A DNA stretch of 64,000 nt from Parcubacteria group bacterium (GTDB lineage: Bacteria > Patescibacteriota > Minisyncoccia > Phycocordibacterales > Phycocordibacteraceae), in the NCBI GenBank assembly GCA_028286605.1, contig JAQBRE010000002.1:60219-124218 (forward strand), in the 5' to 3' direction. A program made the position numbers and the translations under genes. The notes below the pieces were generated by a model. It was not told where the DNA came from. It saw only the letters and a list, made by a program, of their open reading frames with translations, and ran no database searches. Positions 1 to 64,000 of this stretch are shown here, in pieces (within the stretch, counting starts at the first letter, position 1; the number at the start of each line of letters is the position of its first letter).

Positions 1-597
1 GACTCCTTTTCGAACACCAATTAAATAACGACCTAGCTGAATCGCTATTTCAGCTGGCCGAATAGCCAAGACCAAAGTCCAGCCCCCAAGAATGGCAAAC
101 ATCCATCCAAGATTGTTCTGGTAAAAACCGAGAGCACTTATTATCACAACGGGCGTGAATAGCACTTCTCCCTTTCCGAGCACACTGCTCACGCGGTACG
201 CGATTTTACCGATGAGAGTATTTTGCTGGAACACAGCCACAAGCGCCGCAACGGCAACAAATATGGCCACGCAAACAGTCAGAGCATTCAAAAGCACTAA
301 GGCTCCATGGAAACGAACCACACTTGTGAAATCGAGTGGTGCCAGCAAAAGAACAACAGCTATTGCAGTACTTAGTGAGTCTCGAGGCGGAAGGAAGAAA
401 GGCGCAGCAACCAGAACAAGAAGCCAATATGCTGTCGCTGCGAGGAACCAGACACTGGCTCCAGAGCCCGTTGGGATAATTGAACCGGTCGCGAGAAAAA
501 AGAAGATGAGAGCTACGAAAACGTTTATGCCCAATGCTGCCATTCGCCACACTTGAGGCAATGGTTCGATCGGGCCAAGGTTTGAGGTTCCCTTCAT
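1..597 (-). CDS. Polytopic membrane protein, C-terminal part running off the window start (partial)
   Basis: Reverse-strand frame from ATG at 595-597 (MKGTSNLGPIEPLPQVWRMAALGINVFVALIFFFLATG...) stays open to position 1 and is strongly hydrophobic. Track ORFs 155..556(+) and 206..550(-) overlap it in other frames and have implausible composition. Confidence 0.55.
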   Translation of the reverse strand, partial: MKGTSNLGPIEPLPQVWRMAALGINVFVALIFFFLATGSIIPTGSGASVWFLAATAYWLLVLVAAPFFLPPRDSLSTAIAVVLLLAPLDFTSVVRFHGALVLLNALTVCVAIFVAVAALVAVFQQNTLIGKIAYRVSSVLGKGEVLFTPVVIISALGFYQNNLGWMFAILGGWTLVLAIRPAEIAIQLGRYLIGVRKGV

Positions 598-678
598 GAA
601 GGTAAGAGTATCACCGCTTCCGCAGCACGCCAGAGCACATATTTCGCGCATGAACGCTATTTATGAGTAGAGAAAAGC

Positions 679-900
679 GACATGCCTAAAAACTAACGTT
701 TAGCTAGTAAATAGGGCATATATTCTGAAAACAGCATGTCGCACAACGTCTCTTCCTCGCGCGCGAGGATATGGGGCCGAACAGAATCGGACATGGCCAA
801 AACTAAGCAATAGATAATAAATAAGGCACATATCGGAAAAACACCGTGTCTGATTCGGTCTCTTTTACGCGCGTATGGGCAGAAAAGCGGCATTCTGAAC
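679..900. repeat. Diverged tandem duplication, two units of ~111 nt (679-789 and 790-900), each with an internal GC palindrome
   Basis: Both units start gacatgcc.../gacatggcc... and align at roughly 70% identity. Unit A contains CCTCGCGCGCGAGG and unit B contains TACGCGCGTA. Lies between two minus-strand genes. Confidence 0.5.
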
Positions 901-1008
901 CTCGCCAAAAGCGAAGTTGTTCAAAATCAGTTTATACGCTTTAGGTAGGCCATATTGCCCTAAAGGACACTTCGCCTAACTTCGCTTTTCCTCGCGTAAT
1001 GGAAGTTG

Positions 1009-1785
1009 CTACGATCCGAAGCTGCCTACCCATGAACCACCCTCTGGCCGGCTACAGACAACCTCGAGACTGCGCGGAACCTGAGTACCACTAGCGAAGC
1101 GAGTACCGTCAGACTTCGTGAACTGGCCCTCCGGAACGACCATTGAATCCATCGTTGTATCTGTCGTCGTGCTCGTACCCTTGAGGCCTGTGGGCGTGTC
1201 GATAAAGTCGAGATGCGTGGTGTACGTATCATTGAGCTTTAGATCGCAGTCGTTCCATTCGAACGAATTGAGATTCTTGATCGTGATGACGGGACTATCG
1301 CCTTCTTGGCTGTCTCCCATCGCCAGACCCAGTGTGCTGATGTGCACACCGAGGTTCATGTCTTCTTTTGGAGCAGTCGATACGTACGCACCCTTCTCAG
1401 GTGGAGCGGTAGCTACCCATGCGATGACAGCAACGATCAGCAGAACAATAACCACTGCAAAGCGCTGCGTCTGGCTGACAGTACGTCCGATCTTCTTCTC
1501 AAGGAACGGGACGGTTGGCGGCATCAATGCTCCCGCTGCGAGGATGTAGAGAATCCCTGCCAGAGGAGTGGTCGTTAGTGATGTGAACCCTGTAAGGAAA
1601 AGAACGATTGAGATGACCCAAAAGGCCAGCTTCAGAGGGCCCGTGTCGCCCTGGTTTTGCCCCGTGTGGGCTTCTGTGGTGGTAACCATACTCTTGATCG
1701 CGAAGTAGGTGGGTAAGCCTGCCAGAGCCTTTGTGTACGCAAAGATCCCGACAGGGGCATACCGGTTTCCCGATACGGCGATCAA
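1009..1785 (-). CDS. Hypothetical membrane-anchored / secreted protein
   Basis: 258-aa ORF with two hydrophobic segments near the N-terminus and a Thr-rich extracellular tail. No recognisable catalytic motif. Confidence 0.55.
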   Translation of the reverse strand: MIAVSGNRYAPVGIFAYTKALAGLPTYFAIKSMVTTTEAHTGQNQGDTGPLKLAFWVISIVLFLTGFTSLTTTPLAGILYILAAGALMPPTVPFLEKKIGRTVSQTQRFAVVIVLLIVAVIAWVATAPPEKGAYVSTAPKEDMNLGVHISTLGLAMGDSQEGDSPVITIKNLNSFEWNDCDLKLNDTYTTHLDFIDTPTGLKGTSTTTDTTMDSMVVPEGQFTKSDGTRFASGTQVPRSLEVVCSRPEGGSWVGSFGS

Positions 1786-1938
1786 GCGAACCCCCTGCCG
1801 GGGTCTTTACGCTTGATCGACTTCTAGCGCCATGCCAGCGTTTCCGCTGGTTTAGGCTCATATTCAGTTGTCTAAAAAGGTTAGCATCCTATGTGAACCC
1901 TTACCACTCCTTGATGTTTCTTTAGGAAAAAGCATAGA

Positions 1939-2661
1939 ATGCGACTAATGGCCCGCGGCAGACAATATGAAGGGGTGGTTGTGCTGCAAAGACTCCTCGA
2001 GCAGCGCCTTAACGATTCAAATCATCAAGCGCTCTATTTATCCTATGAGGATCTGGCAAACTTTAGCCCTCTTTTAAAAGAGCCAATGGGAGTGGAGAAG
2101 TTTTTTGAGGTCATACAGAACGAGACCAACAAAAATATCACCTACAAAATAAAGATTCTACGGAAAGCCCTGCCCCACAGAGCCGGTAATGAAGCTGTAT
2201 ACCCTCCCCTTTCTGATCCGTCACCTGTCGGCATAGACGTGCACGTCTCAGATCTGCAGATGCTAAAGAATTATTTTGAGTGCGCGCGTTCAAAAGATGG
2301 CGCTGGAAAATCTGCTTTGAACAAAATTATGTCGATTGATATCGTGCCACGCGTGGAAGACTCAAAAGCTGTGATCGTTATAAATGGGAAACCCAACAAA
2401 GATCCTTTGATTATAAATATGGATGGGAAACTATGGAGTAGCTTGATTGAAGTAGCTCAGAGGGGTAGTGCGAATCCCGAAGATGTAAAAGACGTGTCAG
2501 ATTATTTCAATAAAAATAAGAAGTGTCCTATCTACAAAGAGGGGTACGAGCTAAGTGAAATCCTTGTGCCCGATCACGGCACCTTGCGCGCAGGACCAGG
2601 AGTAAAACTTTCAATGCGTACGAAGAAGTATTTGTCTCAGAGAAGAAATAATGTAGCTTAA
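1939..2661 (+). CDS. Hypothetical protein (island cargo)
   Basis: 240-aa ORF in the AT-rich block with no recognisable motif. A weak hairpin plus T-run follows at ~2700-2730. Confidence 0.5.
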   Translation: MRLMARGRQYEGVVVLQRLLEQRLNDSNHQALYLSYEDLANFSPLLKEPMGVEKFFEVIQNETNKNITYKIKILRKALPHRAGNEAVYPPLSDPSPVGIDVHVSDLQMLKNYFECARSKDGAGKSALNKIMSIDIVPRVEDSKAVIVINGKPNKDPLIINMDGKLWSSLIEVAQRGSANPEDVKDVSDYFNKNKKCPIYKEGYELSEILVPDHGTLRAGPGVKLSMRTKKYLSQRRNNVA

Positions 2662-3158
2662 AAAAGCTTAAAAGTGGATAACCATTTGGAGGAACGAAAT
2701 CACCTATAGAAAGTGGGTGGTTTTTTATTTCATAGAAACGTGATTAAGCCTTCTTCACTTGGAAGCATGGGTGAATGGCACCTGTCGAGACATCCGAGAA
2801 AGCTTCCCAAAAAGCAGTCGATCTGTTTCTCGACCGCCTAGTAGAAATCTTGCTCATGCAGGTTGAGCAAGATTCAGAAACACAAGCAGAGGTAGTCAGC
2901 GGATCCTCTAAATAAAATTGGCTGCAACTTATTGGTGGGTAGATATCAGTCCTCGCTCTGGGTGAACACTTCCCAACGAGGCACCTTATCTGCCCGTCAG
3001 TAAAACGAATGGAGCACTCTTTATCAGACAAAGATTCAGGAAACAAAGGGACCTGACTGATTGAAAGAGCATCTAGCTTGTGTACTCATATTGTTGGTTA
3101 TTTAGATTTCCAGTGCCCATAAGGGAAATAAAAGTGCAGATAAGAATTGTAAACAATT

Positions 3159-3371
3159 ATGAAAAAACGAAAGAAGACACTGCAAGAAATTGCTACACGC
3201 GAATTGAAAAAGAGTTCGCAGCGTTTCAAGCCTAAGAGAAAAACTATTCTGGTGCGCATTCAGTCTAAATGGCGCCGACACCTTAAGGAGAGAGCACGGG
3301 CCAGAAGCCTGACACTCTCGAAGCTCCATGACGAAATATATCCTCATTACTTCAAGTGTGAGCGTTATTGA
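3159..3371 (+). CDS. Small basic protein (K/R-rich, 70 aa) immediately upstream of the recombinase; possible DNA-binding accessory factor
   Basis: MKKRKKTLQEIATRELKK...; its stop is next to the recombinase gene. Preferred over the overlapping minus-strand ORFs, which are Cys-rich and low-complexity. Confidence 0.35.
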   Translation: MKKRKKTLQEIATRELKKSSQRFKPKRKTILVRIQSKWRRHLKERARARSLTLSKLHDEIYPHYFKCERY

Positions 3372-3502
3372 ATCCAGATGTAAGAAGTAGTCAAAGTTAT
3401 CCCCTACTCGCTCTGCGGCACCCTGAATTAAGGGTTGCACAGGGGCACTTCTTGTCGCTATCGAGAGTAATTAGCTTGATAATTAGTTATATAAACCATC
3501 TT

Positions 3503-5107
3503 ATGAAAACAGCACTTATTTACTGTCGCGTGAGTACCGATGAGCAAGCCGAGAGCGATCATTATTCGCTTGGGACACAGCTGGAGCTTTGCGAGCGCGC
3601 CATAGAGACTCACAATGATTACCGTCTCGCTGACGAAGGGAAATACGAAGACCCAGGACGAAGTGCCACTAACATGAGCAGGCCAGGCCTGCAGGATTTA
3701 CTTCTGCGCGTACAAGAAGATAAAAAAGTAGGAGCAGTCTTCGTGCAGGACACTGACAGATTGGCGCGCAACGTGAATGATCACATGATAATTAAGGCGC
3801 TTCTGAAGAAGCATGGGGTGGAACTAATCTCCGTATCACAACCAGGGCTTGAAGACACTGCCGAGGGCAACTTAATGGATGTAGTCATCGCTGGCATTAA
3901 TCAGTTTCAATCACAGATAACTGCGCGAAAGACGATGAAGAGCCTTGAGCAGAAGTTCCGTGACGGAGGCTGGCCAACGCGCGCAGCACCTGGATACCTT
4001 AACGTTGAAGGAACAGGTGGTGAAAAGCATCGCGTTGTTGTACTTGATCCAGAGCGTGCGCACTTCATTACAGAAGCCTTCAAGATGTACGCGACTGGCG
4101 ATTACTCCGTTATAGCCGTTAGGGACGCGATCACGAAGCAAGGATTTAGAACCCGCACGGGTAAACATCTTGCCCATAGCAAGATGACGACCTTACTGCA
4201 AAACCATTTCTACTACGGAGAAATGCGTTGGCGTGGACTCGTGGGGCCGGGTAAGCATGAACCACTTATCGACCGTGACACGTTCGACCGCTGCCAACTT
4301 GTTGCGAAGCAGCACCGAGGCAACAGGTGCAAGCGAGGTAAGTTCAACTTTATACTTCGCGGCTTCGTGTCGTGCGGCCTGTGCGGTTACCGCTATACAG
4401 CGGAACATCACCCCAAGAAGGACAAGTCTTACTACCATTGCAGTCATTATGGTAATCGAAAAGAAGCAGGTGATGCGGGGAAATGTGCAGACCGCTACGT
4501 GGAAATAGGCGATCTCGAAGGACAGGTGCAAGCTCACTTCGATAGGATTCAGTTTTCAGAAGAGTTTGTGAGCAAGATTGAATCAAGACTCCAGCATGTT
4601 TACAAGGCAAAGCGTGATTCGGTAAGCCAAAATAAGAAGCGCCTTCAAAAGAGCAAGGAAGCATTACAAGACAAGCTCGGAGTTGCCGAAGAGAAACTGA
4701 TTACAGGCGTGCTAGATGACCAGGGCTTTACTCGCCTCAAAGCCCGCTACCGCGAACAAATAGAGGGAATAGAAGACGAGCTGTTCAGACTAGATCGTTC
4801 CAAGAACATCAAAGTAGATGTAATTCAGCAAGTACTGGCACTGGTGCGCGATATAGGCACGACCTACAAGAAGGCACCGCCCGAACTACAACGTCTCTAC
4901 CTAGGCCTATTCTGGGAGGGTTTTGTAGCGCAGAACCGTCTCATCACTAAAGCTAGCAAGTCCCCTATCGTAGAGGCTGTGGAGGCCGTAGGAGCGATAT
5001 CTTATCGCGTCCTACGAAGCGCACCAGCAGAGCTGGAAACAGAAGTAGGAACCGAAGTTATATTAAGCACCGTTAGGGGCGGCCACCGGGAATCGAACCC
5101 GAATTGA
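3503..5107 (+). CDS. Large serine recombinase (resolvase/invertase-type catalytic domain, recombinase domain, zinc-ribbon)
   Basis: Start taken at MKTALIYCRVSTDEQ (catalytic Ser motif) rather than the TTG at 3368. A Cys/His cluster (CGLCGYRY...HHPKKDKSYYHCSHY) is typical of large serine recombinases. The C-terminus ...RGGHRESNPN is encoded by tRNA-His sequence. Confidence 0.9.
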   Translation: MKTALIYCRVSTDEQAESDHYSLGTQLELCERAIETHNDYRLADEGKYEDPGRSATNMSRPGLQDLLLRVQEDKKVGAVFVQDTDRLARNVNDHMIIKALLKKHGVELISVSQPGLEDTAEGNLMDVVIAGINQFQSQITARKTMKSLEQKFRDGGWPTRAAPGYLNVEGTGGEKHRVVVLDPERAHFITEAFKMYATGDYSVIAVRDAITKQGFRTRTGKHLAHSKMTTLLQNHFYYGEMRWRGLVGPGKHEPLIDRDTFDRCQLVAKQHRGNRCKRGKFNFILRGFVSCGLCGYRYTAEHHPKKDKSYYHCSHYGNRKEAGDAGKCADRYVEIGDLEGQVQAHFDRIQFSEEFVSKIESRLQHVYKAKRDSVSQNKKRLQKSKEALQDKLGVAEEKLITGVLDDQGFTRLKARYREQIEGIEDELFRLDRSKNIKVDVIQQVLALVRDIGTTYKKAPPELQRLYLGLFWEGFVAQNRLITKASKSPIVEAVEAVGAISYRVLRSAPAELETEVGTEVILSTVRGGHRESNPN

Positions 5108-5150
5108 CAGAACCACAATCTGTAGTGTTAACCGTTACACCATGGCCGCC
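5077..5150 (-). tRNA. tRNA-His (GTG) with G-1:C73
   Basis: Reverse complement folds as a cloverleaf with a 7-bp acceptor stem, anticodon loop TTGTGGT and T-loop TTCGATT. The extra 5' G pairs with C73, as is diagnostic for tRNA-His. Confidence 0.9.
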
Positions 5151-5203
5151 ATGCAACGCACTGATATCCGTATCATGCGCACGTACGCACCATATAGATA
5201 TCT

Positions 5204-5287
5204 GGTGCCCGAGAGAGGACTTGAACCTCCACGCCTTGCGGCACATCCACCTCAAGGATGCTTGTCTACCAATTTCAACACCCGGGC
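5204..5287 (-). tRNA. tRNA-Leu (GAG), long variable arm, CCA encoded
   Basis: Acceptor GCCCGGG/CTCGGGC, anticodon loop TTGAGGT, variable arm tgccgcaaggcg, T-arm gaggttcaagtcctc, 3' ACCA. Confidence 0.85.
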
Positions 5288-5331
5288 AGGTGACCCTTGC
5301 GGGATTTTTCCACTATACGGAATCTGAGAGC

Positions 5332-5369
5332 AAAAAGAAAGGGCCGCTCGAAGAGCGGCCCTTTCTTTT
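5332..5369. terminator. Bidirectional rho-independent terminator (serves rplS on the minus strand)
   Basis: aaaaagaaaGGGCCGCTCgaaGAGCGGCCCtttctttt: a 9-bp GC stem flanked by A-run and T-run. Confidence 0.7.
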
Positions 5370-5384
5370 ATCAAACTGCGCAGC

Positions 5385-5948
5385 TTATTCTGCTGCCGCT
5401 TCTGCCGGAGCTTCCTCCGTAACCTCGACGGTCTCTACTTCTGCAGCCTCTGGCTCGCCAGCGACTTCTTCTGCAAGAGCCACCTCCTCACCTGCGGGGT
5501 TCTGGATAGGATCCTTTTCCATGACCTCCTCCACCGCGACTTCCTCGGCCACGACAGGCTCTTCCTTGAAGTCGTCCGTAGACATCTTCACCATGCGCAT
5601 GTTGCGAAGCTGGCGACGTACTTCACGGGCAACCTTCTCGCGGATGAAGTAGAGCTTCGCGCGGCGGACCTTCGAACGGCGGACGATCTCGATCTTCGAG
5701 ATGAACGGGGCGAATAGTGGGAAAATACGCTCAACGCCGACACCCGACATAGTCGCACGAACGGTGAAGGTAGCGCCTGCTTCCGTGCCGTGCTTAACCG
5801 CGATAACGAGGCCTTCGAAGACCTGCGTACGGCTCTTGCCCTTCTCGACGATGTTCTGGTGCACGCGGACCGTATCGCCTGGGCGGATGCCAAGACCGGT
5901 ACGTTCAGCGGTTTTTACCGGGGTTATAACAGAATTCATAGTAGGCAA
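5385..5948 (-). CDS. rplS: 50S ribosomal protein L19 with an acidic C-terminal extension
   Basis: Core ...[32 protein letters not shown]...TFTVR...GVERIFPL...[11 protein letters not shown] matches the L19 signature. The tail is E/A-rich. Confidence 0.9.
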
Positions 5949-5997
5949 AATCTAACACACGCCTTATATAAAAGCAAAATAGGCCTCTTCAGGAATC

Positions 5998-6729
5998 CTA
6001 TATAAGCCCTTCAGTATTAGGGAATTTAGCTACTGCGGCCTTGAAGACTTCAGGAATCGGTGAGGTCAGGGTGATGCGTTCGCCAGAAGGCAGCGGAAGG
6101 TCTAGCTGGTAGGCATGGAGACCAAGACGCTTGAAGCCGAGGTCACAGGGATGATTCGGCGAATAGAGCGGATCGCAGACTATGGGGTGATGAATCGCCT
6201 TAAGATGCACGCGAATCTGATGCGTGCGGCCGGTCTCTGGCATCATCTTTACGAGGCTGTGGGTACCGATATCGCCGACCACTTCGTAATTCGTAATCGC
6301 TTCGCGCAGCATGCCTTTGGCACCGCGCTGTGCGGAACGCAAGCGGAAATCAGTGCGCGAACGCCCTATAGCAAGATTAATCACTCCCTTCTCCTCCTTA
6401 AGCACGCCGTACACGAAAGCGAGGTAGGTCTTGTTCACGGTGTGTTCCTGGAATGCGAGCTTAAGGAACGCGTGCGCTTCAGGCGTCTTGGCGAGTATGA
6501 GCACGCCGGAGGTGTCGCGATCGAGACGATGCACGATGCCGGGGCGCATGATTTCAGAGCCATCACGCATGCGCTGCGTCTCCCCCACTTCTTTCGAAGC
6601 GGGATATTTCACAGCGAACCAGTCGCTGACGGTCTCCTCTTTCGAGTGACCATCCGGGTGCGCCATGACGCCGATAGGCTTATCTATGGCCACGAGGTTC
6701 GCATCTTCATATAAGATAGGAAAATCCAT
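5998..6729 (-). CDS. RluA-family 23S rRNA/tRNA pseudouridine synthase (no S4 domain)
   Basis: HRLDRDTSGVLILAKT catalytic-aspartate motif and overall RluA-family layout. Confidence 0.85.
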   Translation of the reverse strand: MDFPILYEDANLVAIDKPIGVMAHPDGHSKEETVSDWFAVKYPASKEVGETQRMRDGSEIMRPGIVHRLDRDTSGVLILAKTPEAHAFLKLAFQEHTVNKTYLAFVYGVLKEEKGVINLAIGRSRTDFRLRSAQRGAKGMLREAITNYEVVGDIGTHSLVKMMPETGRTHQIRVHLKAIHHPIVCDPLYSPNHPCDLGFKRLGLHAYQLDLPLPSGERITLTSPIPEVFKAAVAKFPNTEGLI

Positions 6730-6791
6730 ACCGGCAGCCTAGCATATATGGCCTTTTCTCGGGTATAAAAATGAGGTATGGTATCCAGTAC

Positions 6792-6864
6792 GGGCGATTA
6801 GCTCAGTTGGTAGAGCGCTTCATTTACACTGAAGATGTCGGGGGTTCGAGCCCTCCATCGCCCA
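6792..6864 (+). tRNA. tRNA-Val (TAC)
   Basis: GGGCGATTAGCTCAGTTGGTAGAGC... anticodon loop TTTACAC, T-loop GGTTCGAGCCC. Confidence 0.9.
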
Positions 6865-6870
6865 CAAATG

Positions 6871-6900
6871 AAAAAACCGCAGCGGGGCTGCGGTTTTTTC
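6871..6900. terminator. Rho-independent terminator after tRNA-Val
   Basis: aaaaaaCCGCAGCggggCTGCGGttttttc. Confidence 0.65.
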
Positions 6901-6929
6901 ATTTGTGCACTTCCACGTATTTCTATCTG

Positions 6930-7011
6930 TGCCGTGGGAGGGACTCGAACCCTCAACCCTTGCAGGATACGCTTCTGAGGCGTACGCGTATACCAATTCC
7001 GCCACCACGGC
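6930..7011 (-). tRNA. tRNA-Leu (CAG), long variable arm
   Basis: Reverse complement GCCGTGGTGGCGGAATTGGTA...TACGCCTCAGAAGCGTA... anticodon loop CTCAGAA, long variable arm, T-arm GGGTTCGAGTCCC. Confidence 0.8.
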
Positions 7012-7027
7012 ATATGCATCATTCTTG

Positions 7028-7099
7028 TGTCCCCACCAGGAATCGAACCTAGATCTACGGCTTAGAAGTCCGCAGCTTTATCCATTAAGCTATGGGGAC
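7028..7099 (-). tRNA. tRNA-Arg (TCT)
   Basis: Reverse complement GTCCCCATAGCTTAATGGATAAAGC...CTTCTAA...GGTTCGATTCCTGGTGGGGACA. The anticodon stem has one A-G mismatch. Confidence 0.75.
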
Positions 7100-7108
7100 T
7101 TCTAAACA

Positions 7109-7489
7109 CTAGCTCGCGGGTGCAGCAGGGTCAACGACGCGTGTCGTCGTGCTTGTAGGAATGCTCGCAGGTGTTGCAACCGGTACTGTGGGATTCGACG
7201 GATCGACGAAGTGCGAATTCTTATAGTTTGTTTCGGTAGCGGCACGACTCTGGAAGAGCGTGTTCACTGAATCGATCGATGCAGGGTTGAGCGATTGCTG
7301 CACCGTTGCGGTGCCGATCGCGTCGCCATTCGTAACGCGCAGGAACAGCCAGACATTCCATCCGATGCTTGCGATAAGGAGTACAGTCGCGATAGCAACG
7401 AGCATGAGCCAGTCGCGCGATGGATTCAGCCGATCGCCATACCGGAATGGATTCGATGCGCTTTTAAATTTTGGGAGGGAGAGATTCAT
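7109..7489 (-). CDS. Membrane-anchored protein, last gene of the pilM/N/O-like operon (possible pilus-assembly accessory protein)
   Basis: Start set at MNLSLPKFK... (ATG 7487-7489, overlapping the stop of the upstream gene). Single TM then an extracytoplasmic Thr/Pro-rich tail. Confidence 0.45.
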   Translation of the reverse strand: MNLSLPKFKSASNPFRYGDRLNPSRDWLMLVAIATVLLIASIGWNVWLFLRVTNGDAIGTATVQQSLNPASIDSVNTLFQSRAATETNYKNSHFVDPSNPTVPVATPASIPTSTTTRVVDPAAPAS

Positions 7490-7490
7490 A

Positions 7491-8060
7491 TTATTGGGTA
7501 GGGTCTGCTGCGGGCGCGGGTGCCGGGGCGACATGCGGCGTGCTGCTTGCAGGGCCAGTGCCCACACTGAAGGATGCCGCCACAGACCAGTTCCCTGGCG
7601 AAGCTGTATCGAGCGAAAGATTCTTAAGCTTTATATCGTAGGGCGCGTATTCGAGCGCACCAAGGGTGCGCTCTACTGAATCGAACGTACCGGAAATAGT
7701 AACGGAGAGGTTCAGATGACTCTGACCGGCAGTAGGCGCACTGTCTGCACCAACAGAAACAACATCTACCTTTGAACCGAGGGCTGCACCCGTTGCGGTT
7801 AGGCTGCCAAGAAATGGAACGACATCGTTCGCAGAAATGAAGTGTGATGAAACAGATGATTCATCATCTGAGAGTGCGGCGAGTGCGGCTTTCGCCTCAG
7901 CGATACGCGACGCATCCTGACTCTTGGTCTCAATTTCCCCGGCAATCGAACGGGCTTTCGCATTCTCTGTATCGACCATCACGAACCATACGCCGTAGGC
8001 TGCAACCACAATGACAAGCGCGATACCTGCGAACATAAGATGGATCAAGGGTTTTTTCAT
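7491..8060 (-). CDS. Type IV pilus assembly protein PilO-like
   Basis: N-terminal TM (LIHLMFAGIALVIVVAAYGVWFV), a coiled region, then a periplasmic domain. Position and size fit PilO in a pilM-N-O arrangement. Confidence 0.55.
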   Translation of the reverse strand: MKKPLIHLMFAGIALVIVVAAYGVWFVMVDTENAKARSIAGEIETKSQDASRIAEAKAALAALSDDESSVSSHFISANDVVPFLGSLTATGAALGSKVDVVSVGADSAPTAGQSHLNLSVTISGTFDSVERTLGALEYAPYDIKLKNLSLDTASPGNWSVAASFSVGTGPASSTPHVAPAPAPAADPTQ

Positions 8061-8617
8061 GGTCGTAAAGAGCCCGTCAGAGTGATGGTGAACGGGATGT
8101 TGCTGTCTTTCGCATATGCGCTGATGGGAAGATCAGCATTCGTAACGAACGGAAGCGCACCAAGCGCGAGCGCATACGCACGAAGGGTGTCGCGCGTTGC
8201 TGCCATGCCCGAGATGCCCATGGTTCCTTGTTTGCCAGGGGTTGCAGGCGTGAAGGTGAATCCGCTGAGCGTTATGCCGGTGCGCGGTGCGGCAAGCATC
8301 GCACGAAGAACGGCACTCGCGGTTGTCGTAGTCGCAAGCGTATTCAAATAGGCAACATTCGTTGAAAGCTGGCCGAGGCGCTTTCGCACCTGCGCTTCTT
8401 CAGACGTATTCAGGCTCGCATTCAGGGTCGCGAGCTGTGCCGACTCCCTTTTCACTTCACTATGCGCAAAGATGTAGCTCGGCAGCAGCAGCAAGCCGTG
8501 AAGTACGACGAGACCCGCAAGCATCCCGCAGCCGAGCGCAGCGACGCGCAAGAAATAGCCGCGTCTGAACGCATTGATATTCGAACGTGGCAAAAGATTA
8601 GTGAGTTCAGGAAACAT
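8057..8617 (-). CDS. Type IV pilus assembly protein PilN-like
   Basis: Start set at MFPELTNLLPRSNINAFRR (the INLLP-type PilN N-terminus), followed by a TM segment. Overlaps the pilM stop. Confidence 0.6.
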   Translation of the reverse strand: MFPELTNLLPRSNINAFRRGYFLRVAALGCGMLAGLVVLHGLLLLPSYIFAHSEVKRESAQLATLNASLNTSEEAQVRKRLGQLSTNVAYLNTLATTTTASAVLRAMLAAPRTGITLSGFTFTPATPGKQGTMGISGMAATRDTLRAYALALGALPFVTNADLPISAYAKDSNIPFTITLTGSLRP

Positions 8618-9692
8618 ATTCTCGTAGAGCGAGTCCGACGGCGGTGCCGTAGGCAAGCGACTCCATATAATCTACTTGCGGCAGCCAGTCGTCGCGCGAT
8701 GCAAGATTCTTAAATACGTCGCCGAGCTCGACCGGAATCTTAAGCGATGCGCCCAGATATTCCGGCAAGCCGCGTACGGTCGCATTCCCTCCTACGAGAA
8801 TCGCGCGCGTTACGGGCTCATGTGCAGGAATCTGGCCCGCACGGCTCTGCCAGTAATCAAGACGACGCACGATCTCTTCGCGGATAACGGAGACGGTCGT
8901 GAGCATCGCGGCCTGATATTCTGCACTGTCTGCTCCTGCAACGAGACCCTGCTCCGCCTTCACGCGCTTCGCTTCTTCTTCGGTAACACCGAAGTGTTTC
9001 TGTACGGCGAGTGTAAGCGCGTGGCCGCCAACCTCGATCGTGGTGGCGAAGCGCGGCAAACGATGCGATACGACAAGAAGCTTCGTGGTGGTCTTGCCGA
9101 TGTCGATGATCATAACGGTTTCCGGATCGCCGTGCGGTAGTATCGCGCGCGGTAGTGCGAACGTCTCGCTTTCGAGCGCGCGAACGATGATGCCTGCGTC
9201 TTCGAATACCTGAAGTGCTGCGTCTGCGACGCGACGCGCATAGCCTATTCCCACCACATGCACCTCATCACCTTTCTGCGTGAGCGGCGCGACGTCGAAC
9301 GCCACTTCGGCCGGCGGTAGTGGCACGTATTCATCAAGATGCTGTTCGATACTCGTGCGCCATTCGCGACGGGTCGATCCGGTTGCGTCTGCCTCGAACA
9401 GATAACCGCGCGCTTCAGGTAGCGTGATATTCGCGCGCTTCACGCCGTGGCGCTGCGCCACGTCTGCGAGCGTCTTCGCGAGCGTTACGTGATCTGCGAT
9501 CTCGCCGTTCTGGATGATGCCGGGCGCAAGCTTCTCTTCAGCGATAGTAACGACCTCAAGGCCATGCAAACGTTCTTTCAGGATTACGGTTTTGATACCG
9601 CTTGCAGAAATATCCATGCCTGCGGTGGGAAGGGCCAGGTAATCAGGAGGAGCGAACTCCACGCGTGCAAAGTTAGAGAACGGATTCGCCAT
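8607..9692 (-). CDS. pilM: Type IV pilus assembly ATPase-fold protein PilM (actin-like)
   Basis: Start set at MANPFSNFARV... (ATG 9690-9692) because the longer ORF overlaps the upstream gene. ...MIIDIGKTTTKLLVV... and overall actin/FtsA-like fold motifs. Confidence 0.8.
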   Translation of the reverse strand: MANPFSNFARVEFAPPDYLALPTAGMDISASGIKTVILKERLHGLEVVTIAEEKLAPGIIQNGEIADHVTLAKTLADVAQRHGVKRANITLPEARGYLFEADATGSTRREWRTSIEQHLDEYVPLPPAEVAFDVAPLTQKGDEVHVVGIGYARRVADAALQVFEDAGIIVRALESETFALPRAILPHGDPETVMIIDIGKTTTKLLVVSHRLPRFATTIEVGGHALTLAVQKHFGVTEEEAKRVKAEQGLVAGADSAEYQAAMLTTVSVIREEIVRRLDYWQSRAGQIPAHEPVTRAILVGGNATVRGLPEYLGASLKIPVELGDVFKNLASRDDWLPQVDYMESLAYGTAVGLALREYVS

Positions 9693-9711
9693 TACGAAAT
9701 AGTATAACGCG

Positions 9712-10461
9712 TTAGTGCGCCGCAGTTCCTGGGGGAACCACGCGATCGGGTGTAACGAAGGCGAACGTGTCCCCTTCTCCCACCGCGAAGAGCATGCCAT
9801 TCGATTCAATGCCTTTTATCTTGCGAGGTTCGAGGTTCGTAACGAAGGCAAGCTGGCGGTTGATAAGATCTTCTGGTTCATTCACGTATGCACTGATGCC
9901 TGAGACGACCTGACGCGGTCCGGCTGCTTCGCCGAAGTCCACGGTGAGTCGCAGGAGCTTGTCTGTTTCCGGAACGCGTTCAGCGGTACGCACCGTGCCT
10001 ATCTTCACTTCGATCTTCAGGAACTCATCAATGCTGATCTTCGGTTTTCCTTGCGGCTGAGGTACTTCGGGTACCTGGCGCGAGAGGAAGCCCGTGAGAA
10101 TGAGTGCAGCGGCGGAAGAGTCCACGTCAGGGCTGCCTTTCATGCGCACGCCTTCGAAATCACGGCGTGCTTCCTGCGTCGTGAACATTTCAGGTTCGAA
10201 GTGCACAGGCATGCCGCCTTCGGCGAGGTGCGCGGCTACGCCGCGCACCTCTTCCATCACTGCATTATCCTCGCCGTTGAAATCCTTCGAGTCCCCCATA
10301 ACGACGGCCTCGACTTTTTCCTTCGCGATTAGCGCTTTTAGAGAATCAAGCAAGCAACTGTCGTTCAGCATGACGCTGTGCGGAAAACCCATCGTGCCGG
10401 CTTCATCCGAAAGCGCGATACCCACCTTCTTCGTTCCATAATCGATACCCATATATTTCAT
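9712..10461 (-). CDS. Fusion of YqgF/RuvC-like pre-16S rRNA nuclease (N-terminal) with an EMAP/Myf-type tRNA-binding domain (C-terminal)
   Basis: N-terminus MKYMGIDYGTKKVGIALSDE is the YqgF signature. C-terminus IDEFLKIEVKIGTVRTAERVPETDKLLRLTVDFGE...GMLFA matches the tRNA-binding OB-fold domain found in MetRS C-termini and CsaA. Confidence 0.75.
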   Translation of the reverse strand: MKYMGIDYGTKKVGIALSDEAGTMGFPHSVMLNDSCLLDSLKALIAKEKVEAVVMGDSKDFNGEDNAVMEEVRGVAAHLAEGGMPVHFEPEMFTTQEARRDFEGVRMKGSPDVDSSAAALILTGFLSRQVPEVPQPQGKPKISIDEFLKIEVKIGTVRTAERVPETDKLLRLTVDFGEAAGPRQVVSGISAYVNEPEDLINRQLAFVTNLEPRKIKGIESNGMLFAVGEGDTFAFVTPDRVVPPGTAAH

Positions 10462-10497
10462 AGAATCATCCTACCAGACGTGATACCATGCCGACAT

Positions 10498-10788
10498 ATG
10501 AACACCATAGCTTCCAATCCGATACAGCAGCTCGCTACCCTGGCAGGCGTTTCTCTGCCCGTCATGACCGGCATTCTTGCCGCCGTCGCCATATGGACGA
10601 TCATCTGGAAAGGTCTTGGCATGTGGCGTGCCGCACGTAATCATCAGATGGTCTGGTTCCTCGTATTCCTTATCGTTAATGACATCGGCATCCTCGAGAT
10701 AATCTACCTGCTCTGGTTCAGAAGCGACAAAGACGCTATGGTAACTCGGGTCGCCACTGGTTCAGCCGTGGTGCCTGAAGCGCAGTAG
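10498..10788 (+). CDS. Small membrane protein (two TM segments)
   Basis: Start moved to ATG 10498 (MNTIASNPIQQ...) because the track ORF start overlaps the yqgF-like gene. Hydrophobic segments LPVMTGILAAVAIWTIIW and MVWFLVFLIVNDIGILEIIYLLWF. Confidence 0.5.
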   Translation: MNTIASNPIQQLATLAGVSLPVMTGILAAVAIWTIIWKGLGMWRAARNHQMVWFLVFLIVNDIGILEIIYLLWFRSDKDAMVTRVATGSAVVPEAQ

Positions 10789-10800
10789 CAAAAAATAATT

Positions 10801-10887
10801 GGAGGGGTGGCAGAGTGGTCTATTGCACCTGTCTTGAAAACAGGAGTCTCTTTACGGGGACCGCGAGTTCGAATCTCGCCCCCTCCG
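10801..10887 (+). tRNA. tRNA-Ser (TGA), long variable arm
   Basis: GGAGGGGTGGCAGAGTGG... anticodon loop CTTGAAA, long variable arm, T-arm GCGAGTTCGAATCTCGC. Confidence 0.85.
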
Positions 10888-10944
10888 CATCTGAATGTGT
10901 TAACGTGCGCGCTCGAAGAGTGCGCACGATGCTATCATTACGTC

Positions 10945-11418
10945 ATGAATCGCACGCCTCTTTATGAGTGGTACGGGACGGAATATGTTTTTGAAGAGAA
11001 AGGCGCCGACTGGTACTGGGCACTCGGCATCATCGCGCTCGCAGCCGTCGTTGCCTGCGTGCTTTTCAATAACCTTCTGCTCGGGCTCGTGATACTTGCT
11101 GCAGCAGGCACCCTTGCGCTCATGGCAGCGAAGCATCCGCGCACGCACCACTTCATGATCTTCGACACGGGCGTAGGTATTGATAACAACTTGTACCTGT
11201 ATCAAGACATGGTGGACTTCTCAGTCCTTGAATATTTAGACGAAACGCTGCCTCCTGCCCTTTCCATAAAGACGAGCCGCATCATGGCGCCGCACATCCT
11301 GATTCCTATCGTCGATCATGATCCGGTAGAAATATACGAATACATTTCGCTGCACCTTCCCGAGGGCATGCACGAAAACTCACTGATGGACCATTTCATC
11401 TCGCTTCTGAAGATTTGA
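10945..11418 (+). CDS. Hypothetical membrane protein
   Basis: Start moved to ATG 10945 (MNRTPLYEW...) because the track ORF begins inside tRNA-Ser. Two TM segments. Confidence 0.55.
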   Translation: MNRTPLYEWYGTEYVFEEKGADWYWALGIIALAAVVACVLFNNLLLGLVILAAAGTLALMAAKHPRTHHFMIFDTGVGIDNNLYLYQDMVDFSVLEYLDETLPPALSIKTSRIMAPHILIPIVDHDPVEIYEYISLHLPEGMHENSLMDHFISLLKI

Positions 11419-11472
11419 TTTGCAAATAGGCCGCGTAAACGATACAGTCAACTTCGTGCGGGGTGCTTAACT

Positions 11473-11547
11473 GCTCCCGTCGTTCAATGGATAGGACGTA
11501 TCCTTGCGGAGGATATGATGTAGGTTCGATTCCTACCGGGAGCACCA
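11473..11547 (+). tRNA. tRNA-Arg (GCG), CCA encoded
   Basis: GCTCCCG...anticodon stem TATCC/GGATA with loop TTGCGGA, T-arm GTAGGTTCGATTCCTAC, acceptor CGGGAGC-A-CCA. Confidence 0.7.
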
Positions 11548-11552
11548 GTAGC

Positions 11553-11584
11553 AAAAAGCCGCCGATTTCATCGGCGGCTTTTTG
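11553..11584. terminator. Bidirectional rho-independent terminator
   Basis: aaaaAGCCGCCGAtttcaTCGGCGGCTtttt. Confidence 0.65.
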
Positions 11585-11596
11585 CGTTCGTTCTAA

Positions 11597-12166
11597 TTAC
11601 TTCGCTGCGATCGAGTTAATGAACGTGTCGGTGATAGTCGTATCGCTCGTCGTACTCTTCAAGAGGAAGTTGTAGGTGCCATCGCTTTCCTTGATAGAAA
11701 AGAGCTGATAATACGCGAATTGTGCAGATGGCTTCGTGTATGTTTTCACTTCAACGCTTTGTCCTGCGATGGTGCGCGTTCCGGTCGTGTACGTAAGATC
11801 GTTAGAAAGCCCGATCGCTTCATTCTTACTGACGAAGATTACGAGCGAGCCATTCGAGATCTGCATCTGATGCAGCTGATTGTTCGCGTCAAGGATTTCG
11901 TTCACATTCCACTCGGGACGGAGATGAAATGAAACCTTCCAGTTCTTGTCTGCGAAGATACCGCTCGAAGAGACTGAGCTGTTGGTGAGAACGCCACTTG
12001 GAATAAGGCCGGCGGAAGTGCTGCTGCCAATACTAAGAAGTGGCGATGTCACGGATGCAGGAGTGATGGGCGCATGCAATAGACCTAGCGTTATGGCTAG
12101 CGATGTAAGGGCCGCTGCGAGCTTTGAAAGTATGGTTGAAAGTATCGTCATGGGGACAGTATACAA
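11597..12166 (-). CDS. Hypothetical secreted protein (signal peptide)
   Basis: N-terminal hydrophobic signal MTILSTILSKLAAALTSLAITLGLLHA followed by a Ser/Thr-rich mature region. Confidence 0.55.
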   Translation of the reverse strand: MYTVPMTILSTILSKLAAALTSLAITLGLLHAPITPASVTSPLLSIGSSTSAGLIPSGVLTNSSVSSSGIFADKNWKVSFHLRPEWNVNEILDANNQLHQMQISNGSLVIFVSKNEAIGLSNDLTYTTGTRTIAGQSVEVKTYTKPSAQFAYYQLFSIKESDGTYNFLLKSTTSDTTITDTFINSIAAK

Positions 12167-12295
12167 TAGTGGACGATTTTAGGCCCTTGACCTTACCAGC
12201 CCCGTATACGCACCTCCCTTCTTTTACCGCGGTGCGGCAGGTACATACTTATAGGTACAGCGTGCATCACTAACCGTCGCGCTGTACATATTCTC

Positions 12296-12523
12296 ATGAA
12301 GATACTTCACGTGATTGCATTCTTGTTAGTCATCGTAGGTGCTCTTAACTGGGGTCTCATCGGCCTCGGCGGATTCATGGGCTCAGACTGGAACGTGGTG
12401 CACATGATCCTTGGCAGCGTGCCAGTCGTTGAATGGATCGTCTACGTATTGGTAGGCCTTTCAGGCATCTGGCTTCTTATCACGCACAAGAAGACGTGCA
12501 TGATGTGTGGCAACCGTTCTTAA
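12296..12523 (+). CDS. DUF378-family small membrane protein
   Basis: MKILHVIAFLLVIVGALNWGLIGLGGF... reproduces the conserved IGALNWGL(I/V)G motif of DUF378. Confidence 0.8.
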   Translation: MKILHVIAFLLVIVGALNWGLIGLGGFMGSDWNVVHMILGSVPVVEWIVYVLVGLSGIWLLITHKKTCMMCGNRS

Positions 12524-12542
12524 GGTATTGGTTCTAAAAGAG

Positions 12543-12576
12543 AAAAGGCCCGAGCTTCGCTCGGGCCTTTTCTCTT
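12543..12576. terminator. Bidirectional terminator between the DUF378 gene and rpsT
   Basis: aaaaGGCCCGAGcttcgCTCGGGCCtttt. Confidence 0.65.
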
Positions 12577-12582
12577 TCCTGC

Positions 12583-12855
12583 TTACGCAGCTACCGCTTT
12601 CGAACGCTTGAGGGCAAGCGCGAGACGGGACTTCTTGCGAGATGCCGTGTTCTTCTTGATGATGCCGCGCTTCGCTGCCTTATCGATAGCCTGATAGGCC
12701 AGTGAAAGCGTCGATGCAGTATCTGCAGCGTTCAACGCAATCTGCTTGCGAGTCTCCTTCGTGGTGGTGGTGAGGACACGCTTGCGACGCACGTTGAATA
12801 CGTGCTTCTTAAGGGATGCGCGATGCGCCTTCTTTGCATTTGCGGTAATTGCCAT
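12583..12855 (-). CDS. rpsT: 30S ribosomal protein S20
   Basis: MAITANAKKAHRASLKKHVFNVRRK... basic, ~90 aa, typical S20 N-terminus. Confidence 0.9.
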   Translation of the reverse strand: MAITANAKKAHRASLKKHVFNVRRKRVLTTTTKETRKQIALNAADTASTLSLAYQAIDKAAKRGIIKKNTASRKKSRLALALKRSKAVAA

Positions 12856-12909
12856 GTGAGGATGATACTACGCTATTACTCCCCCGCGCGCAAATGGTAC
12901 GATACATGC

Positions 12910-13464
12910 ATGATTCGGGAGCTTAGTGGCACCATTATAGGAAGCGAGCCAGGCGGCGTCATCGTTGATGTCGCCGGATTCGGCATATTCGTGCACCTTT
13001 CATCGGCTGCAATGCCTATCGCCGGTGAGAAAGTGAGCCTTAAGACCTATATGGCCTTCCGCCAGGACGGCGTTGAGCTCTATGGCTTCACGAGCGAGGA
13101 AGATAGGCACTTCTTCGAGCAGCTCCTTACGGTTTCGGGAGTCGGACCAAAGACCGCCCTTTCCATATTCTCGCGCGCCTCGCGCGAGTCCCTTGAAACC
13201 GCCATCGCGACCCGCGACATTTCCTACCTAACGCGTGTCGTCGGCATGGGAAAGAAAGCGGCAGAAAAAATGGTCGTGGAGCTTTCGGAGAAAGTCACGG
13301 TCACCGGCGAGAAGCATGACGGCGATGATGCAGAAGTTTTCGACACCCTTGTAGCGCTCGGATACACGGACCGCGAAGCGCGCACTGCCCTTTCCGACAT
13401 CCCGATGCATGTGACCGGCCGTGACGCGCGGCTGAAAGCCGCACTCGCTGGCAAGCAGCGCTAG
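12910..13464 (+). CDS. ruvA: Holliday junction DNA helicase RuvA
   Basis: Start moved to MIRELSGTIIG... (ATG 12910). ...FGIFVHLS...LYGFTSEEDRHFFEQLLTVSGVGPKTAL... is the RuvA HhH signature. Confidence 0.85.
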   Translation: MIRELSGTIIGSEPGGVIVDVAGFGIFVHLSSAAMPIAGEKVSLKTYMAFRQDGVELYGFTSEEDRHFFEQLLTVSGVGPKTALSIFSRASRESLETAIATRDISYLTRVVGMGKKAAEKMVVELSEKVTVTGEKHDGDDAEVFDTLVALGYTDREARTALSDIPMHVTGRDARLKAALAGKQR

Positions 13465-13476
13465 CAAAAGAATCAT

Positions 13477-14766
13477 ATGAGCGCACTCAAACGATTCATC
13501 GAGAACCTGCTTCCCCGTTCGCTTTATCGCGCACTGCTCGCGCCATATCACGCAGCATGGGCATTCGGCAGTGCTGTTCGCTACGGCTTCCCTGCAAAGA
13601 AACTCATCGTCATCGGCGTTACCGGCACGAAAGGAAAATCATCCGTAACGGAAATGATCACGGCGATTCTCGAAGAGGCCGGTCACGTAGTGGCCGTATC
13701 GAGTACGATTCATTTCAAGACCGGTAAGACAACTCGCCCGAACAAATTCAAGATGACACTTCCGGGTCGCGGTTTCATACAGAAACTCCTTGCGGAAAGC
13801 GTGCACGACGGCGCGACCCACGCGGTGATCGAGCTTACGAGCGAGTCTGCACTGCAGTATCGTCATCTATTCCTTTCATTGAACGCGCTCGTCTTCACGA
13901 ACCTGGAGAAAGAACACATCGAATCGCACGGCGGCATGGAGCAGTATTTTCAGGCGAAGTTCCGTCTTGGTCGTTCGCTCGCACGATCGATCAAGCGACC
14001 GCGCGCTATTATCGCGAACGAAGAGAGCGAATATGGGAAGCGATTCTTATCGCTTCCCGTCGAGCGTGCAATCCCCTTCTCGCTTAGCGATGCGCAGAAC
14101 CTGGACCTCGCCGACAGCCAGACTAGTTTCGATTATGACTCGACGCGCATCACTCTTCCCCATCCGGGCGCTTTCAGCGCCCGCAACGCGCTCGCCAGCA
14201 TAAAGACTGCTGCGTTCTTCGGCGTGCCCGTTCCGGTAAGCGCGAAGGCGCTCGCAAAACTCAGTACTATTTCGGGCCGCGCAGAACGTATCGATGCTGG
14301 TCAGGATTTCCTTGCCGTCGTTGATTACGCGCATACGCCAGACTCCCTCATTGCGCTCTACGAGGCGTATCCGGAGCGACGCAAAGTGTGCGTGCTCGGC
14401 AATACGGGCGGGGGCCGTGACACGTGGAAGCGTCCTGAGATGGGTCGTATCGCTGACGAATATTGTGACGAAGTCATTCTTACCAACGAAGATCCGTATG
14501 ACGAAGACCCGCAGGAAATCATGAACGCCATGGCAGCCGGCATGAAACGCGAACCGACGATCATTATGGACAGGCGCGAAGCGATACATGAAGCGCTCAG
14601 CCGCGCGAAGACCAGTGACGTCGTCCTCATCACTGGTAAAGGAACTGACCCGTACATCATGGAAGCGAACGGAAAGAAAACCGTATGGAGCGATGCGCAG
14701 GTCGTCGCTGAAGAACTCGAAAAGCTTGGCACGAAGGCTGCGGGCCCTGCTATCATAGGCACATGA
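13477..14766 (+). CDS. Mur ligase family protein (MurE-like; short N-terminal region)
   Basis: GVTGTKGKSS P-loop, DYAHTPDSL motif and a C-terminal Mur ligase domain. At 429 aa it is shorter than a canonical MurE. Confidence 0.65.
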   Translation: MSALKRFIENLLPRSLYRALLAPYHAAWAFGSAVRYGFPAKKLIVIGVTGTKGKSSVTEMITAILEEAGHVVAVSSTIHFKTGKTTRPNKFKMTLPGRGFIQKLLAESVHDGATHAVIELTSESALQYRHLFLSLNALVFTNLEKEHIESHGGMEQYFQAKFRLGRSLARSIKRPRAIIANEESEYGKRFLSLPVERAIPFSLSDAQNLDLADSQTSFDYDSTRITLPHPGAFSARNALASIKTAAFFGVPVPVSAKALAKLSTISGRAERIDAGQDFLAVVDYAHTPDSLIALYEAYPERRKVCVLGNTGGGRDTWKRPEMGRIADEYCDEVILTNEDPYDEDPQEIMNAMAAGMKREPTIIMDRREAIHEALSRAKTSDVVLITGKGTDPYIMEANGKKTVWSDAQVVAEELEKLGTKAAGPAIIGT

Positions 14767-15734
14767 GCGACGGCGCATTCATCCTCGCAGTATTCTTTTT
14801 CTTCTTCGCGGCATGGCTCGCTAGCGGCGGCCCCACGAAGCCGATATCTTTTGCCGGCCCGTATATAACGCCGATTACGTCCGTGGGAACGATACAGACC
14901 GGCTATGGCAGCACCGGCGGAACATCAGGCGGCGGCACGAGCATAAGCGCAGCGCGGTCTACCCTTTCCAATATTCAGAATTCGCTCGGCGGCCTTAACA
15001 AGCAGGTGCAGGACGCGAAACTCTTCGGCACCCCGTCTCCGTACAAAGGCGATGTCACCATCAGTTGGGGCAACAGCCTCGGCGCGTCTGATCCGAAACA
15101 GGAATACATAACGATACGTGCTGCAAGCAATGCTCCGCAGAATCTCAACATCACCGGCTGGAAGCTCGTCGCCGTTTCCAACGATCATGTAGCAACCATT
15201 CCGCAAGGACAGGAAATATATTCACCAAGCTCAACGGCGACGGCGCCGATCATCCTGCATCCGAATGACACCGCCATCATAAATTCCGGCGTGTCGCCGG
15301 TCTACGAGTCCTTCAAAGAAAATGAGTGCATGGGCTACTACACGAAGAACGATCAGTTCAACCCTGGTCTCTCACAGACCTGTCCGAGTCCTATCAATGA
15401 TTTCAACGCGCACTACACCGGTAATGTCTTCAAGGATGGTGGCTGCCAGCAGCTCATACAGAATACGTATTCCTGCAACATACCTGATACGAATAGCGTT
15501 TCTTCCGACTGCAACATCTTTATCGAAAATTATCTTAACTATCCGAGCTGCATCGTGAACCATCAAGCCGATGAGCAGTTCTCCGGAAATGAGTGGCGCA
15601 TCTACTTGAACCGCGATGTTATTAAAGTTCACAATACTGACACACGCTACTACGGCCCGCTCTGGCAACAGTCGCATGATGCGATAAAGCTAGAGGATCA
15701 GAGCGGGCTGACGGTAGACTTGTACGAGTATTAG
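14763..15734 (+). CDS. Hypothetical secreted protein with N-terminal anchor and Cys-rich C-terminal half
   Basis: FILAVFFFFFAAWLA hydrophobic N-terminus. Multiple Cys in the last 120 aa. Confidence 0.5.
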   Translation: MSDGAFILAVFFFFFAAWLASGGPTKPISFAGPYITPITSVGTIQTGYGSTGGTSGGGTSISAARSTLSNIQNSLGGLNKQVQDAKLFGTPSPYKGDVTISWGNSLGASDPKQEYITIRAASNAPQNLNITGWKLVAVSNDHVATIPQGQEIYSPSSTATAPIILHPNDTAIINSGVSPVYESFKENECMGYYTKNDQFNPGLSQTCPSPINDFNAHYTGNVFKDGGCQQLIQNTYSCNIPDTNSVSSDCNIFIENYLNYPSCIVNHQADEQFSGNEWRIYLNRDVIKVHNTDTRYYGPLWQQSHDAIKLEDQSGLTVDLYEY

Positions 15735-15801
15735 TAGACCGCGTTCCGTATTACAGGTATAAAGATACACGTGCGCGGCCTACGGCCGCACACTCCACAA
15801 A

Positions 15802-15877
15802 CCGCCCATAGCTCAGTTGGTAGAGCAGCTCCCTTTTAAGGAGACGGTCCTTGGTTCAAATCCAAGTGGGCGGACCA
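15802..15877 (+). tRNA. tRNA-Lys (TTT), CCA encoded
   Basis: CCGCCCATAGCTCAGTTGGTAGAGC... anticodon loop CTTTTAA, T-arm CTTGGTTCAAATCCAAG, 3' ACCA. Preceded by hairpin GTGCGCGGCCtacGGCCGCACAC. Confidence 0.8.
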
Positions 15878-15982
15878 CCAGAAGTTCGATCCCTCGTCTG
15901 CCAGCATTGTAGTCATCAGTTTACTTTCTTGACAAAAAATTAGTAATCAGTATTTTGAAGTAAGACAACATTGAGGTGAAAC

Positions 15983-16693
15983 ATGCAATTCAGTGACGTG
16001 ATGCGCGTTATCGGCACGCATTTATCTGTTCCAGAAGTAACGCTCAAAAAAGAGGACCGAACCATTATTCTCATTGGAATGATGCACACCGCGCCTGTCA
16101 GCTTCTTTACGACTATCAGAGAGCGTCTACTAACGCTTGAGGAAAATGGTTTTCAGGTTCTATACGAGGCCATCGATCCCTCGTGGCCAGAACCTGTTAC
16201 TGATGAGCAACGAATGCTGCATGAACATGCATATGAACAGATCAAGGCATGGAAGAACCGTCTACTTGGAATCGGATTTGCATATCAATTAGATGAAATC
16301 CCAATTCTTGATTCGTGGTACTCTGCTGATTTTTCTTTAGAGGACTGGACTCGCGAGAATCCTACAAGAGGCCCAACACAAGAATCAGTGGATCGGTTTG
16401 AACGTCAACCCCTTGATGCAAATAACTTCATTAAGGATTTGATAGATACTGCTACTCAACTAGAATCCAAGAAATTTTCTTCATCTCATCTAGAAAAGTT
16501 TGTAACTAGGCGAGATAAGCATGCCAGTAAAATAATCCTCGGTTACGCAGAAAATAAGAACGTGGTTACATTCTGGGGTAGTGCGCATCTTCCCGGAATA
16601 GAATTTCTTCTCGCGGAAGCCGGGTATAAAGCTTTCCACTTAGATTGGATACCGGTATTAGACGTGACGACTTACAAGGCTGAAAGAGAGTAA
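15983..16693 (+). CDS. Hypothetical protein (AT-richer gene next to tRNA-Lys)
   Basis: 236-aa ORF with no recognisable motif. Local composition is lower in GC than the neighbours. Confidence 0.5.
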   Translation: MQFSDVMRVIGTHLSVPEVTLKKEDRTIILIGMMHTAPVSFFTTIRERLLTLEENGFQVLYEAIDPSWPEPVTDEQRMLHEHAYEQIKAWKNRLLGIGFAYQLDEIPILDSWYSADFSLEDWTRENPTRGPTQESVDRFERQPLDANNFIKDLIDTATQLESKKFSSSHLEKFVTRRDKHASKIILGYAENKNVVTFWGSAHLPGIEFLLAEAGYKAFHLDWIPVLDVTTYKAERE

Positions 16694-16751
16694 TCTCGAG
16701 TAAGCCTTTTATTTTGAATAAAAGTTCCAACATCGTCCCAGACTGCCAGCA

Positions 16752-17402
16752 CTACAACGAGAGCGCGAAGCGCTCGAGTGCGCGGTCTAACGGAAGATCA
16801 CCGGAACGAGAATCGGAAAGAAGCTCGATAAGTGAACGTGAAAGTATGCGTGCTTGGTTTCCAGGCCAGCTGCGGCTTCCCTTCTGCATGAGGTCTCGCG
16901 CTTTCCAGTGAAGAAGGCCGTGAATCATTTCTGATGCGTCGCCTTGGCGACGCGCCTTCTCGATTTCCTGCCAGAGCTTCGGTCCATTCTTTTCACCGAG
17001 CGCGTTCACTAAGCCGCTATTGAATCCGCGTGCTGGTTTCTTATCGAGCGCGTTCACTTCGTACACCTTTTCTGCGTGCGCTTCGATCTTCTTCACGCGT
17101 GCGGCAAGGAGTTTTGGCGCGAGTATCACGACGGCATTCGGCGATGTCGCGAGCGCAGCGAGCGACTCGAGCAATGCTTCACCTGCTTCCGTATTAGAAA
17201 ATGGATCATCAACGAGCACGAGCGTCTTCGAAAAGAAAAGACCCTGTGCCATGAGTGCTTCTTGCAGCGCTTCGGTTGAAATAGACTCAGCATCAAGACG
17301 TGTGTAATACGCGTCCGGCGCTTTCGTGCGCGCGGCCGTTACCCATTGAAAAGCTTTTGCGCGCACCTTATTCGTATCCGAGCCATGGAAGAGATAAATC
17401 AC
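16752..17402 (-). CDS. holA: DNA polymerase III delta subunit-like (short HolA)
   Basis: MIYLFHGSDTNKVRAKAFQWV... with the typical delta N-terminus and helical C-terminus. 216 aa. Confidence 0.6.
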   Translation of the reverse strand: MIYLFHGSDTNKVRAKAFQWVTAARTKAPDAYYTRLDAESISTEALQEALMAQGLFFSKTLVLVDDPFSNTEAGEALLESLAALATSPNAVVILAPKLLAARVKKIEAHAEKVYEVNALDKKPARGFNSGLVNALGEKNGPKLWQEIEKARRQGDASEMIHGLLHWKARDLMQKGSRSWPGNQARILSRSLIELLSDSRSGDLPLDRALERFALSL

Positions 17403-17476
17403 TTTCCCATTGTATATCGGATAGAACGAAGGCGCTTCGGTTAGGAAGCGCCTTCAAGTTTGAAAAGGCATATAGC

Positions 17477-17623
17477 TTAGTTTCCCCTGAACTTCAGAAC
17501 GAGACCGACGACCCCGATGGCGATGAATATCCATATCGCTACGGAAAAACCGAGAGCGGCGAAAAGGCCCTTGTGATTCTTACCTCCCAGGGAGGATTCT
17601 TGATCTTGCTCGACTACGGTCAT
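17477..17623 (-). CDS. Possible 48-aa single-TM peptide (below the ORF-track cutoff)
   Basis: Reverse-strand ATG 17621-17623 to TAA 17477-17479 encodes MTVVEQDQESSLGGKNHKGLFAALGFSVAIWIFIAIGVVGLVLKFRGN. Confidence 0.3.
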   Translation of the reverse strand: MTVVEQDQESSLGGKNHKGLFAALGFSVAIWIFIAIGVVGLVLKFRGN

Positions 17624-17686
17624 GTGTACTACCCCTGACTAAAACGCTGCACCCATTAGCAATGATACTCCTACCTTGTATCCATC

Positions 17687-20128
17687 CTAATCCAGCGGGT
17701 GCATATCACCCCAGTTCGGCCCAACCTTCGGCTGCACCAGTAGCGGGATACCGCGCGTCTCTTCTTCCGGCACCACAGACTCCATAATTGCCTGAATCTT
17801 CTTCGCGAGTTCCGTAACGCGGGATTCTTTGATTTCAAAAACGAGTTCGTCATGCACCTGCAGCAGCATGTGCGCATCTTCGGTCGCCTTCTCTTCTTTC
17901 AGCATCTGATCGATATGCACCATCGCGATCTTGATGATATCTGCCTGCGTGCCTTGTATCGGCGCGTTGATAGCCATACGTTCCGCTTGCGCACGTACAT
18001 ACGGAAGCACTGATTTGATACCAGAGAATTCACGACGACGACCGAAGAGCGTTTCGGTGAAGCCCTGGCGGCGCGCAGCGCCGCGCGTTTCTTCCAGATA
18101 TTCTGCAAGACGATTGAAGGTACGGAAATAATCCTCAAGATACTGCTGCGCTTCGCTGGTACTTGTGCCGAGCTGTGCCTTGAGTGCGTTCACACCCATG
18201 CCGTACAAGATGCCGAAGTTCACGATCTTCGCACGGCGGCGCATTTCTCGATCTACCGTATCAGCAGCAACGCCGAAGACTGCGGCGGCAACTTCTGTGT
18301 GTACGTCGCGTCCTGAACGAAAAATCTCTCCGAGTTTCTCGTCTCCGGAAAGTATCGCCGCCAGGCGCAGTTCTATCTGCGAATAGTCGAGACCGAGCAG
18401 TGTGCTTCCTTTTGGCGCAATAAAGGAGTGGCGAATCGCGCGTCCGCGCTCCGTACGGACCGGAATATTCTGAATGCTCGGATTCTGTGTTGCCATACGT
18501 CCCGTTACGGCACCCGTCTGTATGAACTGCGGGTGCAGGCGGTACTCGCTATCAAGCAGCGGCGGAATATTGTCTATGTAGGTACCGAGCAGTTTCTGAA
18601 TCTGGCGATACTCCATGATGTCTTCGATGATCGGATGTTCGCCTTTCAGCTTCTCGAGCTCGCTTTCTTTAGTAGAACGCTGCCCTGTCGCCGTCTTCTT
18701 CTGTGCCTTTCCGCCAGGTGATTTCAAGCCGAGTTCATCGAAGAGCACATCGCCCAATTGTTTCGGCGAAGCGATATTGAATTCGTGCCCGACGATTCCA
18801 TAGATGCGCTTCTCAACCGCCTCCACTTCTGCGTGATAGGCGACGCCGAGCGAGGCGAGTGCTTTCGTATCTATCATCACACCGTGCGTTTCCATTTCGC
18901 GCAGTACAGGAATGAGCGGCTTCTCTATCTTTTCGTACACTTCGTCCAGCTGACCCGTCGTGGCAATCTTCGCTTCAAGCACTTTGTATGCAGCGTCGAA
19001 TGTCTGTGATTTCGTGTACGCAAGGATGTCGTCAATCGCAGGGTTCGTCAGGTCTGAAGCAAGCAGCCACAGCATCACCTGCGCCTCCTGCAAACGCGTC
19101 GGATCAATGTCCGCAGTATCGATAGGGGCGTCATCTTTTTCTTCTTCAGTTACTCCTTCTGCAGGCGCACCACCCTTCTCGAACACCGCACGTGCACGGC
19201 CGCGAAGCGTGCGGAAACCAAGCTCATCGAAGAGCGCGAGCACTTTCGGTAGCGCGCTGCCATCTTTCCAAACGGCTTCTGGAAGCTTGAACGTAATAGG
19301 CGCATCGATGCGAATAGTCGCGAGCATCTTGGAGAAGACCGCATCTTCCTCGTGTTCTTTCAGCAACCCGACGATACGGGGCTTGATTCCCTGTTCGGTA
19401 AACTGCGCCTCATTCTTTTTCAGCTTCTTATAGATATCTTCGATGGAGCCGAACTTCTGAATGAGTTCTGTCGCCGTCTTCTCACCCACACCAGGAATAC
19501 CGATGATGTTGTCCGAGGGGTCGCCGCGCAGTCCTTTATAATCGGCGATCATCTTCGGCGGGAATCCATAGCGCTCTTCCACTGCCTTCTCGTCATACAG
19601 AATCGTATCGTTGAGACCTTTCTTGAGCGTGTATACCTTCACGCGATTCTTCTCGATGAGCTGCATCGTATCCATGTCGCCGGAAGCGATAATGATCTCC
19701 AGATCTTTCTGATCGCGTGTCATGTACGCGATGGTGCCGAGGATGTCATCAGCCTCGAATCCTTCTTTCTCGAAAATAGGTATGGAAAATGCAGCAAAGA
19801 CATTGCGCGAAGTGTTGAGCTGCTTTGCGAGCGCATCATCAAGCGAGGAGCGCGTTCCCTTATATGCTTCGTATGCCTCATGACGGAACGTCGCCTTGGG
19901 TAAATCGTAACAGGATGCGATGTAATCGGGTTTCAAGTCCTGGATGATACGAAGCAGCATCGAAGAAAGGCCGTAGAGAGCGCCAGTTGGTTCACCGGTT
20001 GGCGAACTGAAATCAGGGAGCGCATGATACGCGCGATGAATGATCGCGTGCGCATCAAGCAGGATGAGTCGCTGTTTCTTCACGACCGCTTTCTTCGCTA
20101 CTGGTTTCTTTGCGGGTGCTTTAGGCAT
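17687..20128 (-). CDS. polA: DNA polymerase I (5'-3' exonuclease plus polymerase)
   Basis: 813 aa. N-terminal 5' nuclease region, C-terminal motifs ...RRAKIVNFGILYGMG... and ...QVHDELVFE... Confidence 0.95.
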   Translation of the reverse strand: MPKAPAKKPVAKKAVVKKQRLILLDAHAIIHRAYHALPDFSSPTGEPTGALYGLSSMLLRIIQDLKPDYIASCYDLPKATFRHEAYEAYKGTRSSLDDALAKQLNTSRNVFAAFSIPIFEKEGFEADDILGTIAYMTRDQKDLEIIIASGDMDTMQLIEKNRVKVYTLKKGLNDTILYDEKAVEERYGFPPKMIADYKGLRGDPSDNIIGIPGVGEKTATELIQKFGSIEDIYKKLKKNEAQFTEQGIKPRIVGLLKEHEEDAVFSKMLATIRIDAPITFKLPEAVWKDGSALPKVLALFDELGFRTLRGRARAVFEKGGAPAEGVTEEEKDDAPIDTADIDPTRLQEAQVMLWLLASDLTNPAIDDILAYTKSQTFDAAYKVLEAKIATTGQLDEVYEKIEKPLIPVLREMETHGVMIDTKALASLGVAYHAEVEAVEKRIYGIVGHEFNIASPKQLGDVLFDELGLKSPGGKAQKKTATGQRSTKESELEKLKGEHPIIEDIMEYRQIQKLLGTYIDNIPPLLDSEYRLHPQFIQTGAVTGRMATQNPSIQNIPVRTERGRAIRHSFIAPKGSTLLGLDYSQIELRLAAILSGDEKLGEIFRSGRDVHTEVAAAVFGVAADTVDREMRRRAKIVNFGILYGMGVNALKAQLGTSTSEAQQYLEDYFRTFNRLAEYLEETRGAARRQGFTETLFGRRREFSGIKSVLPYVRAQAERMAINAPIQGTQADIIKIAMVHIDQMLKEEKATEDAHMLLQVHDELVFEIKESRVTELAKKIQAIMESVVPEEETRGIPLLVQPKVGPNWGDMHPLD

Positions 20129-20570
20129 AGGAAATATTTCTACCAGTATCTGCGACTTCGAGCGTTATGCGCGTGCGCACTGTCGGCAATCCGTCTGCAA
20201 CCTGTTCAGGCCATTCAAGCAGAATAAGATTGTGCTTGTCCTGCATGAGTTCATCGAAACCGAGCGGTGGAAGTGAACGTCCGCTTTCAAGCCGATACGC
20301 ATCGATGTGTACCAAGCGTTTGAATCCATGCGAAGCATCTTCAGGAAGTTCATATATTTTCTCCAGAACGAATGTAGGGCTCGTAACCGCTTCGCTGATG
20401 CCGAGCGCGCTTGCGACTCCTTGCGTGAACGACGTCTTCCCTGCTCCCAGCTCGCCAGAAAGGGTCACGAGCGTGGCGCTGGCTTCCGCAGGCGCCAGCG
20501 TATCCACGAAACGCACGGCTTCAGCCTGCAGCGCAGCCAGGTCAACAAGGTTCTTCGAAACGTTCTCCAT
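20121..20570 (-). CDS. tsaE: tRNA threonylcarbamoyladenosine biosynthesis protein TsaE
   Basis: ...VTLSGELGAGKTSFTQG... P-loop in a ~150-aa protein. Overlaps the polA start by 8 nt. Confidence 0.85.
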   Translation of the reverse strand: MENVSKNLVDLAALQAEAVRFVDTLAPAEASATLVTLSGELGAGKTSFTQGVASALGISEAVTSPTFVLEKIYELPEDASHGFKRLVHIDAYRLESGRSLPPLGFDELMQDKHNLILLEWPEQVADGLPTVRTRITLEVADTGRNISYA

Positions 20571-20657
20571 AATATAGAAATTGTACCCTTGAATAGAAAA
20601 AACGCCTGCTCCCTCTCCGAAGAGAAGAAACAGGCGCTTGGCGAATCACCAGGATGA

Positions 20658-21311
20658 TCAGTGATGGCCGCTGAATGCGCTCGCTAGGACAGCGACGCCG
20701 ACACCAGCCACAACAGTGCCAACGATGACCTTTTCGGTCTTGGTCGCCGGCCGATAGTCGGGGTAGCCATAGGACTCGTAACAGCAGTCTAGACGATTCT
20801 CCCACCGATAGGGGTGAAAGGGCGCATCTCGCCACTGGTCGCTGAAGTTGACCCAGAGGGTGTATCCGTCCTTGTGCCTGTTAGTACGTTCGTACCGCGG
20901 GTCCAGCATGTGCTGGGTATCGTCGACCCAGAAGCTATATATGTCCGGACCCGGATAGGTCACCTGGCGAGCGACTTGAGTCGGCGCCGAATCAGAGGCG
21001 TGGAACTGAAGGTCGCTTTGCGGCTGCGGCATTTCGTCCGAAGCCTTGGGCACGCCCGGTTCCCTGAAGTATCCGCAGCTGTGCCACTTCTGATGCGTGT
21101 CTTCCGCATAGTACTGGCAGGCGCGGAAGGCATGATCGCCTTCTTGAGCCTTGTCCGGCGGCATGATACTGAACAGCACGGGCTTGGCCGCGCCTTCCTG
21201 GGTGTACCAAGCACGGTCCTTCAGCGTTGTCGCGGAGGCCGAAGCCGCCGAGGCAAAGCAGAGGGCGCCGAGCAGGCCGGCGATGATCATCTTCGTGTTG
21301 GAAAGGTTCAT
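20658..21311 (-). CDS. Hypothetical secreted protein (Trp/Tyr/His-rich), in a GC-rich gene
   Basis: Signal peptide MIIAGLLGALCFASAASASA. The gene is noticeably more GC-rich than its surroundings. Confidence 0.55.
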   Translation of the reverse strand: MNLSNTKMIIAGLLGALCFASAASASATTLKDRAWYTQEGAAKPVLFSIMPPDKAQEGDHAFRACQYYAEDTHQKWHSCGYFREPGVPKASDEMPQPQSDLQFHASDSAPTQVARQVTYPGPDIYSFWVDDTQHMLDPRYERTNRHKDGYTLWVNFSDQWRDAPFHPYRWENRLDCCYESYGYPDYRPATKTEKVIVGTVVAGVGVAVLASAFSGHH

Positions 21312-21380
21312 TTGACTTGGTCTCCCTAGTGGAAATTCAGGTTGTTGGTTCGTATATGAATATATACCATAAATCCTAAA

Positions 21381-23099
21381 ATGTCAATAGCCCATACGGC
21401 AGCCTTGTGTGGTGGTATCATGCCTATATTCATTCATATGCACGCCCAATTCGACACTGAAGCCGAGGACGCGAAGCTCAAGAATCTGCGCGAACGCGAG
21501 GAAGAGGACCTTGCGCAGGTACTTTCTGAAAAATACGGCATTCCGTATACCGATCTCTCGCTTATTCCGGTGAACGCAGATGCATTGCGCATCATTCCCG
21601 AAGCAGATGCCAAAGCAGCGCAGGCTGTCGCCTTCGAGAAGAACGGCAAGCATCTTTCAGTGGCGCTGCGTAGTACCGAGGTTGATGCAACTCATAAGCT
21701 GCTTGAACAGCTCGAGCAGGAGGGATACATCGTTGAGAAGTTTCTTATCTCTGAACGCAGCCTCGCGCTAGCGTTTGAGCATTACAAGGATCTTTCATAC
21801 GCGACGCAGTCTAAGGAAGGCACGTTCAATATCGGCGAGGCGGAGCGCTCTTCCCTTTCAACGCTTGCAGGCTTGCGTACCTATTTAGACGAGTCGCTTT
21901 CAGTGAAAAAGACGATGCAGATATCGCATGTGTTCGAGGGAATACTCGCATCCGCACTCGCGCTCAAGGCGTCTGACATACATTTCGAACCGGAAGAAGA
22001 GACGGTTCGCATGCGCCTCCGCCTTGATGGCCAGCTCACTGATGTCTACGCGTTCGAGACGCACTCATACCACCTTCTTGAATCGCGCATCAAGATTCTC
22101 TCTGGCTTGAAATTGAACGTAGAGAACCGCGCGCAGGATGGCCGCTTCACGGTTGCCATTCACGGTATTGAAATCGAAATACGCACGTCGATAATCCCCG
22201 GAAACTACGGAGAGTCCATCGTGATGCGTATCCTCGATCCGAACGCGATCAATCGCACACTAAGCGAGCTCGGCATCCATCCGAAACTGCTTGCACGCCT
22301 TGCGACGGAAATTCATCGTCCGAACGGCATGCTTCTTAATACCGGCCCGACGGGTTCTGGAAAGACCACGACGCTCTATACCTTCCTGCAGGAAGTACAT
22401 GCGCCGGAAGTGAAGATAATAACGATCGAGGATCCGGTTGAATATCACTTGCCTGGCATCGTGCAGACACAGACTGATGAGAAGGACTACACCTTCGCGC
22501 TCGGTCTTCGTTCTATCCTTCGTCAGGACCCTGATGTGATCATGGTGGGAGAAATCCGCGATGCAGAAGTCGCTGAAACAGCCATTCAGGCGGCACTTAC
22601 CGGACACTTCGTATTCACGACGCTGCACACGAATGATGCTGCAGGCGCCTTCCCTCGCCTGTTCGATCTTGGCGTTGACCCCAAGACGGTGCCGTCTGCC
22701 GTTTCTGTGGCGATGGCGCAGCGCCTTATACGTACGCTTAATCCCGAAACGCGCACGATGCGCGCAACGACTGAAGAAGAGAAGCAGACGATCAATCGAA
22801 TTTTCTCTACGCTTACAGACACATCACTTATGCCTGCGTCTATCGAACAGGTCGGTATGGCGAATCCGAATGGTGCGGATGATTCAGGATACAAAGGACG
22901 TATCGGCGTATACGAGGCGATTTTCATGGACGACCAACTCGCTGAATTCCTTCGAACAGCACCGTCTGCAAGCGACATCGCGAAAGAAGTTGCACGACAA
23001 GGGTTCCTCACCATGGCGCAGGACGGCGTATTGCGTGCACTCGCCGGCGAAACGACGCTTGAAGAGGTGTTTAGCGTCGTTGATGTGCCGCGCGGCTAG
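21381..23099 (+). CDS. pilB: Type IV pilus / type II secretion assembly ATPase (PilB/GspE family)
   Basis: Walker A LLNTGPTGSGKTTTLY, Asp box and His box ...VGEIRD...TGHFVFTTLHTN... The real start may be an internal Met at 21420 or 21438. Confidence 0.9.
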   Translation: MSIAHTAALCGGIMPIFIHMHAQFDTEAEDAKLKNLREREEEDLAQVLSEKYGIPYTDLSLIPVNADALRIIPEADAKAAQAVAFEKNGKHLSVALRSTEVDATHKLLEQLEQEGYIVEKFLISERSLALAFEHYKDLSYATQSKEGTFNIGEAERSSLSTLAGLRTYLDESLSVKKTMQISHVFEGILASALALKASDIHFEPEEETVRMRLRLDGQLTDVYAFETHSYHLLESRIKILSGLKLNVENRAQDGRFTVAIHGIEIEIRTSIIPGNYGESIVMRILDPNAINRTLSELGIHPKLLARLATEIHRPNGMLLNTGPTGSGKTTTLYTFLQEVHAPEVKIITIEDPVEYHLPGIVQTQTDEKDYTFALGLRSILRQDPDVIMVGEIRDAEVAETAIQAALTGHFVFTTLHTNDAAGAFPRLFDLGVDPKTVPSAVSVAMAQRLIRTLNPETRTMRATTEEEKQTINRIFSTLTDTSLMPASIEQVGMANPNGADDSGYKGRIGVYEAIFMDDQLAEFLRTAPSASDIAKEVARQGFLTMAQDGVLRALAGETTLEEVFSVVDVPRG

Positions 23100-23162
23100 T
23101 TTTGATTCAAACTTTTAATTTGCTATACTGAACAGGTCTTGATTCGTTCAAGACACTTTTGG

Positions 23163-23588
23163 CTAGACCACGACCCGCGCAGGCAACTGCGCGGGGTTGA
23201 TTTTATGTAATGTGGCGTATGCATCGGTGATTTTATTCTGATCTTCTTTGCTGACCTGTTCCACTCTTTGAGTTAGTCGTCGATAGTCCAACGTCTGACC
23301 TTGGGCAATTACAACTACTCGCTTCTGCCCCTGCATTTTAATAGGAACGTACCAACTGCCTTCTTTTGATTTACTGGTGATAGGTAGTGCGTGGTACGTA
23401 TACTGATTATATTTTTTGAAGATATAAACTGGTCGAGTAAATCCTTCGCCCTTTCCGCTTAATTCATGGCCAATATTTTCACCAAAGTGCGACCACCAAA
23501 TCTCTCCCTCCTTAAAGAAAGGTGGCTGGGTGTTTTTCGAATCAAGGTGTTCCTTAACTCGGAACCAGTTGAAGAATCTCTTTATCAC
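23163..23588 (-). CDS. MazF/PemK-family endoribonuclease toxin-like protein, no adjacent antitoxin ORF
   Basis: ...KEGEIWWSHFGENIGHELSGKGEGFTRPVYIF...LPITSKSK...VPI...RVVVIAQGQTLDYRRL follows the PemK/MazF consensus (GxIwxvdFxPxxGxExxGxRPxxV...PxTS...R). Confidence 0.7.
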   Translation of the reverse strand: MIKRFFNWFRVKEHLDSKNTQPPFFKEGEIWWSHFGENIGHELSGKGEGFTRPVYIFKKYNQYTYHALPITSKSKEGSWYVPIKMQGQKRVVVIAQGQTLDYRRLTQRVEQVSKEDQNKITDAYATLHKINPAQLPARVVV

Positions 23589-23637
23589 CGGCAGAGCATA
23601 GCAGAGCGAGATAGGAGAAAAATCAACGAAAGATAAA

Positions 23638-23675
23638 GAAAAACCGCCGCTCGTTAGAGCGGCGGTTTTTCTTTT
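23638..23675. terminator. Bidirectional rho-independent terminator
   Basis: aaaaaCCGCCGCTCgttaGAGCGGCGGtttttctttt. Confidence 0.65.
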
Positions 23676-23687
23676 AGGAGATCCTGC

Positions 23688-23830
23688 ACACTACCCTCCA
23701 GGCACTCCGTTCTATAAATAGAACGGCGGACGAATCGCCTGAGGAACAACCCAGCGAGCTCACTACGAGGTGAGAACCAGATAATCCTTGGGGAAGCGCC
23801 CCGAAGCCGTCAAGCCTTGCCTAGAGGGTG
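23688..23830 (+). ncRNA. Candidate structured RNA element / structured leader upstream of ruvB (identity unknown, strand assumed)
   Basis: Long-range pairing CCCTCCAGGCA (23700-23710) with TGCCTAGAGGG (23816-23826) encloses at least three local hairpins: CCGTTCTAtaaaTAGAACGG, CTCACtacgagGTGAG and TTGGGGaagcgCCCCGAA. Confidence 0.3.
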
Positions 23831-24913
23831 GTATGCGGGATGAAAAAGAAAGACCTTGCACAGGTGCAAGGTACGTATGAGGCGAAACCCTCATGTGATA
23901 CAATGCTAGCACACCCTCTTTTTATGTCAAGTAGCTCCGACGACACAGCCCTTCCTATCAAGCTTCGCGACCAGGCGCTCGATGCAGCGCTCCGTCCTTC
24001 ACTGTGGGATGAATACGTGGGCCAGGGGCATGTGAAAGACAACGTACATATCGTTCTGGAGGCCGCGAAGATGCGCGGCGATATGCCAGAACACCTTTTG
24101 TTCTATGGACCTCCTGGCGTCGGGAAGACAACGCTCGCGCATTTGATCGGGAAATCACTCAACGCGCCAGTGAAGACTACTTCCGGTGTTGCGATAGAGC
24201 GTGCAGGCGATCTTGCTGCGATTCTCACTAACCTTGAACCAGGAACCGTGCTCTTCATCGACGAGATCCATCAGCTTTCGAGCAAGATCGAGGAGCTCCT
24301 CTACCCTGCTCTCGAGTCTGGCTCGCTCGATATAATTCTCGGCAAAGGGCCTAGCGCACGTACGGTTGAGCTTTCGCTTCCGCCATTCACTTTGGTTGGT
24401 GCAACCACCCGCGTCGCCCAACTTTCCGGTCCGCTTCGCTCACGTTTCGGCGGCGGCGTGTATCAGCTGGATTTCTATTCCGACGAAGACCTTCGCGCGA
24501 TTGTCGCGCGTTCCGCGAAGCTTTTGAATATGGAAATCGGTGCAGACGTCATCGACAAGATAGCGCGGCGAAGCCGCGCTACGCCGCGCGTCGCTAACGC
24601 GCTCCTAAAGCGTGTCCGCGATTTCGCGCAGGTTCATGAGAAGCCGCTTACCGCAGAAGTCTGCGACGAAGCATGCCGTCTTTTCGGCATCGATTCGCTT
24701 GGCCTTACCAAAGATGACCGTCGCTACATGGAAACGCTTCGTGATTCGTTCAAGAGCGGTCCTGCTGGTGTTCGCGCCCTCGCAAGCGCGCTGCATGAAG
24801 ATGCAGACACCGTGGAAAACCTATACGAACCCTATCTCCTTCGCCTAGGCTTCATTGAGCGCTCCTCACGAGGTCGCATCCTCACTACGAAAGGAAAAGA
24901 GTATCTAGGCTGA
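23828..24913 (+). CDS. ruvB: Holliday junction DNA helicase RuvB
   Basis: ...LRPSLWDEYVGQ...LLFYGPPGVGKTTLA...LFIDEIHQL... The true start is probably an internal Met (23903 or 23924). Confidence 0.9.
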   Translation: MVCGMKKKDLAQVQGTYEAKPSCDTMLAHPLFMSSSSDDTALPIKLRDQALDAALRPSLWDEYVGQGHVKDNVHIVLEAAKMRGDMPEHLLFYGPPGVGKTTLAHLIGKSLNAPVKTTSGVAIERAGDLAAILTNLEPGTVLFIDEIHQLSSKIEELLYPALESGSLDIILGKGPSARTVELSLPPFTLVGATTRVAQLSGPLRSRFGGGVYQLDFYSDEDLRAIVARSAKLLNMEIGADVIDKIARRSRATPRVANALLKRVRDFAQVHEKPLTAEVCDEACRLFGIDSLGLTKDDRRYMETLRDSFKSGPAGVRALASALHEDADTVENLYEPYLLRLGFIERSSRGRILTTKGKEYLG

Positions 24914-24914
24914 T

Positions 24915-25211
24915 CTACGCAGACACCTGAACGCCGTTCCAGAATGCGACGTAGTTCGTGAAATCCTTCCCCACTTTCTCAATAGAGCCGTCTTTCGGCT
25001 CAGGATAATACCACGCAGCATTCTCGTTACGTTCTCCATTCACCACGACGGTGTAGTAGTGCGCGAGTCCTTTCCATACGCAGACGCTTGTGTGGTCCGT
25101 CTTCTCAAGCAGTTCCATCTTCACGGAGCTTGGCGGAAAGTACTGGTTCCCTTCTATCTCGATAGTTTCGTCGCTTTCTGCTATCACTTCATTGTTCCAG
25201 GTGGCTTTCAT
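24915..25211 (-). CDS. DUF427 domain protein
   Basis: ...IEIEGNQYFPP...TSVCVWKGLAHYYTV...AAWYYPEP... matches the DUF427 consensus. Confidence 0.7.
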   Translation of the reverse strand: MKATWNNEVIAESDETIEIEGNQYFPPSSVKMELLEKTDHTSVCVWKGLAHYYTVVVNGERNENAAWYYPEPKDGSIEKVGKDFTNYVAFWNGVQVSA

Positions 25212-25837
25212 ACGCAGACTGCTTCTGTCTTTTTAATCGCTGCTTTCACCGCCGGGCGCGAATCCATTTCATCGAACCAGCGTGATACGTTCGGATATTC
25301 TCCAAAATCAATAATATCCATGGTCTTTGCTGCGCGTATCCACGGCCACGTCGCCATGTCTGCGATCGAATATTCATTCGCGAGGTAGTCCCCTTTCGCG
25401 AGTTTCACATCGAGTACGGCAAACAATCTCTTCGCTTCATTCGTATAGCGATCGATCGCATACGGAATCTTTTCTGGTGCGAATCGCACGAAGTGCGCGA
25501 GCTGGCCGAGCATCGGTCCGACACCTGCCATCTGGAACATGAGCCATTCCATCACTTCATATTTTTCTCGCGCATCTTTCGGCAAGAATTTACCGCTCTT
25601 TTCAGCGAGGTATTCAAGGATCGCTCCGGATTCGAATATCGTGAGCGGTCCGCCTTGCGCATCTTCATCTACGAGCGTCGGAATCTTGCTGTTGAGATTC
25701 AATACTAAATATTCAGGCGTCTTCTGTTCTCCTTTCGATATGTCGATCGGAATAAGTTCATACTCAATGCCAAGTTCCTCTAGAAGGATGGGAACTTTAA
25801 AGCCATTCGGTGTCTTCCAGGTATAGAGTTTCAGCAT
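25208..25837 (-). CDS. Glutathione S-transferase family protein (Nu-class/YfcG-like)
   Basis: MLKLYTWKTPNGFKVPILLEELGIEYELIPIDISKGEQKTPEYLVLNLNSKIPTLVD... thioredoxin-like N-domain and GST C-domain. Confidence 0.8.
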   Translation of the reverse strand: MLKLYTWKTPNGFKVPILLEELGIEYELIPIDISKGEQKTPEYLVLNLNSKIPTLVDEDAQGGPLTIFESGAILEYLAEKSGKFLPKDAREKYEVMEWLMFQMAGVGPMLGQLAHFVRFAPEKIPYAIDRYTNEAKRLFAVLDVKLAKGDYLANEYSIADMATWPWIRAAKTMDIIDFGEYPNVSRWFDEMDSRPAVKAAIKKTEAVCV

Positions 25838-25904
25838 AAAAAAGAATAGTTACGGCTATGCGCTAACTGTACTCTCCACTCAATGAAGGTCTCGTGGGGG
25901 ATAA

Positions 25905-26657
25905 CTACGAAGCGAGCCTGCGTTTCTCTTCTTCCTTGTGCGTAAGCGTAAGGTAGCCGACGAAACCGATAATCAAGATAAGGAGCGCAAGGCTGACAGG
26001 GCCAGTGCCCCAGCCAAGACCGCTGCGCGCAGTTGAAACGCCCATCCAGTCTGCGAAAGAAGCCCCGAGCGGGCGCGTAACGATATAGGCGAACCAGAAT
26101 GCGAGTATCTCGCTAAGACCGAACCAGTAGTACGCAACCAGTGGAATAAGAATGATTATCGCGAACACCACGCCTGAGGTGAAATATCCCAAATGAAGAG
26201 TGGCAGCGGTCATGTCGCCGGTTGCAGTGCCGAGCGCGAACGTGGTGAGAACTGTTGCCCAATAAAATAATTCCCGTCGAACCGTCGTTATGGAGTGAAT
26301 CGAAAGAGTCCTCTCGGTCCTGTGCCAAACAAAAAATATAACCGCGAGAACAATTCCGAAGAAGATTGTGGAAACAAGATACGGAACGCCAAGGACCACG
26401 TGCACCAAATCTGCAGCCATCGTTCCGAAGATACTCACCATCACCACAGCGAACCAATATATGGATGGTATGTATTTTTTAGCTGAAAATTGAAAGACGA
26501 ATGCGACGATAAGACCGATGCCCGCGATAATTACGCCCGTAACAGGGACGAAGTGCGTTACGAGCCAGTCTGAAGTCGTTTCGCCCATACCCGTAGTCAA
26601 GATCTTCGTTATCCAGAAAAATACGCCGATCGCAGGAACTTTGATTCGCTTTAGCAT
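25905..26657 (-). CDS. Polytopic membrane protein (about 8 TM, internal repeat)
   Basis: 250 aa, hydrophobic throughout, with two similar halves. Confidence 0.55.
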   Translation of the reverse strand: MLKRIKVPAIGVFFWITKILTTGMGETTSDWLVTHFVPVTGVIIAGIGLIVAFVFQFSAKKYIPSIYWFAVVMVSIFGTMAADLVHVVLGVPYLVSTIFFGIVLAVIFFVWHRTERTLSIHSITTVRRELFYWATVLTTFALGTATGDMTAATLHLGYFTSGVVFAIIILIPLVAYYWFGLSEILAFWFAYIVTRPLGASFADWMGVSTARSGLGWGTGPVSLALLILIIGFVGYLTLTHKEEEKRRLAS

Positions 26658-26663
26658 GCTCGA

Positions 26664-26846
26664 TTACTGATTGATTTTATTTTTAAACAAGGACTGTATC
26701 GACAAGCCTATCACCAGGATACTTAAAAAGCCTGTCAGGTATTCAGTCATGGTGTGTGCCTCACCAGTCTTAAGTAGATCATGGAACATGAGAAAATCGA
26801 CAAGCAGAAACCCGATGATAAGCACCACATCAATTAGTTTTTTCAT
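26664..26846 (-). CDS. Small 2-TM membrane protein, apparently co-transcribed with the downstream polytopic membrane protein
   Basis: 60-aa ORF MKKLIDVVLIIGFLLVDFLMF... ending 6 nt before the next gene. Confidence 0.4.
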   Translation of the reverse strand: MKKLIDVVLIIGFLLVDFLMFHDLLKTGEAHTMTEYLTGFLSILVIGLSIQSLFKNKINQ

Positions 26847-26957
26847 ATACCTAGTACTACCGGTCTTGCGTATGTAAGGTTGCTAGCTGTCTGGGACAAT
26901 GTTGGAACCTTTATGCAACTGTGTTAGGGTTCTGTCCAGACTGAATAGGAGGTGGTA

Positions 26958-27197
26958 ATGGAAACCAGCAACGTTGACGAATTTCTGGATTCGCTCAAAA
27001 CAAAAGGCGTTCTTCAGAATTCAACACTCGAAACCCTGCTTCGGACAATGGCGAGAAAAGATGTCTCGCTTGGTGCAGGAATACAAGCTGTTCTCACAAA
27101 CGCATTGCAGGAGATGAACGTACGCGAATCCGGCGTCTACACGGCTGCTGCCATAATGATTGGGCTGATCAATTCCATGCCATCTAGCTCTGGTTAA
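26958..27197 (+). CDS. Hypothetical small protein
   Basis: ATG 26958 is preceded by a strong Shine-Dalgarno sequence AGGAGGTG. Confidence 0.5.
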   Translation: METSNVDEFLDSLKTKGVLQNSTLETLLRTMARKDVSLGAGIQAVLTNALQEMNVRESGVYTAAAIMIGLINSMPSSSG

Positions 27198-27209
27198 CAC
27201 TCTGAGCGA

Positions 27210-27247
27210 GGGTCTCATTGCAGAAATGCGTGAGACCCTTCGTTATT
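27210..27247. terminator. Rho-independent terminator
   Basis: GGGTCTCAttgcagaaatgcgTGAGACCCttcgttatt. Confidence 0.5.
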
Positions 27248-27309
27248 AGTTGCTGGCTGTCTAGGGATCGAACGTTGGGTTGGGTGGGTAATTTTGATAT
27301 AGTTTATAT

Positions 27310-27867
27310 ATGTCAGGACACAATAAATGGTCGCAGATCAAGCAGCAGAAGGGCGCGACGGACGCTGCGAAGAGTCGCACGTTCTCTCGCTTCAGCCGTT
27401 TGATCACTATCGAAGCCAAGAAAGCGAACGGAAATATGTCTTCACCGGGAGTCCTTGGTGCTATCAGCCGCGCAAAGGCAGCGAACATGCCGAAAGATAG
27501 TATCGATCGTGCGGTCGCTAAGGGAAACTCCAAAGAGGCGGGCGAGCTCGATTCAGTGGCCTATGAGTTTTACGGACCAGGCGGTTCTGCGATTATCGTT
27601 TCCGCACTTACGGATAATAAGAATCGAACCACGCAGGAAGTGAAACATCTTCTCAGTAAGAACGGGTATGAATTAGGTACTCCTGGCAGCGCGCTTTGGG
27701 CATTCACCAAGACGCCTGATGGTCACTTCACGCCGAACGAGCCGTTAATGGATGTTGCAGGCGATGATGAGGAAAAATTAACGACGATACTCGGGTTGCT
27801 CGATGAGCACGAAGACGTGCAGGAAATAACTACGAATGCACGCGGCTATGAGTCCACTGAGGAGTAA
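27310..27867 (+). CDS. yebC: YebC/PmpR-family transcriptional regulator (short form)
   Basis: MSGHNKWSQIKQQKGATDAAKS...; conserved GHxKWxxIK N-terminus. Confidence 0.85.
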   Translation: MSGHNKWSQIKQQKGATDAAKSRTFSRFSRLITIEAKKANGNMSSPGVLGAISRAKAANMPKDSIDRAVAKGNSKEAGELDSVAYEFYGPGGSAIIVSALTDNKNRTTQEVKHLLSKNGYELGTPGSALWAFTKTPDGHFTPNEPLMDVAGDDEEKLTTILGLLDEHEDVQEITTNARGYESTEE

Positions 27868-28345
27868 ACGGGTTCTGGGTATCGACCCTGGCTACGATCG
27901 CTTAGGATTGGCGATACTCGAAGGAGACGCGAGCAAGCCGACTCATATATGGAGTGATTGTGTTATTCCGCCAAAAGGAGAGAAAGAAATGCGCTTGGCG
28001 GCGGTATACACAGCGGTTAGTGACGCGATTAAGCAGCATGCGCCTGACGCGCTCGCGATTGAGACGTTATTTTTCAGTACGAACCGTACGACGGCATTTG
28101 GCGTTGCCGAGGCACGCGGTGCGGCGCTTGCAGCGGCAGGAGCGGCGCATATTCCTGTACAGGAATATGCGCCGCAGCAGGTGAAGCTCGCTGTAACCGG
28201 ATACGGCGCTTCCGATAAAGCTGCGATCGCACGAATGATTCCGCATCTCATTACCCTTCCAAAAAAGAAACGGTTGGATGATGAGTTGGACGCGATCGCC
28301 TTGGCGATCGCCGGCCTCGCTGATCGCGCTTCACATCGGGTTTAG
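27848..28345 (+). CDS. ruvC: Crossover junction endodeoxyribonuclease RuvC
   Basis: MSPLRSKRVLGIDPGYDRLGLAIL... plus ...AIETLFF... and a C-terminal acidic catalytic region. Overlaps the yebC 3' end as in the classical yebC-ruvC arrangement. Confidence 0.85.
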   Translation: MSPLRSKRVLGIDPGYDRLGLAILEGDASKPTHIWSDCVIPPKGEKEMRLAAVYTAVSDAIKQHAPDALAIETLFFSTNRTTAFGVAEARGAALAAAGAAHIPVQEYAPQQVKLAVTGYGASDKAAIARMIPHLITLPKKKRLDDELDAIALAIAGLADRASHRV

Positions 28346-28533
28346 ATAGTTTTCATCTTCACATCATTTCTGAATCTGCATCATATGATGGTTCTGGTAC
28401 GTATCCTTATCGGTAGCATTCGCTATCCACAGAATCGTTCCTGTGCCCTTGCAAAACCCTTCAAGGTTTACGAAGATACAGGGGCTGCCCAGCATTCGCT
28501 GGCACTTGATCAAACGTTAATTTAGATACCACT

Positions 28534-28704
28534 ATGGATGAAGATGAATTGGAAGACGGAGCCGTGATTCCCGAGGAAGAAGAGGACGATGACGCGCCGG
28601 TAATTCCCGGTGAGGAAGATGACGAGAAGAATGATGAGGATCTTGCGAAGCACGGTCTTCACGAAGACGAAGAAGAGGACGACGCACCGATACCTGCATT
28701 CTAA
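28534..28704 (+). CDS. Possible 56-aa highly acidic protein (below the track cutoff)
   Basis: ATG 28534 to TAA 28702-28704: MDEDELEDGAVIPEEEEDDDAPVIPGEEDDEKNDEDLAKHGLHEDEEEDDAPIPAF. The overlapping minus-strand track ORF (28532..28837) is Arg/His-rich and looks spurious. Confidence 0.3.
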   Translation: MDEDELEDGAVIPEEEEDDDAPVIPGEEDDEKNDEDLAKHGLHEDEEEDDAPIPAF

Positions 28705-28771
28705 GTATCGTTCGATGAGAGCCCCTGCGCGGCCATGCCGCGCAGGGGCTCTCGCGTGATATTATCAAGCA

Positions 28772-30964
28772 ATGAAGCGTCGTTCTTCTCGTCCCGAACG
28801 CACGAAGGCCCTTAAGGACCTCATCCATCATCCGCACCCATTCATGCGGGCAGCGTTTATTCTTGCCGGCATCGGCTTACTTATATTGGGTATCGGCATC
28901 CTGTGGGTCGCACTCACACCGATTCCTGCGCTCAACACATTCGATTCCCAGAAGGTCGCGCAGTCTACGAAAATATATGATCGCACCGGCAACACGCTCT
29001 TGTATGACCTCAACCATGATGTGAGTCGTCAGGTGGTTCCGCTCACAGATATCTCTCCGAATCTGCAGCAGGCGACCATTTCAATTGAAGATCAGAATTT
29101 CTATAAGCATGGCGCCGTTTCTTTTACCGGAACAGCGCGCTCGCTTCTTACCGACATCTTCACACTCTCCTTCGCACAAGGCGGTTCAACACTGACACAA
29201 CAGGTGGTGAAGAATACTATTCTTTCCGGACAAAAATCGATCATTCGAAAAGCGCAGGAATGGATTCTCGCCTACAAGTTCGAGCAGCGCTACACGAAAG
29301 CTCAGATACTTGAATTCTATTTCAACGTAACGCCCTACGGCGGCACGCTCTATGGCGCAGAGGCGGCGAGCCGTGCATTCTACGGAAAAGATGCGAAGGA
29401 TCTAGACCTCGCTGAAGCTGCATACATGGCCGCAATTCCGCAGCTGCCAACATACTATTCGCCATATGGAAATAATCGCGCGGCGCTCGACACGCGAAAG
29501 AATCTCGTGCTTTCTCGCATGCTCACGCTCGGATACATAACGAACGATCAATATAATCAGGCGAAGAATGAAGTCGTCACATTCAGTCGTCAGCAGAATA
29601 ATTCGATCATCGCGCCGCACTTCGTGTTCTATATCGAGCAGTATCTGGAAAATAAGTATGGTCCGGATGTCGCGACGCAAGGCTTGGTGGTGAAGACAAC
29701 GCTCGATGCCGACCTGCAGCATCAGTCGGAGACGATAGTGAACCAGTACGCGCTCGCAAATACGAAGACATTTAAGGCAAGCAACGCAGCGCTCGTCGCG
29801 ATTGATCCGAAGACCGGACAGATCCTTGCTATGGTCGGTTCGCGCAACTACTTCGATACGCAGATCGATGGCAACTTCAACGCAGCGCTCGCTTCGCGCC
29901 AGCCAGGCTCTTCCTTCAAGCCGTTCGTCTATGCCACAGCCCTGAAAGAAGGATATACGCCGCAAACGGAAGTCTTCGATCTCCCTACGCAGTTCTCTAC
30001 GAGCTGTTCCCCTTCAGACAACTTCAACGACACCCCTCCCTGCTACGCGCCAGGCAACTACGACGGCCTGTTCCGCGGCCCGATGACGTTCACCACCGCT
30101 ATCGCTCAGTCCATCAACGTACCTGCGGTTAAGGTTCTTTATCTTGCAGGTATTCCTAACGTACTGAATCTTGCAACGAGTATGGGTATTACGACGCTCG
30201 GCAAGCCAAGCCAATACGGCCTTTCGCTCGCACTGGGTGCTGCGGAGGTCCGTCTACTTGATCTCACCGATGCATACAGCGCCTTCGCAAATAACGGCGT
30301 ACTAAATGCATCGACCGGTATCCTTTCCATTACTGATAAAGATGGCCATACGCTTGAAGAATATAAGGCAGCACCACAGAACGTGCTTGATCCTTCTATC
30401 GCGAACGAGATGTCTGCGATGCTTTCGGATAATCAGGCGCGTCAGCCGGAATATCCTCCCGTGAACCCTTTCACCTTCCCTGGCTATGATGTTGCAGCGA
30501 AGACGGGTACCACGAACGATTCACGCGACGCATGGACGGTGGGCTACTCCCCTTCTATCGCAATCGGCGTATGGGCGGGAAACAACGACAATTCGCCGAT
30601 GGTGAAGGAAATTGCCGGCTACATCGTGGCACCTATGTGGCACCAGGTGATGCAATACGCGCTCACGAAGTATCCGAACGAAGTATTCCCTGAAGCTCCC
30701 GCGATTCCTGACACCGCTCCTGCAGCTCTTCGCGGTATCTATACCGACGGCACGCAGGTGCACGATATTTTGTACTGGGTGAACAAGAACACGCCACTCG
30801 TTCCGGGCAGCTCAACGGGTGATGGTCAGTATCCGTACTGGGAATACCCTATTGCTAACTGGCTCGCATCCGGCGGCAAGGTGGGCGCAAGTGCACAGAC
30901 CGCATCAACAACGAGCACCGCTTCAGGTGTTGGAATCGATGGTTCGAGTATCGGAGGTCAGTAA
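28772..30964 (+). CDS. Bifunctional class A penicillin-binding protein (glycosyltransferase plus transpeptidase), PBP1A-like
   Basis: N-terminal TM. GT51 motifs (...EDQNFYKHGAVS...GGSTLTQQ...), transpeptidase SxxK (SSFKP) and KTG(T) motifs. Confidence 0.9.
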   Translation: MKRRSSRPERTKALKDLIHHPHPFMRAAFILAGIGLLILGIGILWVALTPIPALNTFDSQKVAQSTKIYDRTGNTLLYDLNHDVSRQVVPLTDISPNLQQATISIEDQNFYKHGAVSFTGTARSLLTDIFTLSFAQGGSTLTQQVVKNTILSGQKSIIRKAQEWILAYKFEQRYTKAQILEFYFNVTPYGGTLYGAEAASRAFYGKDAKDLDLAEAAYMAAIPQLPTYYSPYGNNRAALDTRKNLVLSRMLTLGYITNDQYNQAKNEVVTFSRQQNNSIIAPHFVFYIEQYLENKYGPDVATQGLVVKTTLDADLQHQSETIVNQYALANTKTFKASNAALVAIDPKTGQILAMVGSRNYFDTQIDGNFNAALASRQPGSSFKPFVYATALKEGYTPQTEVFDLPTQFSTSCSPSDNFNDTPPCYAPGNYDGLFRGPMTFTTAIAQSINVPAVKVLYLAGIPNVLNLATSMGITTLGKPSQYGLSLALGAAEVRLLDLTDAYSAFANNGVLNASTGILSITDKDGHTLEEYKAAPQNVLDPSIANEMSAMLSDNQARQPEYPPVNPFTFPGYDVAAKTGTTNDSRDAWTVGYSPSIAIGVWAGNNDNSPMVKEIAGYIVAPMWHQVMQYALTKYPNEVFPEAPAIPDTAPAALRGIYTDGTQVHDILYWVNKNTPLVPGSSTGDGQYPYWEYPIANWLASGGKVGASAQTASTTSTASGVGIDGSSIGGQ

Positions 30965-31004
30965 GAAATAGTGAAAAGTAATAATGATCGAATATCGGTC
31001 ATTA

Positions 31005-31256
31005 TTACTTTATGGTCGCAACACGTATGCCGCGCTCTCCGAGCGCGGCTAGTATTTTTTCTTTGTTCAACAAGATCGCAGATTTCACCACTGGCGGCAC
31101 CGCAAGCACCAAGTCTGCATCCTTGTATTTCACTTGCTTCGGCGTAATAGGAATCTTCAAAAACTCTGTAAGCTCTTCTGCAATCGCGTGGCGAATCTGC
31201 GCATCACGCACGCCAGGAACCTTGTGATTCAATAGTAGGTCCGCGAGACTTTTCAT
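31005..31256 (-). CDS. Small DUF721/DciA-like protein
   Basis: ...KYKDADLVLAVPPVVKSAILLNKEKILAALGERGIRV... resembles the DUF721 core. Lies near dnaN, as DUF721 often does. Confidence 0.35.
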   Translation of the reverse strand: MKSLADLLLNHKVPGVRDAQIRHAIAEELTEFLKIPITPKQVKYKDADLVLAVPPVVKSAILLNKEKILAALGERGIRVATIK

Positions 31257-31368
31257 ATATAAAGTATACCTTTCCTTCTGGTTCGATCCCTAGTCTCCCA
31301 GCAATTTAGTATGTATAGATTTTGCAGATAGCAGATCGTACCGTTTCGAATAGTGCTATGCTTTTCCT

Positions 31369-31827
31369 ATGAGTACTGAACTATCGTCTGATTCCCTCGT
31401 AGAGGATTTCTTGAAGCAATTTCCAGAATTGCATGACGATTCACACCTCGACAGGGCAAACAATCACGACTTACCCTATGTATTCTTTGGCATGGTTCAC
31501 CAGATTCTAAGTAAGGCTATTACGGAAGATACTCTATTGGCTGAAAAGATTACAGAATGGCTAGATAGCGCCTTTGCTAATAACAAGGGAAACGAATCTG
31601 CTAGAGATTTGCTGTGGGTCTCATTCCTTGAAGCCACCGAACACAAACCAATGCACCGAGAGTTTTTACTTTCTCATCTTACCAGCGAAGGAAATCTGCA
31701 ATACAGACGATATCTCTATCTAATGGATAATGGTGGTTTAAACGATCCGAATACAGGAGAAATACTCAATTTCAGCAACGGGAATGAATCTGGTAAGACT
31801 GGTAAGTTCCTCTCAGATATTAAGTAG
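31369..31827 (+). CDS. Hypothetical protein (AT-rich gene)
   Basis: 152-aa ORF with no recognised motif and lower GC than the neighbours. Confidence 0.5.
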   Translation: MSTELSSDSLVEDFLKQFPELHDDSHLDRANNHDLPYVFFGMVHQILSKAITEDTLLAEKITEWLDSAFANNKGNESARDLLWVSFLEATEHKPMHREFLLSHLTSEGNLQYRRYLYLMDNGGLNDPNTGEILNFSNGNESGKTGKFLSDIK

Positions 31828-31875
31828 TTTAGTTCCAACACCGTCCCAGACAGCCGACTTTTCTCCTAGGAACAA

Positions 31876-32466
31876 CTACTTCTCTCGCAAGAAAAACATC
31901 GCTGCTGCGTAGATTCCAACAACTATTACGAGTATTCCAATACCGATACCTAGAAGATTCACGAGGTTTCCGCTTACGCTTTCAGCCACATATCCGACGC
32001 TCATATACAGAAGCACACAGATGACGTTTCCAAGAATGTCGCCGGCAATGAAAGTACGAACAGGAAGCCGGACCGATCCTGCAAGTGTATTTACTCCCGG
32101 ACTTAAGAAACCGATGAGACGCGTAACGCTAATAGTGAGGATCGGATGCTTTTTCAGATATATTTCTAGTTTCAAATACGATTTGTGTTTCTTTTCAAGG
32201 CTTTTCTGCTTCCTTCTACTAACGAGTCTCCGTGCAATATAGTACGCACCGACATCACCAAGAACGCTTGCACTGAACGCAACGCCTGCAGCGACGAAGA
32301 AATTAAAATGAACGCCATCTTGAGAGATGTGCGAAAGCACTCCAGCAGCAAGAATCGCGACGTTCGAAGGAAGCGGCAGATACAGACCACCCAGAAGAAG
32401 AAATCCAGCTAGGGCGAAATACCCGTAATGCAAAAACCAAGGAAGTAGTCCTCCGAAAGAATTCAT
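31876..32466 (-). CDS. DedA/SNARE-associated (VTT domain) membrane protein
   Basis: ...ALAGFLLLGGLYLPLPSNVAILAAGVL... with overall DedA topology. Confidence 0.8.
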   Translation of the reverse strand: MNSFGGLLPWFLHYGYFALAGFLLLGGLYLPLPSNVAILAAGVLSHISQDGVHFNFFVAAGVAFSASVLGDVGAYYIARRLVSRRKQKSLEKKHKSYLKLEIYLKKHPILTISVTRLIGFLSPGVNTLAGSVRLPVRTFIAGDILGNVICVLLYMSVGYVAESVSGNLVNLLGIGIGILVIVVGIYAAAMFFLREK

Positions 32467-32475
32467 TCCGAAAGA

Positions 32476-33576
32476 TTACTGATTCATCGGCATCACGAGA
32501 TACAGGAATGTATTATCGCCGACCCCTTTGATAATGAGCGGACGACCTATACCTGCAGCAGAAAGTGAAAGGTTTTCTGAATTCATAAGCGAAAGCGGTG
32601 CTGCAAGATACCGATGATTGAATGAAAGCTCTATAGGATCACCCGTAACAGAGGCTGGAATCGATTCAGAGGATTCACCGACATCGCTATTGCGCGCTGA
32701 GAACAGGATCTTCTTCTCCCTTGTTGCGAAACTGACACGTACTTTCTGGAATGAGTCAGAGAATATAGCCGTTCTGCGAAGAGAAGCCTCGAAATCCTTT
32801 CGAAGGAGCGTCGCTTCAGAAACGAACTGCTTAGGAATTATCTGCGTGTAATCCGGATACGGAACGGTAACGAGACGCGTCGTAACAATGCCGCCTGGCC
32901 ACGAGAATGCGCACTGATGTTCATCGATAAGAACCTCTACGTCGTCGTCCGGAAGCGTCTGTACGATATCGATCGCATTCTTGGCGGGAATAAGTATTGA
33001 AAACGGCGCGACGGTGCCGGGTACCGCTATCTTTTTCTCTGCAAGACGGAACGAATCAGTCGCAACCGCCTTAACGACACCACCTTCTGCAGAAAGAAGT
33101 ACCGATGCGAGTTCAGGACGAACAGTCGAAGGTGACGCACAGCCAGCGACCGTGAGAACGAGCGTACGTATCTGTATTCCCGGAAGCGTAAATTTAGCCG
33201 TAGGAGAGTCTGGGAATGGCAACGTAGGGAAATCTTCGTAGGCGAGAGTCTTGAGCGTGCTACGGCCCGCTGAAGAGGAAATAAGGACGGTGTCACCGGT
33301 GTGCTCGAGCTTGATTGCACCGGTACCAGAAAAAGATCCGGTTATCTCACGAAGAGTAGTTGCAGGAAGTGCGACGACGCCTGGCTGCTCGATCGTTCCT
33401 CCCACTTTGAAATCGATACCGGTCTCAAGGTTCGTTGCGCGCAGTTTGATACCGTCATCCCCCGCGACGATAGCGATGCCTGCGAGAACGGGTAGCGTAG
33501 CAGACTTTCGCTCTGCGAATCGAGCGACTCTGCTAACTGCTTCTGAGAACTCCTTTTTTTCTATATTGATAATCAT
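32476..33576 (-). CDS. dnaN: DNA polymerase III beta subunit (sliding clamp)
   Basis: 366 aa, three-domain clamp pattern, immediately downstream of dnaA. Confidence 0.9.
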   Translation of the reverse strand: MIINIEKKEFSEAVSRVARFAERKSATLPVLAGIAIVAGDDGIKLRATNLETGIDFKVGGTIEQPGVVALPATTLREITGSFSGTGAIKLEHTGDTVLISSSAGRSTLKTLAYEDFPTLPFPDSPTAKFTLPGIQIRTLVLTVAGCASPSTVRPELASVLLSAEGGVVKAVATDSFRLAEKKIAVPGTVAPFSILIPAKNAIDIVQTLPDDDVEVLIDEHQCAFSWPGGIVTTRLVTVPYPDYTQIIPKQFVSEATLLRKDFEASLRRTAIFSDSFQKVRVSFATREKKILFSARNSDVGESSESIPASVTGDPIELSFNHRYLAAPLSLMNSENLSLSAAGIGRPLIIKGVGDNTFLYLVMPMNQ

Positions 33577-33816
33577 AAATGCTTATTATTAGGGGTGTGG
33601 ATACTGGGGAAAGAGCATTATCTCTAGTATATACGGTCTGGAATGGGTGTGCTCGTTATTCGGAAGCTGTGGGTACAGGCGTATAAGTCGGGTGTATAAA
33701 CGGGTGCTGGATTTTCTTCCCGAAGTTATCAGTCTTCTCTACCCTGCTTGTCCCCATCCTTGCTACCCCTGTTATCTCCAGCTTCTCCACATCTTTTCCC
33801 CAGAACTTATTCACAC
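33577..33816. promoter_or_regulatory. dnaA-dnaN intergenic region with several DnaA-box-like 9-mers (candidate oriC component)
   Basis: TGTGGATAC at 33596-33604, TTATCTCCA at 33772-33780, TTATTCACA at 33807-33815. Confidence 0.45.
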
Positions 33817-35169
33817 TCAAACAAGCAGAGTGCGAATGTCCTGAATCTCTTTCGCGAGTTCTGCATCCTCTGCGACTTCGCGCTTCACCTTTTCACATGA
33901 GTGAATGACAGTGGTGTGGTCACGTCCACCAAGCTTATTGCCGATAGTCGGATACGAGACGCTGAAGTCTTCACGAAGGATATACATGATCACTTGGCGA
34001 GGACGCACCACTTCCCTTCTACGGGTCTTCTCATAGATACTTTCCTCCTCGATGCCGTAGAACTCAGCAATTTTCGATACGACATGTTTAACCGATACTG
34101 TTTTGGAAGGACGAGAGAACGAACGGAGCGATTGTCGAACTTCAGCGATGTCTGGCGGCGTACCTTTTACCTGCGTATGGCAAACAACCGAGTTAAGAAC
34201 ACCCTCCAATTCACGGATAGAACCTGAAACAGAAGTAGCGATGTACTCAGACACCTCATCAGAGAGCATTACGCCGCTCATAGCAGCCTTCTTGCGTACG
34301 ATCTCGATACGAGACTCCATATCCGGCTCACCGATGTCTACGGTCATACCAGAAAGGAAACGGCCACGAAGGCGATCCATGATGTCAGGAATGTTTCCAG
34401 GTGCGCGGTCCGAGGAGAATACGATTTGCTTGTTGTTGTCGTACAGATGATTGAAAAGATGGAAGAGTTCCTCCTGGAATTTATCCTTCTTCGAAAGAAA
34501 CTGGACATCGTCCATAATCAGGAGGTCATACTGGCGATACTTTTCCTTAAAACGGTTCGCCGTACCGAGTTGAAGCGAGTCGGTGAAGTCCGTACCGAAC
34601 TTCTCGCTCGTTAGATAGAAGACTTTTCGGTTCGGATAGAGCTTCTTGTAGTGATTCCCTATCGCCTGAATGAGGTGCGTCTTTCCACGACCGGTATCTC
34701 CGTAGATAAAGAGAGGGTTGTACGTGATTCCAGGGCGCTCGATAGCCGCGCGAGCCGCCATATTGGCCACTTGGTTGAACGAACCGACGACGAACGTATC
34801 AAAGGTGTAGCGCGGGTTGAGATTGTCGCTCTTATTGATGTAAAACTCGTTGAGCGGGAGCTCCTGAGTAGGTTCGCGGCGCAGCCGCGACTCTTTGGGC
34901 TGCTTGCGCGCGATATCTTTTACGATCGTGTACTCGATATTCCTGAATTCGACAGAAACATCACGAACGATCTTCAAAAGGAGCGTGTTGAAATGCTTCT
35001 GATACCAATCCTTGAAGAACGGGCTCTGTACGCCGATGAAAACGATGCCGTCTTCGATCTTTATGATGGCGCTGGACTTGAACCACGTGTTGAAATTGGC
35101 AGGAGAGATAGAAAGTTCAACCTGCGTGAGGATGTATTCCCAAAGTTCATGCGGATCAGAACGGTTCAT
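33817..35169 (-). CDS. dnaA: Chromosomal replication initiator protein DnaA
   Basis: Walker A GDTGRGKTHL, AAA+ sensor motifs and a C-terminal DNA-binding domain (...VSYPTIGNKLGGRDHTTVIHSCEKV...). Confidence 0.95.
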   Translation of the reverse strand: MNRSDPHELWEYILTQVELSISPANFNTWFKSSAIIKIEDGIVFIGVQSPFFKDWYQKHFNTLLLKIVRDVSVEFRNIEYTIVKDIARKQPKESRLRREPTQELPLNEFYINKSDNLNPRYTFDTFVVGSFNQVANMAARAAIERPGITYNPLFIYGDTGRGKTHLIQAIGNHYKKLYPNRKVFYLTSEKFGTDFTDSLQLGTANRFKEKYRQYDLLIMDDVQFLSKKDKFQEELFHLFNHLYDNNKQIVFSSDRAPGNIPDIMDRLRGRFLSGMTVDIGEPDMESRIEIVRKKAAMSGVMLSDEVSEYIATSVSGSIRELEGVLNSVVCHTQVKGTPPDIAEVRQSLRSFSRPSKTVSVKHVVSKIAEFYGIEEESIYEKTRRREVVRPRQVIMYILREDFSVSYPTIGNKLGGRDHTTVIHSCEKVKREVAEDAELAKEIQDIRTLLV

Positions 35170-35274
35170 GCGGTCATTGTATCTCTGCCTGTGGATAACT
35201 CCAATAATTATGAAGATAGGCCGTTTTGTTGCATGCCAGAGCGCAACCTGTTAGTATCCTGTGTATAACTTCCT
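35170..35274. promoter_or_regulatory. Divergent dnaA / rpmH promoter region containing a perfect DnaA box
   Basis: TGTGGATAA at 35190-35198 and TGTGTATAA at 35259-35267, between divergent dnaA and rpmH. Confidence 0.5.
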
Positions 35275-35427
35275 ATGCCAAAGCGCACCTACCAGCCGAA
35301 GAAGCGTAAGCGCGCACGAACCCACGGATTCCGTGCTCGTTCCGCTACCCCCACCGGACGCCGCGTATTGCTCGCTCGTCGCCGTAAAGGCCGTGCAAGC
35401 CTCACGGTTTCTAAGAAAGTACGCTAA
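35275..35427 (+). CDS. rpmH: 50S ribosomal protein L34
   Basis: [50 protein letters not shown], a 50-aa ORF below the track cutoff. The track ORF 35261..35467 is in the wrong frame. Confidence 0.85.
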
Positions 35428-35756
35428 TGCTACCTCGCTCGCACCGCCTCCCTCGGGCCGGTTTTGAGCAGATTGCCGGCCTCAAGCGTTCCGCTAGCCG
35501 GCATTTTTCTATATCCTATATAGATAGCGCTCCGCTGGCCGGTGGCGCGGTGGTAGTGTCCAAAAAGGCTGCAAAACAGTCAGTGGACCGTCATCTCCTG
35601 AAGCGCCGCGTAAAGGCTGTGATGAAGCCGTGGTTGGTTTCAGGGCGGGTGCTGATAGTCCATGCTCGCACAGGTGCAATAACTCTTCCCTTTTCCGAAC
35701 TAGAGGCCGAACTGACGGCACTCTTACGACAATCGTTCGATTCCGGTACTATATAA
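35427..35756 (+). CDS. rnpA: Ribonuclease P protein component
   Basis: ATG overlaps the rpmH stop (TAATG). Basic 109-aa protein ...VVVSKKAAKQSVDRHLLKRRVK... in the classic rpmH-rnpA-yidC order. Confidence 0.85.
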   Translation: MLPRSHRLPRAGFEQIAGLKRSASRHFSISYIDSAPLAGGAVVVSKKAAKQSVDRHLLKRRVKAVMKPWLVSGRVLIVHARTGAITLPFSELEAELTALLRQSFDSGTI

Positions 35757-35759
35757 CCC

Positions 35760-36488
35760 ATGATCGGCCACTTCTTCACCATCGTTCTCTACGCTCCTAT
35801 CTATAACCTCCTGATATTCCTCGTGGATATCCTTCCAGGTGGCGATATCGGCCTTGCCGTCATCATCGTTACTATCATCGTGAAGCTGGTTATCGCGCCA
35901 CTCACTATCTCTGCACTCCGTACCTCGCGTGCGATGCAGGCAATACAGCCTAAGTTCAAGGAACTACAGGAAAAATACAAGGATGATAAGGAATTGCAGG
36001 CGAAAGAGACCTTCGCGCTCTATAAGAAATACAAGATAAACCCGTTCGCGAGCATTCTGACGTTATTTATTCAGCTTCCAGTAATCATTGCGCTGTACTA
36101 CGTGTTCCGTCACGAGGTCGTTAAATTCGACCCTACGATTCTGTACTCATTCGTGCATGTACCGGCCGTAATCTCTAATAACTTCCTCGGTTTCTTCCCC
36201 CTTACGGCACATAACATAATCCTTGCTGCGCTCGCCGCAATAACGCAGTTCCTGCAGGCTAAATATGCGATGCCCGTACCGCCTTCAACGGGCCCCGACG
36301 CATCTGCGAGCGAGCAATTCAATCGCACTATGGCGATGCAGATGCGCTACATGCTTCCGCTATTCATCGGATTCATCGCGTATATTTCTTCAGGCGCTAT
36401 CGCGCTGTATTTCATAACGACCGCACTATTCACGCTCGGTCAGGAACTTTTCATGCGAAAGCTGCCCAAGGTTGTCGTTGAAGACTAA
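35760..36488 (+). CDS. yidC: Membrane protein insertase YidC/Oxa1 (short form)
   Basis: 242 aa, multi-TM, conserved hydrophilic-groove region, directly after rnpA. Confidence 0.85.
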   Translation: MIGHFFTIVLYAPIYNLLIFLVDILPGGDIGLAVIIVTIIVKLVIAPLTISALRTSRAMQAIQPKFKELQEKYKDDKELQAKETFALYKKYKINPFASILTLFIQLPVIIALYYVFRHEVVKFDPTILYSFVHVPAVISNNFLGFFPLTAHNIILAALAAITQFLQAKYAMPVPPSTGPDASASEQFNRTMAMQMRYMLPLFIGFIAYISSGAIALYFITTALFTLGQELFMRKLPKVVVED

Positions 36489-37696
36489 AGGTCGTACTCC
36501 CAAAGCGAACCAGTCTTCTTGTCTGTAAATACCAAGACATCTTCCTTCGGATCGACGGTCAGTGAAACCGCATCGATAGAAGTCTTCGCAACAGCAGTAG
36601 GGTCAACGATGAGCGTTGCAACGCGTGCAGTCATGTCGATGCGCCAGATACGGTCAGTGAAGGACACGGCACCCTGATACCAGTCGTCTGGAAGATTTCC
36701 TGAACCAAGATCCGTCGGTACGCCGCAGTACACCGTTACTTCGTCTGCCCAAACGCACTTTTCTGTAAGAGTGGCAAGCGGAAGCGCTGTTGCAGAATGA
36801 GTCGCAATATTTATAACTGCCAGATGCACGACACCGCCATCTACATAGCTATAGAGGAGTGATTTTCCAGACGGGCTCGGTAGAAGCGTGAGGCCAGCAA
36901 GAGGCCCGAGTATTCGCGTGAATGAATTTCCATTGATTTGGAACCCGTACCCGAACGTCGCACTCGATGCTTTCGTATGTGCAAAATAGGTATTCCCTGC
37001 CGGATATACGATGAGCGAAGAAACGAGCGAAGTGAAAAGCGTGCGAGGGCTTGAGCCATCGATTTTAGAAACCGTTCCCACCGAACCGCTCGTGCTCGTA
37101 AGTAATGTAAATAGTCCAGTTGAGCTGGCGACACGTGCCTCAGCAAGATCCTGCTCAAGGAAATATCCACCGTTTCCATCTGAAGGAAGCGCATAGGTTG
37201 CGACATGTTCGCCATCAGTCGCGTTCGTCGTGATGAACTGCACATATGCCATAGAACCGTTCGGAACCCATGATGCCACCTGAATACCTGGCAGTGTTTT
37301 GTTAGAGCGGCGCGTAAGCGTACGGGCATGTGCGATGTAGCTGTAGATATTGCCGCTAGCGCGATCTATGAAACGCACGTCTACGTCTGGTGTGGTCGGC
37401 GTACTGCTACTTGTCGTTGCGCCATTCGTCGGTATCGCGATATTTACATCTACCGCAGCAACACCTTCAGCGACAGGGCCATCGGTAATCTTTACGAAGT
37501 TCGGCGCAACGATGGTGCCAGCACCTTGGCCCTCTGTAAGGCCACCCGGAGTCGTCGTACTGCTTCCCGCATTAGCAAATGGATTACCAACCGTAAGCGT
37601 CCCCGCCTTCGGCGCAAAGAATAAGTAATACGCACCGATCGCCAGCCCGATGATGACGATGATTGCTGCAACAATGATAAGGATTCGACGCATCAT
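36485..37696 (-). CDS. Membrane-anchored extracytoplasmic protein, last gene of the T4SS-like operon
   Basis: N-terminal TM (ILIIVAAIIVIIGLAIGAYYLFF), then a 370-aa Thr/Ser-rich beta-type domain. Confidence 0.5.
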   Translation of the reverse strand: MMRRILIIVAAIIVIIGLAIGAYYLFFAPKAGTLTVGNPFANAGSSTTTPGGLTEGQGAGTIVAPNFVKITDGPVAEGVAAVDVNIAIPTNGATTSSSTPTTPDVDVRFIDRASGNIYSYIAHARTLTRRSNKTLPGIQVASWVPNGSMAYVQFITTNATDGEHVATYALPSDGNGGYFLEQDLAEARVASSTGLFTLLTSTSGSVGTVSKIDGSSPRTLFTSLVSSLIVYPAGNTYFAHTKASSATFGYGFQINGNSFTRILGPLAGLTLLPSPSGKSLLYSYVDGGVVHLAVINIATHSATALPLATLTEKCVWADEVTVYCGVPTDLGSGNLPDDWYQGAVSFTDRIWRIDMTARVATLIVDPTAVAKTSIDAVSLTVDPKEDVLVFTDKKTGSLWEYDL

Positions 37697-37699
37697 ATG

Positions 37700-38410
37700 T
37701 TAATTCTTACCGCAGCACTGATACCCAACGACCTGACCAAGAGCTGGGTTAGCGTTACAGCATGATTGAGGAATTACTCCTTCTCCGGAGGGGCACATCG
37801 TTGTGGTTGGAGAATTGGTAATAGTTTTATACTGACACTGATTCTGATTCTGCGTAGAAGAGATACACGTGCTATTGCTGCAGACATCAGTACCAGTACA
37901 CGCTGGCGAACAGCTCGACATGCCATATACGCCACCTGTCTTGTCTGCGTTCGGTACTGTTGAACCGTTCGTAAGAGGCGTAACTTGAACATCACCCCCT
38001 GTACCGTTTTTGCTCTGCAGGCCTGTAAAATTAAGGCTTATATTAAGAATCTTCGGATTGATGACGCTGAATACCACGAACGGAGAGAGCACCAGTACAA
38101 GACCAAGAATCGCATTCATGATCTTTGCACGCGCTTTCGTATTTTTGGAAACGCTGTCCGCACTGCCCATAAAGATGAAGCCTGCCCAAATTATCTGAGC
38201 AATAGCGAAGAACGCAGCAAGACCGATGCTGATGCGATACAGGTTGTTTATGAAAGATGGTAACGATATGGCATTTGCCGCAACCGTAGAAAGGCCGGGA
38301 AGCTGCGTAAGCGGTACGAACTGGTCGTCGGCGAATGCGAGAAGTGGTATTGAAATCGCGACACCGCTTGCGACGAATGCTGCTGCAGTTATAAGGGTGG
38401 AACGTTTCAT
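37700..38410 (-). CDS. Candidate VirB2/TrbC-like pilin with a Cys-rich C-terminal extension
   Basis: Signal peptide, then two closely spaced hydrophobic helices (ISIGLAAFFAIAQIIWAGFIFMG and IMNAILGLVLVLSPFVVFSVI) as in T4SS pilins, then a Gly/Thr/Cys-rich tail (about 14 Cys). Confidence 0.4.
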   Translation of the reverse strand: MKRSTLITAAAFVASGVAISIPLLAFADDQFVPLTQLPGLSTVAANAISLPSFINNLYRISIGLAAFFAIAQIIWAGFIFMGSADSVSKNTKARAKIMNAILGLVLVLSPFVVFSVINPKILNISLNFTGLQSKNGTGGDVQVTPLTNGSTVPNADKTGGVYGMSSCSPACTGTDVCSNSTCISSTQNQNQCQYKTITNSPTTTMCPSGEGVIPQSCCNANPALGQVVGYQCCGKN

Positions 38411-38413
38411 ACT

Positions 38414-39427
38414 CTATAGACCAAATATACCAAGAGATTTCTTCGCGCCGAACTGAACGGTCATGGAAGTATCTCCGAGCTGGCTAGTATCTGACTGTTT
38501 TGCTTCGAAACCGACTACTGCCGTTCCGGAACCTGCGCCGTTTGAACGAACGGTAATATCCTGCCCTGCCTGACTCGCCACATCATTAACCGTCCAGGTG
38601 AGTGACGGTGAACCGGTGAAGTAATAAGGCACGCCACGGAAGGTATCCTCTGCATCGCTCATAGCGATGGTATCTGGAAGCGCATAGTTGAATAGAGGAC
38701 CAAGGAGCGGATCATTCTGATAGATGCGCACGATAGGGCTTACCGGCGATATGAAAGCAGACGCCTGTGCAACGCCGCTGCTGTCAGGGGTAGCAACCGT
38801 TACGGTAATCGTTGCGTTGCGGTACTGCACGGGAGCTGTCGCAGTGAGTACGGATTTTCCGATGCCTGAATCACTTTCAAGAATCTGGTCACCGTTTTTC
38901 CACGTATACACAAGGCTTGAAGCAGGAACAAGCGCTCCTGATGCGGTGCGCAGGTTTGGTAATGCGACGAGCCGTACAAGGCCTCCAGAGGCCACAAGTG
39001 ATGCTCCGTGATAAAACGGATGCGATGTAGAAACAGGCTCTACGATAAGCGCCACATCAGCGGGGCGAATAACAAGGCTCTGGCTATAAGTCTTTCCATC
39101 GCTGGTAACTGCCACAACTTTGATCGTACTTGCGACGCCCGCGGCACCTGCTTGTACCTGTACGGGCGCTGAGCCACTTCCCTTCTGTATGACTGTTCCA
39201 TTCACAGAAATAGTCACCTGACTTGAAGAAAGGTCGATAAGCGTGCTATCAGGCGTTACGGTAACCGCTTGATAGGGTGCTGGGTACTGTGGGTCGATGG
39301 AAACAGTAAGTGGGTCTGTACCAGCTGGTACTTGCTGAGCGAATACAGGATGAGCGCCTGTAAGAAGGAGTAGGGCTGCAAAGACGAAACCAGCTTTCAT
39401 TGTGTACAGTATAGCGCGTTTGCGCAT
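38414..39427 (-). CDS. Secreted beta-rich protein (Ig-like repeats), T4SS-associated
   Basis: Signal peptide AGFVFAALLLLTGAHPVFA. Repetitive V/T/S-rich beta pattern. Confidence 0.5.
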   Translation of the reverse strand: MRKRAILYTMKAGFVFAALLLLTGAHPVFAQQVPAGTDPLTVSIDPQYPAPYQAVTVTPDSTLIDLSSSQVTISVNGTVIQKGSGSAPVQVQAGAAGVASTIKVVAVTSDGKTYSQSLVIRPADVALIVEPVSTSHPFYHGASLVASGGLVRLVALPNLRTASGALVPASSLVYTWKNGDQILESDSGIGKSVLTATAPVQYRNATITVTVATPDSSGVAQASAFISPVSPIVRIYQNDPLLGPLFNYALPDTIAMSDAEDTFRGVPYYFTGSPSLTWTVNDVASQAGQDITVRSNGAGSGTAVVGFEAKQSDTSQLGDTSMTVQFGAKKSLGIFGL

Positions 39428-39435
39428 GCCACTGC

Positions 39436-39837
39436 TTATGCGGCTCGGGATAGAGGTGGCCTGCGAACGTTATCATTTGCTGCTTTTGCTGCCGATTCCT
39501 TTTCTTCTCCCTTCGCGTCTTGGTCCAGAAGATAGTATGTGGTTCCGAGCTGTATGGTGAGTGCTGGTATAAAATCATCAAGCCCAGGAGCTACATTAAC
39601 AACGCCGTTGACAATAACATTGGCCATTTTCTGCGCAGATCTTTTCCCTCCTATATATTTTGGTCCTACACGAATGAAGAAATAAAGATTCAAAGAAATC
39701 AGACCGAACATCTTTAACGGCCAGCCAAGAAGATCAATGCCAGGTATCCAGCAGATGGCCATGCACGCAAGATCAATCGCAGCCGTGAACATATACAGGA
39801 ACATCTTTTCGATCGAATCGATTTTCCCTGAATCCAT
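39436..39837 (-). CDS. Small polytopic membrane protein, T4SS-associated
   Basis: 133 aa with three hydrophobic segments, immediately downstream of the VirB4 ATPase gene. Confidence 0.5.
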   Translation of the reverse strand: MDSGKIDSIEKMFLYMFTAAIDLACMAICWIPGIDLLGWPLKMFGLISLNLYFFIRVGPKYIGGKRSAQKMANVIVNGVVNVAPGLDDFIPALTIQLGTTYYLLDQDAKGEEKESAAKAANDNVRRPPLSRAA

Positions 39838-39843
39838 AGCGGT

Positions 39844-41667
39844 CTATGCTGAGCCTGCTGCGTCCTGACGCATCTTTTCCTGTTGTATCTGCAGAAGCTG
39901 CGACGGATCGGAGGTGATTATCTGATCTTCTGTATACGAAGCGACTATCTTGATAGCGGCGTGTTTCAAACCGGCGAAGAAGAGGCCCTCCCCCACTCCT
40001 GATTCAAGCAGGAGGTATTTTTCTTCATCAGTAAGACCGAATGTTTCCTGAAGAACGTCCACTGTTGTCGGCGATTGCTTAAGCAGCAGCTGCATCGAAG
40101 AGTTCGTAAGGATCGGACGACCATACGGGCTGCGAAGGAAGTCCTCCACGTCCTGTGTGATAGTGGCGAGACCAAGGAAGTACTTACGACCACGCTTCGC
40201 CAAACTGAATAGAAACGAGGCTGTGTCTTCAGACTTCATCATCCACCACGCCTCATCAATAATGAGCAGGCGTTTCTTCAGTTCATGCCGTACGGAATTC
40301 CATATATAGTGCGTAACGATATACATCGCGACCGGCTTGAGCTCGTCCTCCATGTCACGCACAGAGAACACGACGAACTGATTATTGATATCAACGTTTG
40401 TTGGCTGGTTCAGGAAGCCTGCCCATGTGCCCTTCGTGTATTTCGAAAGACGCTGCACGAGCGAGGTGGAACCCTCCATGCCCGAAAGAACACTTTCGAA
40501 ATCGGAAAGAAGCGGTGGTTCTACGCCGGTGAAATCCGTATCGCCGCTAATATCTTTCAGCGCGTAGGTTTCAGAGATCGCGCGGTCTATGATTGCGTCC
40601 TCTTCCGGCGTGAGGCCGCCGAGCATGATACGGAACAAGCCCACGAGGTTGATGATCGTGCTGCGCAGGATATCTGCAGGGTTTTCGTCCTCACGCACCG
40701 GCGGAAGATCAAATGGATTAATGTGGTTCTCGCTTGAAAGCGAAATATTGAACATCTTGCCGCCGGTTGCCTGTGCAAGGTATTCATATTCACGTTCAGG
40801 ATCGATAACGATAACTTCCGTATCAAACATGAGCGAACGAAGGATTTCCAGTTTCACTGCGTAGGACTTTCCAGAACCAGACTTCGCGAAGACCACGGAG
40901 TTGTAGTTCTCAAGAGAGAAGCGATCAAAGAGGATCAGCGATGCATTGTGACGGTTAATGCCATACAGGATGCCGCGATCACTTGAAAGGTCGAACGAAA
41001 CGAATGGGAAGATGCTAGAAAGCGGGGATGAATTGAGCTTGTTCGTAACGGCGAGCTCATCTATAGCGAGCGGTAGCGTTGAACGGAAGCCTTGTTCCTG
41101 CTGGAACAGTGCGGGTTTCGTATACACGAGCTTTGAATCAAGGATGCCGCGCAAGTCCCCCTCTACCTTGTCTAGCTCTTCTTTCGTAGACGCATACATA
41201 GTGATGTACAGGCCAACTTCGAACAGTTTTTCCTGCGCCTGTTGCAGATTATCGCGCAACGTTTCAAGGTCTTGATATGCCGTATCAAGCATGGGGTCAC
41301 GAACGAGGCCGCGCCCTTCTCGCTCTGCTATCTGGCTCTGTACCTCAGCCACTTTCTTCTGGAAATTACGCAAAGCGTCGGCCGTGTCGATTGGATTAAC
41401 GAATATAGATACGTCGAAGACCTTATCCAGGTTGATGATAGGTGTGAACCAGCCGTCTGAAAGGAATCGAGGATAGGAGATCGTATAAAAGGAACGGGCT
41501 ACCTTCTCACCAAGCTCTATCTCACGTGAGCTCACCTTGAGCGCCGCAGGCGCGATGGTGTCCGCCAGATCAAGCGTACCCTGCGCGTAAATATCTTTCG
41601 GCAGCACTGGCGCAACGACGGGTGCGTCTTCTTTTTTGCCACGGTTTAGGAAGTCGAGAAGTGCCAT
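39844..41667 (-). CDS. VirB4/TraE-type T4SS ATPase (body: region with YPRF...DGWF motif plus ATPase domain)
   Basis: ...SFYTISYPRFLSDGWFTPIINLD...ILYGINRHNASLILFD...VFAKSGSGKSYAVK (Walker A)...LLIIDEAWWMM (Walker B). Layout is typical of Gram-positive-type VirB4. Confidence 0.85.
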   Translation of the reverse strand: MALLDFLNRGKKEDAPVVAPVLPKDIYAQGTLDLADTIAPAALKVSSREIELGEKVARSFYTISYPRFLSDGWFTPIINLDKVFDVSIFVNPIDTADALRNFQKKVAEVQSQIAEREGRGLVRDPMLDTAYQDLETLRDNLQQAQEKLFEVGLYITMYASTKEELDKVEGDLRGILDSKLVYTKPALFQQEQGFRSTLPLAIDELAVTNKLNSSPLSSIFPFVSFDLSSDRGILYGINRHNASLILFDRFSLENYNSVVFAKSGSGKSYAVKLEILRSLMFDTEVIVIDPEREYEYLAQATGGKMFNISLSSENHINPFDLPPVREDENPADILRSTIINLVGLFRIMLGGLTPEEDAIIDRAISETYALKDISGDTDFTGVEPPLLSDFESVLSGMEGSTSLVQRLSKYTKGTWAGFLNQPTNVDINNQFVVFSVRDMEDELKPVAMYIVTHYIWNSVRHELKKRLLIIDEAWWMMKSEDTASFLFSLAKRGRKYFLGLATITQDVEDFLRSPYGRPILTNSSMQLLLKQSPTTVDVLQETFGLTDEEKYLLLESGVGEGLFFAGLKHAAIKIVASYTEDQIITSDPSQLLQIQQEKMRQDAAGSA

Positions 41668-41670
41668 AAA

Positions 41671-42306
41671 TTATGCAGTGAATGAAATAGGGTTTTCCAT
41701 CTCGCCCAAATTGAAGGAACGGTACAGGAGCTCGATGATCTCTTCGGTACCGAGTGGCACAGCACGCAGCCCTGCACTTCCGAGCCCTCCTGCCACCAGC
41801 GCCATACGCTGCTCGAGCTGCACGCGGCTCTCTTCAAAACTCACGTCGACACCCGGTGCTGCAGCAACCGAACTCTTTCCTATTCCCGCAAAGGCACCCT
41901 TAACCGAAACGGCTGCACTGTTCGTTGAATACGGAACCACGATATAGAACGTCTTCGTCATAATGTCCGACCCCTCGATGAAATTACGGATGAACTGAAT
42001 GTATTCACGAAGCTGAATACGCATAAGTTCGCTGGTCTGATGCTCGAGCCGTTCACTCAGCAAGTTCAGATACGGACGAATATCCGTCTTGCGCGAATGG
42101 ATGACGATCTGCACCGTGAAATCGAGCGTATTAAGGAAATTCTGGAACCCGCCGATGATCGCCTTCTGTTCGTCTTCCGATTTCAGCGCGAAGTTAAGCG
42201 AAGAACACATCATGATGCCGCGATAACCGCCCTCCTTAAGGATAACGACACCGTTCCGAACTTCGGAAACCGGTACGAATGCTTGGGTTGGTTTTGGTGT
42301 AGCCAT
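41671..42306 (-). CDS. VirB4 N-terminal region encoded as a separate ORF, in frame with and 3 nt from the downstream ATPase ORF
   Basis: ...VPVSEVRNGVVILKEGGYRGIMMCSSLNFALKSEDEQKAIIGGFQNFLNTLDFTVQIVIHSRKTDIRPYL... resembles the extreme N-terminus of long (about 800-aa) Gram-positive VirB4 proteins. Ends with TAA 41671-41673, followed by TTT and the ATG of the next ORF in the same frame. Confidence 0.6.
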   Translation of the reverse strand: MATPKPTQAFVPVSEVRNGVVILKEGGYRGIMMCSSLNFALKSEDEQKAIIGGFQNFLNTLDFTVQIVIHSRKTDIRPYLNLLSERLEHQTSELMRIQLREYIQFIRNFIEGSDIMTKTFYIVVPYSTNSAAVSVKGAFAGIGKSSVAAAPGVDVSFEESRVQLEQRMALVAGGLGSAGLRAVPLGTEEIIELLYRSFNLGEMENPISFTA

Positions 42307-42307
42307 A

Positions 42308-42724
42308 TTAAAGGGTTTCGGGCGGTTTGGTGTGATCCTGAATATCCAGGGACCATGCAAGATCCTTCAGTTTTCCTTGTGAAAGGCCCAGTTTCTCACG
42401 AACGGGCGCAACAGTAGCCTGAACGATGGCAGGAGTCTCTGATTTCTGCTCTTTTTTCCAAAGATAGAGGCGTCCTCCTGTGTAGTAGATGAAACCTGCT
42501 TCAAGAATATCAAGGAAACTCTTGTTGTTTACCTTATAGAATGCAAGCGCTAATGCGAGGCCCATAATTGGTACGGAAAGCGCTGCGCCGATGATGAATG
42601 GAAGATAGAGAATGAGACCGACGCACATACCGACACCGCCTGCCAGGAATACGAATTGGCGCAGCGTAAGCGGGCCGAATATTTTATTCTCTACTTCGAT
42701 GAACTGAGGAACCTGATACTCCAT
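42308..42724 (-). CDS. PrgI-family (VirB3-like) small T4SS membrane protein
   Basis: MEYQVPQFIEVENKIFGPLTLRQFVFLAGGVGMCVGLILYLP... matches the PrgI-family start (M.Y.VPk...e.kifg.lT.RQ) and two-TM topology. Sits directly upstream of VirB4, as in Gram-positive T4SS. Confidence 0.6.
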   Translation of the reverse strand: MEYQVPQFIEVENKIFGPLTLRQFVFLAGGVGMCVGLILYLPFIIGAALSVPIMGLALALAFYKVNNKSFLDILEAGFIYYTGGRLYLWKKEQKSETPAIVQATVAPVREKLGLSQGKLKDLAWSLDIQDHTKPPETL

Positions 42725-42771
42725 TGCTACGAGTATACCAGTTCGTTGCGCATGCTTCCTTACTCTTGAAC

Positions 42772-43650
42772 TTATTCTGGAGCCTCGCGATACGGATCCA
42801 TGCCGTATTCCTTCACAATTGGCACTGCAGGCGTGTTCGGCGTACTAAATGAAGATGACTGACCGGGAAGATTCGACGGAATCGGCACAGAAGCAGCGCG
42901 TGGCTGATAGGGCGGGATTACTGCGGGCGGAACGAACGCAGGTGCAATCGGCGCGGCAATCGGCATTGGTGGTGCAGGCGGCAAAACAGCGGTAGGAAGA
43001 GTAAATGGAACGCCCGTATTCGGTACGGATGATGTTTGGAATGAGCGTGCGGGCGAGGATGGCTGCCAGGTCGGTTGCGCAGTACGGATCGTCGTCGTTT
43101 CCTGCGGTGCATGAGGATGCTTGGCCATTTCTTTAGCAAGTTCCATATCGTGCACCATAGTACGGATTACCGGTTGTGCCGCAACCGGTGCTACAGGAAT
43201 ACTGGTGGGTGGTGGAGCGAAGGGGGCAGGAGCCGCTGGCGCGAATACCTGCATTGGCGGTGCAACTGGTCGTGCTGGCGCAGGAATAGGGGTACTGGCA
43301 AGAACTGGTGTCACAGAATCCGTACTCTGTTCCTCGTGTTGTAGCTGCTTGAAGACGCGCTCATTCACATCTGTCGTGAGTCCGCGTACCGCAGCATCAG
43401 GAATACCTGCATCACGCAGCTCCTGCACGAACTCATCCGGTGTATACACACCCAACAACATATATAGGTATGAGCGTTCGAACACTCCCGCCTGATCAAT
43501 GCGCAACAAGTATTTTGCACCTAGTTCCGCCGCTACAGCGTCACGCTGAGGACTACGTAGAAAATCTTGCAATGGTTGTGGCAACTCTTGCATCAACACG
43601 GCCATCTGCTCCGCTAAGGTTAGCTCTTCAGGAATCTGATTCTCATCCAT
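42772..43650 (-). CDS. Proline-rich hypothetical protein, T4SS-associated
   Basis: Start moved to MDENQIPEEL (ATG 43648-43650) to avoid overlap with the upstream gene. The C-terminal half is PAxP-rich. Confidence 0.45.
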   Translation of the reverse strand: MDENQIPEELTLAEQMAVLMQELPQPLQDFLRSPQRDAVAAELGAKYLLRIDQAGVFERSYLYMLLGVYTPDEFVQELRDAGIPDAAVRGLTTDVNERVFKQLQHEEQSTDSVTPVLASTPIPAPARPVAPPMQVFAPAAPAPFAPPPTSIPVAPVAAQPVIRTMVHDMELAKEMAKHPHAPQETTTIRTAQPTWQPSSPARSFQTSSVPNTGVPFTLPTAVLPPAPPMPIAAPIAPAFVPPAVIPPYQPRAASVPIPSNLPGQSSSFSTPNTPAVPIVKEYGMDPYREAPE

Positions 43651-43690
43651 TACTGTAGTATCGCTCCTAATGTACATTATTTCCACTGAA

Positions 43691-46036
43691 CTACGCAGCT
43701 GGAGGTGGAGCATCTTCTTCTTTTTGGGCATCTATTGCCTCACTAAGCTTATCGGAAATTTCAGCTTCCTTTGCATTGCCATCACTAATTGCTTTACCCA
43801 AATCCTTAAAAAGGCTTTCAGATTTTGTTTGCTTTAGGCTCCTCTTAATTGCATTTGATGCCTCTCTTTCTGGACGACCAGTGAGGAATCCTGGAACAAA
43901 TGTACGGGCTTTCGAAAGATTATCAGCATATCTTCCCTGACGACTGCTTAGCAATATTTTTCTATCCAGAGCATCTGAATCAACCTTGTATTTCCTCTCT
44001 TCAGCAACTTGCTTGTCGGTAATTTCCTGTAGATCGTTGCTGTATTTGTCAGCGGTTGCAAGATACTCTGCGCGTGATGTCTTGAGTTTGTCTGCATTAC
44101 TTACTAGGGTAGACTTCTGTGCGGTTAGCGCATTTATCTTGGTGCTTGAGATCAATGTTTCCTGTGTTTGGCCTTGTCTGAACAATTCATCATGATTAGC
44201 TGTTTCAGCAGCTATCTCGTTAGTAAGGCGGACATACTCTGGATCCTCTTCACCCGATGCGACCTTCTTTTCAAGATCAGAAATTGAATTCGCATAAGAA
44301 TTTCTGGCATTAACGAGAGAGTCTCTCTTATTCTTACTGTCTGTTTGTGCTGTTTTGTGAGCAGTATCAGTGTTCTTTTTCTGCTCTTTAAGAGCTTTAG
44401 CCTCAGCATCCTCTGTTGGATTTGGTTTAATCGAGTTCGCATAGTCCGTGCGCGCCTTGATATCTTTCTTCTCAATTTCGGCATACCCGCCGGCTGCAGT
44501 TTTGCCAGGCTTACCAAGATCTATCTTTGCAGCCTTGGTAATATTTCCCGCGAACTTGGTTGCGCGAGGATCGAAGCTTGATTTCGCACCCCTATCAGCA
44601 ATCGATGCAAGCCGGCGTCCCATTTCTGTATCAGCAAGTCCTGGAGTATTGCGTATGCTGCGTCCTATAGCAGCAGACCCTGCGCCAACAGTGCGTCGTG
44701 CAACGAATGCACCGCTTCCAAACGCGACGCCGCCCGCTGTCTTTATCGCGAAGTCTGCACCCATAGCACCGAATTTCTTCGCAGCCATAAGCGCCCCAAT
44801 GAGGCCGGCAATAATAAGTAAGAACACCATGATAATTCCCATGTTGTCGGTACCCGGACCGGTCAGTGCACTCGCGAGCCCATTATTATTCGATACTGAT
44901 GAAAAGCCTTCGGTTACCTTAAGATCTATAAAAATCAGCAAGAATAAAATAGGCGCGAAGAATGCCTGATGTATAAGCGTGTTCCACCAGCCTTTCGCTA
45001 TTTTCTCGAGGGGCGGGAGTGCCATTCCAGCGAACCCTATCGGGGAAAGGACGATAAGGCCGGTAAGAACGACGGCGCGCCAGGCAAGCATAAGCGCCGC
45101 CGCTAAAAGAACAACCGTACCGACTATTGAGAACAGCGAAAGGCCGATTAGAACCAAGGCTTTGTTCGTGACCGTAACAGTACCGCCAGTCTTAAGTGCG
45201 TAGATACCAGAAAGTCCGGTTGACTCCATGATGTGTCCGGCAATACCACTATTAATATTGCAGCTAGTCGTTACGCACGGGTCGGTATTTGCCTGTGCGT
45301 ACAGCGCGGAGGTTAGAACGTTGGAAGTATCAATAATTGCTTCTGCAGCGAAGATACTGAAATTCAGAAGTATCGCGAAAATTATGAGCTTCGGTATCGC
45401 TTTCTTGTCTGCAAATTTTCCCGTATCAAGGATAATGCTGATGCCCATAAGTACGAAGCCGAACAGAAGGATCAGATTTCCGATATCGCGCAGTATTCCC
45501 CAAGCAGTAAGGAGGCCTGCAGAATTTCCTATAAGAGTTGAAAATTGGAATACCGTTTTAACTATGACCCAGTTCAGCAATGTTCCTGCAATCGCAAGAA
45601 TAAAGTTCGTGAAGGTAATGATGAATGTCGCCACGACATTCAAGATACAATCTCCTATGTTTGAGATTCCGCAGCCGGTGGTCGCCCCACCTCCTGCAGC
45701 AGGCGCAGGCGCTGCGGCCGCAGGTGTCGTTGCAGTAGGGGCGCCGCCGAATTCAGTCTGCGCAGCCGCAGCGCTTGCATCGATAGCGGCATTGCTTCCA
45801 GTGAAGTTTACGCTGCCGTCAGCGTTAGTGGGTACATCTGATGCAGACAAGTTTGATAATCCAGACGCATCAGGAAGCGTGGCAGTTACGTTTCCAATAC
45901 CAGTCGATGCCGGAGGCGTAGCTGCCGGAGGTGTTGCGGCCTGCGCATGTACAAGCGTTGGTGCGACAACAAAGAGCGCCGCGAACAGCAGCGTTCCTGT
46001 CAGAAGCGAGCGAATTCCTAGAGCGAAAGTTCTCAT
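43691..46036 (-). CDS. VirB6/TrbL-like polytopic T4SS membrane protein with a long C-terminal coiled-coil/hydrophilic domain
   Basis: Signal/TM N-terminus and at least 6 TM helices in the central 350 aa (...FIITFTNFILAIAGTLLNWVIV...). C-terminal 300 aa is K/E/A-rich and predicted helical. Confidence 0.6.
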   Translation of the reverse strand: MRTFALGIRSLLTGTLLFAALFVVAPTLVHAQAATPPAATPPASTGIGNVTATLPDASGLSNLSASDVPTNADGSVNFTGSNAAIDASAAAAQTEFGGAPTATTPAAAAPAPAAGGGATTGCGISNIGDCILNVVATFIITFTNFILAIAGTLLNWVIVKTVFQFSTLIGNSAGLLTAWGILRDIGNLILLFGFVLMGISIILDTGKFADKKAIPKLIIFAILLNFSIFAAEAIIDTSNVLTSALYAQANTDPCVTTSCNINSGIAGHIMESTGLSGIYALKTGGTVTVTNKALVLIGLSLFSIVGTVVLLAAALMLAWRAVVLTGLIVLSPIGFAGMALPPLEKIAKGWWNTLIHQAFFAPILFLLIFIDLKVTEGFSSVSNNNGLASALTGPGTDNMGIIMVFLLIIAGLIGALMAAKKFGAMGADFAIKTAGGVAFGSGAFVARRTVGAGSAAIGRSIRNTPGLADTEMGRRLASIADRGAKSSFDPRATKFAGNITKAAKIDLGKPGKTAAGGYAEIEKKDIKARTDYANSIKPNPTEDAEAKALKEQKKNTDTAHKTAQTDSKNKRDSLVNARNSYANSISDLEKKVASGEEDPEYVRLTNEIAAETANHDELFRQGQTQETLISSTKINALTAQKSTLVSNADKLKTSRAEYLATADKYSNDLQEITDKQVAEERKYKVDSDALDRKILLSSRQGRYADNLSKARTFVPGFLTGRPEREASNAIKRSLKQTKSESLFKDLGKAISDGNAKEAEISDKLSEAIDAQKEEDAPPPAA

Positions 46037-46042
46037 AGGTGG

Positions 46043-47608
46043 TTATATGCTCGTGCTGCAGAGTCCTGAAAGCGTCGTGTAGAGCGAAGTAGTGCTGCCC
46101 ACGGCGGGATTACTTTGTATTTGAGCATCAATACTATCAGTGGTCTGTATATATCCGCCTGTTGTGGTGGCAATAAGGTTCTGGTATTGCGTGGATACCG
46201 CAGCAAGTACTGAAGGATCGGTGGAAGCTGCCGCTGCGTTTGCTGCGGTGCTTATAGTGGTGAGCGCACTGACGGCAGCGTTCCCGCGAGCAATATTCGT
46301 GTTTGACAACGTCAGCGCTGCCGCAACCTTTGGATCAGAGCTTATGCAGCTCCGTGCAATTGATTGGAGTTTCTGCCAATTGGCAAGATATGCTTGCGCC
46401 GTTCCAATATCGTTCGTCACGCTTTGTACGAACCCTGCAGCAAGACCCGGCTGTGCATACTGCGAAGGGTTTGTCGCTTGAGCAAGCGGTGATAGGCCAC
46501 CACCCGCAGAAGGTTGTGAAACACCAGAGAGACCAACGGCGCCCACCACCTGAGTTACGAGCTGGCTTGCAAGCGCGCCAACGATTTCATTTATGGAATT
46601 AGCGAGCTCAAGCTGACGAAGAGGAGATGTGGCCGTTATGCCGAGCGTGTTTTCAATAACCGTACCCGGTGTTCTGATGGAGTTGGAAGTGCAGTTATCT
46701 GCGCTGCTAAGGGACGTTAGGGAGGAGGTGTCGACATTGCTGAGTGAGCCGCCACTGTAATCAACGCTGCCATCAGCGTTAGTGGGAACACTGAGAGGAC
46801 CGTTAAGTGCTGATGGGTCTGTTATTTTTGTCGTTACGGGACCTATACCAGATGAAGTTTTTGATGCGGTGGACGTACAAGAACCACGCCATGACATGAA
46901 GCCCTTTCCCCAGTTCAATTCATTCAAACGATTCGTGGTTGCTGCATAGACCGTCGCATTAAGCGCTTGCTGTTGTGAGTAGGCTGCACCATAAGGATTG
47001 TTCTGATTGTTTCCAACCGCGGCGAACCATGCATTGAAGCCGCCATTCGATGCGAATTTGCCAGCCAGGAAGCCTGCAGGATTATTGCTGAATTGGTTAA
47101 GACTATACCCGCCAGTCACTGATCTTCCGGTGGAACTGTAATACTCGTTGCGCAAACCCTGCGAGACCACATCCTGGAATGGTGACTTCACTCCCCCGCT
47201 CGTATTATTAGCAATCGCATTAAAGAAGCTATTTGCAACCCCATCGCTCACACCCAGAAGATTCTGATTAATGTTCGTTACGAATGAAGGCGAGCCGTTG
47301 AAACCAGAATTAATCCAGGTAATCATACTCTTCGTAATAGCCTGAATAACAGCTTTTGCGACGGCCCACGCAATACCGTTCAATATTTTTGTTATGACTG
47401 TTTGCGCCGTGGTATTACCTGCAGTAATACCAGCAGGGACTGCTGTAGCGCTAATGGCAGCAAGGACAGCAACATCAGTAACCGGAAGCTGCGCATGTGC
47501 GTATTCAACAGAGTCTGGAAGTATAGGAGCAAAACTCAATGTACAAACAAGCATCAAACAGCTAGCCGCAATGCCGAGACGAACGGATGTTTTTCGGTAG
47601 AGGCTCAT
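46043..47608 (-). CDS. Secreted Ala/Ser/Thr/Gly/Asn-rich protein, T4SS-associated
   Basis: Signal peptide LGIAASCLMLVCTLSFAPILP. Shares the peptide VPTNADGSV(D/N)(Y/F)(S/T)G with the adjacent VirB6-like protein. Confidence 0.55.
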   Translation of the reverse strand: MSLYRKTSVRLGIAASCLMLVCTLSFAPILPDSVEYAHAQLPVTDVAVLAAISATAVPAGITAGNTTAQTVITKILNGIAWAVAKAVIQAITKSMITWINSGFNGSPSFVTNINQNLLGVSDGVANSFFNAIANNTSGGVKSPFQDVVSQGLRNEYYSSTGRSVTGGYSLNQFSNNPAGFLAGKFASNGGFNAWFAAVGNNQNNPYGAAYSQQQALNATVYAATTNRLNELNWGKGFMSWRGSCTSTASKTSSGIGPVTTKITDPSALNGPLSVPTNADGSVDYSGGSLSNVDTSSLTSLSSADNCTSNSIRTPGTVIENTLGITATSPLRQLELANSINEIVGALASQLVTQVVGAVGLSGVSQPSAGGGLSPLAQATNPSQYAQPGLAAGFVQSVTNDIGTAQAYLANWQKLQSIARSCISSDPKVAAALTLSNTNIARGNAAVSALTTISTAANAAAASTDPSVLAAVSTQYQNLIATTTGGYIQTTDSIDAQIQSNPAVGSTTSLYTTLSGLCSTSI

Positions 47609-48627
47609 TGTGTTTGAGAAGCGCGCGCGACGCTTACGATCAGTGCGCCAGGTGTGCCTGGTGCAGGCTCTCCACCACTAGCGATGATTGCCTGCGCGAG
47701 GCTTTGAAATGTTGTGACGATAGTCTGCGATGTTGGTACGTAGAGCGAGAGTGATCCGAGAACTGCAAGCGGATCTTTACTGTAATTATTCACGGCGTTT
47801 GTTGAGCGCGCGAGCGTATCGAACGATTGCACGAGCGCGAGGTGCTGTGCGGCAAGTGCGGGCGGAACGGGCACTTGGATAAGATCTTTCGTGATTTTTG
47901 TATACGAAGCACCAAGCACGACAAGCTGCGCTTGTGCTTTCGTATCATTGTTCTGAAGGAATCCCTGCATGAGCGGTACCGGTTCAGCACTGCCCGAAGT
48001 AACATCATCCGAACGGAACACTTGTTCTATTGCTGCGGCATATCCAAGGACGGTCGCTGTTGGTGACACATGTATAGAAATGGAGGTATAGGGAGAAATA
48101 AGAAGCGCGCTCGCTTTCTTGCTGTAGCTCGCAAGAAGCTGCGTTTCTAGTGCCTGTTGCTGGGTATCGGTAAGCGCGCTGCCGTCGCCACTGGCTGCCT
48201 CAAAATCCTGCATGAACTCCTGACCGAACTGATCGGTGAGGCTGCCTGGTGCTGGGTCGGGGCCAGGAACTTCCGAACCAGCGTCAGCAGGATTTATGGG
48301 TGTGTCTTGTACGGGAGTAGGAACAGATGCAGAAGTTTTCGGCGTAACGAGACCCTTGCTTACCGCTTCGCTGTCGGTGAGCGTTGCGCTAACAGAGTGC
48401 GCATTGTTGGGATCAGTACCGTAGAGCGCTTCTTGCCAGTCCGGCAAGCCGTCGTTATCAGAATCTTTCGCTGAGTATGCTTTGAGTAGCTCATCAGTAG
48501 ATTGCGCGTTCGCGATCTTGCTTGAGAAAAACGGGACGGGCCCTGAAGAAATGTAGGCGCAGCCAACGAGCACCACTGAAAGTGCAGAGGCTGCGATGAT
48601 ACGGACCGTTCGAGAAGAAAACGCCAT
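47605..48627 (-). CDS. Putative lipoprotein (lipobox LVGC), first gene of the T4SS-like operon
   Basis: Start moved to MAFSSRTVRIIAASALSVVLVGCAY (ATG 48625-48627). Contains an acidic DxDxDG-like DSDNDGLPDWQE motif. Confidence 0.5.
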   Translation of the reverse strand: MAFSSRTVRIIAASALSVVLVGCAYISSGPVPFFSSKIANAQSTDELLKAYSAKDSDNDGLPDWQEALYGTDPNNAHSVSATLTDSEAVSKGLVTPKTSASVPTPVQDTPINPADAGSEVPGPDPAPGSLTDQFGQEFMQDFEAASGDGSALTDTQQQALETQLLASYSKKASALLISPYTSISIHVSPTATVLGYAAAIEQVFRSDDVTSGSAEPVPLMQGFLQNNDTKAQAQLVVLGASYTKITKDLIQVPVPPALAAQHLALVQSFDTLARSTNAVNNYSKDPLAVLGSLSLYVPTSQTIVTTFQSLAQAIIASGGEPAPGTPGALIVSVARASQTQ

Positions 48628-48704
48628 AATTACTAAGCAAATAGTACCATGAGCGCTGCGTGAAGCAGCGCTCAACCATATATGGTGTGTATTACTTTCG
48701 TAGC

Positions 48705-49493
48705 TTATGCGAGAAACTCCGCGAGTCTTCGCCACGTGCCAAGTGAAACGTCTTCCGGACGGATGTCTTTATTCAGTGCAGCACTCTCGAAGGCACTCGC
48801 GATACGTTCTGCAGGCGCGACGACCTCAAGATTCTTCGCCAATCGCTTTCGTTTATGGGCAAAGCCCGCACGAAGTATGGAAAAGAAGGCTTCTTCCTGG
48901 CCAGGCTTGGAAAACATGGCCGGATCGATGTCTCGGATGGCGAGAACAGCGGAATCGACGTTGGGCGCGGGGCGGAACGCCCCGCGCGGTACGGTAAAGC
49001 AGTATTCAGGCCGTCCGAAGACCTTCACGGCCAGCGAAAGCAGGCTTTCCTTCTTGCTACGGGCGATACGCTCAGCCACCTCCTTCTGAACGAGAAGTGT
49101 CATAGAGGCTGGCTTATGTGTTGCGGTAAGGAACGCGCGGATAATCTCACCGGTGATGTAGTACGGAATGTTCGCAATCAGGTGGTACTCCCCTTTTATG
49201 GTCGAAGGATCGAATTCACGAACGTCGCCATGAATGAGTTTGAGCGATCCGTTCGCGATTTCTGTGGCGAACGTCTCTTCGAGCTGCGGCGCAAGCGTGT
49301 CGTCTGCTTCTATGGCAATGACGTTTTTTACATGCGTACTCGCGAGCAGTGCGCGCGTAAGCATACCGGTACCGGGACCGATCTCGAATACGGTTGCGCC
49401 TTCGGGCAGCTTCGCTACGTCTACGATACGCTCCGCTATTTGCGGATGCATCAGGAAGTTCTGACCGAGGGATTTCTTCGCGATGAATGCCAT
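48705..49493 (-). CDS. rsmA: 16S rRNA (adenine1518/1519-N6)-dimethyltransferase RsmA/KsgA
   Basis: Start moved to MAFIAKKSLGQNFLM (ATG 49491-49493), followed by ...VFEIGPGTGMLT... SAM-binding motif. Confidence 0.85.
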   Translation of the reverse strand: MAFIAKKSLGQNFLMHPQIAERIVDVAKLPEGATVFEIGPGTGMLTRALLASTHVKNVIAIEADDTLAPQLEETFATEIANGSLKLIHGDVREFDPSTIKGEYHLIANIPYYITGEIIRAFLTATHKPASMTLLVQKEVAERIARSKKESLLSLAVKVFGRPEYCFTVPRGAFRPAPNVDSAVLAIRDIDPAMFSKPGQEEAFFSILRAGFAHKRKRLAKNLEVVAPAERIASAFESAALNKDIRPEDVSLGTWRRLAEFLA

Positions 49494-49500
49494 GACTCTA

Positions 49501-51528
49501 TTATGCCTCGATAATCTCTTCCGGACCGAACGCACCAGCATCGACGAAATGCGTGAGCCCTGGATCAATGTCTCGAATGAATTGCGAAGGCTCGGACATG
49601 AAATCAGTTCCGTAGATGCGGCGAATGTGCGCGAGCGTAAGGAACAATCGTTTCTTCGCGCGTGTTATCGCGACGTAGAACAAACGGCGCTCCTCTTCTT
49701 CATCACGCTCCTCGTCATTCCCCATGCCTTCGTGCGGGAAGAGTCCTTCTTCTAGGCCGGTAACGAACACCGCATCGAACTCCAACCCTTTCGCTGCGTG
49801 CACGGTCATCAACGTAACGCCTGGCTTCTTTTCTTTACGATCACTCCCTTCAATTCCTTGGGGCCGATCCATTTCATCCTGATCGCCAGCAAGCGCGGCG
49901 TCTGCAAGGAATGCAGCAATGCCTTCCATACCCGGCAATTCATCGTGACGGCTCGCAAGCGTCGCAAGCTCTTTCACGTTCTCTAATCGCTCCTGCCCAT
50001 CTTCTCCTTCTTTAAGCAGTGCAGATTCCATGCCGCTTTTTTCAATGACGAGTTTTACGAATGCAGATGGCAGCGATGTTTCTGCAAGCGAACGCAAACC
50101 CTGCACGACGGCCTCAAAGCTATCTACTTTAGCTTTATCAGCGGCACGTAATTCATCACGCTTCCCCGCCACGAGCTTGCCGAGCGTAACTTTTCCGATA
50201 CCGCGCGGCGGAGATTGCACAGCGCGCATGCGGTCCGCTTCCCTATCCGGTTCAAGCGCCAAGCGTATCCATGCAAGAACATCCTTCACTTCTTTTCGAT
50301 CGAAGAATCGCGTGCCAAGAAGCTTGTATGGAATGTTGCACGCAAGGAACGCTTCTTCGAGTCCGCGGCTTTGGAAGTTCGTACGAAACAGTACGGCAAT
50401 TTCTTCTGGCTTCGTACCGCGTTCAATCAGTCGGCGGCATTCGCGCGCAATCCATAACCCTTCTGCCTCTGCATTCATTGCAGGATGGATCGTGATGCGC
50501 TCACCGTCTGCATTATTCGTGACGGCATGCTTCTCTTTACGATTCTTGTTGTGCTCGATGATCTGATTCGCTGCCTCGACGATCGTCTTCGTGGAACGAT
50601 AATTATGTTCGAGCACGATGTGCTGCGCACCTTCGTATGTCTCTTCGAACTTCAGCAGGTTATCGATCGTCGCACCGCGCCAGGTATAAATAGATTGATC
50701 GATGTCCCCCACTACGAAGATGTTGCGACGATCGCCCGCGATGTACTGTGCAAGCTTTCCCTGCAGCTCATTCGTATCCTGATACTCATCGATGTGCAGA
50801 TAGTGGAATCGTTCCTGTACTTTCGCACGAATATCTTGGTGATCCCGCAGCAGGTGCATTGGCAATACGATGAGGTCGTCGAAGTCGAGAGATTTCTCTT
50901 TCTTGAGGGTCTCTTCATAGCGTGTCCATGCATCTGCGGTTATGCGCGAACGGAAACTTTCGCGCCCGTGCTTCTCACGGAACTGTGCAAGCGTCTGCCC
51001 TTCTCCCTTCGCTTTGGAAATACGCGAAAGGATTGCATTAGGCGGTACTTCTTTCGGGTCTACATCCATCGCTTTCAATGCTTCGCGTATCGCGCTTTTG
51101 GAATCGTCGCGATCGAAGATGCTGAAATAGCGCGGCACACCTATAACACTGCCGTAGGTCTGGAGTAATTCGCGGCCAAGGCCGTGGAACGTTGCGACGA
51201 ATGGCAGCGGACTGTCCGGAAGACGCTGCATAAGGCGTTCGCGCATCTCACGGGCTGCCTTGTTGGTGAAGGTGACGGCAAGAATCTTATCGGCAGGCAC
51301 GCCCTGGCGTATAAGGTGGTAGATACGGGTCGTAAGGACAGCCGTCTTGCCGGACCCGGCGCCCGCGAGCACGGAAACCGGGCCGGTTGTGGTGAGTACT
51401 GCTTCTTTCTGGCGAGGGTTCAGGTGTGAAACGTACTCGGGCTGCAAATGATCCATCTGCTCACTATAGCAAAGTGCTTCTCCCCAGGTAAAATCAGGCA
51501 TATTTTTTGACTTTTTGTCAGAATTCAT
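49501..51528 (-). CDS. pcrA: ATP-dependent DNA helicase, UvrD/PcrA family
   Basis: ...LAGAGSGKTAVL... (motif I), ...LHIDEYQDTN... (motif II), full SF1 helicase length of 675 aa. Confidence 0.9.
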   Translation of the reverse strand: MNSDKKSKNMPDFTWGEALCYSEQMDHLQPEYVSHLNPRQKEAVLTTTGPVSVLAGAGSGKTAVLTTRIYHLIRQGVPADKILAVTFTNKAAREMRERLMQRLPDSPLPFVATFHGLGRELLQTYGSVIGVPRYFSIFDRDDSKSAIREALKAMDVDPKEVPPNAILSRISKAKGEGQTLAQFREKHGRESFRSRITADAWTRYEETLKKEKSLDFDDLIVLPMHLLRDHQDIRAKVQERFHYLHIDEYQDTNELQGKLAQYIAGDRRNIFVVGDIDQSIYTWRGATIDNLLKFEETYEGAQHIVLEHNYRSTKTIVEAANQIIEHNKNRKEKHAVTNNADGERITIHPAMNAEAEGLWIARECRRLIERGTKPEEIAVLFRTNFQSRGLEEAFLACNIPYKLLGTRFFDRKEVKDVLAWIRLALEPDREADRMRAVQSPPRGIGKVTLGKLVAGKRDELRAADKAKVDSFEAVVQGLRSLAETSLPSAFVKLVIEKSGMESALLKEGEDGQERLENVKELATLASRHDELPGMEGIAAFLADAALAGDQDEMDRPQGIEGSDRKEKKPGVTLMTVHAAKGLEFDAVFVTGLEEGLFPHEGMGNDEERDEEEERRLFYVAITRAKKRLFLTLAHIRRIYGTDFMSEPSQFIRDIDPGLTHFVDAGAFGPEEIIEA

Positions 51529-51566
51529 GTCTTGTTCACCTTACACACAGGTACCTTGTCAACCCG

Positions 51567-51594
51567 TTGACCGCCCCTAGGGGGCGGGTATACT
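51567..51594 (+). promoter_or_regulatory. Sigma70-like promoter TTGACC-16 nt-TATACT with a GC palindrome in the spacer
   Basis: TTGACC (51567-72), spacer GCCCCTAGGGGGCGGG containing CCGCCCCTAGGGGGCGG, then TATACT (51589-94). Oriented toward the LysM/M23 gene. Confidence 0.4.
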
Positions 51595-51870
51595 TACGAG
51601 GTTGTTAGATACTGTTGTACTCAAGAAGTGGCCTAGGTAAGCCATTTTTGTATTCTGAAGATTGACTGAAGATCCCTCCGCCCACGTATTTCTTTTCACT
51701 CTGATTCTTCCGATAAGGCGCCACGGGGCACGAACCGGAACCCATATAGTGCATTCCTTGCAGTAATCGCTCTGATAGCTCTTGGAACCGGCGCATATCT
51801 CTTTTTTCCGCAGGCAGCGAATGCCTTCTGGCCTTTCGCTAAGGCTAGTGCGAGCGAGCCCTCCCTGCCA

Positions 51871-52899
51871 TTGCTGCATGATCCGAGCCTGGATCTTCTT
51901 CAGGCAGCCATAAATTCAGACCCGAACCCTTCGCAGGGTCTCGTAGACCTTGCTCTCTCTGATAATTCTGCCCTTATGGCTGAAACAGGCCCCGATGGAA
52001 GCATTCCAGACACCACGACTGGATCTGATGATCCTTCTGCAGCTAATTCTGGCGGTAGCATTTCCGTATATGTAGTTAAAGATGGCGATTCTCTCTCTGA
52101 AATCGCTGCAAAGTATGGCGTAACGATGAATACCATCCTTTGGGCAAACGATATAAAGGATCCGAAGACCATTCATGCAGGCACATCACTCATTATCTTG
52201 CCAGTATCGGGTATCGAGCACACGGTAACGAATGGTGAAACGTTGAACGGTATTGCAACTAAGTACGGCGCGAATGCTGATGACATAGCATCGTTTAATG
52301 GTCTTGATAGCAACGCTACCGTTACTTCAGGTCAGAAGCTGATTATTCCTGGCGGCGAGCTTTCCGCAGGCGTAACTCCTACGAAATCGACTTCTACCAC
52401 CAAATCCTCCACGTCTTCAACCAAGACGACCACGAAGAGTTCCTCTTCAATAAAGACCGGCGGAAGTCTTGCGGACGTGCAGGCTAATCCGTATCGCGGC
52501 GGCAGCGGTGCTCCGCTTAATGGATATTTCGGTAATCCCGTGCCAGGCGCGATCGTAACGCAGGGTATACACGGCTGGAATGGCATAGACCTTGGTGCTC
52601 CTTCAGGCACGCCGATTTACGCAGCAGCAGCAGGAAGCGTTATCGTATCGAAAGTAGGCGGATATAACGGCGGCTATGGTAGCTATGTGGTTATCGACCA
52701 CGGAAATGGCACGCAGACGCTCTACGCGCACTTCTCCAGCATCATCGTTTCTGTGGGCCAAAGCGTTACGAAGGGAGAAAAGCTCGGCGGCGTGGGAATG
52801 ACGGGTGACGCAACTGGTAATCACCTGCACTTCGAGGTTCGTGGCGCCCGCAACCCATTCGCAGACTGTACCTTGATGAAGGCGTGTTCTCCTGAGTAA
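51871..52899 (+). CDS. LysM-domain plus M23-family metallopeptidase (cell-wall hydrolase); start uncertain
   Basis: Two LysM-like segments (...YVVKDGDSLSEIAAKYGVTMNTILWAN... and ...HTVTNGETLNGIATKYGANADDIASFN...), then the M23 region ...GIDLGAPSGTPIYAAAAGSV...HLHFEV... The annotated start is a TTG. An in-frame hydrophobic anchor lies upstream without a canonical start codon. Confidence 0.8.
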   Translation: MLHDPSLDLLQAAINSDPNPSQGLVDLALSDNSALMAETGPDGSIPDTTTGSDDPSAANSGGSISVYVVKDGDSLSEIAAKYGVTMNTILWANDIKDPKTIHAGTSLIILPVSGIEHTVTNGETLNGIATKYGANADDIASFNGLDSNATVTSGQKLIIPGGELSAGVTPTKSTSTTKSSTSSTKTTTKSSSSIKTGGSLADVQANPYRGGSGAPLNGYFGNPVPGAIVTQGIHGWNGIDLGAPSGTPIYAAAAGSVIVSKVGGYNGGYGSYVVIDHGNGTQTLYAHFSSIIVSVGQSVTKGEKLGGVGMTGDATGNHLHFEVRGARNPFADCTLMKACSPE

Positions 52900-52900
52900 C

Positions 52901-54448
52901 CTACTCGAAACCGAAGAGGCCACGCGGCCGATACTGAAGGGCTTCGCTTATATGCGAAGCCTCTACCGTGTCTGAACTGGCGAGATCTGCGATCGTTCGC
53001 GCAACACGCATCACGCGGTGATATGAGCGTGCAGAGAATCCAAGTTTTCCGCTTGCCGCTATAAGCACTTCCCTGCTCTTTTGCGAGAATGCACCTGATT
53101 GTTCTAATTCACGTGCAGAGACCAGTGCATTTACTTTACTGTCGAAGCGAAGTGCAGAGCGGGTTCGTGCTGCACGAACCCGCTCCCGTACTATCTCCGA
53201 CGACTCTCCCGTCAAGAATGAAGCAAGGTCTTCCACTGCAATACGCGGAACCTCAATCCACATATCAAGACGGTCTGCGATAGGGCGTGAAATCTTTCTT
53301 GCCTGCTTGAGTGCTGCTTGCACAATTACCGCCGCATCTCCGGCAAGCGTTTCTGCAGGATTCATCGCTACAACGACCATGCAGTCTGCAGGAAACGTTA
53401 CGCTTCCCTTCGTACGCGCGATGGCAACGATCCTATCTTCAAGCGGCTGACGCAATGCTTCAAGCGTGCGCGTATCGAATTCAGGAAACTCATCCAGAAA
53501 GAGTACGCCTTTGTGCGCGAGCGTTACTTCCCCGGGTTTCGGGTACGCACCGCCACCGATGACGGCCGTGTGTGAAACGCTATGATGCGGTGCACGGAAC
53601 GGCGGCCAATAGACCGCTTCTTCTTTTAAGATGCCGGCCGCTGAATGTATCGATGTAACCTCAAGTGCTTCCTCGTCAGTGAGGGACGGAAGAATGCCAG
53701 GGAGTGCGCGGGCGAGCATCGTCTTGCCTGTTCCTGGCGGCCCGTACAGCACAAGATTATGACGGCCCGCCGCTGCTATCTCGAGCGCACGCTTCGCACT
53801 CTCCTGTCCTTTTATGTTCGCAAGATCAATTGCGATCAGCGGAGGCGCAAGCAATGAACGTTCTATTCGTTGGTACGGTTTCAACAACGCATCGCCATTC
53901 AAATGATCAACGATTGCACGCAACGAAGGCACGGCATACACGCAGACGTCATGCGCAAGCGCAGCCTCTGCCGCATTTCCAGGTGGAACGAATACGGTAT
54001 AGATGTCCTGTGCGCGTGCTGCGAGTACCTGCGGCAGAATGCCGGAAACGCTTCGCACTTTCCCATCAAGTGCCAGTTCACCAGCGAATATGCACGGTTC
54101 CTCTGGAAGCGTAATTTCACCTGCCGCAGCTAAATAACAAAGCGCGAGTGGTACGTCATAATGCGCACCTTCTTTCTTAAGGCTTGCCGGCGAAAGCGAA
54201 AGAATTATCCGACGGTTCGTCGCTTTCGGTGATTTGAATCCGCTGTGACGTATGGCTGCGGCAATGCGGTCACGCGCTTCCTCAACTGCTTTGTCCGCCA
54301 GCCCAACTATTGAGAACGCATGCAATCCGCGCGACAGATCTGCTTCGATAGTTATAAGTTCTGCACCGGCACCGGTCGGCTGTGCGGCAAAAAGCGTTGC
54401 GTACCCTGCTTTTGGTTGTTCCATATAGCTAAGGGTATAGAAAAACAC
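52901..54448 (-). CDS. comM: YifB/ComM-family Mg-chelatase-like AAA+ ATPase (competence protein ComM homolog)
   Basis: ...[25 protein letters not shown]... plus ...[10 protein letters not shown]... and a C-terminal Mg-chelatase subunit-like domain. Confidence 0.85.
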
Positions 54449-54502
54449 TCGCGAACCGGTAGGTTCGCGAGTGGAAAAGCCTGTATCGGCTTTATAAAAA
54501 CT

Positions 54503-54868
54503 TTATGTGCTTAGGTGAGCCTTGCAGGTGCGTGCTGCAGGGTCTGCATTCAAGCGCTCTTCTTCTATGTCTTCGCCTGAAACTTCGCAGACGCCGTAGG
54601 TGCCGGCATCGATGCGTGCGAGCGCAGCGAGCACGTCATTGTAGCGAATCTCTAAATCCTTCAGGATAGCCGTGTTGTCTTCGAAATGCGTGATAAGGTC
54701 TGCGCGATCGTTAGGATCAGCTTCCTGTCCTACTTCCTGCGGAACCGCTTCCCAATCATTAGGATTGGTAGGGTTACGGCGGCCGACGCTCTGCAATTCG
54801 TTTTCTAATGTCGCTTTCTCTTCATCAAGACGGGCACGATACGTAGTGGTTTCAATCATTGTCGACAT
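54503..54868 (-). CDS. DksA/TraR-family regulator with a degenerate (2-Cys) zinc-finger region
   Basis: Coiled-coil N-terminus and C-terminal ...GTYGVCEVSGEDIEEERLNADPAARTCKAH. Only two Cys are present where canonical DksA has four. Confidence 0.65.
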   Translation of the reverse strand: MSTMIETTTYRARLDEEKATLENELQSVGRRNPTNPNDWEAVPQEVGQEADPNDRADLITHFEDNTAILKDLEIRYNDVLAALARIDAGTYGVCEVSGEDIEEERLNADPAARTCKAHLST

Positions 54869-54911
54869 TCTAGCACAAGCAGATTCTTGGTGCAGCGAGC
54901 TCCCTTCTCAC

Positions 54912-56450
54912 CTAATTTCCATTCGCGGCACTCAACCGATTCAGAAGAGCAGCAAATGCAGCCTCATTCTTCGCGATAATAAGCGTCTGCTTGTCGCGAT
55001 AGCCATATATGAGAACCGTCTGATTTGTACTGTCCTTAAGAATGCGCACATCATGATTCGCCACGGTCGCGTCAATGAAATGCGGCGCCGTAATCACCTG
55101 GGGTGCGGTGCTCGTTCCTACGGGCGCCGCTGACGACATCGGATAGAGCGCTGCAAGATCGCTACCCATAGTCGGTTCCCAGCCAAGCATGCCTGCAAAC
55201 GTGCGCTCATACGAAGTAACATCCAAGATAAAGAATGGAGCGCTCGTACCGCTCACTCGTATCGTACCCACCGTACTGGAGTCATCAATGTTTCGAACAA
55301 GAATGTCTGGTGCGTGCGCGAATATCTGTTTGATGATCGAACCGCCTGGCTGCGGCGTCTTGATGATTCCTGCCTTGCCACTCGTCGTCGTAACGATGTA
55401 GGTAACCGTTATGCTTCCTTCAGTAGACGGTTGCTGCGCAACCTGCACGATGGCCTGTGCGTAGGAAGGCGAATCGCTTGGAATTTCCACCTTCTGGTCT
55501 GCGAATATGAGAGACGGCACCGTGAACGGCGTAGCGATAGGAGAACGCAGTACGACGAACCAATACGCGCTCGCGAGGCCCCCAATTCCCAAAATAACCA
55601 ACAGCACGCCGCCCAAGATGGCCGGTATATTGCTCTTCTTCTTTGATTTCAATACTGCAGGCTTCGGTGTGTTAACGCGTGGGTCACGAGAATCGCTTTG
55701 CGCAGCAAGAACCGAAAAGGTCGAGGCCTTTTCTGAATCTATATGATCTGCAAAGTCGCTCTTGAATGTATGAAGATTGGTCGCTGCCGGTGCTGGTTTT
55801 GGTGCCGTTGGTTTTGGTTCATGATGAAAAAAGTCTGAGAGGGTGTGATGCGGCTCAGCAGGTTTCGGCGATGGTGCCGGAGGCGTGTACGCAGGCGTGG
55901 GTGCTGGCACAGGTTCCGGTTGGTGTGGAGCGGGCTGCGTGAATGCTTGCGGCGCTGGCGGCGGCATGGGTAACGGAGCGGGAGCCGGCGCAGGAACATA
56001 GACGGGAGCGGGTGTCGGTGTCGCAACCGATACGGTCGGTAGCGGTGCTGCAGGTGCCGGAACTGATGTTACCGATGAGGTCGGTACGAATGGAGCTGGT
56101 TCGCCATGCACGCGCGTGCGAAGTCGAGAAAGGATCTCGGCCCGTTTCTCCTTGCTCATCTCAGGCGAAGCAAGATTCAGGTTATCTACCGTGTCTTCTT
56201 TGGTTATTGAAAGGATTTCATCTTGAAGTTCATGTGGCGAATCTGAATCTTTGCGTACGCCCTGTTGCTGAGACGTGTCTATCTCAGCGAACGCCACTCC
56301 AGGAGTAGGTGCTTCTTTCGCAGGCGTAACGCGCCCCGCCTGCGTGCCGGTTAAGCGTGCGACATCTTTCGCGTACGTGCGGATATACGGAGTCGGATCC
56401 GCAGGTGCGGTCGGAGTATGCGGTACCGATGTGACGTGGTCGTCTGCCAT
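54912..56450 (-). CDS. Hypothetical single-pass membrane protein with a Pro-rich cytoplasmic N-terminal half
   Basis: PAPxP repeats in aa 130-230, TM IPAILGGVLLVILGIGGLASAYWFVVL, then a 230-aa external domain. Confidence 0.55.
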   Translation of the reverse strand: MADDHVTSVPHTPTAPADPTPYIRTYAKDVARLTGTQAGRVTPAKEAPTPGVAFAEIDTSQQQGVRKDSDSPHELQDEILSITKEDTVDNLNLASPEMSKEKRAEILSRLRTRVHGEPAPFVPTSSVTSVPAPAAPLPTVSVATPTPAPVYVPAPAPAPLPMPPPAPQAFTQPAPHQPEPVPAPTPAYTPPAPSPKPAEPHHTLSDFFHHEPKPTAPKPAPAATNLHTFKSDFADHIDSEKASTFSVLAAQSDSRDPRVNTPKPAVLKSKKKSNIPAILGGVLLVILGIGGLASAYWFVVLRSPIATPFTVPSLIFADQKVEIPSDSPSYAQAIVQVAQQPSTEGSITVTYIVTTTSGKAGIIKTPQPGGSIIKQIFAHAPDILVRNIDDSSTVGTIRVSGTSAPFFILDVTSYERTFAGMLGWEPTMGSDLAALYPMSSAAPVGTSTAPQVITAPHFIDATVANHDVRILKDSTNQTVLIYGYRDKQTLIIAKNEAAFAALLNRLSAANGN

Positions 56451-56466
56451 GAGCTATGTTCATTGT

Positions 56467-56500
56467 ACACGCCGCGCGGCCCTAGGGCCGCGCGGCGTGT
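56467..56500. terminator. Perfect GC-rich palindrome (bidirectional terminator-like)
   Basis: ACACGCCGCGCGGCCCtagGGCCGCGCGGCGTGT, centred on CTAG like the palindrome at 51573-51588. Confidence 0.6.
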
Positions 56501-56527
56501 GAGTATACTTCCCTCTTTGTGTGCGAT

Positions 56528-57049
56528 CTAATTGATACCGCGTGCGCCGATGAGGAACTTCTTAGGGTTCTCGCACATGTCGGTGAACGCATGCGCTGCT
56601 TCTTTAAGTTTCTGCGAAGAAGACTTGCCGAACGAGACTACTTCAACCTGACAACCCATGTTCATATCGAGATATTCGATAAGCGGTACGAAGTCGCCGT
56701 CCCCTGTCGCGAGGATGATGGTATCGAGCTTCGGTGCGAGCTTTACTGCGTCGATAGCGAGGCCGACGTCCCAGTCTGCCTTCTTTGCACCGTCCGAGAA
56801 GACCTGAAGGCCTTTCACCTTAGTTTCAATGCCTATTTTGGTGAGCGCATCGAAGAAATTGCTCTCTTCCCCGCTTTCCGTACTGATAACGTAGGCGATA
56901 GCGCGTACGAGGATGCGATCCCCCACTGCTTCCGCAAGGACGTTCGCGAAGTTTACGCGAGACTTATAAAGGTGTTTCGCACTGTGATAGAGATTCTGCG
57001 TATCTATGAATACGCCCACGCGCTGTGCGGGATGTTTGATTACTGCCAT
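56528..57049 (-). CDS. NYN-domain (LabA-like) protein
   Basis: ...VGVFIDTQNLYHSAKHL...LVRAIAYV...IILATGDGDFVPLIEYL... matches the NYN/LabA nuclease-fold motifs. Confidence 0.8.
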   Translation of the reverse strand: MAVIKHPAQRVGVFIDTQNLYHSAKHLYKSRVNFANVLAEAVGDRILVRAIAYVISTESGEESNFFDALTKIGIETKVKGLQVFSDGAKKADWDVGLAIDAVKLAPKLDTIILATGDGDFVPLIEYLDMNMGCQVEVVSFGKSSSQKLKEAAHAFTDMCENPKKFLIGARGIN

Positions 57050-57157
57050 AAAAATTCGTTAATGATGTGCGATGCGCGAGCGCAATGCACGGTTTCTTAT
57101 TAAAATCCGTAGCCGAGTCGCTACTGATTGATTCTAGCACTTGCTTACGTAATGAAA

Positions 57158-57186
57158 TGGAAACGGCGGGGATTACCCCGCCGCCT
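57158..57186. terminator. Hairpin terminator downstream of rpsO (minus strand)
   Basis: CGGCGGGGattaCCCCGCCG. Confidence 0.45.
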
Positions 57187-57189
57187 TCC

Positions 57190-57465
57190 CTACTTCTTGA
57201 GACCGAGCTTCTTGATGATGCTGGTGTACTGACGCTTGTTGTTCTTCTCTAGGTAGCGAAGATGTGAGCGGCGGTCTGCAACCATCTGAAGAAGGCCGCG
57301 ACGACTATGAAAATCTTTCTGATTCTTCTTAAGGTGCGCTGTGAGTTCCTCGATTTTACGGGAAAGCAAAGCTACCTGCACGGATGCAGAGCCATTATCG
57401 GTCTCATGGATGGCCGCGTTCTTGATTACTGCGGTCTTTACTCGTTTCGTAAGCATTGGCCTCAT
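57190..57465 (-). CDS. rpsO: 30S ribosomal protein S15
   Basis: ...LTKRVKTAVIK...TDNGSASVQVALLSRKIEELTAHLKKNQKDFHSRRGLLQMVADRRSHLRYL... Confidence 0.9.
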   Translation of the reverse strand: MRPMLTKRVKTAVIKNAAIHETDNGSASVQVALLSRKIEELTAHLKKNQKDFHSRRGLLQMVADRRSHLRYLEKNNKRQYTSIIKKLGLKK

Positions 57466-57620
57466 ACTACCACGCCTTGATTATTTGCGCAAGGGTGGTG
57501 TGGTCCGAAACGCCTCCTCTGTCGGCGGCGCTCCGGGCCGCTCGGCCAAGTCTTACCACCTCCAGACGAGGCATTTCGGACACACTACGTCGTAAAATTA
57601 TCATAGGCTATACTAGATAT

Positions 57621-58544
57621 ATGACTATTGAGGAGTGGAAACGGCAGTTTTTGGAGTATACGGAGATCGAGCGTGGCCGGGCCGTGAAGACTATCGAGAA
57701 TTACGACCACTACCTAAGCCGTTTCTTCGACCAAATGGCTATAAAAGGCCCGAATGACATAACGGAGGAGAAAGTACGTGAATTCCGCCTCTGGCTCAAT
57801 CGTCAGCCCGGTGTTGCGGGCTCCATGAAACGTCGCACCCAGAACTATTACCTGATCGCCCTTCGTGCCTTCCTGAAATTCCTCCGAAAGCGTGGCCAGG
57901 AGAGCCTTTCTCCTGAGGTTATCGAGCTCGCCAAGGTCCCGGAACGTCATCTGGACCTAATATCCCCTGCCGAGCTGGACCGCCTTCTTGCAGCAACAGA
58001 TGGTGCCGACGTAAAATCGTTGCGAGATAAGGCTATTTTGGAGCTTCTCTTCTCCACGGGGCTTCGTGTCTCTGAACTCTGCTCCCTTGATGTCGATCTT
58101 GATCTCACCCGTGATGACTTCCCTATCCGCGGTAAAGGAGACAAAGTGCGCGTCGTATTCCTTTCAGACGAAGCAAAAGATGCGATCCGTAAGTATTTAA
58201 AGGCACGAAAGGATATGGATGAAGCCCTTTTCGTAAATATGCCTCCAATGGCAAGCAAAGATCCAGAGAAAGTCTCTAAGAAAACTCCTACCCGTCTTAC
58301 TCCCCGCTCGGTTGAACGAATGATCAAGATATATGCGGCAAAAGCCGGCATCACGAAGAAAGTAACGCCGCACGTTATGCGTCACTCGTTTGCCACTGAT
58401 TTGCTCAATAATGGAGCTGATATTCGCTCCGTACAACAACTACTTGGCCACGCCTCAATCGTCACCACCCAGATATACACGCACGTTACGGATGCGCATC
58501 TCCGTGAAGTCCACAAGAAATTCCACTCGAAACGCCGGAGCTAA
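57621..58544 (+). CDS. Tyrosine site-specific recombinase, XerC/XerD family
   Basis: Start moved to MTIEEWKRQFLEY (ATG 57621, 6 nt after a TATACT box). C-terminal ...HVMRHSFATDLLNNGADIRSVQQLLGHASIVTTQIYTHV... has the RHRH/Y catalytic signature. Confidence 0.85.
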   Translation: MTIEEWKRQFLEYTEIERGRAVKTIENYDHYLSRFFDQMAIKGPNDITEEKVREFRLWLNRQPGVAGSMKRRTQNYYLIALRAFLKFLRKRGQESLSPEVIELAKVPERHLDLISPAELDRLLAATDGADVKSLRDKAILELLFSTGLRVSELCSLDVDLDLTRDDFPIRGKGDKVRVVFLSDEAKDAIRKYLKARKDMDEALFVNMPPMASKDPEKVSKKTPTRLTPRSVERMIKIYAAKAGITKKVTPHVMRHSFATDLLNNGADIRSVQQLLGHASIVTTQIYTHVTDAHLREVHKKFHSKRRS

Positions 58545-58591
58545 CATGTTCCGGCAACCCAGGACGTGGCTTGAACCATAGTGAATGTAAT

Positions 58592-58624
58592 AAAAACATC
58601 CGCTAGGAGTAGCGGATGTTTTTA
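58592..58624. terminator. Bidirectional rho-independent terminator
   Basis: aaaaACATCCGCTAggagTAGCGGATGTtttt. Confidence 0.65.
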
Positions 58625-58637
58625 AATATTGTTGACT

Positions 58638-58946
58638 CTAGTGGGCTGGAACGGTAACGGTGTCTGGGGCGTCTCCAGGCATCTTTCCCGCGATTGGACT
58701 TTCTGACCCTACTGGCATTGTGTCAAAGTTAGGGACGGCAGCATTGTCTGGTGGAGCGTGTTCAGATATTTTCATCTCAGCTCCACCGATAGCTCCCGCT
58801 GCGGTAGCTGCCAGGGCCGCTGCCCCGAGAAGAATTTTCCCATCTCGTTCAGCATTCTTTTCGTCCTTGGCCACTCTCTCACGATGCTTTTCCTGATCCG
58901 TTTGGACCTTCTTTTCTTTTCCTTTAAACCAGCCTTCCATTCCCAT
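58638..58946 (-). CDS. Hypothetical small protein (K/E-rich N-terminus, Ala/Gly-rich hydrophobic centre)
   Basis: 102-aa ORF, placed between two terminators. Confidence 0.4.
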   Translation of the reverse strand: MGMEGWFKGKEKKVQTDQEKHRERVAKDEKNAERDGKILLGAAALAATAAGAIGGAEMKISEHAPPDNAAVPNFDTMPVGSESPIAGKMPGDAPDTVTVPAH

Positions 58947-59070
58947 AGATATATACGTTAAGAATACAGAATAAGTATAACGTCAAGAATTTACTCGCAA
59001 TACGCGGGTGTGGAAATGATCATTACTAGCAGACTAGGAACCGAATTGGGTTTTGGCGTACAATGGCGGT

Positions 59071-59835
59071 ATGAAAATCGTGTCGTGGAATGTGAATGGA
59101 TTGCGCGCAGTACATCGCAACGGATATTGGCTCCCCTTTTTGAAAGGCGCAAAGCCCGATATATTCTGCTTCCAAGAAGTTAAAGCTGAGCCGGACCAGC
59201 TTCCAGAAGAAGTATTGAATGCAAGTGGATTTTCCGCGTTCTTCGCCCCTTCCAAATTGAAGAAGGGCTATAGCGGCGTTGCTATCTATTCTCGTATTGA
59301 GCCACTCTCGGTTATTTACGGTATGGGAATAAAGGAATTTGATGACGAAGGCAGGCTTGTGGGCGCAGAATACGATGATTTCTGGCTGTTAAATATCTAT
59401 TTCCCTAATGGCGGACGTGGGCCGGATCGTCTTGATTTCAAGCTCCGATACTACGAAGCGTTCTTGGCTTTTTGCGAAGGACTCCGTAAATCAAAGCCGG
59501 TTATATTCTGTGGCGATGTTAATACTGCACACTTCCCTGTTGATCTGGCACGACCTAAAGAGAATGCGAACACAACAGGCTTTCTTCCTATCGAACGCAA
59601 ATGGCTCGATGAGGTTGTAGAAGCTGGCTATGTTGATACGTTCCGTGAAAAGCATCCGCAGCAAAGTGAAGCGTACACATATTGGGATACGTTCACACAT
59701 GCGCGTGAACGAAATGTTGGCTGGCGTATCGATTACTTCTTCGTTGCGAAAGAATTCTTAAAGCACGTTAAGAAAGCGGAGATTCATAGTGATATTTTTG
59801 GCTCAGACCACTGCCCTATTTCAATAACCATCTAA
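59071..59835 (+). CDS. xth: Exodeoxyribonuclease III (AP endonuclease, EEP fold)
   Basis: Start moved to MKIVSWNVNGLRAV (ATG 59071). Ends ...GSDHCPISITI, the Xth/Ape catalytic signature. Confidence 0.9.
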   Translation: MKIVSWNVNGLRAVHRNGYWLPFLKGAKPDIFCFQEVKAEPDQLPEEVLNASGFSAFFAPSKLKKGYSGVAIYSRIEPLSVIYGMGIKEFDDEGRLVGAEYDDFWLLNIYFPNGGRGPDRLDFKLRYYEAFLAFCEGLRKSKPVIFCGDVNTAHFPVDLARPKENANTTGFLPIERKWLDEVVEAGYVDTFREKHPQQSEAYTYWDTFTHARERNVGWRIDYFFVAKEFLKHVKKAEIHSDIFGSDHCPISITI

Positions 59836-59852
59836 CGCAGCATGAGTCGTAT

Positions 59853-59888
59853 AAAGGACATATTGAGTTATCCACTCGCATGTCCTTT
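59853..59888. terminator. Hairpin following xth
   Basis: AAAGGACATattgagttatccactcgcATGTCCTTT, a 9-bp stem. Confidence 0.45.
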
Positions 59889-60114
59889 ACGTTGTCCTTT
59901 ACGGGCGTATGATACGGGAAGAGCGAGGCGGCACAAATCCTGTGAAGGAACTGCCGAACTCGTGTCGGCTGTTCCTTTGGAGATCTTTGTGCCCTATCAG
60001 GCGCTAAACATGTACGGAAACTGACCGACTTAACCTCTAGGAGTTGTCCTAAAATATAAGTGAGTCTGGATCAGATGTTCCACGTGAAAGCGCAGAAGAA
60101 AAACAAAACAAAAT

Positions 60115-60216
60115 AAAGGCCACCCTGAGACAATCAAATTTCTCTGGTGGAGACCACCAAAATTGCCCTGCCCCATATATCGGTCTCTGCCCCAAGATTG
60201 TAGGTGGCCTTTTTCG
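60115..60216 (+). ncRNA. Candidate small structured RNA in the xth-cca intergenic region (speculative; strand unknown)
   Basis: AAAGGCCACC (60115-24) pairs with GGTGGCCTTT (60203-12) and is followed by a T-run. Internal hairpin GGTGGagaCCACC. Flanked by copies of the TTCCACGTGAAA motif. Confidence 0.2.
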
Positions 60217-60260
60217 TACCTGTTCCATGTGAAACGTTCAATATTATAAGGTTTTCATAG

Positions 60261-60296
60261 CAAAACGGCCTGAAATATATATTTCAGGCCGTTTTG
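60261..60296. terminator. Perfect 16-bp palindrome; terminator for cca (minus strand)
   Basis: CAAAACGGCCTGAAATATATATTTCAGGCCGTTTTG, 35 nt downstream of the cca stop. Confidence 0.65.
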
Positions 60297-60330
60297 CTAT
60301 GTTTCACGTGAAAGATTTGAGCTTAAATGG

Positions 60331-61794
60331 CTAGGAAACGTTGTGTTTTGCTAGTATTTTCTGTAATTCCTCCTCTTCCTTCTGCTCAAGCTTCTTTCGG
60401 CCTGAATCGCCCAGTTCCTTAAGCTTTTCATCTGAAAGGGAAATGAGCTCTTTAGTTCGGAAATCAAGGTATTCCTGGGTATTTAGAGCAGGATCTTCCA
60501 GAACGTCATCTAGCAGGGCGTTAAGCATCCAGCCTAGGCGTGGGCCTGGTTCCACATGAAACGCTTCCATAATATGGCTACCGTCTGTTTTTAGAAGTCC
60601 TACGGAGATAGGGTCACGAAGCGCCTCATCAACCATGGCCTTGTACTTACGGAACCTGAATGGCTGTTCCTTTGGGCGGCCGGTACCAATTCGGTCGCAG
60701 ATACGAAGATTGAGCAAATCCCAGATATTCTCTTCGCCAACGTTCCGGATCATACGGCGAACGGCTGAAAGGGTAATCTGGTCTGGATCGCTGAAAAACA
60801 TGTGCCAACGGACCAATTTACTCACTCTTTCAATAGTTTCACGTGAAAACTTCATATTTTCCAAGGCTTTGCGTGTTACACGCGAACCAACCACCTCATG
60901 GCCGTGGAAGGTCCAATCGTTCTTTTCATCAGACCAGCGACGGGTTTCTGGCTTGGAAACGTCGTGGAACACTGCGGCAAGGCGAATATCGAAGGGCCAG
61001 TCCTTATCAGCAGCATGCTGGAGTGCACGCATCAAATGGCCGAATACATCGTAGCTGTGTGCCTGATTCTGTTCTATACCGATTCCACGAGTCAGATCAG
61101 GGGCTATATATTCAAGGATTCCAAGCTGCTGAGCCAGTACGAGGGCCTGCATAGGCTGTTTAGACTCCAATATGCGTACGAACTCATCACGGATTCTTTC
61201 ACGTGAAACATGGCTCAAATTAGGGCCTTTCTCCAGTATTGCGGCTGCCGTATCAGCATCCAGGGCAAATTCTAGCTCTGCAACCAAGCGAACTGCGCGC
61301 ATAAGACGTAACGCATCTTCTTCGAAACGATCAGCAGCAATGCCGACCGTGCGCAGCACCTTCAGTTCGATGTCCTTTTGTCCTTTATAGGGGTCAATCA
61401 ATTGTCCTTTAGACTCATCATAGGCGATGGCGTTCACAGTGAAGTCTCGACGGGCAAGATCCTCCTCAAGATTATCTCCGAAGGTGACTTCATCAGGGCG
61501 GCGCTTATCGGTGTACGCGCTTTCGGTGCGATAGGGAGTTACCTCTATAAGCGCGAGGCGCTCGTCTTCAGAACCGGTCTTAACTCCAACAGTACCGAAA
61601 TCGTTCTCGTAGAAGGATTCAGGGAAGAGACGCTGTATATCTTCAGGCTTCGCATTCGTGGTGAGATCCCAGTCTTTAGGGGTTCGATCAAGCAGCAAAT
61701 CGCGTACGCAGCCGCCCACGAGATATGCCTCGAAACCGCCAGCCCGAAGGCCCTCGGCAACGGTTCGCACCTCGCTTGGAACTCGCATGGTCAT
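60331..61794 (-). CDS. cca: CCA-adding tRNA nucleotidyltransferase with C-terminal HD domain
   Basis: ...YLVGGCVRDLLLDRTPKDWDLTT... polymerase-beta-type head motif and a downstream HD-domain H...HD pattern. Confidence 0.9.
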   Translation of the reverse strand: MTMRVPSEVRTVAEGLRAGGFEAYLVGGCVRDLLLDRTPKDWDLTTNAKPEDIQRLFPESFYENDFGTVGVKTGSEDERLALIEVTPYRTESAYTDKRRPDEVTFGDNLEEDLARRDFTVNAIAYDESKGQLIDPYKGQKDIELKVLRTVGIAADRFEEDALRLMRAVRLVAELEFALDADTAAAILEKGPNLSHVSRERIRDEFVRILESKQPMQALVLAQQLGILEYIAPDLTRGIGIEQNQAHSYDVFGHLMRALQHAADKDWPFDIRLAAVFHDVSKPETRRWSDEKNDWTFHGHEVVGSRVTRKALENMKFSRETIERVSKLVRWHMFFSDPDQITLSAVRRMIRNVGEENIWDLLNLRICDRIGTGRPKEQPFRFRKYKAMVDEALRDPISVGLLKTDGSHIMEAFHVEPGPRLGWMLNALLDDVLEDPALNTQEYLDFRTKELISLSDEKLKELGDSGRKKLEQKEEEELQKILAKHNVS

Positions 61795-61854
61795 TAGGAA
61801 AATACTAGTACGCGCCTCGCCATTCTCCTAGCTCTGGCGTACTATCAATCGCAG

Positions 61855-61929
61855 GCTCCTGTAGTGAAATGGATATCATAACTGACTTCGGATCAGTCGT
61901 TCCAGGTTCGAGTCCTGGCGGGAGCACCA
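61855..61929 (+). tRNA. tRNA-Arg (TCG), CCA encoded
   Basis: GCTCCTG...anticodon stem ACTGA/TCAGT with loop CTTCGGA, T-arm CCAGGTTCGAGTCCTGG, acceptor CGGGAGC-A-CCA. Confidence 0.8.
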
Positions 61930-61977
61930 ACAGTTTTGAGGCGTGCCATGTGAAACATACGGTATAGTGGGGGAATC

Positions 61978-62979
61978 ATGAGCGCTGTTTTGCGAGCATT
62001 CGCCGGGCCGATCATCGTTGCGATCGTTGCTCTTGCCGGCGTATACCTCTGGGGTGGGGGACACGCATTCTATCTGGCAGGCCTGCTGGTATTGCTTGAG
62101 ATAACGCTGTCATTCGATAACGCGGTCGTGAATGCGCAGATTTTGGCGCATATGACGCCGAAGTGGCAGAAGCGCTTCCTGACGTGGGGTATCGCTATCG
62201 CTGTCATTGGTACTCGTTTCCTGTTGCCGATACTTATCGTGAGTGCTGGCGTGGGCGCCTCGCCGCTATTCATCGCGAAGGTCGCCGCATATGATCCTGC
62301 GGAGTACGGACGCTTGCTCGATGGTGCGCGTCACGCCATCTCGGCATTCGGCGGTATCTTCCTGCTTATGGTGTCCTTGAAGTACTTCTTTGATGACAAT
62401 AAGAAAGTGCACTGGATCCGCGTTATTGAACGCTTCGTTGCGGGGTGGGGAAAGATAGAGTCTATAGAAATCGCCATATGCCTCGTGGTGCTTGCTGGCT
62501 TAGCGCTCCTGCTGCCCGCACAAGCCTCGACAATCCTTCTTGCAGGAATAGTGGGCATCGTACTGTTTGTCGCCGTCCAGGGCATTGCTAGTGCCTTTAC
62601 GAAGGATGCTGAGGCAGCGGTGGGAACGGGAAGCGTCGCGCTTTTCATATACCTGAACGTTCTGGATGCTGCGTTCTCGCTAGATGGTGTCGTGGGCGCC
62701 TTCGCGCTTACGAATGAACTCGTGCTTATCGTCATTGGCTTGGGTATCGGTGCCTATTTCGTTCGTTCGTTGACGCTGTATCTGGTACGCCGGAGGACGC
62801 TCGAGGCTCTGATGTATCTTGAGCATGGAGCGCACTGGGCAATACTGGCATTGGCGATAGCGCTTATTACGAGCATCTTCGTTACGGTGCCGGATATCAT
62901 TACAGGTTCTGTTGGCTTGATATTCGTTGGGGCGGCATATTATTCATCGGTACAGTTAGCTCGAAAGGGAAGCGTGTAA
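61978..62979 (+). CDS. TerC/DUF475-family integral membrane protein
   Basis: ...LLEITLSFDNAVVNAQIL... hallmark TerC-family motif, about 9 TM segments, 333 aa. Confidence 0.75.
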   Translation: MSAVLRAFAGPIIVAIVALAGVYLWGGGHAFYLAGLLVLLEITLSFDNAVVNAQILAHMTPKWQKRFLTWGIAIAVIGTRFLLPILIVSAGVGASPLFIAKVAAYDPAEYGRLLDGARHAISAFGGIFLLMVSLKYFFDDNKKVHWIRVIERFVAGWGKIESIEIAICLVVLAGLALLLPAQASTILLAGIVGIVLFVAVQGIASAFTKDAEAAVGTGSVALFIYLNVLDAAFSLDGVVGAFALTNELVLIVIGLGIGAYFVRSLTLYLVRRRTLEALMYLEHGAHWAILALAIALITSIFVTVPDIITGSVGLIFVGAAYYSSVQLARKGSV

Positions 62980-63042
62980 GCAGAAGTGATGCAGGTATCG
63001 TTCTAGCGTCTTGCCCGCGGGGATGCTATTATCGGCCCTGAA

Positions 63043-63113
63043 GCGGATATGGTTTAGTGGTAAAACGCGTCCTTGCCAAGGACGAGTCGGGAGTTCGATT
63101 CTCCCTATCCGCA
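63043..63113 (+). tRNA. tRNA-Gly (GCC)
   Basis: GCGGATATGGTTTAGTGGTAAAAC... anticodon stem CGTCC/GGACG with loop TTGCCAA, T-arm GGGAGTTCGATTCTCCC. CCA not encoded. Confidence 0.9.
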
Positions 63114-63144
63114 CCGAAAGGGAATTGGGCGTGGAAACAGGAAG

Positions 63145-63182
63145 ATATCAAAAGGACGGCCGAAAGGCCGTCCTTTTGATAT
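63145..63182. terminator. Rho-independent terminator after tRNA-Gly
   Basis: ATATCAAAAGGACGGCCgaaaGGCCGTCCTTTTGATAT. Confidence 0.6.
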
Positions 63183-63295
63183 GTGAAAAACAGGGGATAA
63201 GTCTGTGCATAGTGGGGATAAAGGACAGGGAATTCAGAAGTTCTTTAGAACTATTTTAAATAATCTTCAGTACCTAGGCTGTATTATTCAAGGTC

Positions 63296-63691
63296 GTGGA
63301 CTTTAGTATTTCTTCACGTAAAGACATCGGGAATCACGGCGAATCGGTCGCCGTGGAGTATTTAAGACGTCTTGGTTTTAGAATCCTTGGGAGAAACATC
63401 GCTTTCAAGACAGGGGAGTTGGATATCGTTGCGCAAAAGGGAAGCGTGGTGCACATAGTAGAAGTGAAGACGCTGCTATGCCAGGATTTTCCTGACGCAA
63501 GAAGATCTCAGGATCGATATGATCCGGCAGACAATCTGAGTATCCATAAACTGCGGAAGGTAACACGAACGGCAGAATGGTATCTGGCTCAGAAAGGTTG
63601 GGAAGGGGAGTGGCAGATAGACGGGGCATTAGTATGGTTACGCGCGCACGATGGAGTCGCTCGCGTACGGTATTTGCCGCAGGTGGGCTAA
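63296..63691 (+). CDS. yraN: YraN/UPF0102-family predicted endonuclease
   Basis: GTG start. ...IGNHGESVAVEYLRRLGFRILGRNIAFKTGELDIVAQKGSVVHIVEVKT... matches the UPF0102 core. Confidence 0.7.
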   Translation: MDFSISSRKDIGNHGESVAVEYLRRLGFRILGRNIAFKTGELDIVAQKGSVVHIVEVKTLLCQDFPDARRSQDRYDPADNLSIHKLRKVTRTAEWYLAQKGWEGEWQIDGALVWLRAHDGVARVRYLPQVG

Positions 63692-63749
63692 AATTTAAAA
63701 TCTGGTAGGATGCATCTACGCGGGCCTACGGCCCGCGAACAAGACACCT

Positions 63750-63820
63750 CGGGGTGTCGTATACCGGTAGTACGACTGGTTTGGGACCAGTTAGACGGGG
63801 TTCAATTCCCCGCACCCCGA
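63750..63820 (+). tRNA. tRNA-Pro (TGG)
   Basis: CGGGGTG...anticodon stem ACTGG/CCAGT with loop TTTGGGA, T-arm CGGGGTTCAATTCCCCG, acceptor CACCCCG-A. Preceded by hairpin CGCGGGCCtacGGCCCGCG. Confidence 0.75.
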
Positions 63821-63876
63821 CAAAATTGAGACTTCTTCACATGTTTCGCAGTTCGATAGGGTAGTATCAACTACTT

Positions 63877-64000
63877 ATGAAAATCTATTCCTGGAACATA
63901 CTTTGTTACAACACGAAGTTCAAAGAGATGTGCGATTTCATCGAGCATCTGGATTTCGACGTACTGTGCCTGCAGGAAGTAACGCCCGAGCTGCTCGCGT
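63877..64000 (+). CDS. Endonuclease/exonuclease/phosphatase-family protein, N-terminal fragment (runs off the window)
   Basis: MKIYSWNILCYNTKFKEMCDFIEHLDFDVLCLQEVTPELLA... echoes the Xth N-terminus (MKIVSWNVNGL...CLQEVK). Confidence 0.45.
   Translation, partial: MKIYSWNILCYNTKFKEMCDFIEHLDFDVLCLQEVTPELLA

Follow-up and report, generated by a model that had tools for sequence, protein, structure and literature searches.

The window analysed here, a 64-kb stretch of DNA, carries dnaA, dnaN, rnpA and yidC at 32.5-36.5 kb, and its cumulative GC-skew minimum lies at ~32-40 kb. In addition to the DnaA boxes of the probable oriC (Table 1), three more boxes with one mismatch are located at 33596-33815, between dnaA and dnaN. 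The host genome belongs to the Paceibacteria (CPR), that is, to a tiny bacterium of the candidate phyla radiation. A series of short palindromes is found further along the window, within and just behind cca, whose 3' end faces xth, and a 40-nt perfect hairpin at 60260-60299 abuts one of them, the site at 60300..60315. With ~25 kb separating it from dnaA/oriC, the array has the origin-proximal position that is characteristic of chromosomal parS sites, and in eight published genomes of Parcubacteria the distance between cca and dnaA is 25-43 locus tags (PMC4508563 supplement).

Table 1. Genes, spacers and parS-like sites of the window; mismatches are counted against the parS consensus.
Feature	Position	Strand	Remarks
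dnaA	33817..35169	-	replication origin region marker, ~25 kb from array
dnaA-rnpA intergenic region, probable oriC	35170..35426		one perfect and one 1-mismatch DnaA box
xth-cca convergent spacer, ~0.5 kb	59836..60330		holds three sites
parS-like site TGTTCCACGTGAAAGC	60076..60091		2 mismatches; xth-cca spacer
parS-like site TGTTCCATGTGAAACG	60221..60236		2 mismatches; xth-cca spacer
parS-like site TGTTTCACGTGAAAGA	60300..60315		1 mismatch; 15 bp past cca stop codon
cca (CCA-adding enzyme, HD domain, 487 aa)	60331..61794	-	carries four sites
intragenic parS-like site	60548..60563		3 mismatches; cca nt 1232; F-H-V-K/E register
intragenic parS-like site	60835..60850		3 mismatches; cca nt 945; F-S-R-E-T register
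intragenic parS-like site TGTTACACGCGAACCA	60874..60889		2 mismatches; cca nt 906; G-S-R-V-T register
intragenic parS-like site TCTTTCACGTGAAACA	61195..61210		1 mismatch; cca nt 585; V-S-R-E-R register
weak parS-like site CGTGCCATGTGAAACA	61942..61957		3 mismatches; between tRNA-Arg and TerC-like gene

The published universal consensus of chromosomal parS is TGTTNCACGTGAAACA (PMC7022226). At up to three mismatches to this sequence, the window contains eight 16-mers, all of which lie inside 1.9 kb (60076-61957) at a density of ~4 sites per kb, and none was found in the remaining 62 kb. Each of the eight is a 16-bp palindrome matching the consensus with 1-3 mismatches; the site at 60835..60850 retains an intact 12-bp core, TTTCACGTGAAA, and six exact copies of TTYCAYRTGAAA, where 0.02 are expected, occur at 60078, 60223, 60302, 60550, 60837 and 61197. 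The 16-mer scan of the window gave 14 strand-hits against 1.23 expected, a number reached by no shuffle. The first-pass annotation was thus right in calling the cluster far beyond chance, and its statement that the other 60 kb hold no good copy is borne out at the three-mismatch threshold. Its list of copies needs correction: it included a copy in reverse orientation at 63835 and missed the site at 60874-60889, and several of the listed coordinates were one base off. Both the 63835 copy and a weaker match reported at 63313 have six mismatches and are indistinguishable from background, five mismatches being found at as many as 64 positions of the window. Membership of the site at 61942..61957 in the array is uncertain, as it sits in an insertion of ~20 bp that is missing from the two closest relatives. 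No parS-like sites were found in 8 kb of L081, a sequence that is 100% identical to the window where the two overlap (window positions 1-5112), and the clustering described here refers to the 64-kb window, these 8 kb and the flanks of the loci in related species. As a positive control, the same scan was applied to an actinobacterial contig, where it detected two parS sites, both near-perfect, beside a canonical parAB locus.

The array is conserved in 80 related species, in which it occupies the same four codon positions of cca as well as the cca 3' spacer, so that the presence of sites at orthologous positions, which had been proposed as a check, could be established. All 78 relatives with enough flanking sequence possess 2-10 sites (median 6) within cca plus 600 bp. 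The array regions of the relatives contain 438 sites in 164 kb (2.67/kb), compared with 27 in 1.19 Mb of flanks (0.023/kb), a 117-fold difference, and the motif is accordingly localised rather than uniformly common; over the window, the 8 kb of L081 and the 1.19 Mb of flanks, the copies are few and localised, as is typical of parS. The two outcomes that the first-pass annotation had named as refuting, a uniformly common motif and sites missing from orthologous positions, were not observed in the sequence covered, and both checks speak for a real element that is localised and conserved. At up to two mismatches, cca accounts for 130 sites of the 80 relatives and the 3' spacer for 103, with a single one elsewhere. 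The xth-cca spacer of the relatives contains 2.6 sites/kb. The individual intragenic sites are present with at most three mismatches in 70 (nt 1232; 60548), 65 (nt 945; 60835) and 52 (nt 585; 61195) of 81 genomes, and the nt 906 site (60874) with at most two mismatches in 49 of 81. The latter, which had been overlooked before, is orthologous to the site that most often scores best (at most two mismatches) among the relatives. A consensus derived from 188 intergenic copies of 81 genomes reads tGTTYCACGTGRAACa; positions 3-14 are conserved to 91-99%, except for a T/C wobble at positions 5/12, which correspond to the N of the published parS consensus, and the sequence outside the 16 bp is random. 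The clade consensus equals the published parS sequence TGTTNCACGTGAAACA. The palindrome, which had been considered to resemble no well-characterised bacterial operator, is hence that of parS, the best-characterised bacterial centromere sequence (PMC7022226).

The intragenic copies allow a distinction between constraints on the DNA and on the protein. Four sites lie in cca, and not three in different registers as noted earlier: those at nt 585, 906 and 945 share the register xxT GTT TCA CGT GAA ACA, and only the site at nt 1232 indeed differs. Codon usage at these sites deviates strongly from the background: serine is encoded by TCA in 85-98% of genomes (background 19%), arginine by CGT in 70-97% (25%) and glutamate by GAA in 91% (48%), while the valine of the nt 1232 site is encoded by GTG in 100% (25%). 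At fourfold third positions, pairwise identity reaches 0.62 within the sites, compared with 0.32 outside them (Mann-Whitney p = 1.8e-6). The choice among synonymous codons is thus constrained to maintain parS, which places the selection at the level of the DNA and not of the protein, and the codon-usage evidence supports the earlier suggestion that a protein motif is not the cause of the sites. Conservation in 52-70 of 81 genomes together with the synonymous bias is what would be expected of parS sites conserved in relatives under DNA-level selection. The two half-sites vary independently.

A ParB-family gene is found on L081 (2533-3582), ~5 kb left of the window and ~65 kb from the array. Its 349-aa product reaches 123 bits on TIGR00180, where the cut-off is 58, shares 32% identity with Spo0J and obtains about equal scores with the Noc and ParB NCBIfam models, and the AlphaFold model of the protein matches structures of both ParB and Noc. 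The protein is divergent in several respects: it carries GSRRLRSA in place of GERRxRA, lacks the ParA-binding motif LG[KR]GL and keeps two of the eight residues that contact parS in Caulobacter (K171 and G201), whereas Q162, G170, S172, R173, N178 and R204 are replaced. R173 has been described as absolutely conserved among ParB orthologues (PMC7383237). The recognition helix varies within this divergent family, while the parS-like sites stay constant. In place of the usual dimerisation domain, it has a coiled-coil and, after this, a C-terminal three-helix domain that is Myb-like and invariant. The divergent parB gene is always co-encoded with a gene for a 4-5x HNH_repeat protein, which is built of putative DNA-binding modules, is translationally coupled to parB and takes the place of ParA. 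No parS was found near the divergent ParB-family gene, and no other ParB-family gene in the 72 kb of the source genome examined. Likewise, canonical ParB or ParA was detected neither in these 72 kb nor within 10 kb on either side of cca in the 80 relatives, and a search for ParA (Soj), with a query validated on L094, found none in the window, L081, the 80 cca loci or adjoining the divergent parB genes. COG1192 has no row in the published core table. According to the published table, 13 of 17 Parcubacteria possess a COG1475 (ParB family) gene, and C7867-007 and C7867-008, which are the two closest relatives, have an empty field there. The closest published relatives do possess SMC, ScpA and ScpB. 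The missing ParA is compatible with a function of the sites as parS, as Streptococcus pneumoniae works without ParA.

Several other roles for such an array have to be considered. The first-pass annotation had named four candidates without ranking them, one of which, a recombination or partition-type site cluster, was correct. Another, a transcription factor operator array controlling cca, xth and/or the TerC-like gene, could draw on the weak copy at 61942 in the divergent cca/TerC promoter region; however, the insertion that holds this copy is not shared by the closest relatives, TerC is present at only 2 of 80 loci, and none of the 80 relatives has a site with at most two mismatches in the 500 bp upstream of cca. 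The sites of the relatives lie in the cca ORF and the 3' spacer and not near promoters, which makes an operator array very improbable. Even less credit can be given to RNA hairpins or DNA cruciforms, i.e. terminators, REP-like or mRNA stability elements. The sites are palindromic and one of them abuts the strong hairpin mentioned above, but the would-be loop CACGTG is the most conserved part, compensatory covariation is absent (positions 5/12 are pairable in 64 cases, with 82 expected), and an Rfam search gave no family match. It is just as hard to regard the sites as a by-product of a CCA enzyme peptide motif, of the composition of this region or of an uptake or restriction-related word that is dispersed. 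Three intragenic sites do share one frame encoding x-S-R-E/V-x, and the 'S-x-E-R' of the first site is shared by solved CCA enzymes; yet synonymous positions are constrained toward parS and almost half of the copies are intergenic. An uptake or restriction-related signal, which had also been put forward, should be dispersed and is unsupported, because the flanks show only background density.

A more serious, though still improbable, alternative accepts the sites as selected DNA elements and assigns their recognition to a protein that is not of the ParB family, such as the HNH_repeat protein or another helix-turn-helix factor, in which case the array would serve nucleoid organisation or replication control and not ParB-type partition. 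The sole ParB homologue found lacks six of the eight parS-contact residues and has a variable recognition helix, and a protein of putative DNA-binding modules is always encoded with it, both of which would fit such a reader. On the other hand, the sites are identical over 14-16 bp to the sequence that is read by ParB across phyla, and their dyad symmetry suits a dimeric helix-turn-helix protein. We know of no example of a non-ParB protein that reads the parS sequence.

The reading that we prefer, with a probability of roughly 0.8, is that the repeats carry a known motif and are chromosomal parS sites, which probably form an origin-proximal loading array for a putative ParB-family clamp. In the proposed mechanism, dimers of a CTP-dependent clamp of the ParB family would load at each palindrome and slide to adjacent DNA, thereby forming a single origin-proximal partition complex. 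This complex may mark the origin region and recruit SMC-ScpAB, probably without ParA, as in S. pneumoniae. Which protein binds the parS-like sites, and that clamps load there, spread and recruit SMC, is what we infer from these data. It is tempting to speculate that this lineage is devoid of a canonical ParB and that recognition of its canonical parS array falls to the divergent GSRR clamp together with the HNH_repeat protein, a proposal that we put forward tentatively and to which we give somewhat less than even odds. If true, the ParB-parS system would have been rewired in this lineage, with an ancient centromere sequence persisting after the way in which it is recognised had changed.

No description of parS or ParB biology in Patescibacteria was found in the literature searched. 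The locus provides these bacteria, a large group without cultivated members, with a concrete, sequence-defined centromere and with an origin-region landmark for the curation of MAGs. It likewise illustrates cleanly, in nature, how a DNA-binding code can overlie a protein code: four sites are kept at identical codons of cca across at least 80 species, and the synonymous constraint on them is measurable. Should the divergent ParB and its HNH-repeat partner be the readers, they would offer a test case for the re-encoding of ParB specificity and for ParA-free segregation in ultra-small cells.

Compared with known systems, the site itself is an ordinary parS, while its packing in and just after cca is unusually dense. 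The array has the 16-bp palindrome TGTTNCACGTGAAACA and the origin-proximal placement in common with the parS/Spo0J system of B. subtilis. Several B. subtilis parS sites are intragenic, and one is located within spo0J itself. B. subtilis possesses ten parS sites, eight of which are found in the ori domain (PMC7022226). Here eight sites are found in 1.9 kb instead of being spread over hundreds of kb, and they lie in and behind cca and not in or near parB. Unlike in B. subtilis, no soj/parA was found here, and the sole ParB homologue has a non-canonical DNA-reading surface. Noc-binding sites (NBS) are likewise 16-bp palindromes and are read by a ParB paralogue. NBS avoid the terminus and are dispersed over the chromosome, whereas the sites described here are tightly clustered. 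NBS and parS differ at half-site positions 1 and 6 (PMC7383237). In the NBS sequence tATTTCCCGGGAAATa, half-site positions 1 and 6 are A and C, respectively; the sites described here have G and A there and were not assigned to it. The bases of parS are kept, with G at position 2 of the 16-mer in 69% and the core CACGTG. S. pneumoniae resembles the present case in its small genome, its few origin-proximal parS sites and the lack of parA, and its ParB-parS system, without parA, has a function tied to SMC loading (PMC7022226, Table 1). The pneumococcal ParB is canonical, however, while the candidate ParB found here is divergent and co-encoded with the HNH_repeat protein. The parS1-4 sites of Pseudomonas aeruginosa and the ten sites of Corynebacterium glutamicum lie together beside oriC and make up a single nucleoprotein complex, although one parS can be enough in P. 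aeruginosa (PMC7022226). The array described here shares this grouping of several parS sites; its density is higher, and it is anchored in one housekeeping coding sequence, codon for codon, in at least 80 species.

Within the window, the 12-mer TTYCAYRTGAAA occurs six times between positions 60078 and 61208, where 0.02 occurrences would be expected. Eight 16-bp matches to TGTTNCACGTGAAACA with one to three mismatches are located at 60076, 60221, 60300, 60548, 60835, 60874, 61195 and 61942, and no other position in the 64 kb matches with three or fewer mismatches. TGTTNCACGTGAAACA is the parS consensus for 'the vast majority' of bacterial chromosomes, for which site numbers have been tabulated per species, and chromosomal parS is the site at which ParB (Spo0J) binds and is loaded (PMC7022226). 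The first-pass annotation had described eight palindromes spread over 3.8 kb. Its list lacked the real site at 60874; its copy at 63835 and a 'weaker match' at 63313 carry six mismatches each and are background, and the array therefore spans 60076-61957 (1.9 kb). The 188 intergenic copies found in this genome and 80 relatives yield the clade consensus tGTTYCACGTGRAACa, in which positions 3-14 are 91-99% conserved except for a T/C wobble at positions 5/12, which corresponds to the N of the published parS consensus. Conservation drops to 69% at positions 2/15 and 44% at positions 1/16, and base composition directly outside the 16 bp is random. LexA/Cheo boxes, Rex sites, CRP/FNR-type sites and dif were each weighed as the identity of the motif and ruled out on sequence. 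Judged by its sequence, the array is a parS centromere, an element of a known kind; no published description of a parS centromere in the phylum Patescibacteria was found.

The cca loci of the relatives, 80 species representatives whose CCA-adding enzymes are 70-91% identical to that of the window, were compared with up to 10 kb of flank per side. Allowing two mismatches, they contain 130 sites in cca and 103 in the 500 bp 3' of cca, none in the 500 bp upstream of cca and one in the remaining 1.16 Mb of flanks. With three mismatches, cca plus 600 bp (3' of cca included) holds 438 sites in 164 kb (2.67/kb), compared to 27 in 1.19 Mb (0.023/kb, approximately the random expectation) in the flanks, among which the 500 bp upstream of cca are counted here. 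Two explanations that had been offered for the repeats are excluded by these numbers: a promoter operator by the positions of the sites, and an uptake or restriction word by the background density in the flanks. All 78 loci with enough flank carry between 2 and 10 sites (median 6). The intragenic copies recur at four fixed positions of cca, nt 585, 906, 945 and 1232, where 52, 54, 65 and 70 of the 81 genomes, respectively, have a site with three or fewer mismatches. A hairpin or other RNA element was also considered; however, the palindrome halves vary independently, with pairable combinations at variable symmetric positions not exceeding the expectation under independence, and the would-be loop is the palindrome centre, yet this is the most conserved part. 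For 58.5-64 kb, Rfam reports only tRNAs plus spurious miRNA-like matches on a hairpin.

Conservation inside cca could also reflect a protein motif. The first-pass annotation had dismissed this on the grounds that the intragenic copies lie in different codon registers, which is weak as reasoning, because three of them share the register xxT GTT TCA CGT GAA ACA and the third frame of parS is unusable due to a TGA; the fourth site is in the F-H-V-K register. The conclusion itself is supported by codon usage. At the sites, serine is encoded by TCA in 85-98% of cases (19% gene-wide), arginine by CGT in 70-97% (25%), glutamate by GAA in 91% (48%) and the valine of site 1232 by GTG in 100% (25%). The mean top-codon fraction of four- and six-fold degenerate codons is 0.72 inside and 0.42 outside the sites (Mann-Whitney p = 1.8e-6), and the pairwise identity of third positions in fourfold codons is 0.62 inside versus 0.32 outside; thus, synonymous positions elsewhere are close to saturation. 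The clade of the window organism has H-V-S-R-E-R in place of the H-I-S-V-E-R of solved CCA enzymes, and a pre-existing CCA peptide has apparently been adapted to fit the DNA site. A further stretch of cca, TCTAAAGGACA (nt about 382-392), has synonymous positions (TCT, AAA, GGA) that are 95-98% conserved in the 81 genomes; it is not a parS and has a Shine-Dalgarno-like look (AAAGGA).

The host is a Parcubacteria/Paceibacteria (CPR) bacterium, and its CCA enzyme is 91% identical to that of Parcubacteria bacterium C7867-007 and 88% to that of C7867-008. In GTDB, the genus C7867-001 is placed in Patescibacteria; Paceibacteria; UBA9983_A; UBA2163 (PMC8357290). The local gene series is xth-like, cca, tRNA-Arg, DUF475/TerC gene, tRNA-Gly, yraN and tRNA-Pro. 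One perfect DnaA box and one with one mismatch lie in the dnaA-rnpA spacer, three more with one mismatch each lie in the dnaA-dnaN spacer, and the cumulative GC skew reaches its minimum at about 32-40 kb of the window. Together with the position of dnaA and dnaN, this places the array approximately 25 kb from the probable oriC. The source contig measures 532,551 bp, genomes of relatives are 0.56-0.81 Mb in size (PMC4508563), and in eight published Parcubacteria genomes the distance between cca and dnaA is 25-43 locus tags. The relatives share the order of the genes 3' of cca, among them xth and a XerC/D-like recombinase gene. The XerC/XerD-type tyrosine recombinase is kept 2-4 kb from the array in 66 of the 80 relatives and therefore lies near the origin rather than near the terminus.

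Positions of the features discussed (window coordinates unless a contig is named)
Feature	Position	Strand
Low-GC island	1-5107 and L081 4000-8062	
RuvX/tRNA_bind fusion gene	9712-10461	
dnaN, dnaA, rnpA, yidC	32.5-36.5 kb	
Type IV secretion-like cluster	36485-47608	
XerC/XerD-type recombinase gene	57456-58544	
xth-like gene	59053-59835	+
Remaining part of xth-cca spacer	59836-60220	
Long-range inverted repeat	about 60119-60212	
Perfect inverted repeat	60260-60299	
cca	60331-61794	-
TCTAAAGGACA stretch in cca	61403-61413	-
Insertion with weak parS-like site	61936-61957	
DUF475/TerC gene	61978-62979	+
HNH_repeat and divergent parB module	L081 2533-4640 (to the left of the window, at a distance of about 4.5-6.6 kb from position 1)	
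oriC/parAB neighbourhood with cca, control contig	L094 5712-6597 and 16485-16960	

Several other features of this region were recorded. The spacer between the convergent xth and cca genes holds a perfect inverted repeat of 40 nt, AGCAAAACGGCCTGAAATATATATTTCAGGCCGTTTTGCT, immediately next to the parS at 60300; this repeat probably terminates transcription in both directions, and Rfam yields spurious miRNA matches only. In the rest of the 0.5-kb spacer, whose length is kept in relatives, there is a long-range inverted repeat (GGCCACC...GGTGGCC), and Rfam matches nothing in this part. Upstream of the TerC gene, an insertion of ~20 bp relative to C7867-007 and C7867-008 carries the weak parS-like site. 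The TerC-family gene adjoining the array is a recent insertion, since just 2 of the 80 related loci have it at this place. Directly beside yidC and oriC lies a type IV secretion-like cluster encoding a pilin, a VirB4/TraG-type ATPase and several large ORFs without Pfam match. Elsewhere, a RuvX protein (Holliday-junction resolvase-like) carries a tRNA_bind domain at its C terminus, an unusual fusion. A low-GC island (0.44-0.49) adjoining tRNA-His and tRNA-Leu encodes a HerA/DUF87-type ATPase, an Imm26-like protein, unannotated ORFs and a large serine recombinase, and probably represents a mobile or defence element that has integrated.

An exact look-up of the left-end gene retrieved a Logan contig (SRR13312974; L081), which overlaps window positions 1-5112 at 100% identity and runs 8 kb further left. 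Some 4.5-5.5 kb to the left of where the window starts, it encodes a 349-aa ParB-family protein (NCBI MDB5265357.1), whose gene is thus separated from oriC by about 40 kb and from the array by about 65 kb. With 123 bits, this protein exceeds the TIGR00180 cut-off of 58; it shares 32% identity with Spo0J, and its AlphaFold model (pLDDT 78.5) matches ParB, Noc and KorB structures. It has GSRRLRSA in place of the GERRxRA of ParB proteins and lacks the N-terminal ParA-binding motif LG[KR]GL. In ungapped alignments to solved ParBs, two of the eight Caulobacter parS-contact residues are kept (K171 and G201), and Q162, G170, S172, R173, N178 and R204 are replaced; R173, which bonds guanine 1 of the half-site, and G201 are invariant among ParB orthologues (PMC7383237). 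The C-terminal part consists of a coiled-coil followed by an invariant three-helix domain (W...RPSD..L..LGRT..AIR.MR), which by eye looks Myb-like and has no match in Pfam. Full-length homologues (n=52, 38-67% identity) occur in Parcubacteria, Kaiserbacteria, Nomurabacteria and Magasanikbacteria MAGs, none from an assembly coinciding with the 80 cca assemblies. In all loci except L093, where the upstream gene is not called, parB is translationally coupled to an upstream gene for a 290-360-aa protein of 4-5 PF18780 'HNH_repeat' units. In MAGs of Paceibacteria and other CPR, housekeeping genes of varied kinds surround the pair, which in one case directly follows an SMC-like gene. No parS was found near the divergent parB genes; the search for a separate operator there yielded only a short, non-conserved hairpin, GGTTCTTTGAGAACC, present in two close loci.

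Searches for further partition proteins covered the array and published data. A Pfam scan of about 50 window ORFs identified neither ParB nor ParA, and neither did phmmer or a ParB profile (--max) in 4125 ORFs of the window and the 80 loci (up to 10 kb each side of cca); that the Spo0J and Soj queries detect such genes was confirmed later with loci carrying them. Searches for a CPR ParB with B. subtilis Spo0J or hand-made consensus queries returned Firmicutes matches only, exact look-ups of the CCA protein and of the query P0241 matched no record, and a metagenome scan with P0241 gave two loci and nothing new. P0314, the representative of near-canonical matches to the divergent ParB, is actinobacterial and was kept as a positive control only. 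The actinobacterial control contig L094 likewise has cca in the vicinity of oriC and parAB (dnaA-yidC-jag-parA-parB...murJ-cca). Its two near-perfect parS are located upstream of parA, and the partial cca examined contains none. According to the ortholog table of Nelson & Stegen, 13 of 17 Parcubacteria possess a COG1475 (ParB family) gene, among them C7867-001 to C7867-006, in which miaA and dprA/serS flank it. The table leaves this entry empty for C7867-007 and C7867-008, both of which have SMC, ScpA and ScpB, and it has no COG1192 (ParA) row. In a survey from 2025, chromosomal parB is reported for more than 89% of species in most CPR orders, but for only 19% of Paceibacterales; its parB-distribution table is silent on the clade studied here because the order UBA9983_A is absent from it.

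The array is unusual in its density of about 4 sites per kb, in the way its sites inside cca are conserved, codon for codon, in 80 or more species, and in its separation from parB. The apparent lack of ParA, together with a ParB with a non-canonical DNA-reading surface, is also unusual. The array may be read by the divergent 349-aa ParB or by a canonical ParB encoded elsewhere in the genome, and which protein reads it could add to the importance of the finding. Given the observed identity, location and conservation of the sites and the presence of a ParB-family gene, we propose that ParB-family clamps would load at the eight palindromes and spread locally to form one origin-proximal complex. 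With one half of its sites inside an ORF that is essential and evolves slowly, and the others in the 3' spacer, such a centromere would be compact and hard to lose. The complex would mark the origin region and recruit SMC-ScpAB without ParA, as in the ParA-less ParB-parS system of S. pneumoniae (PMC7022226).
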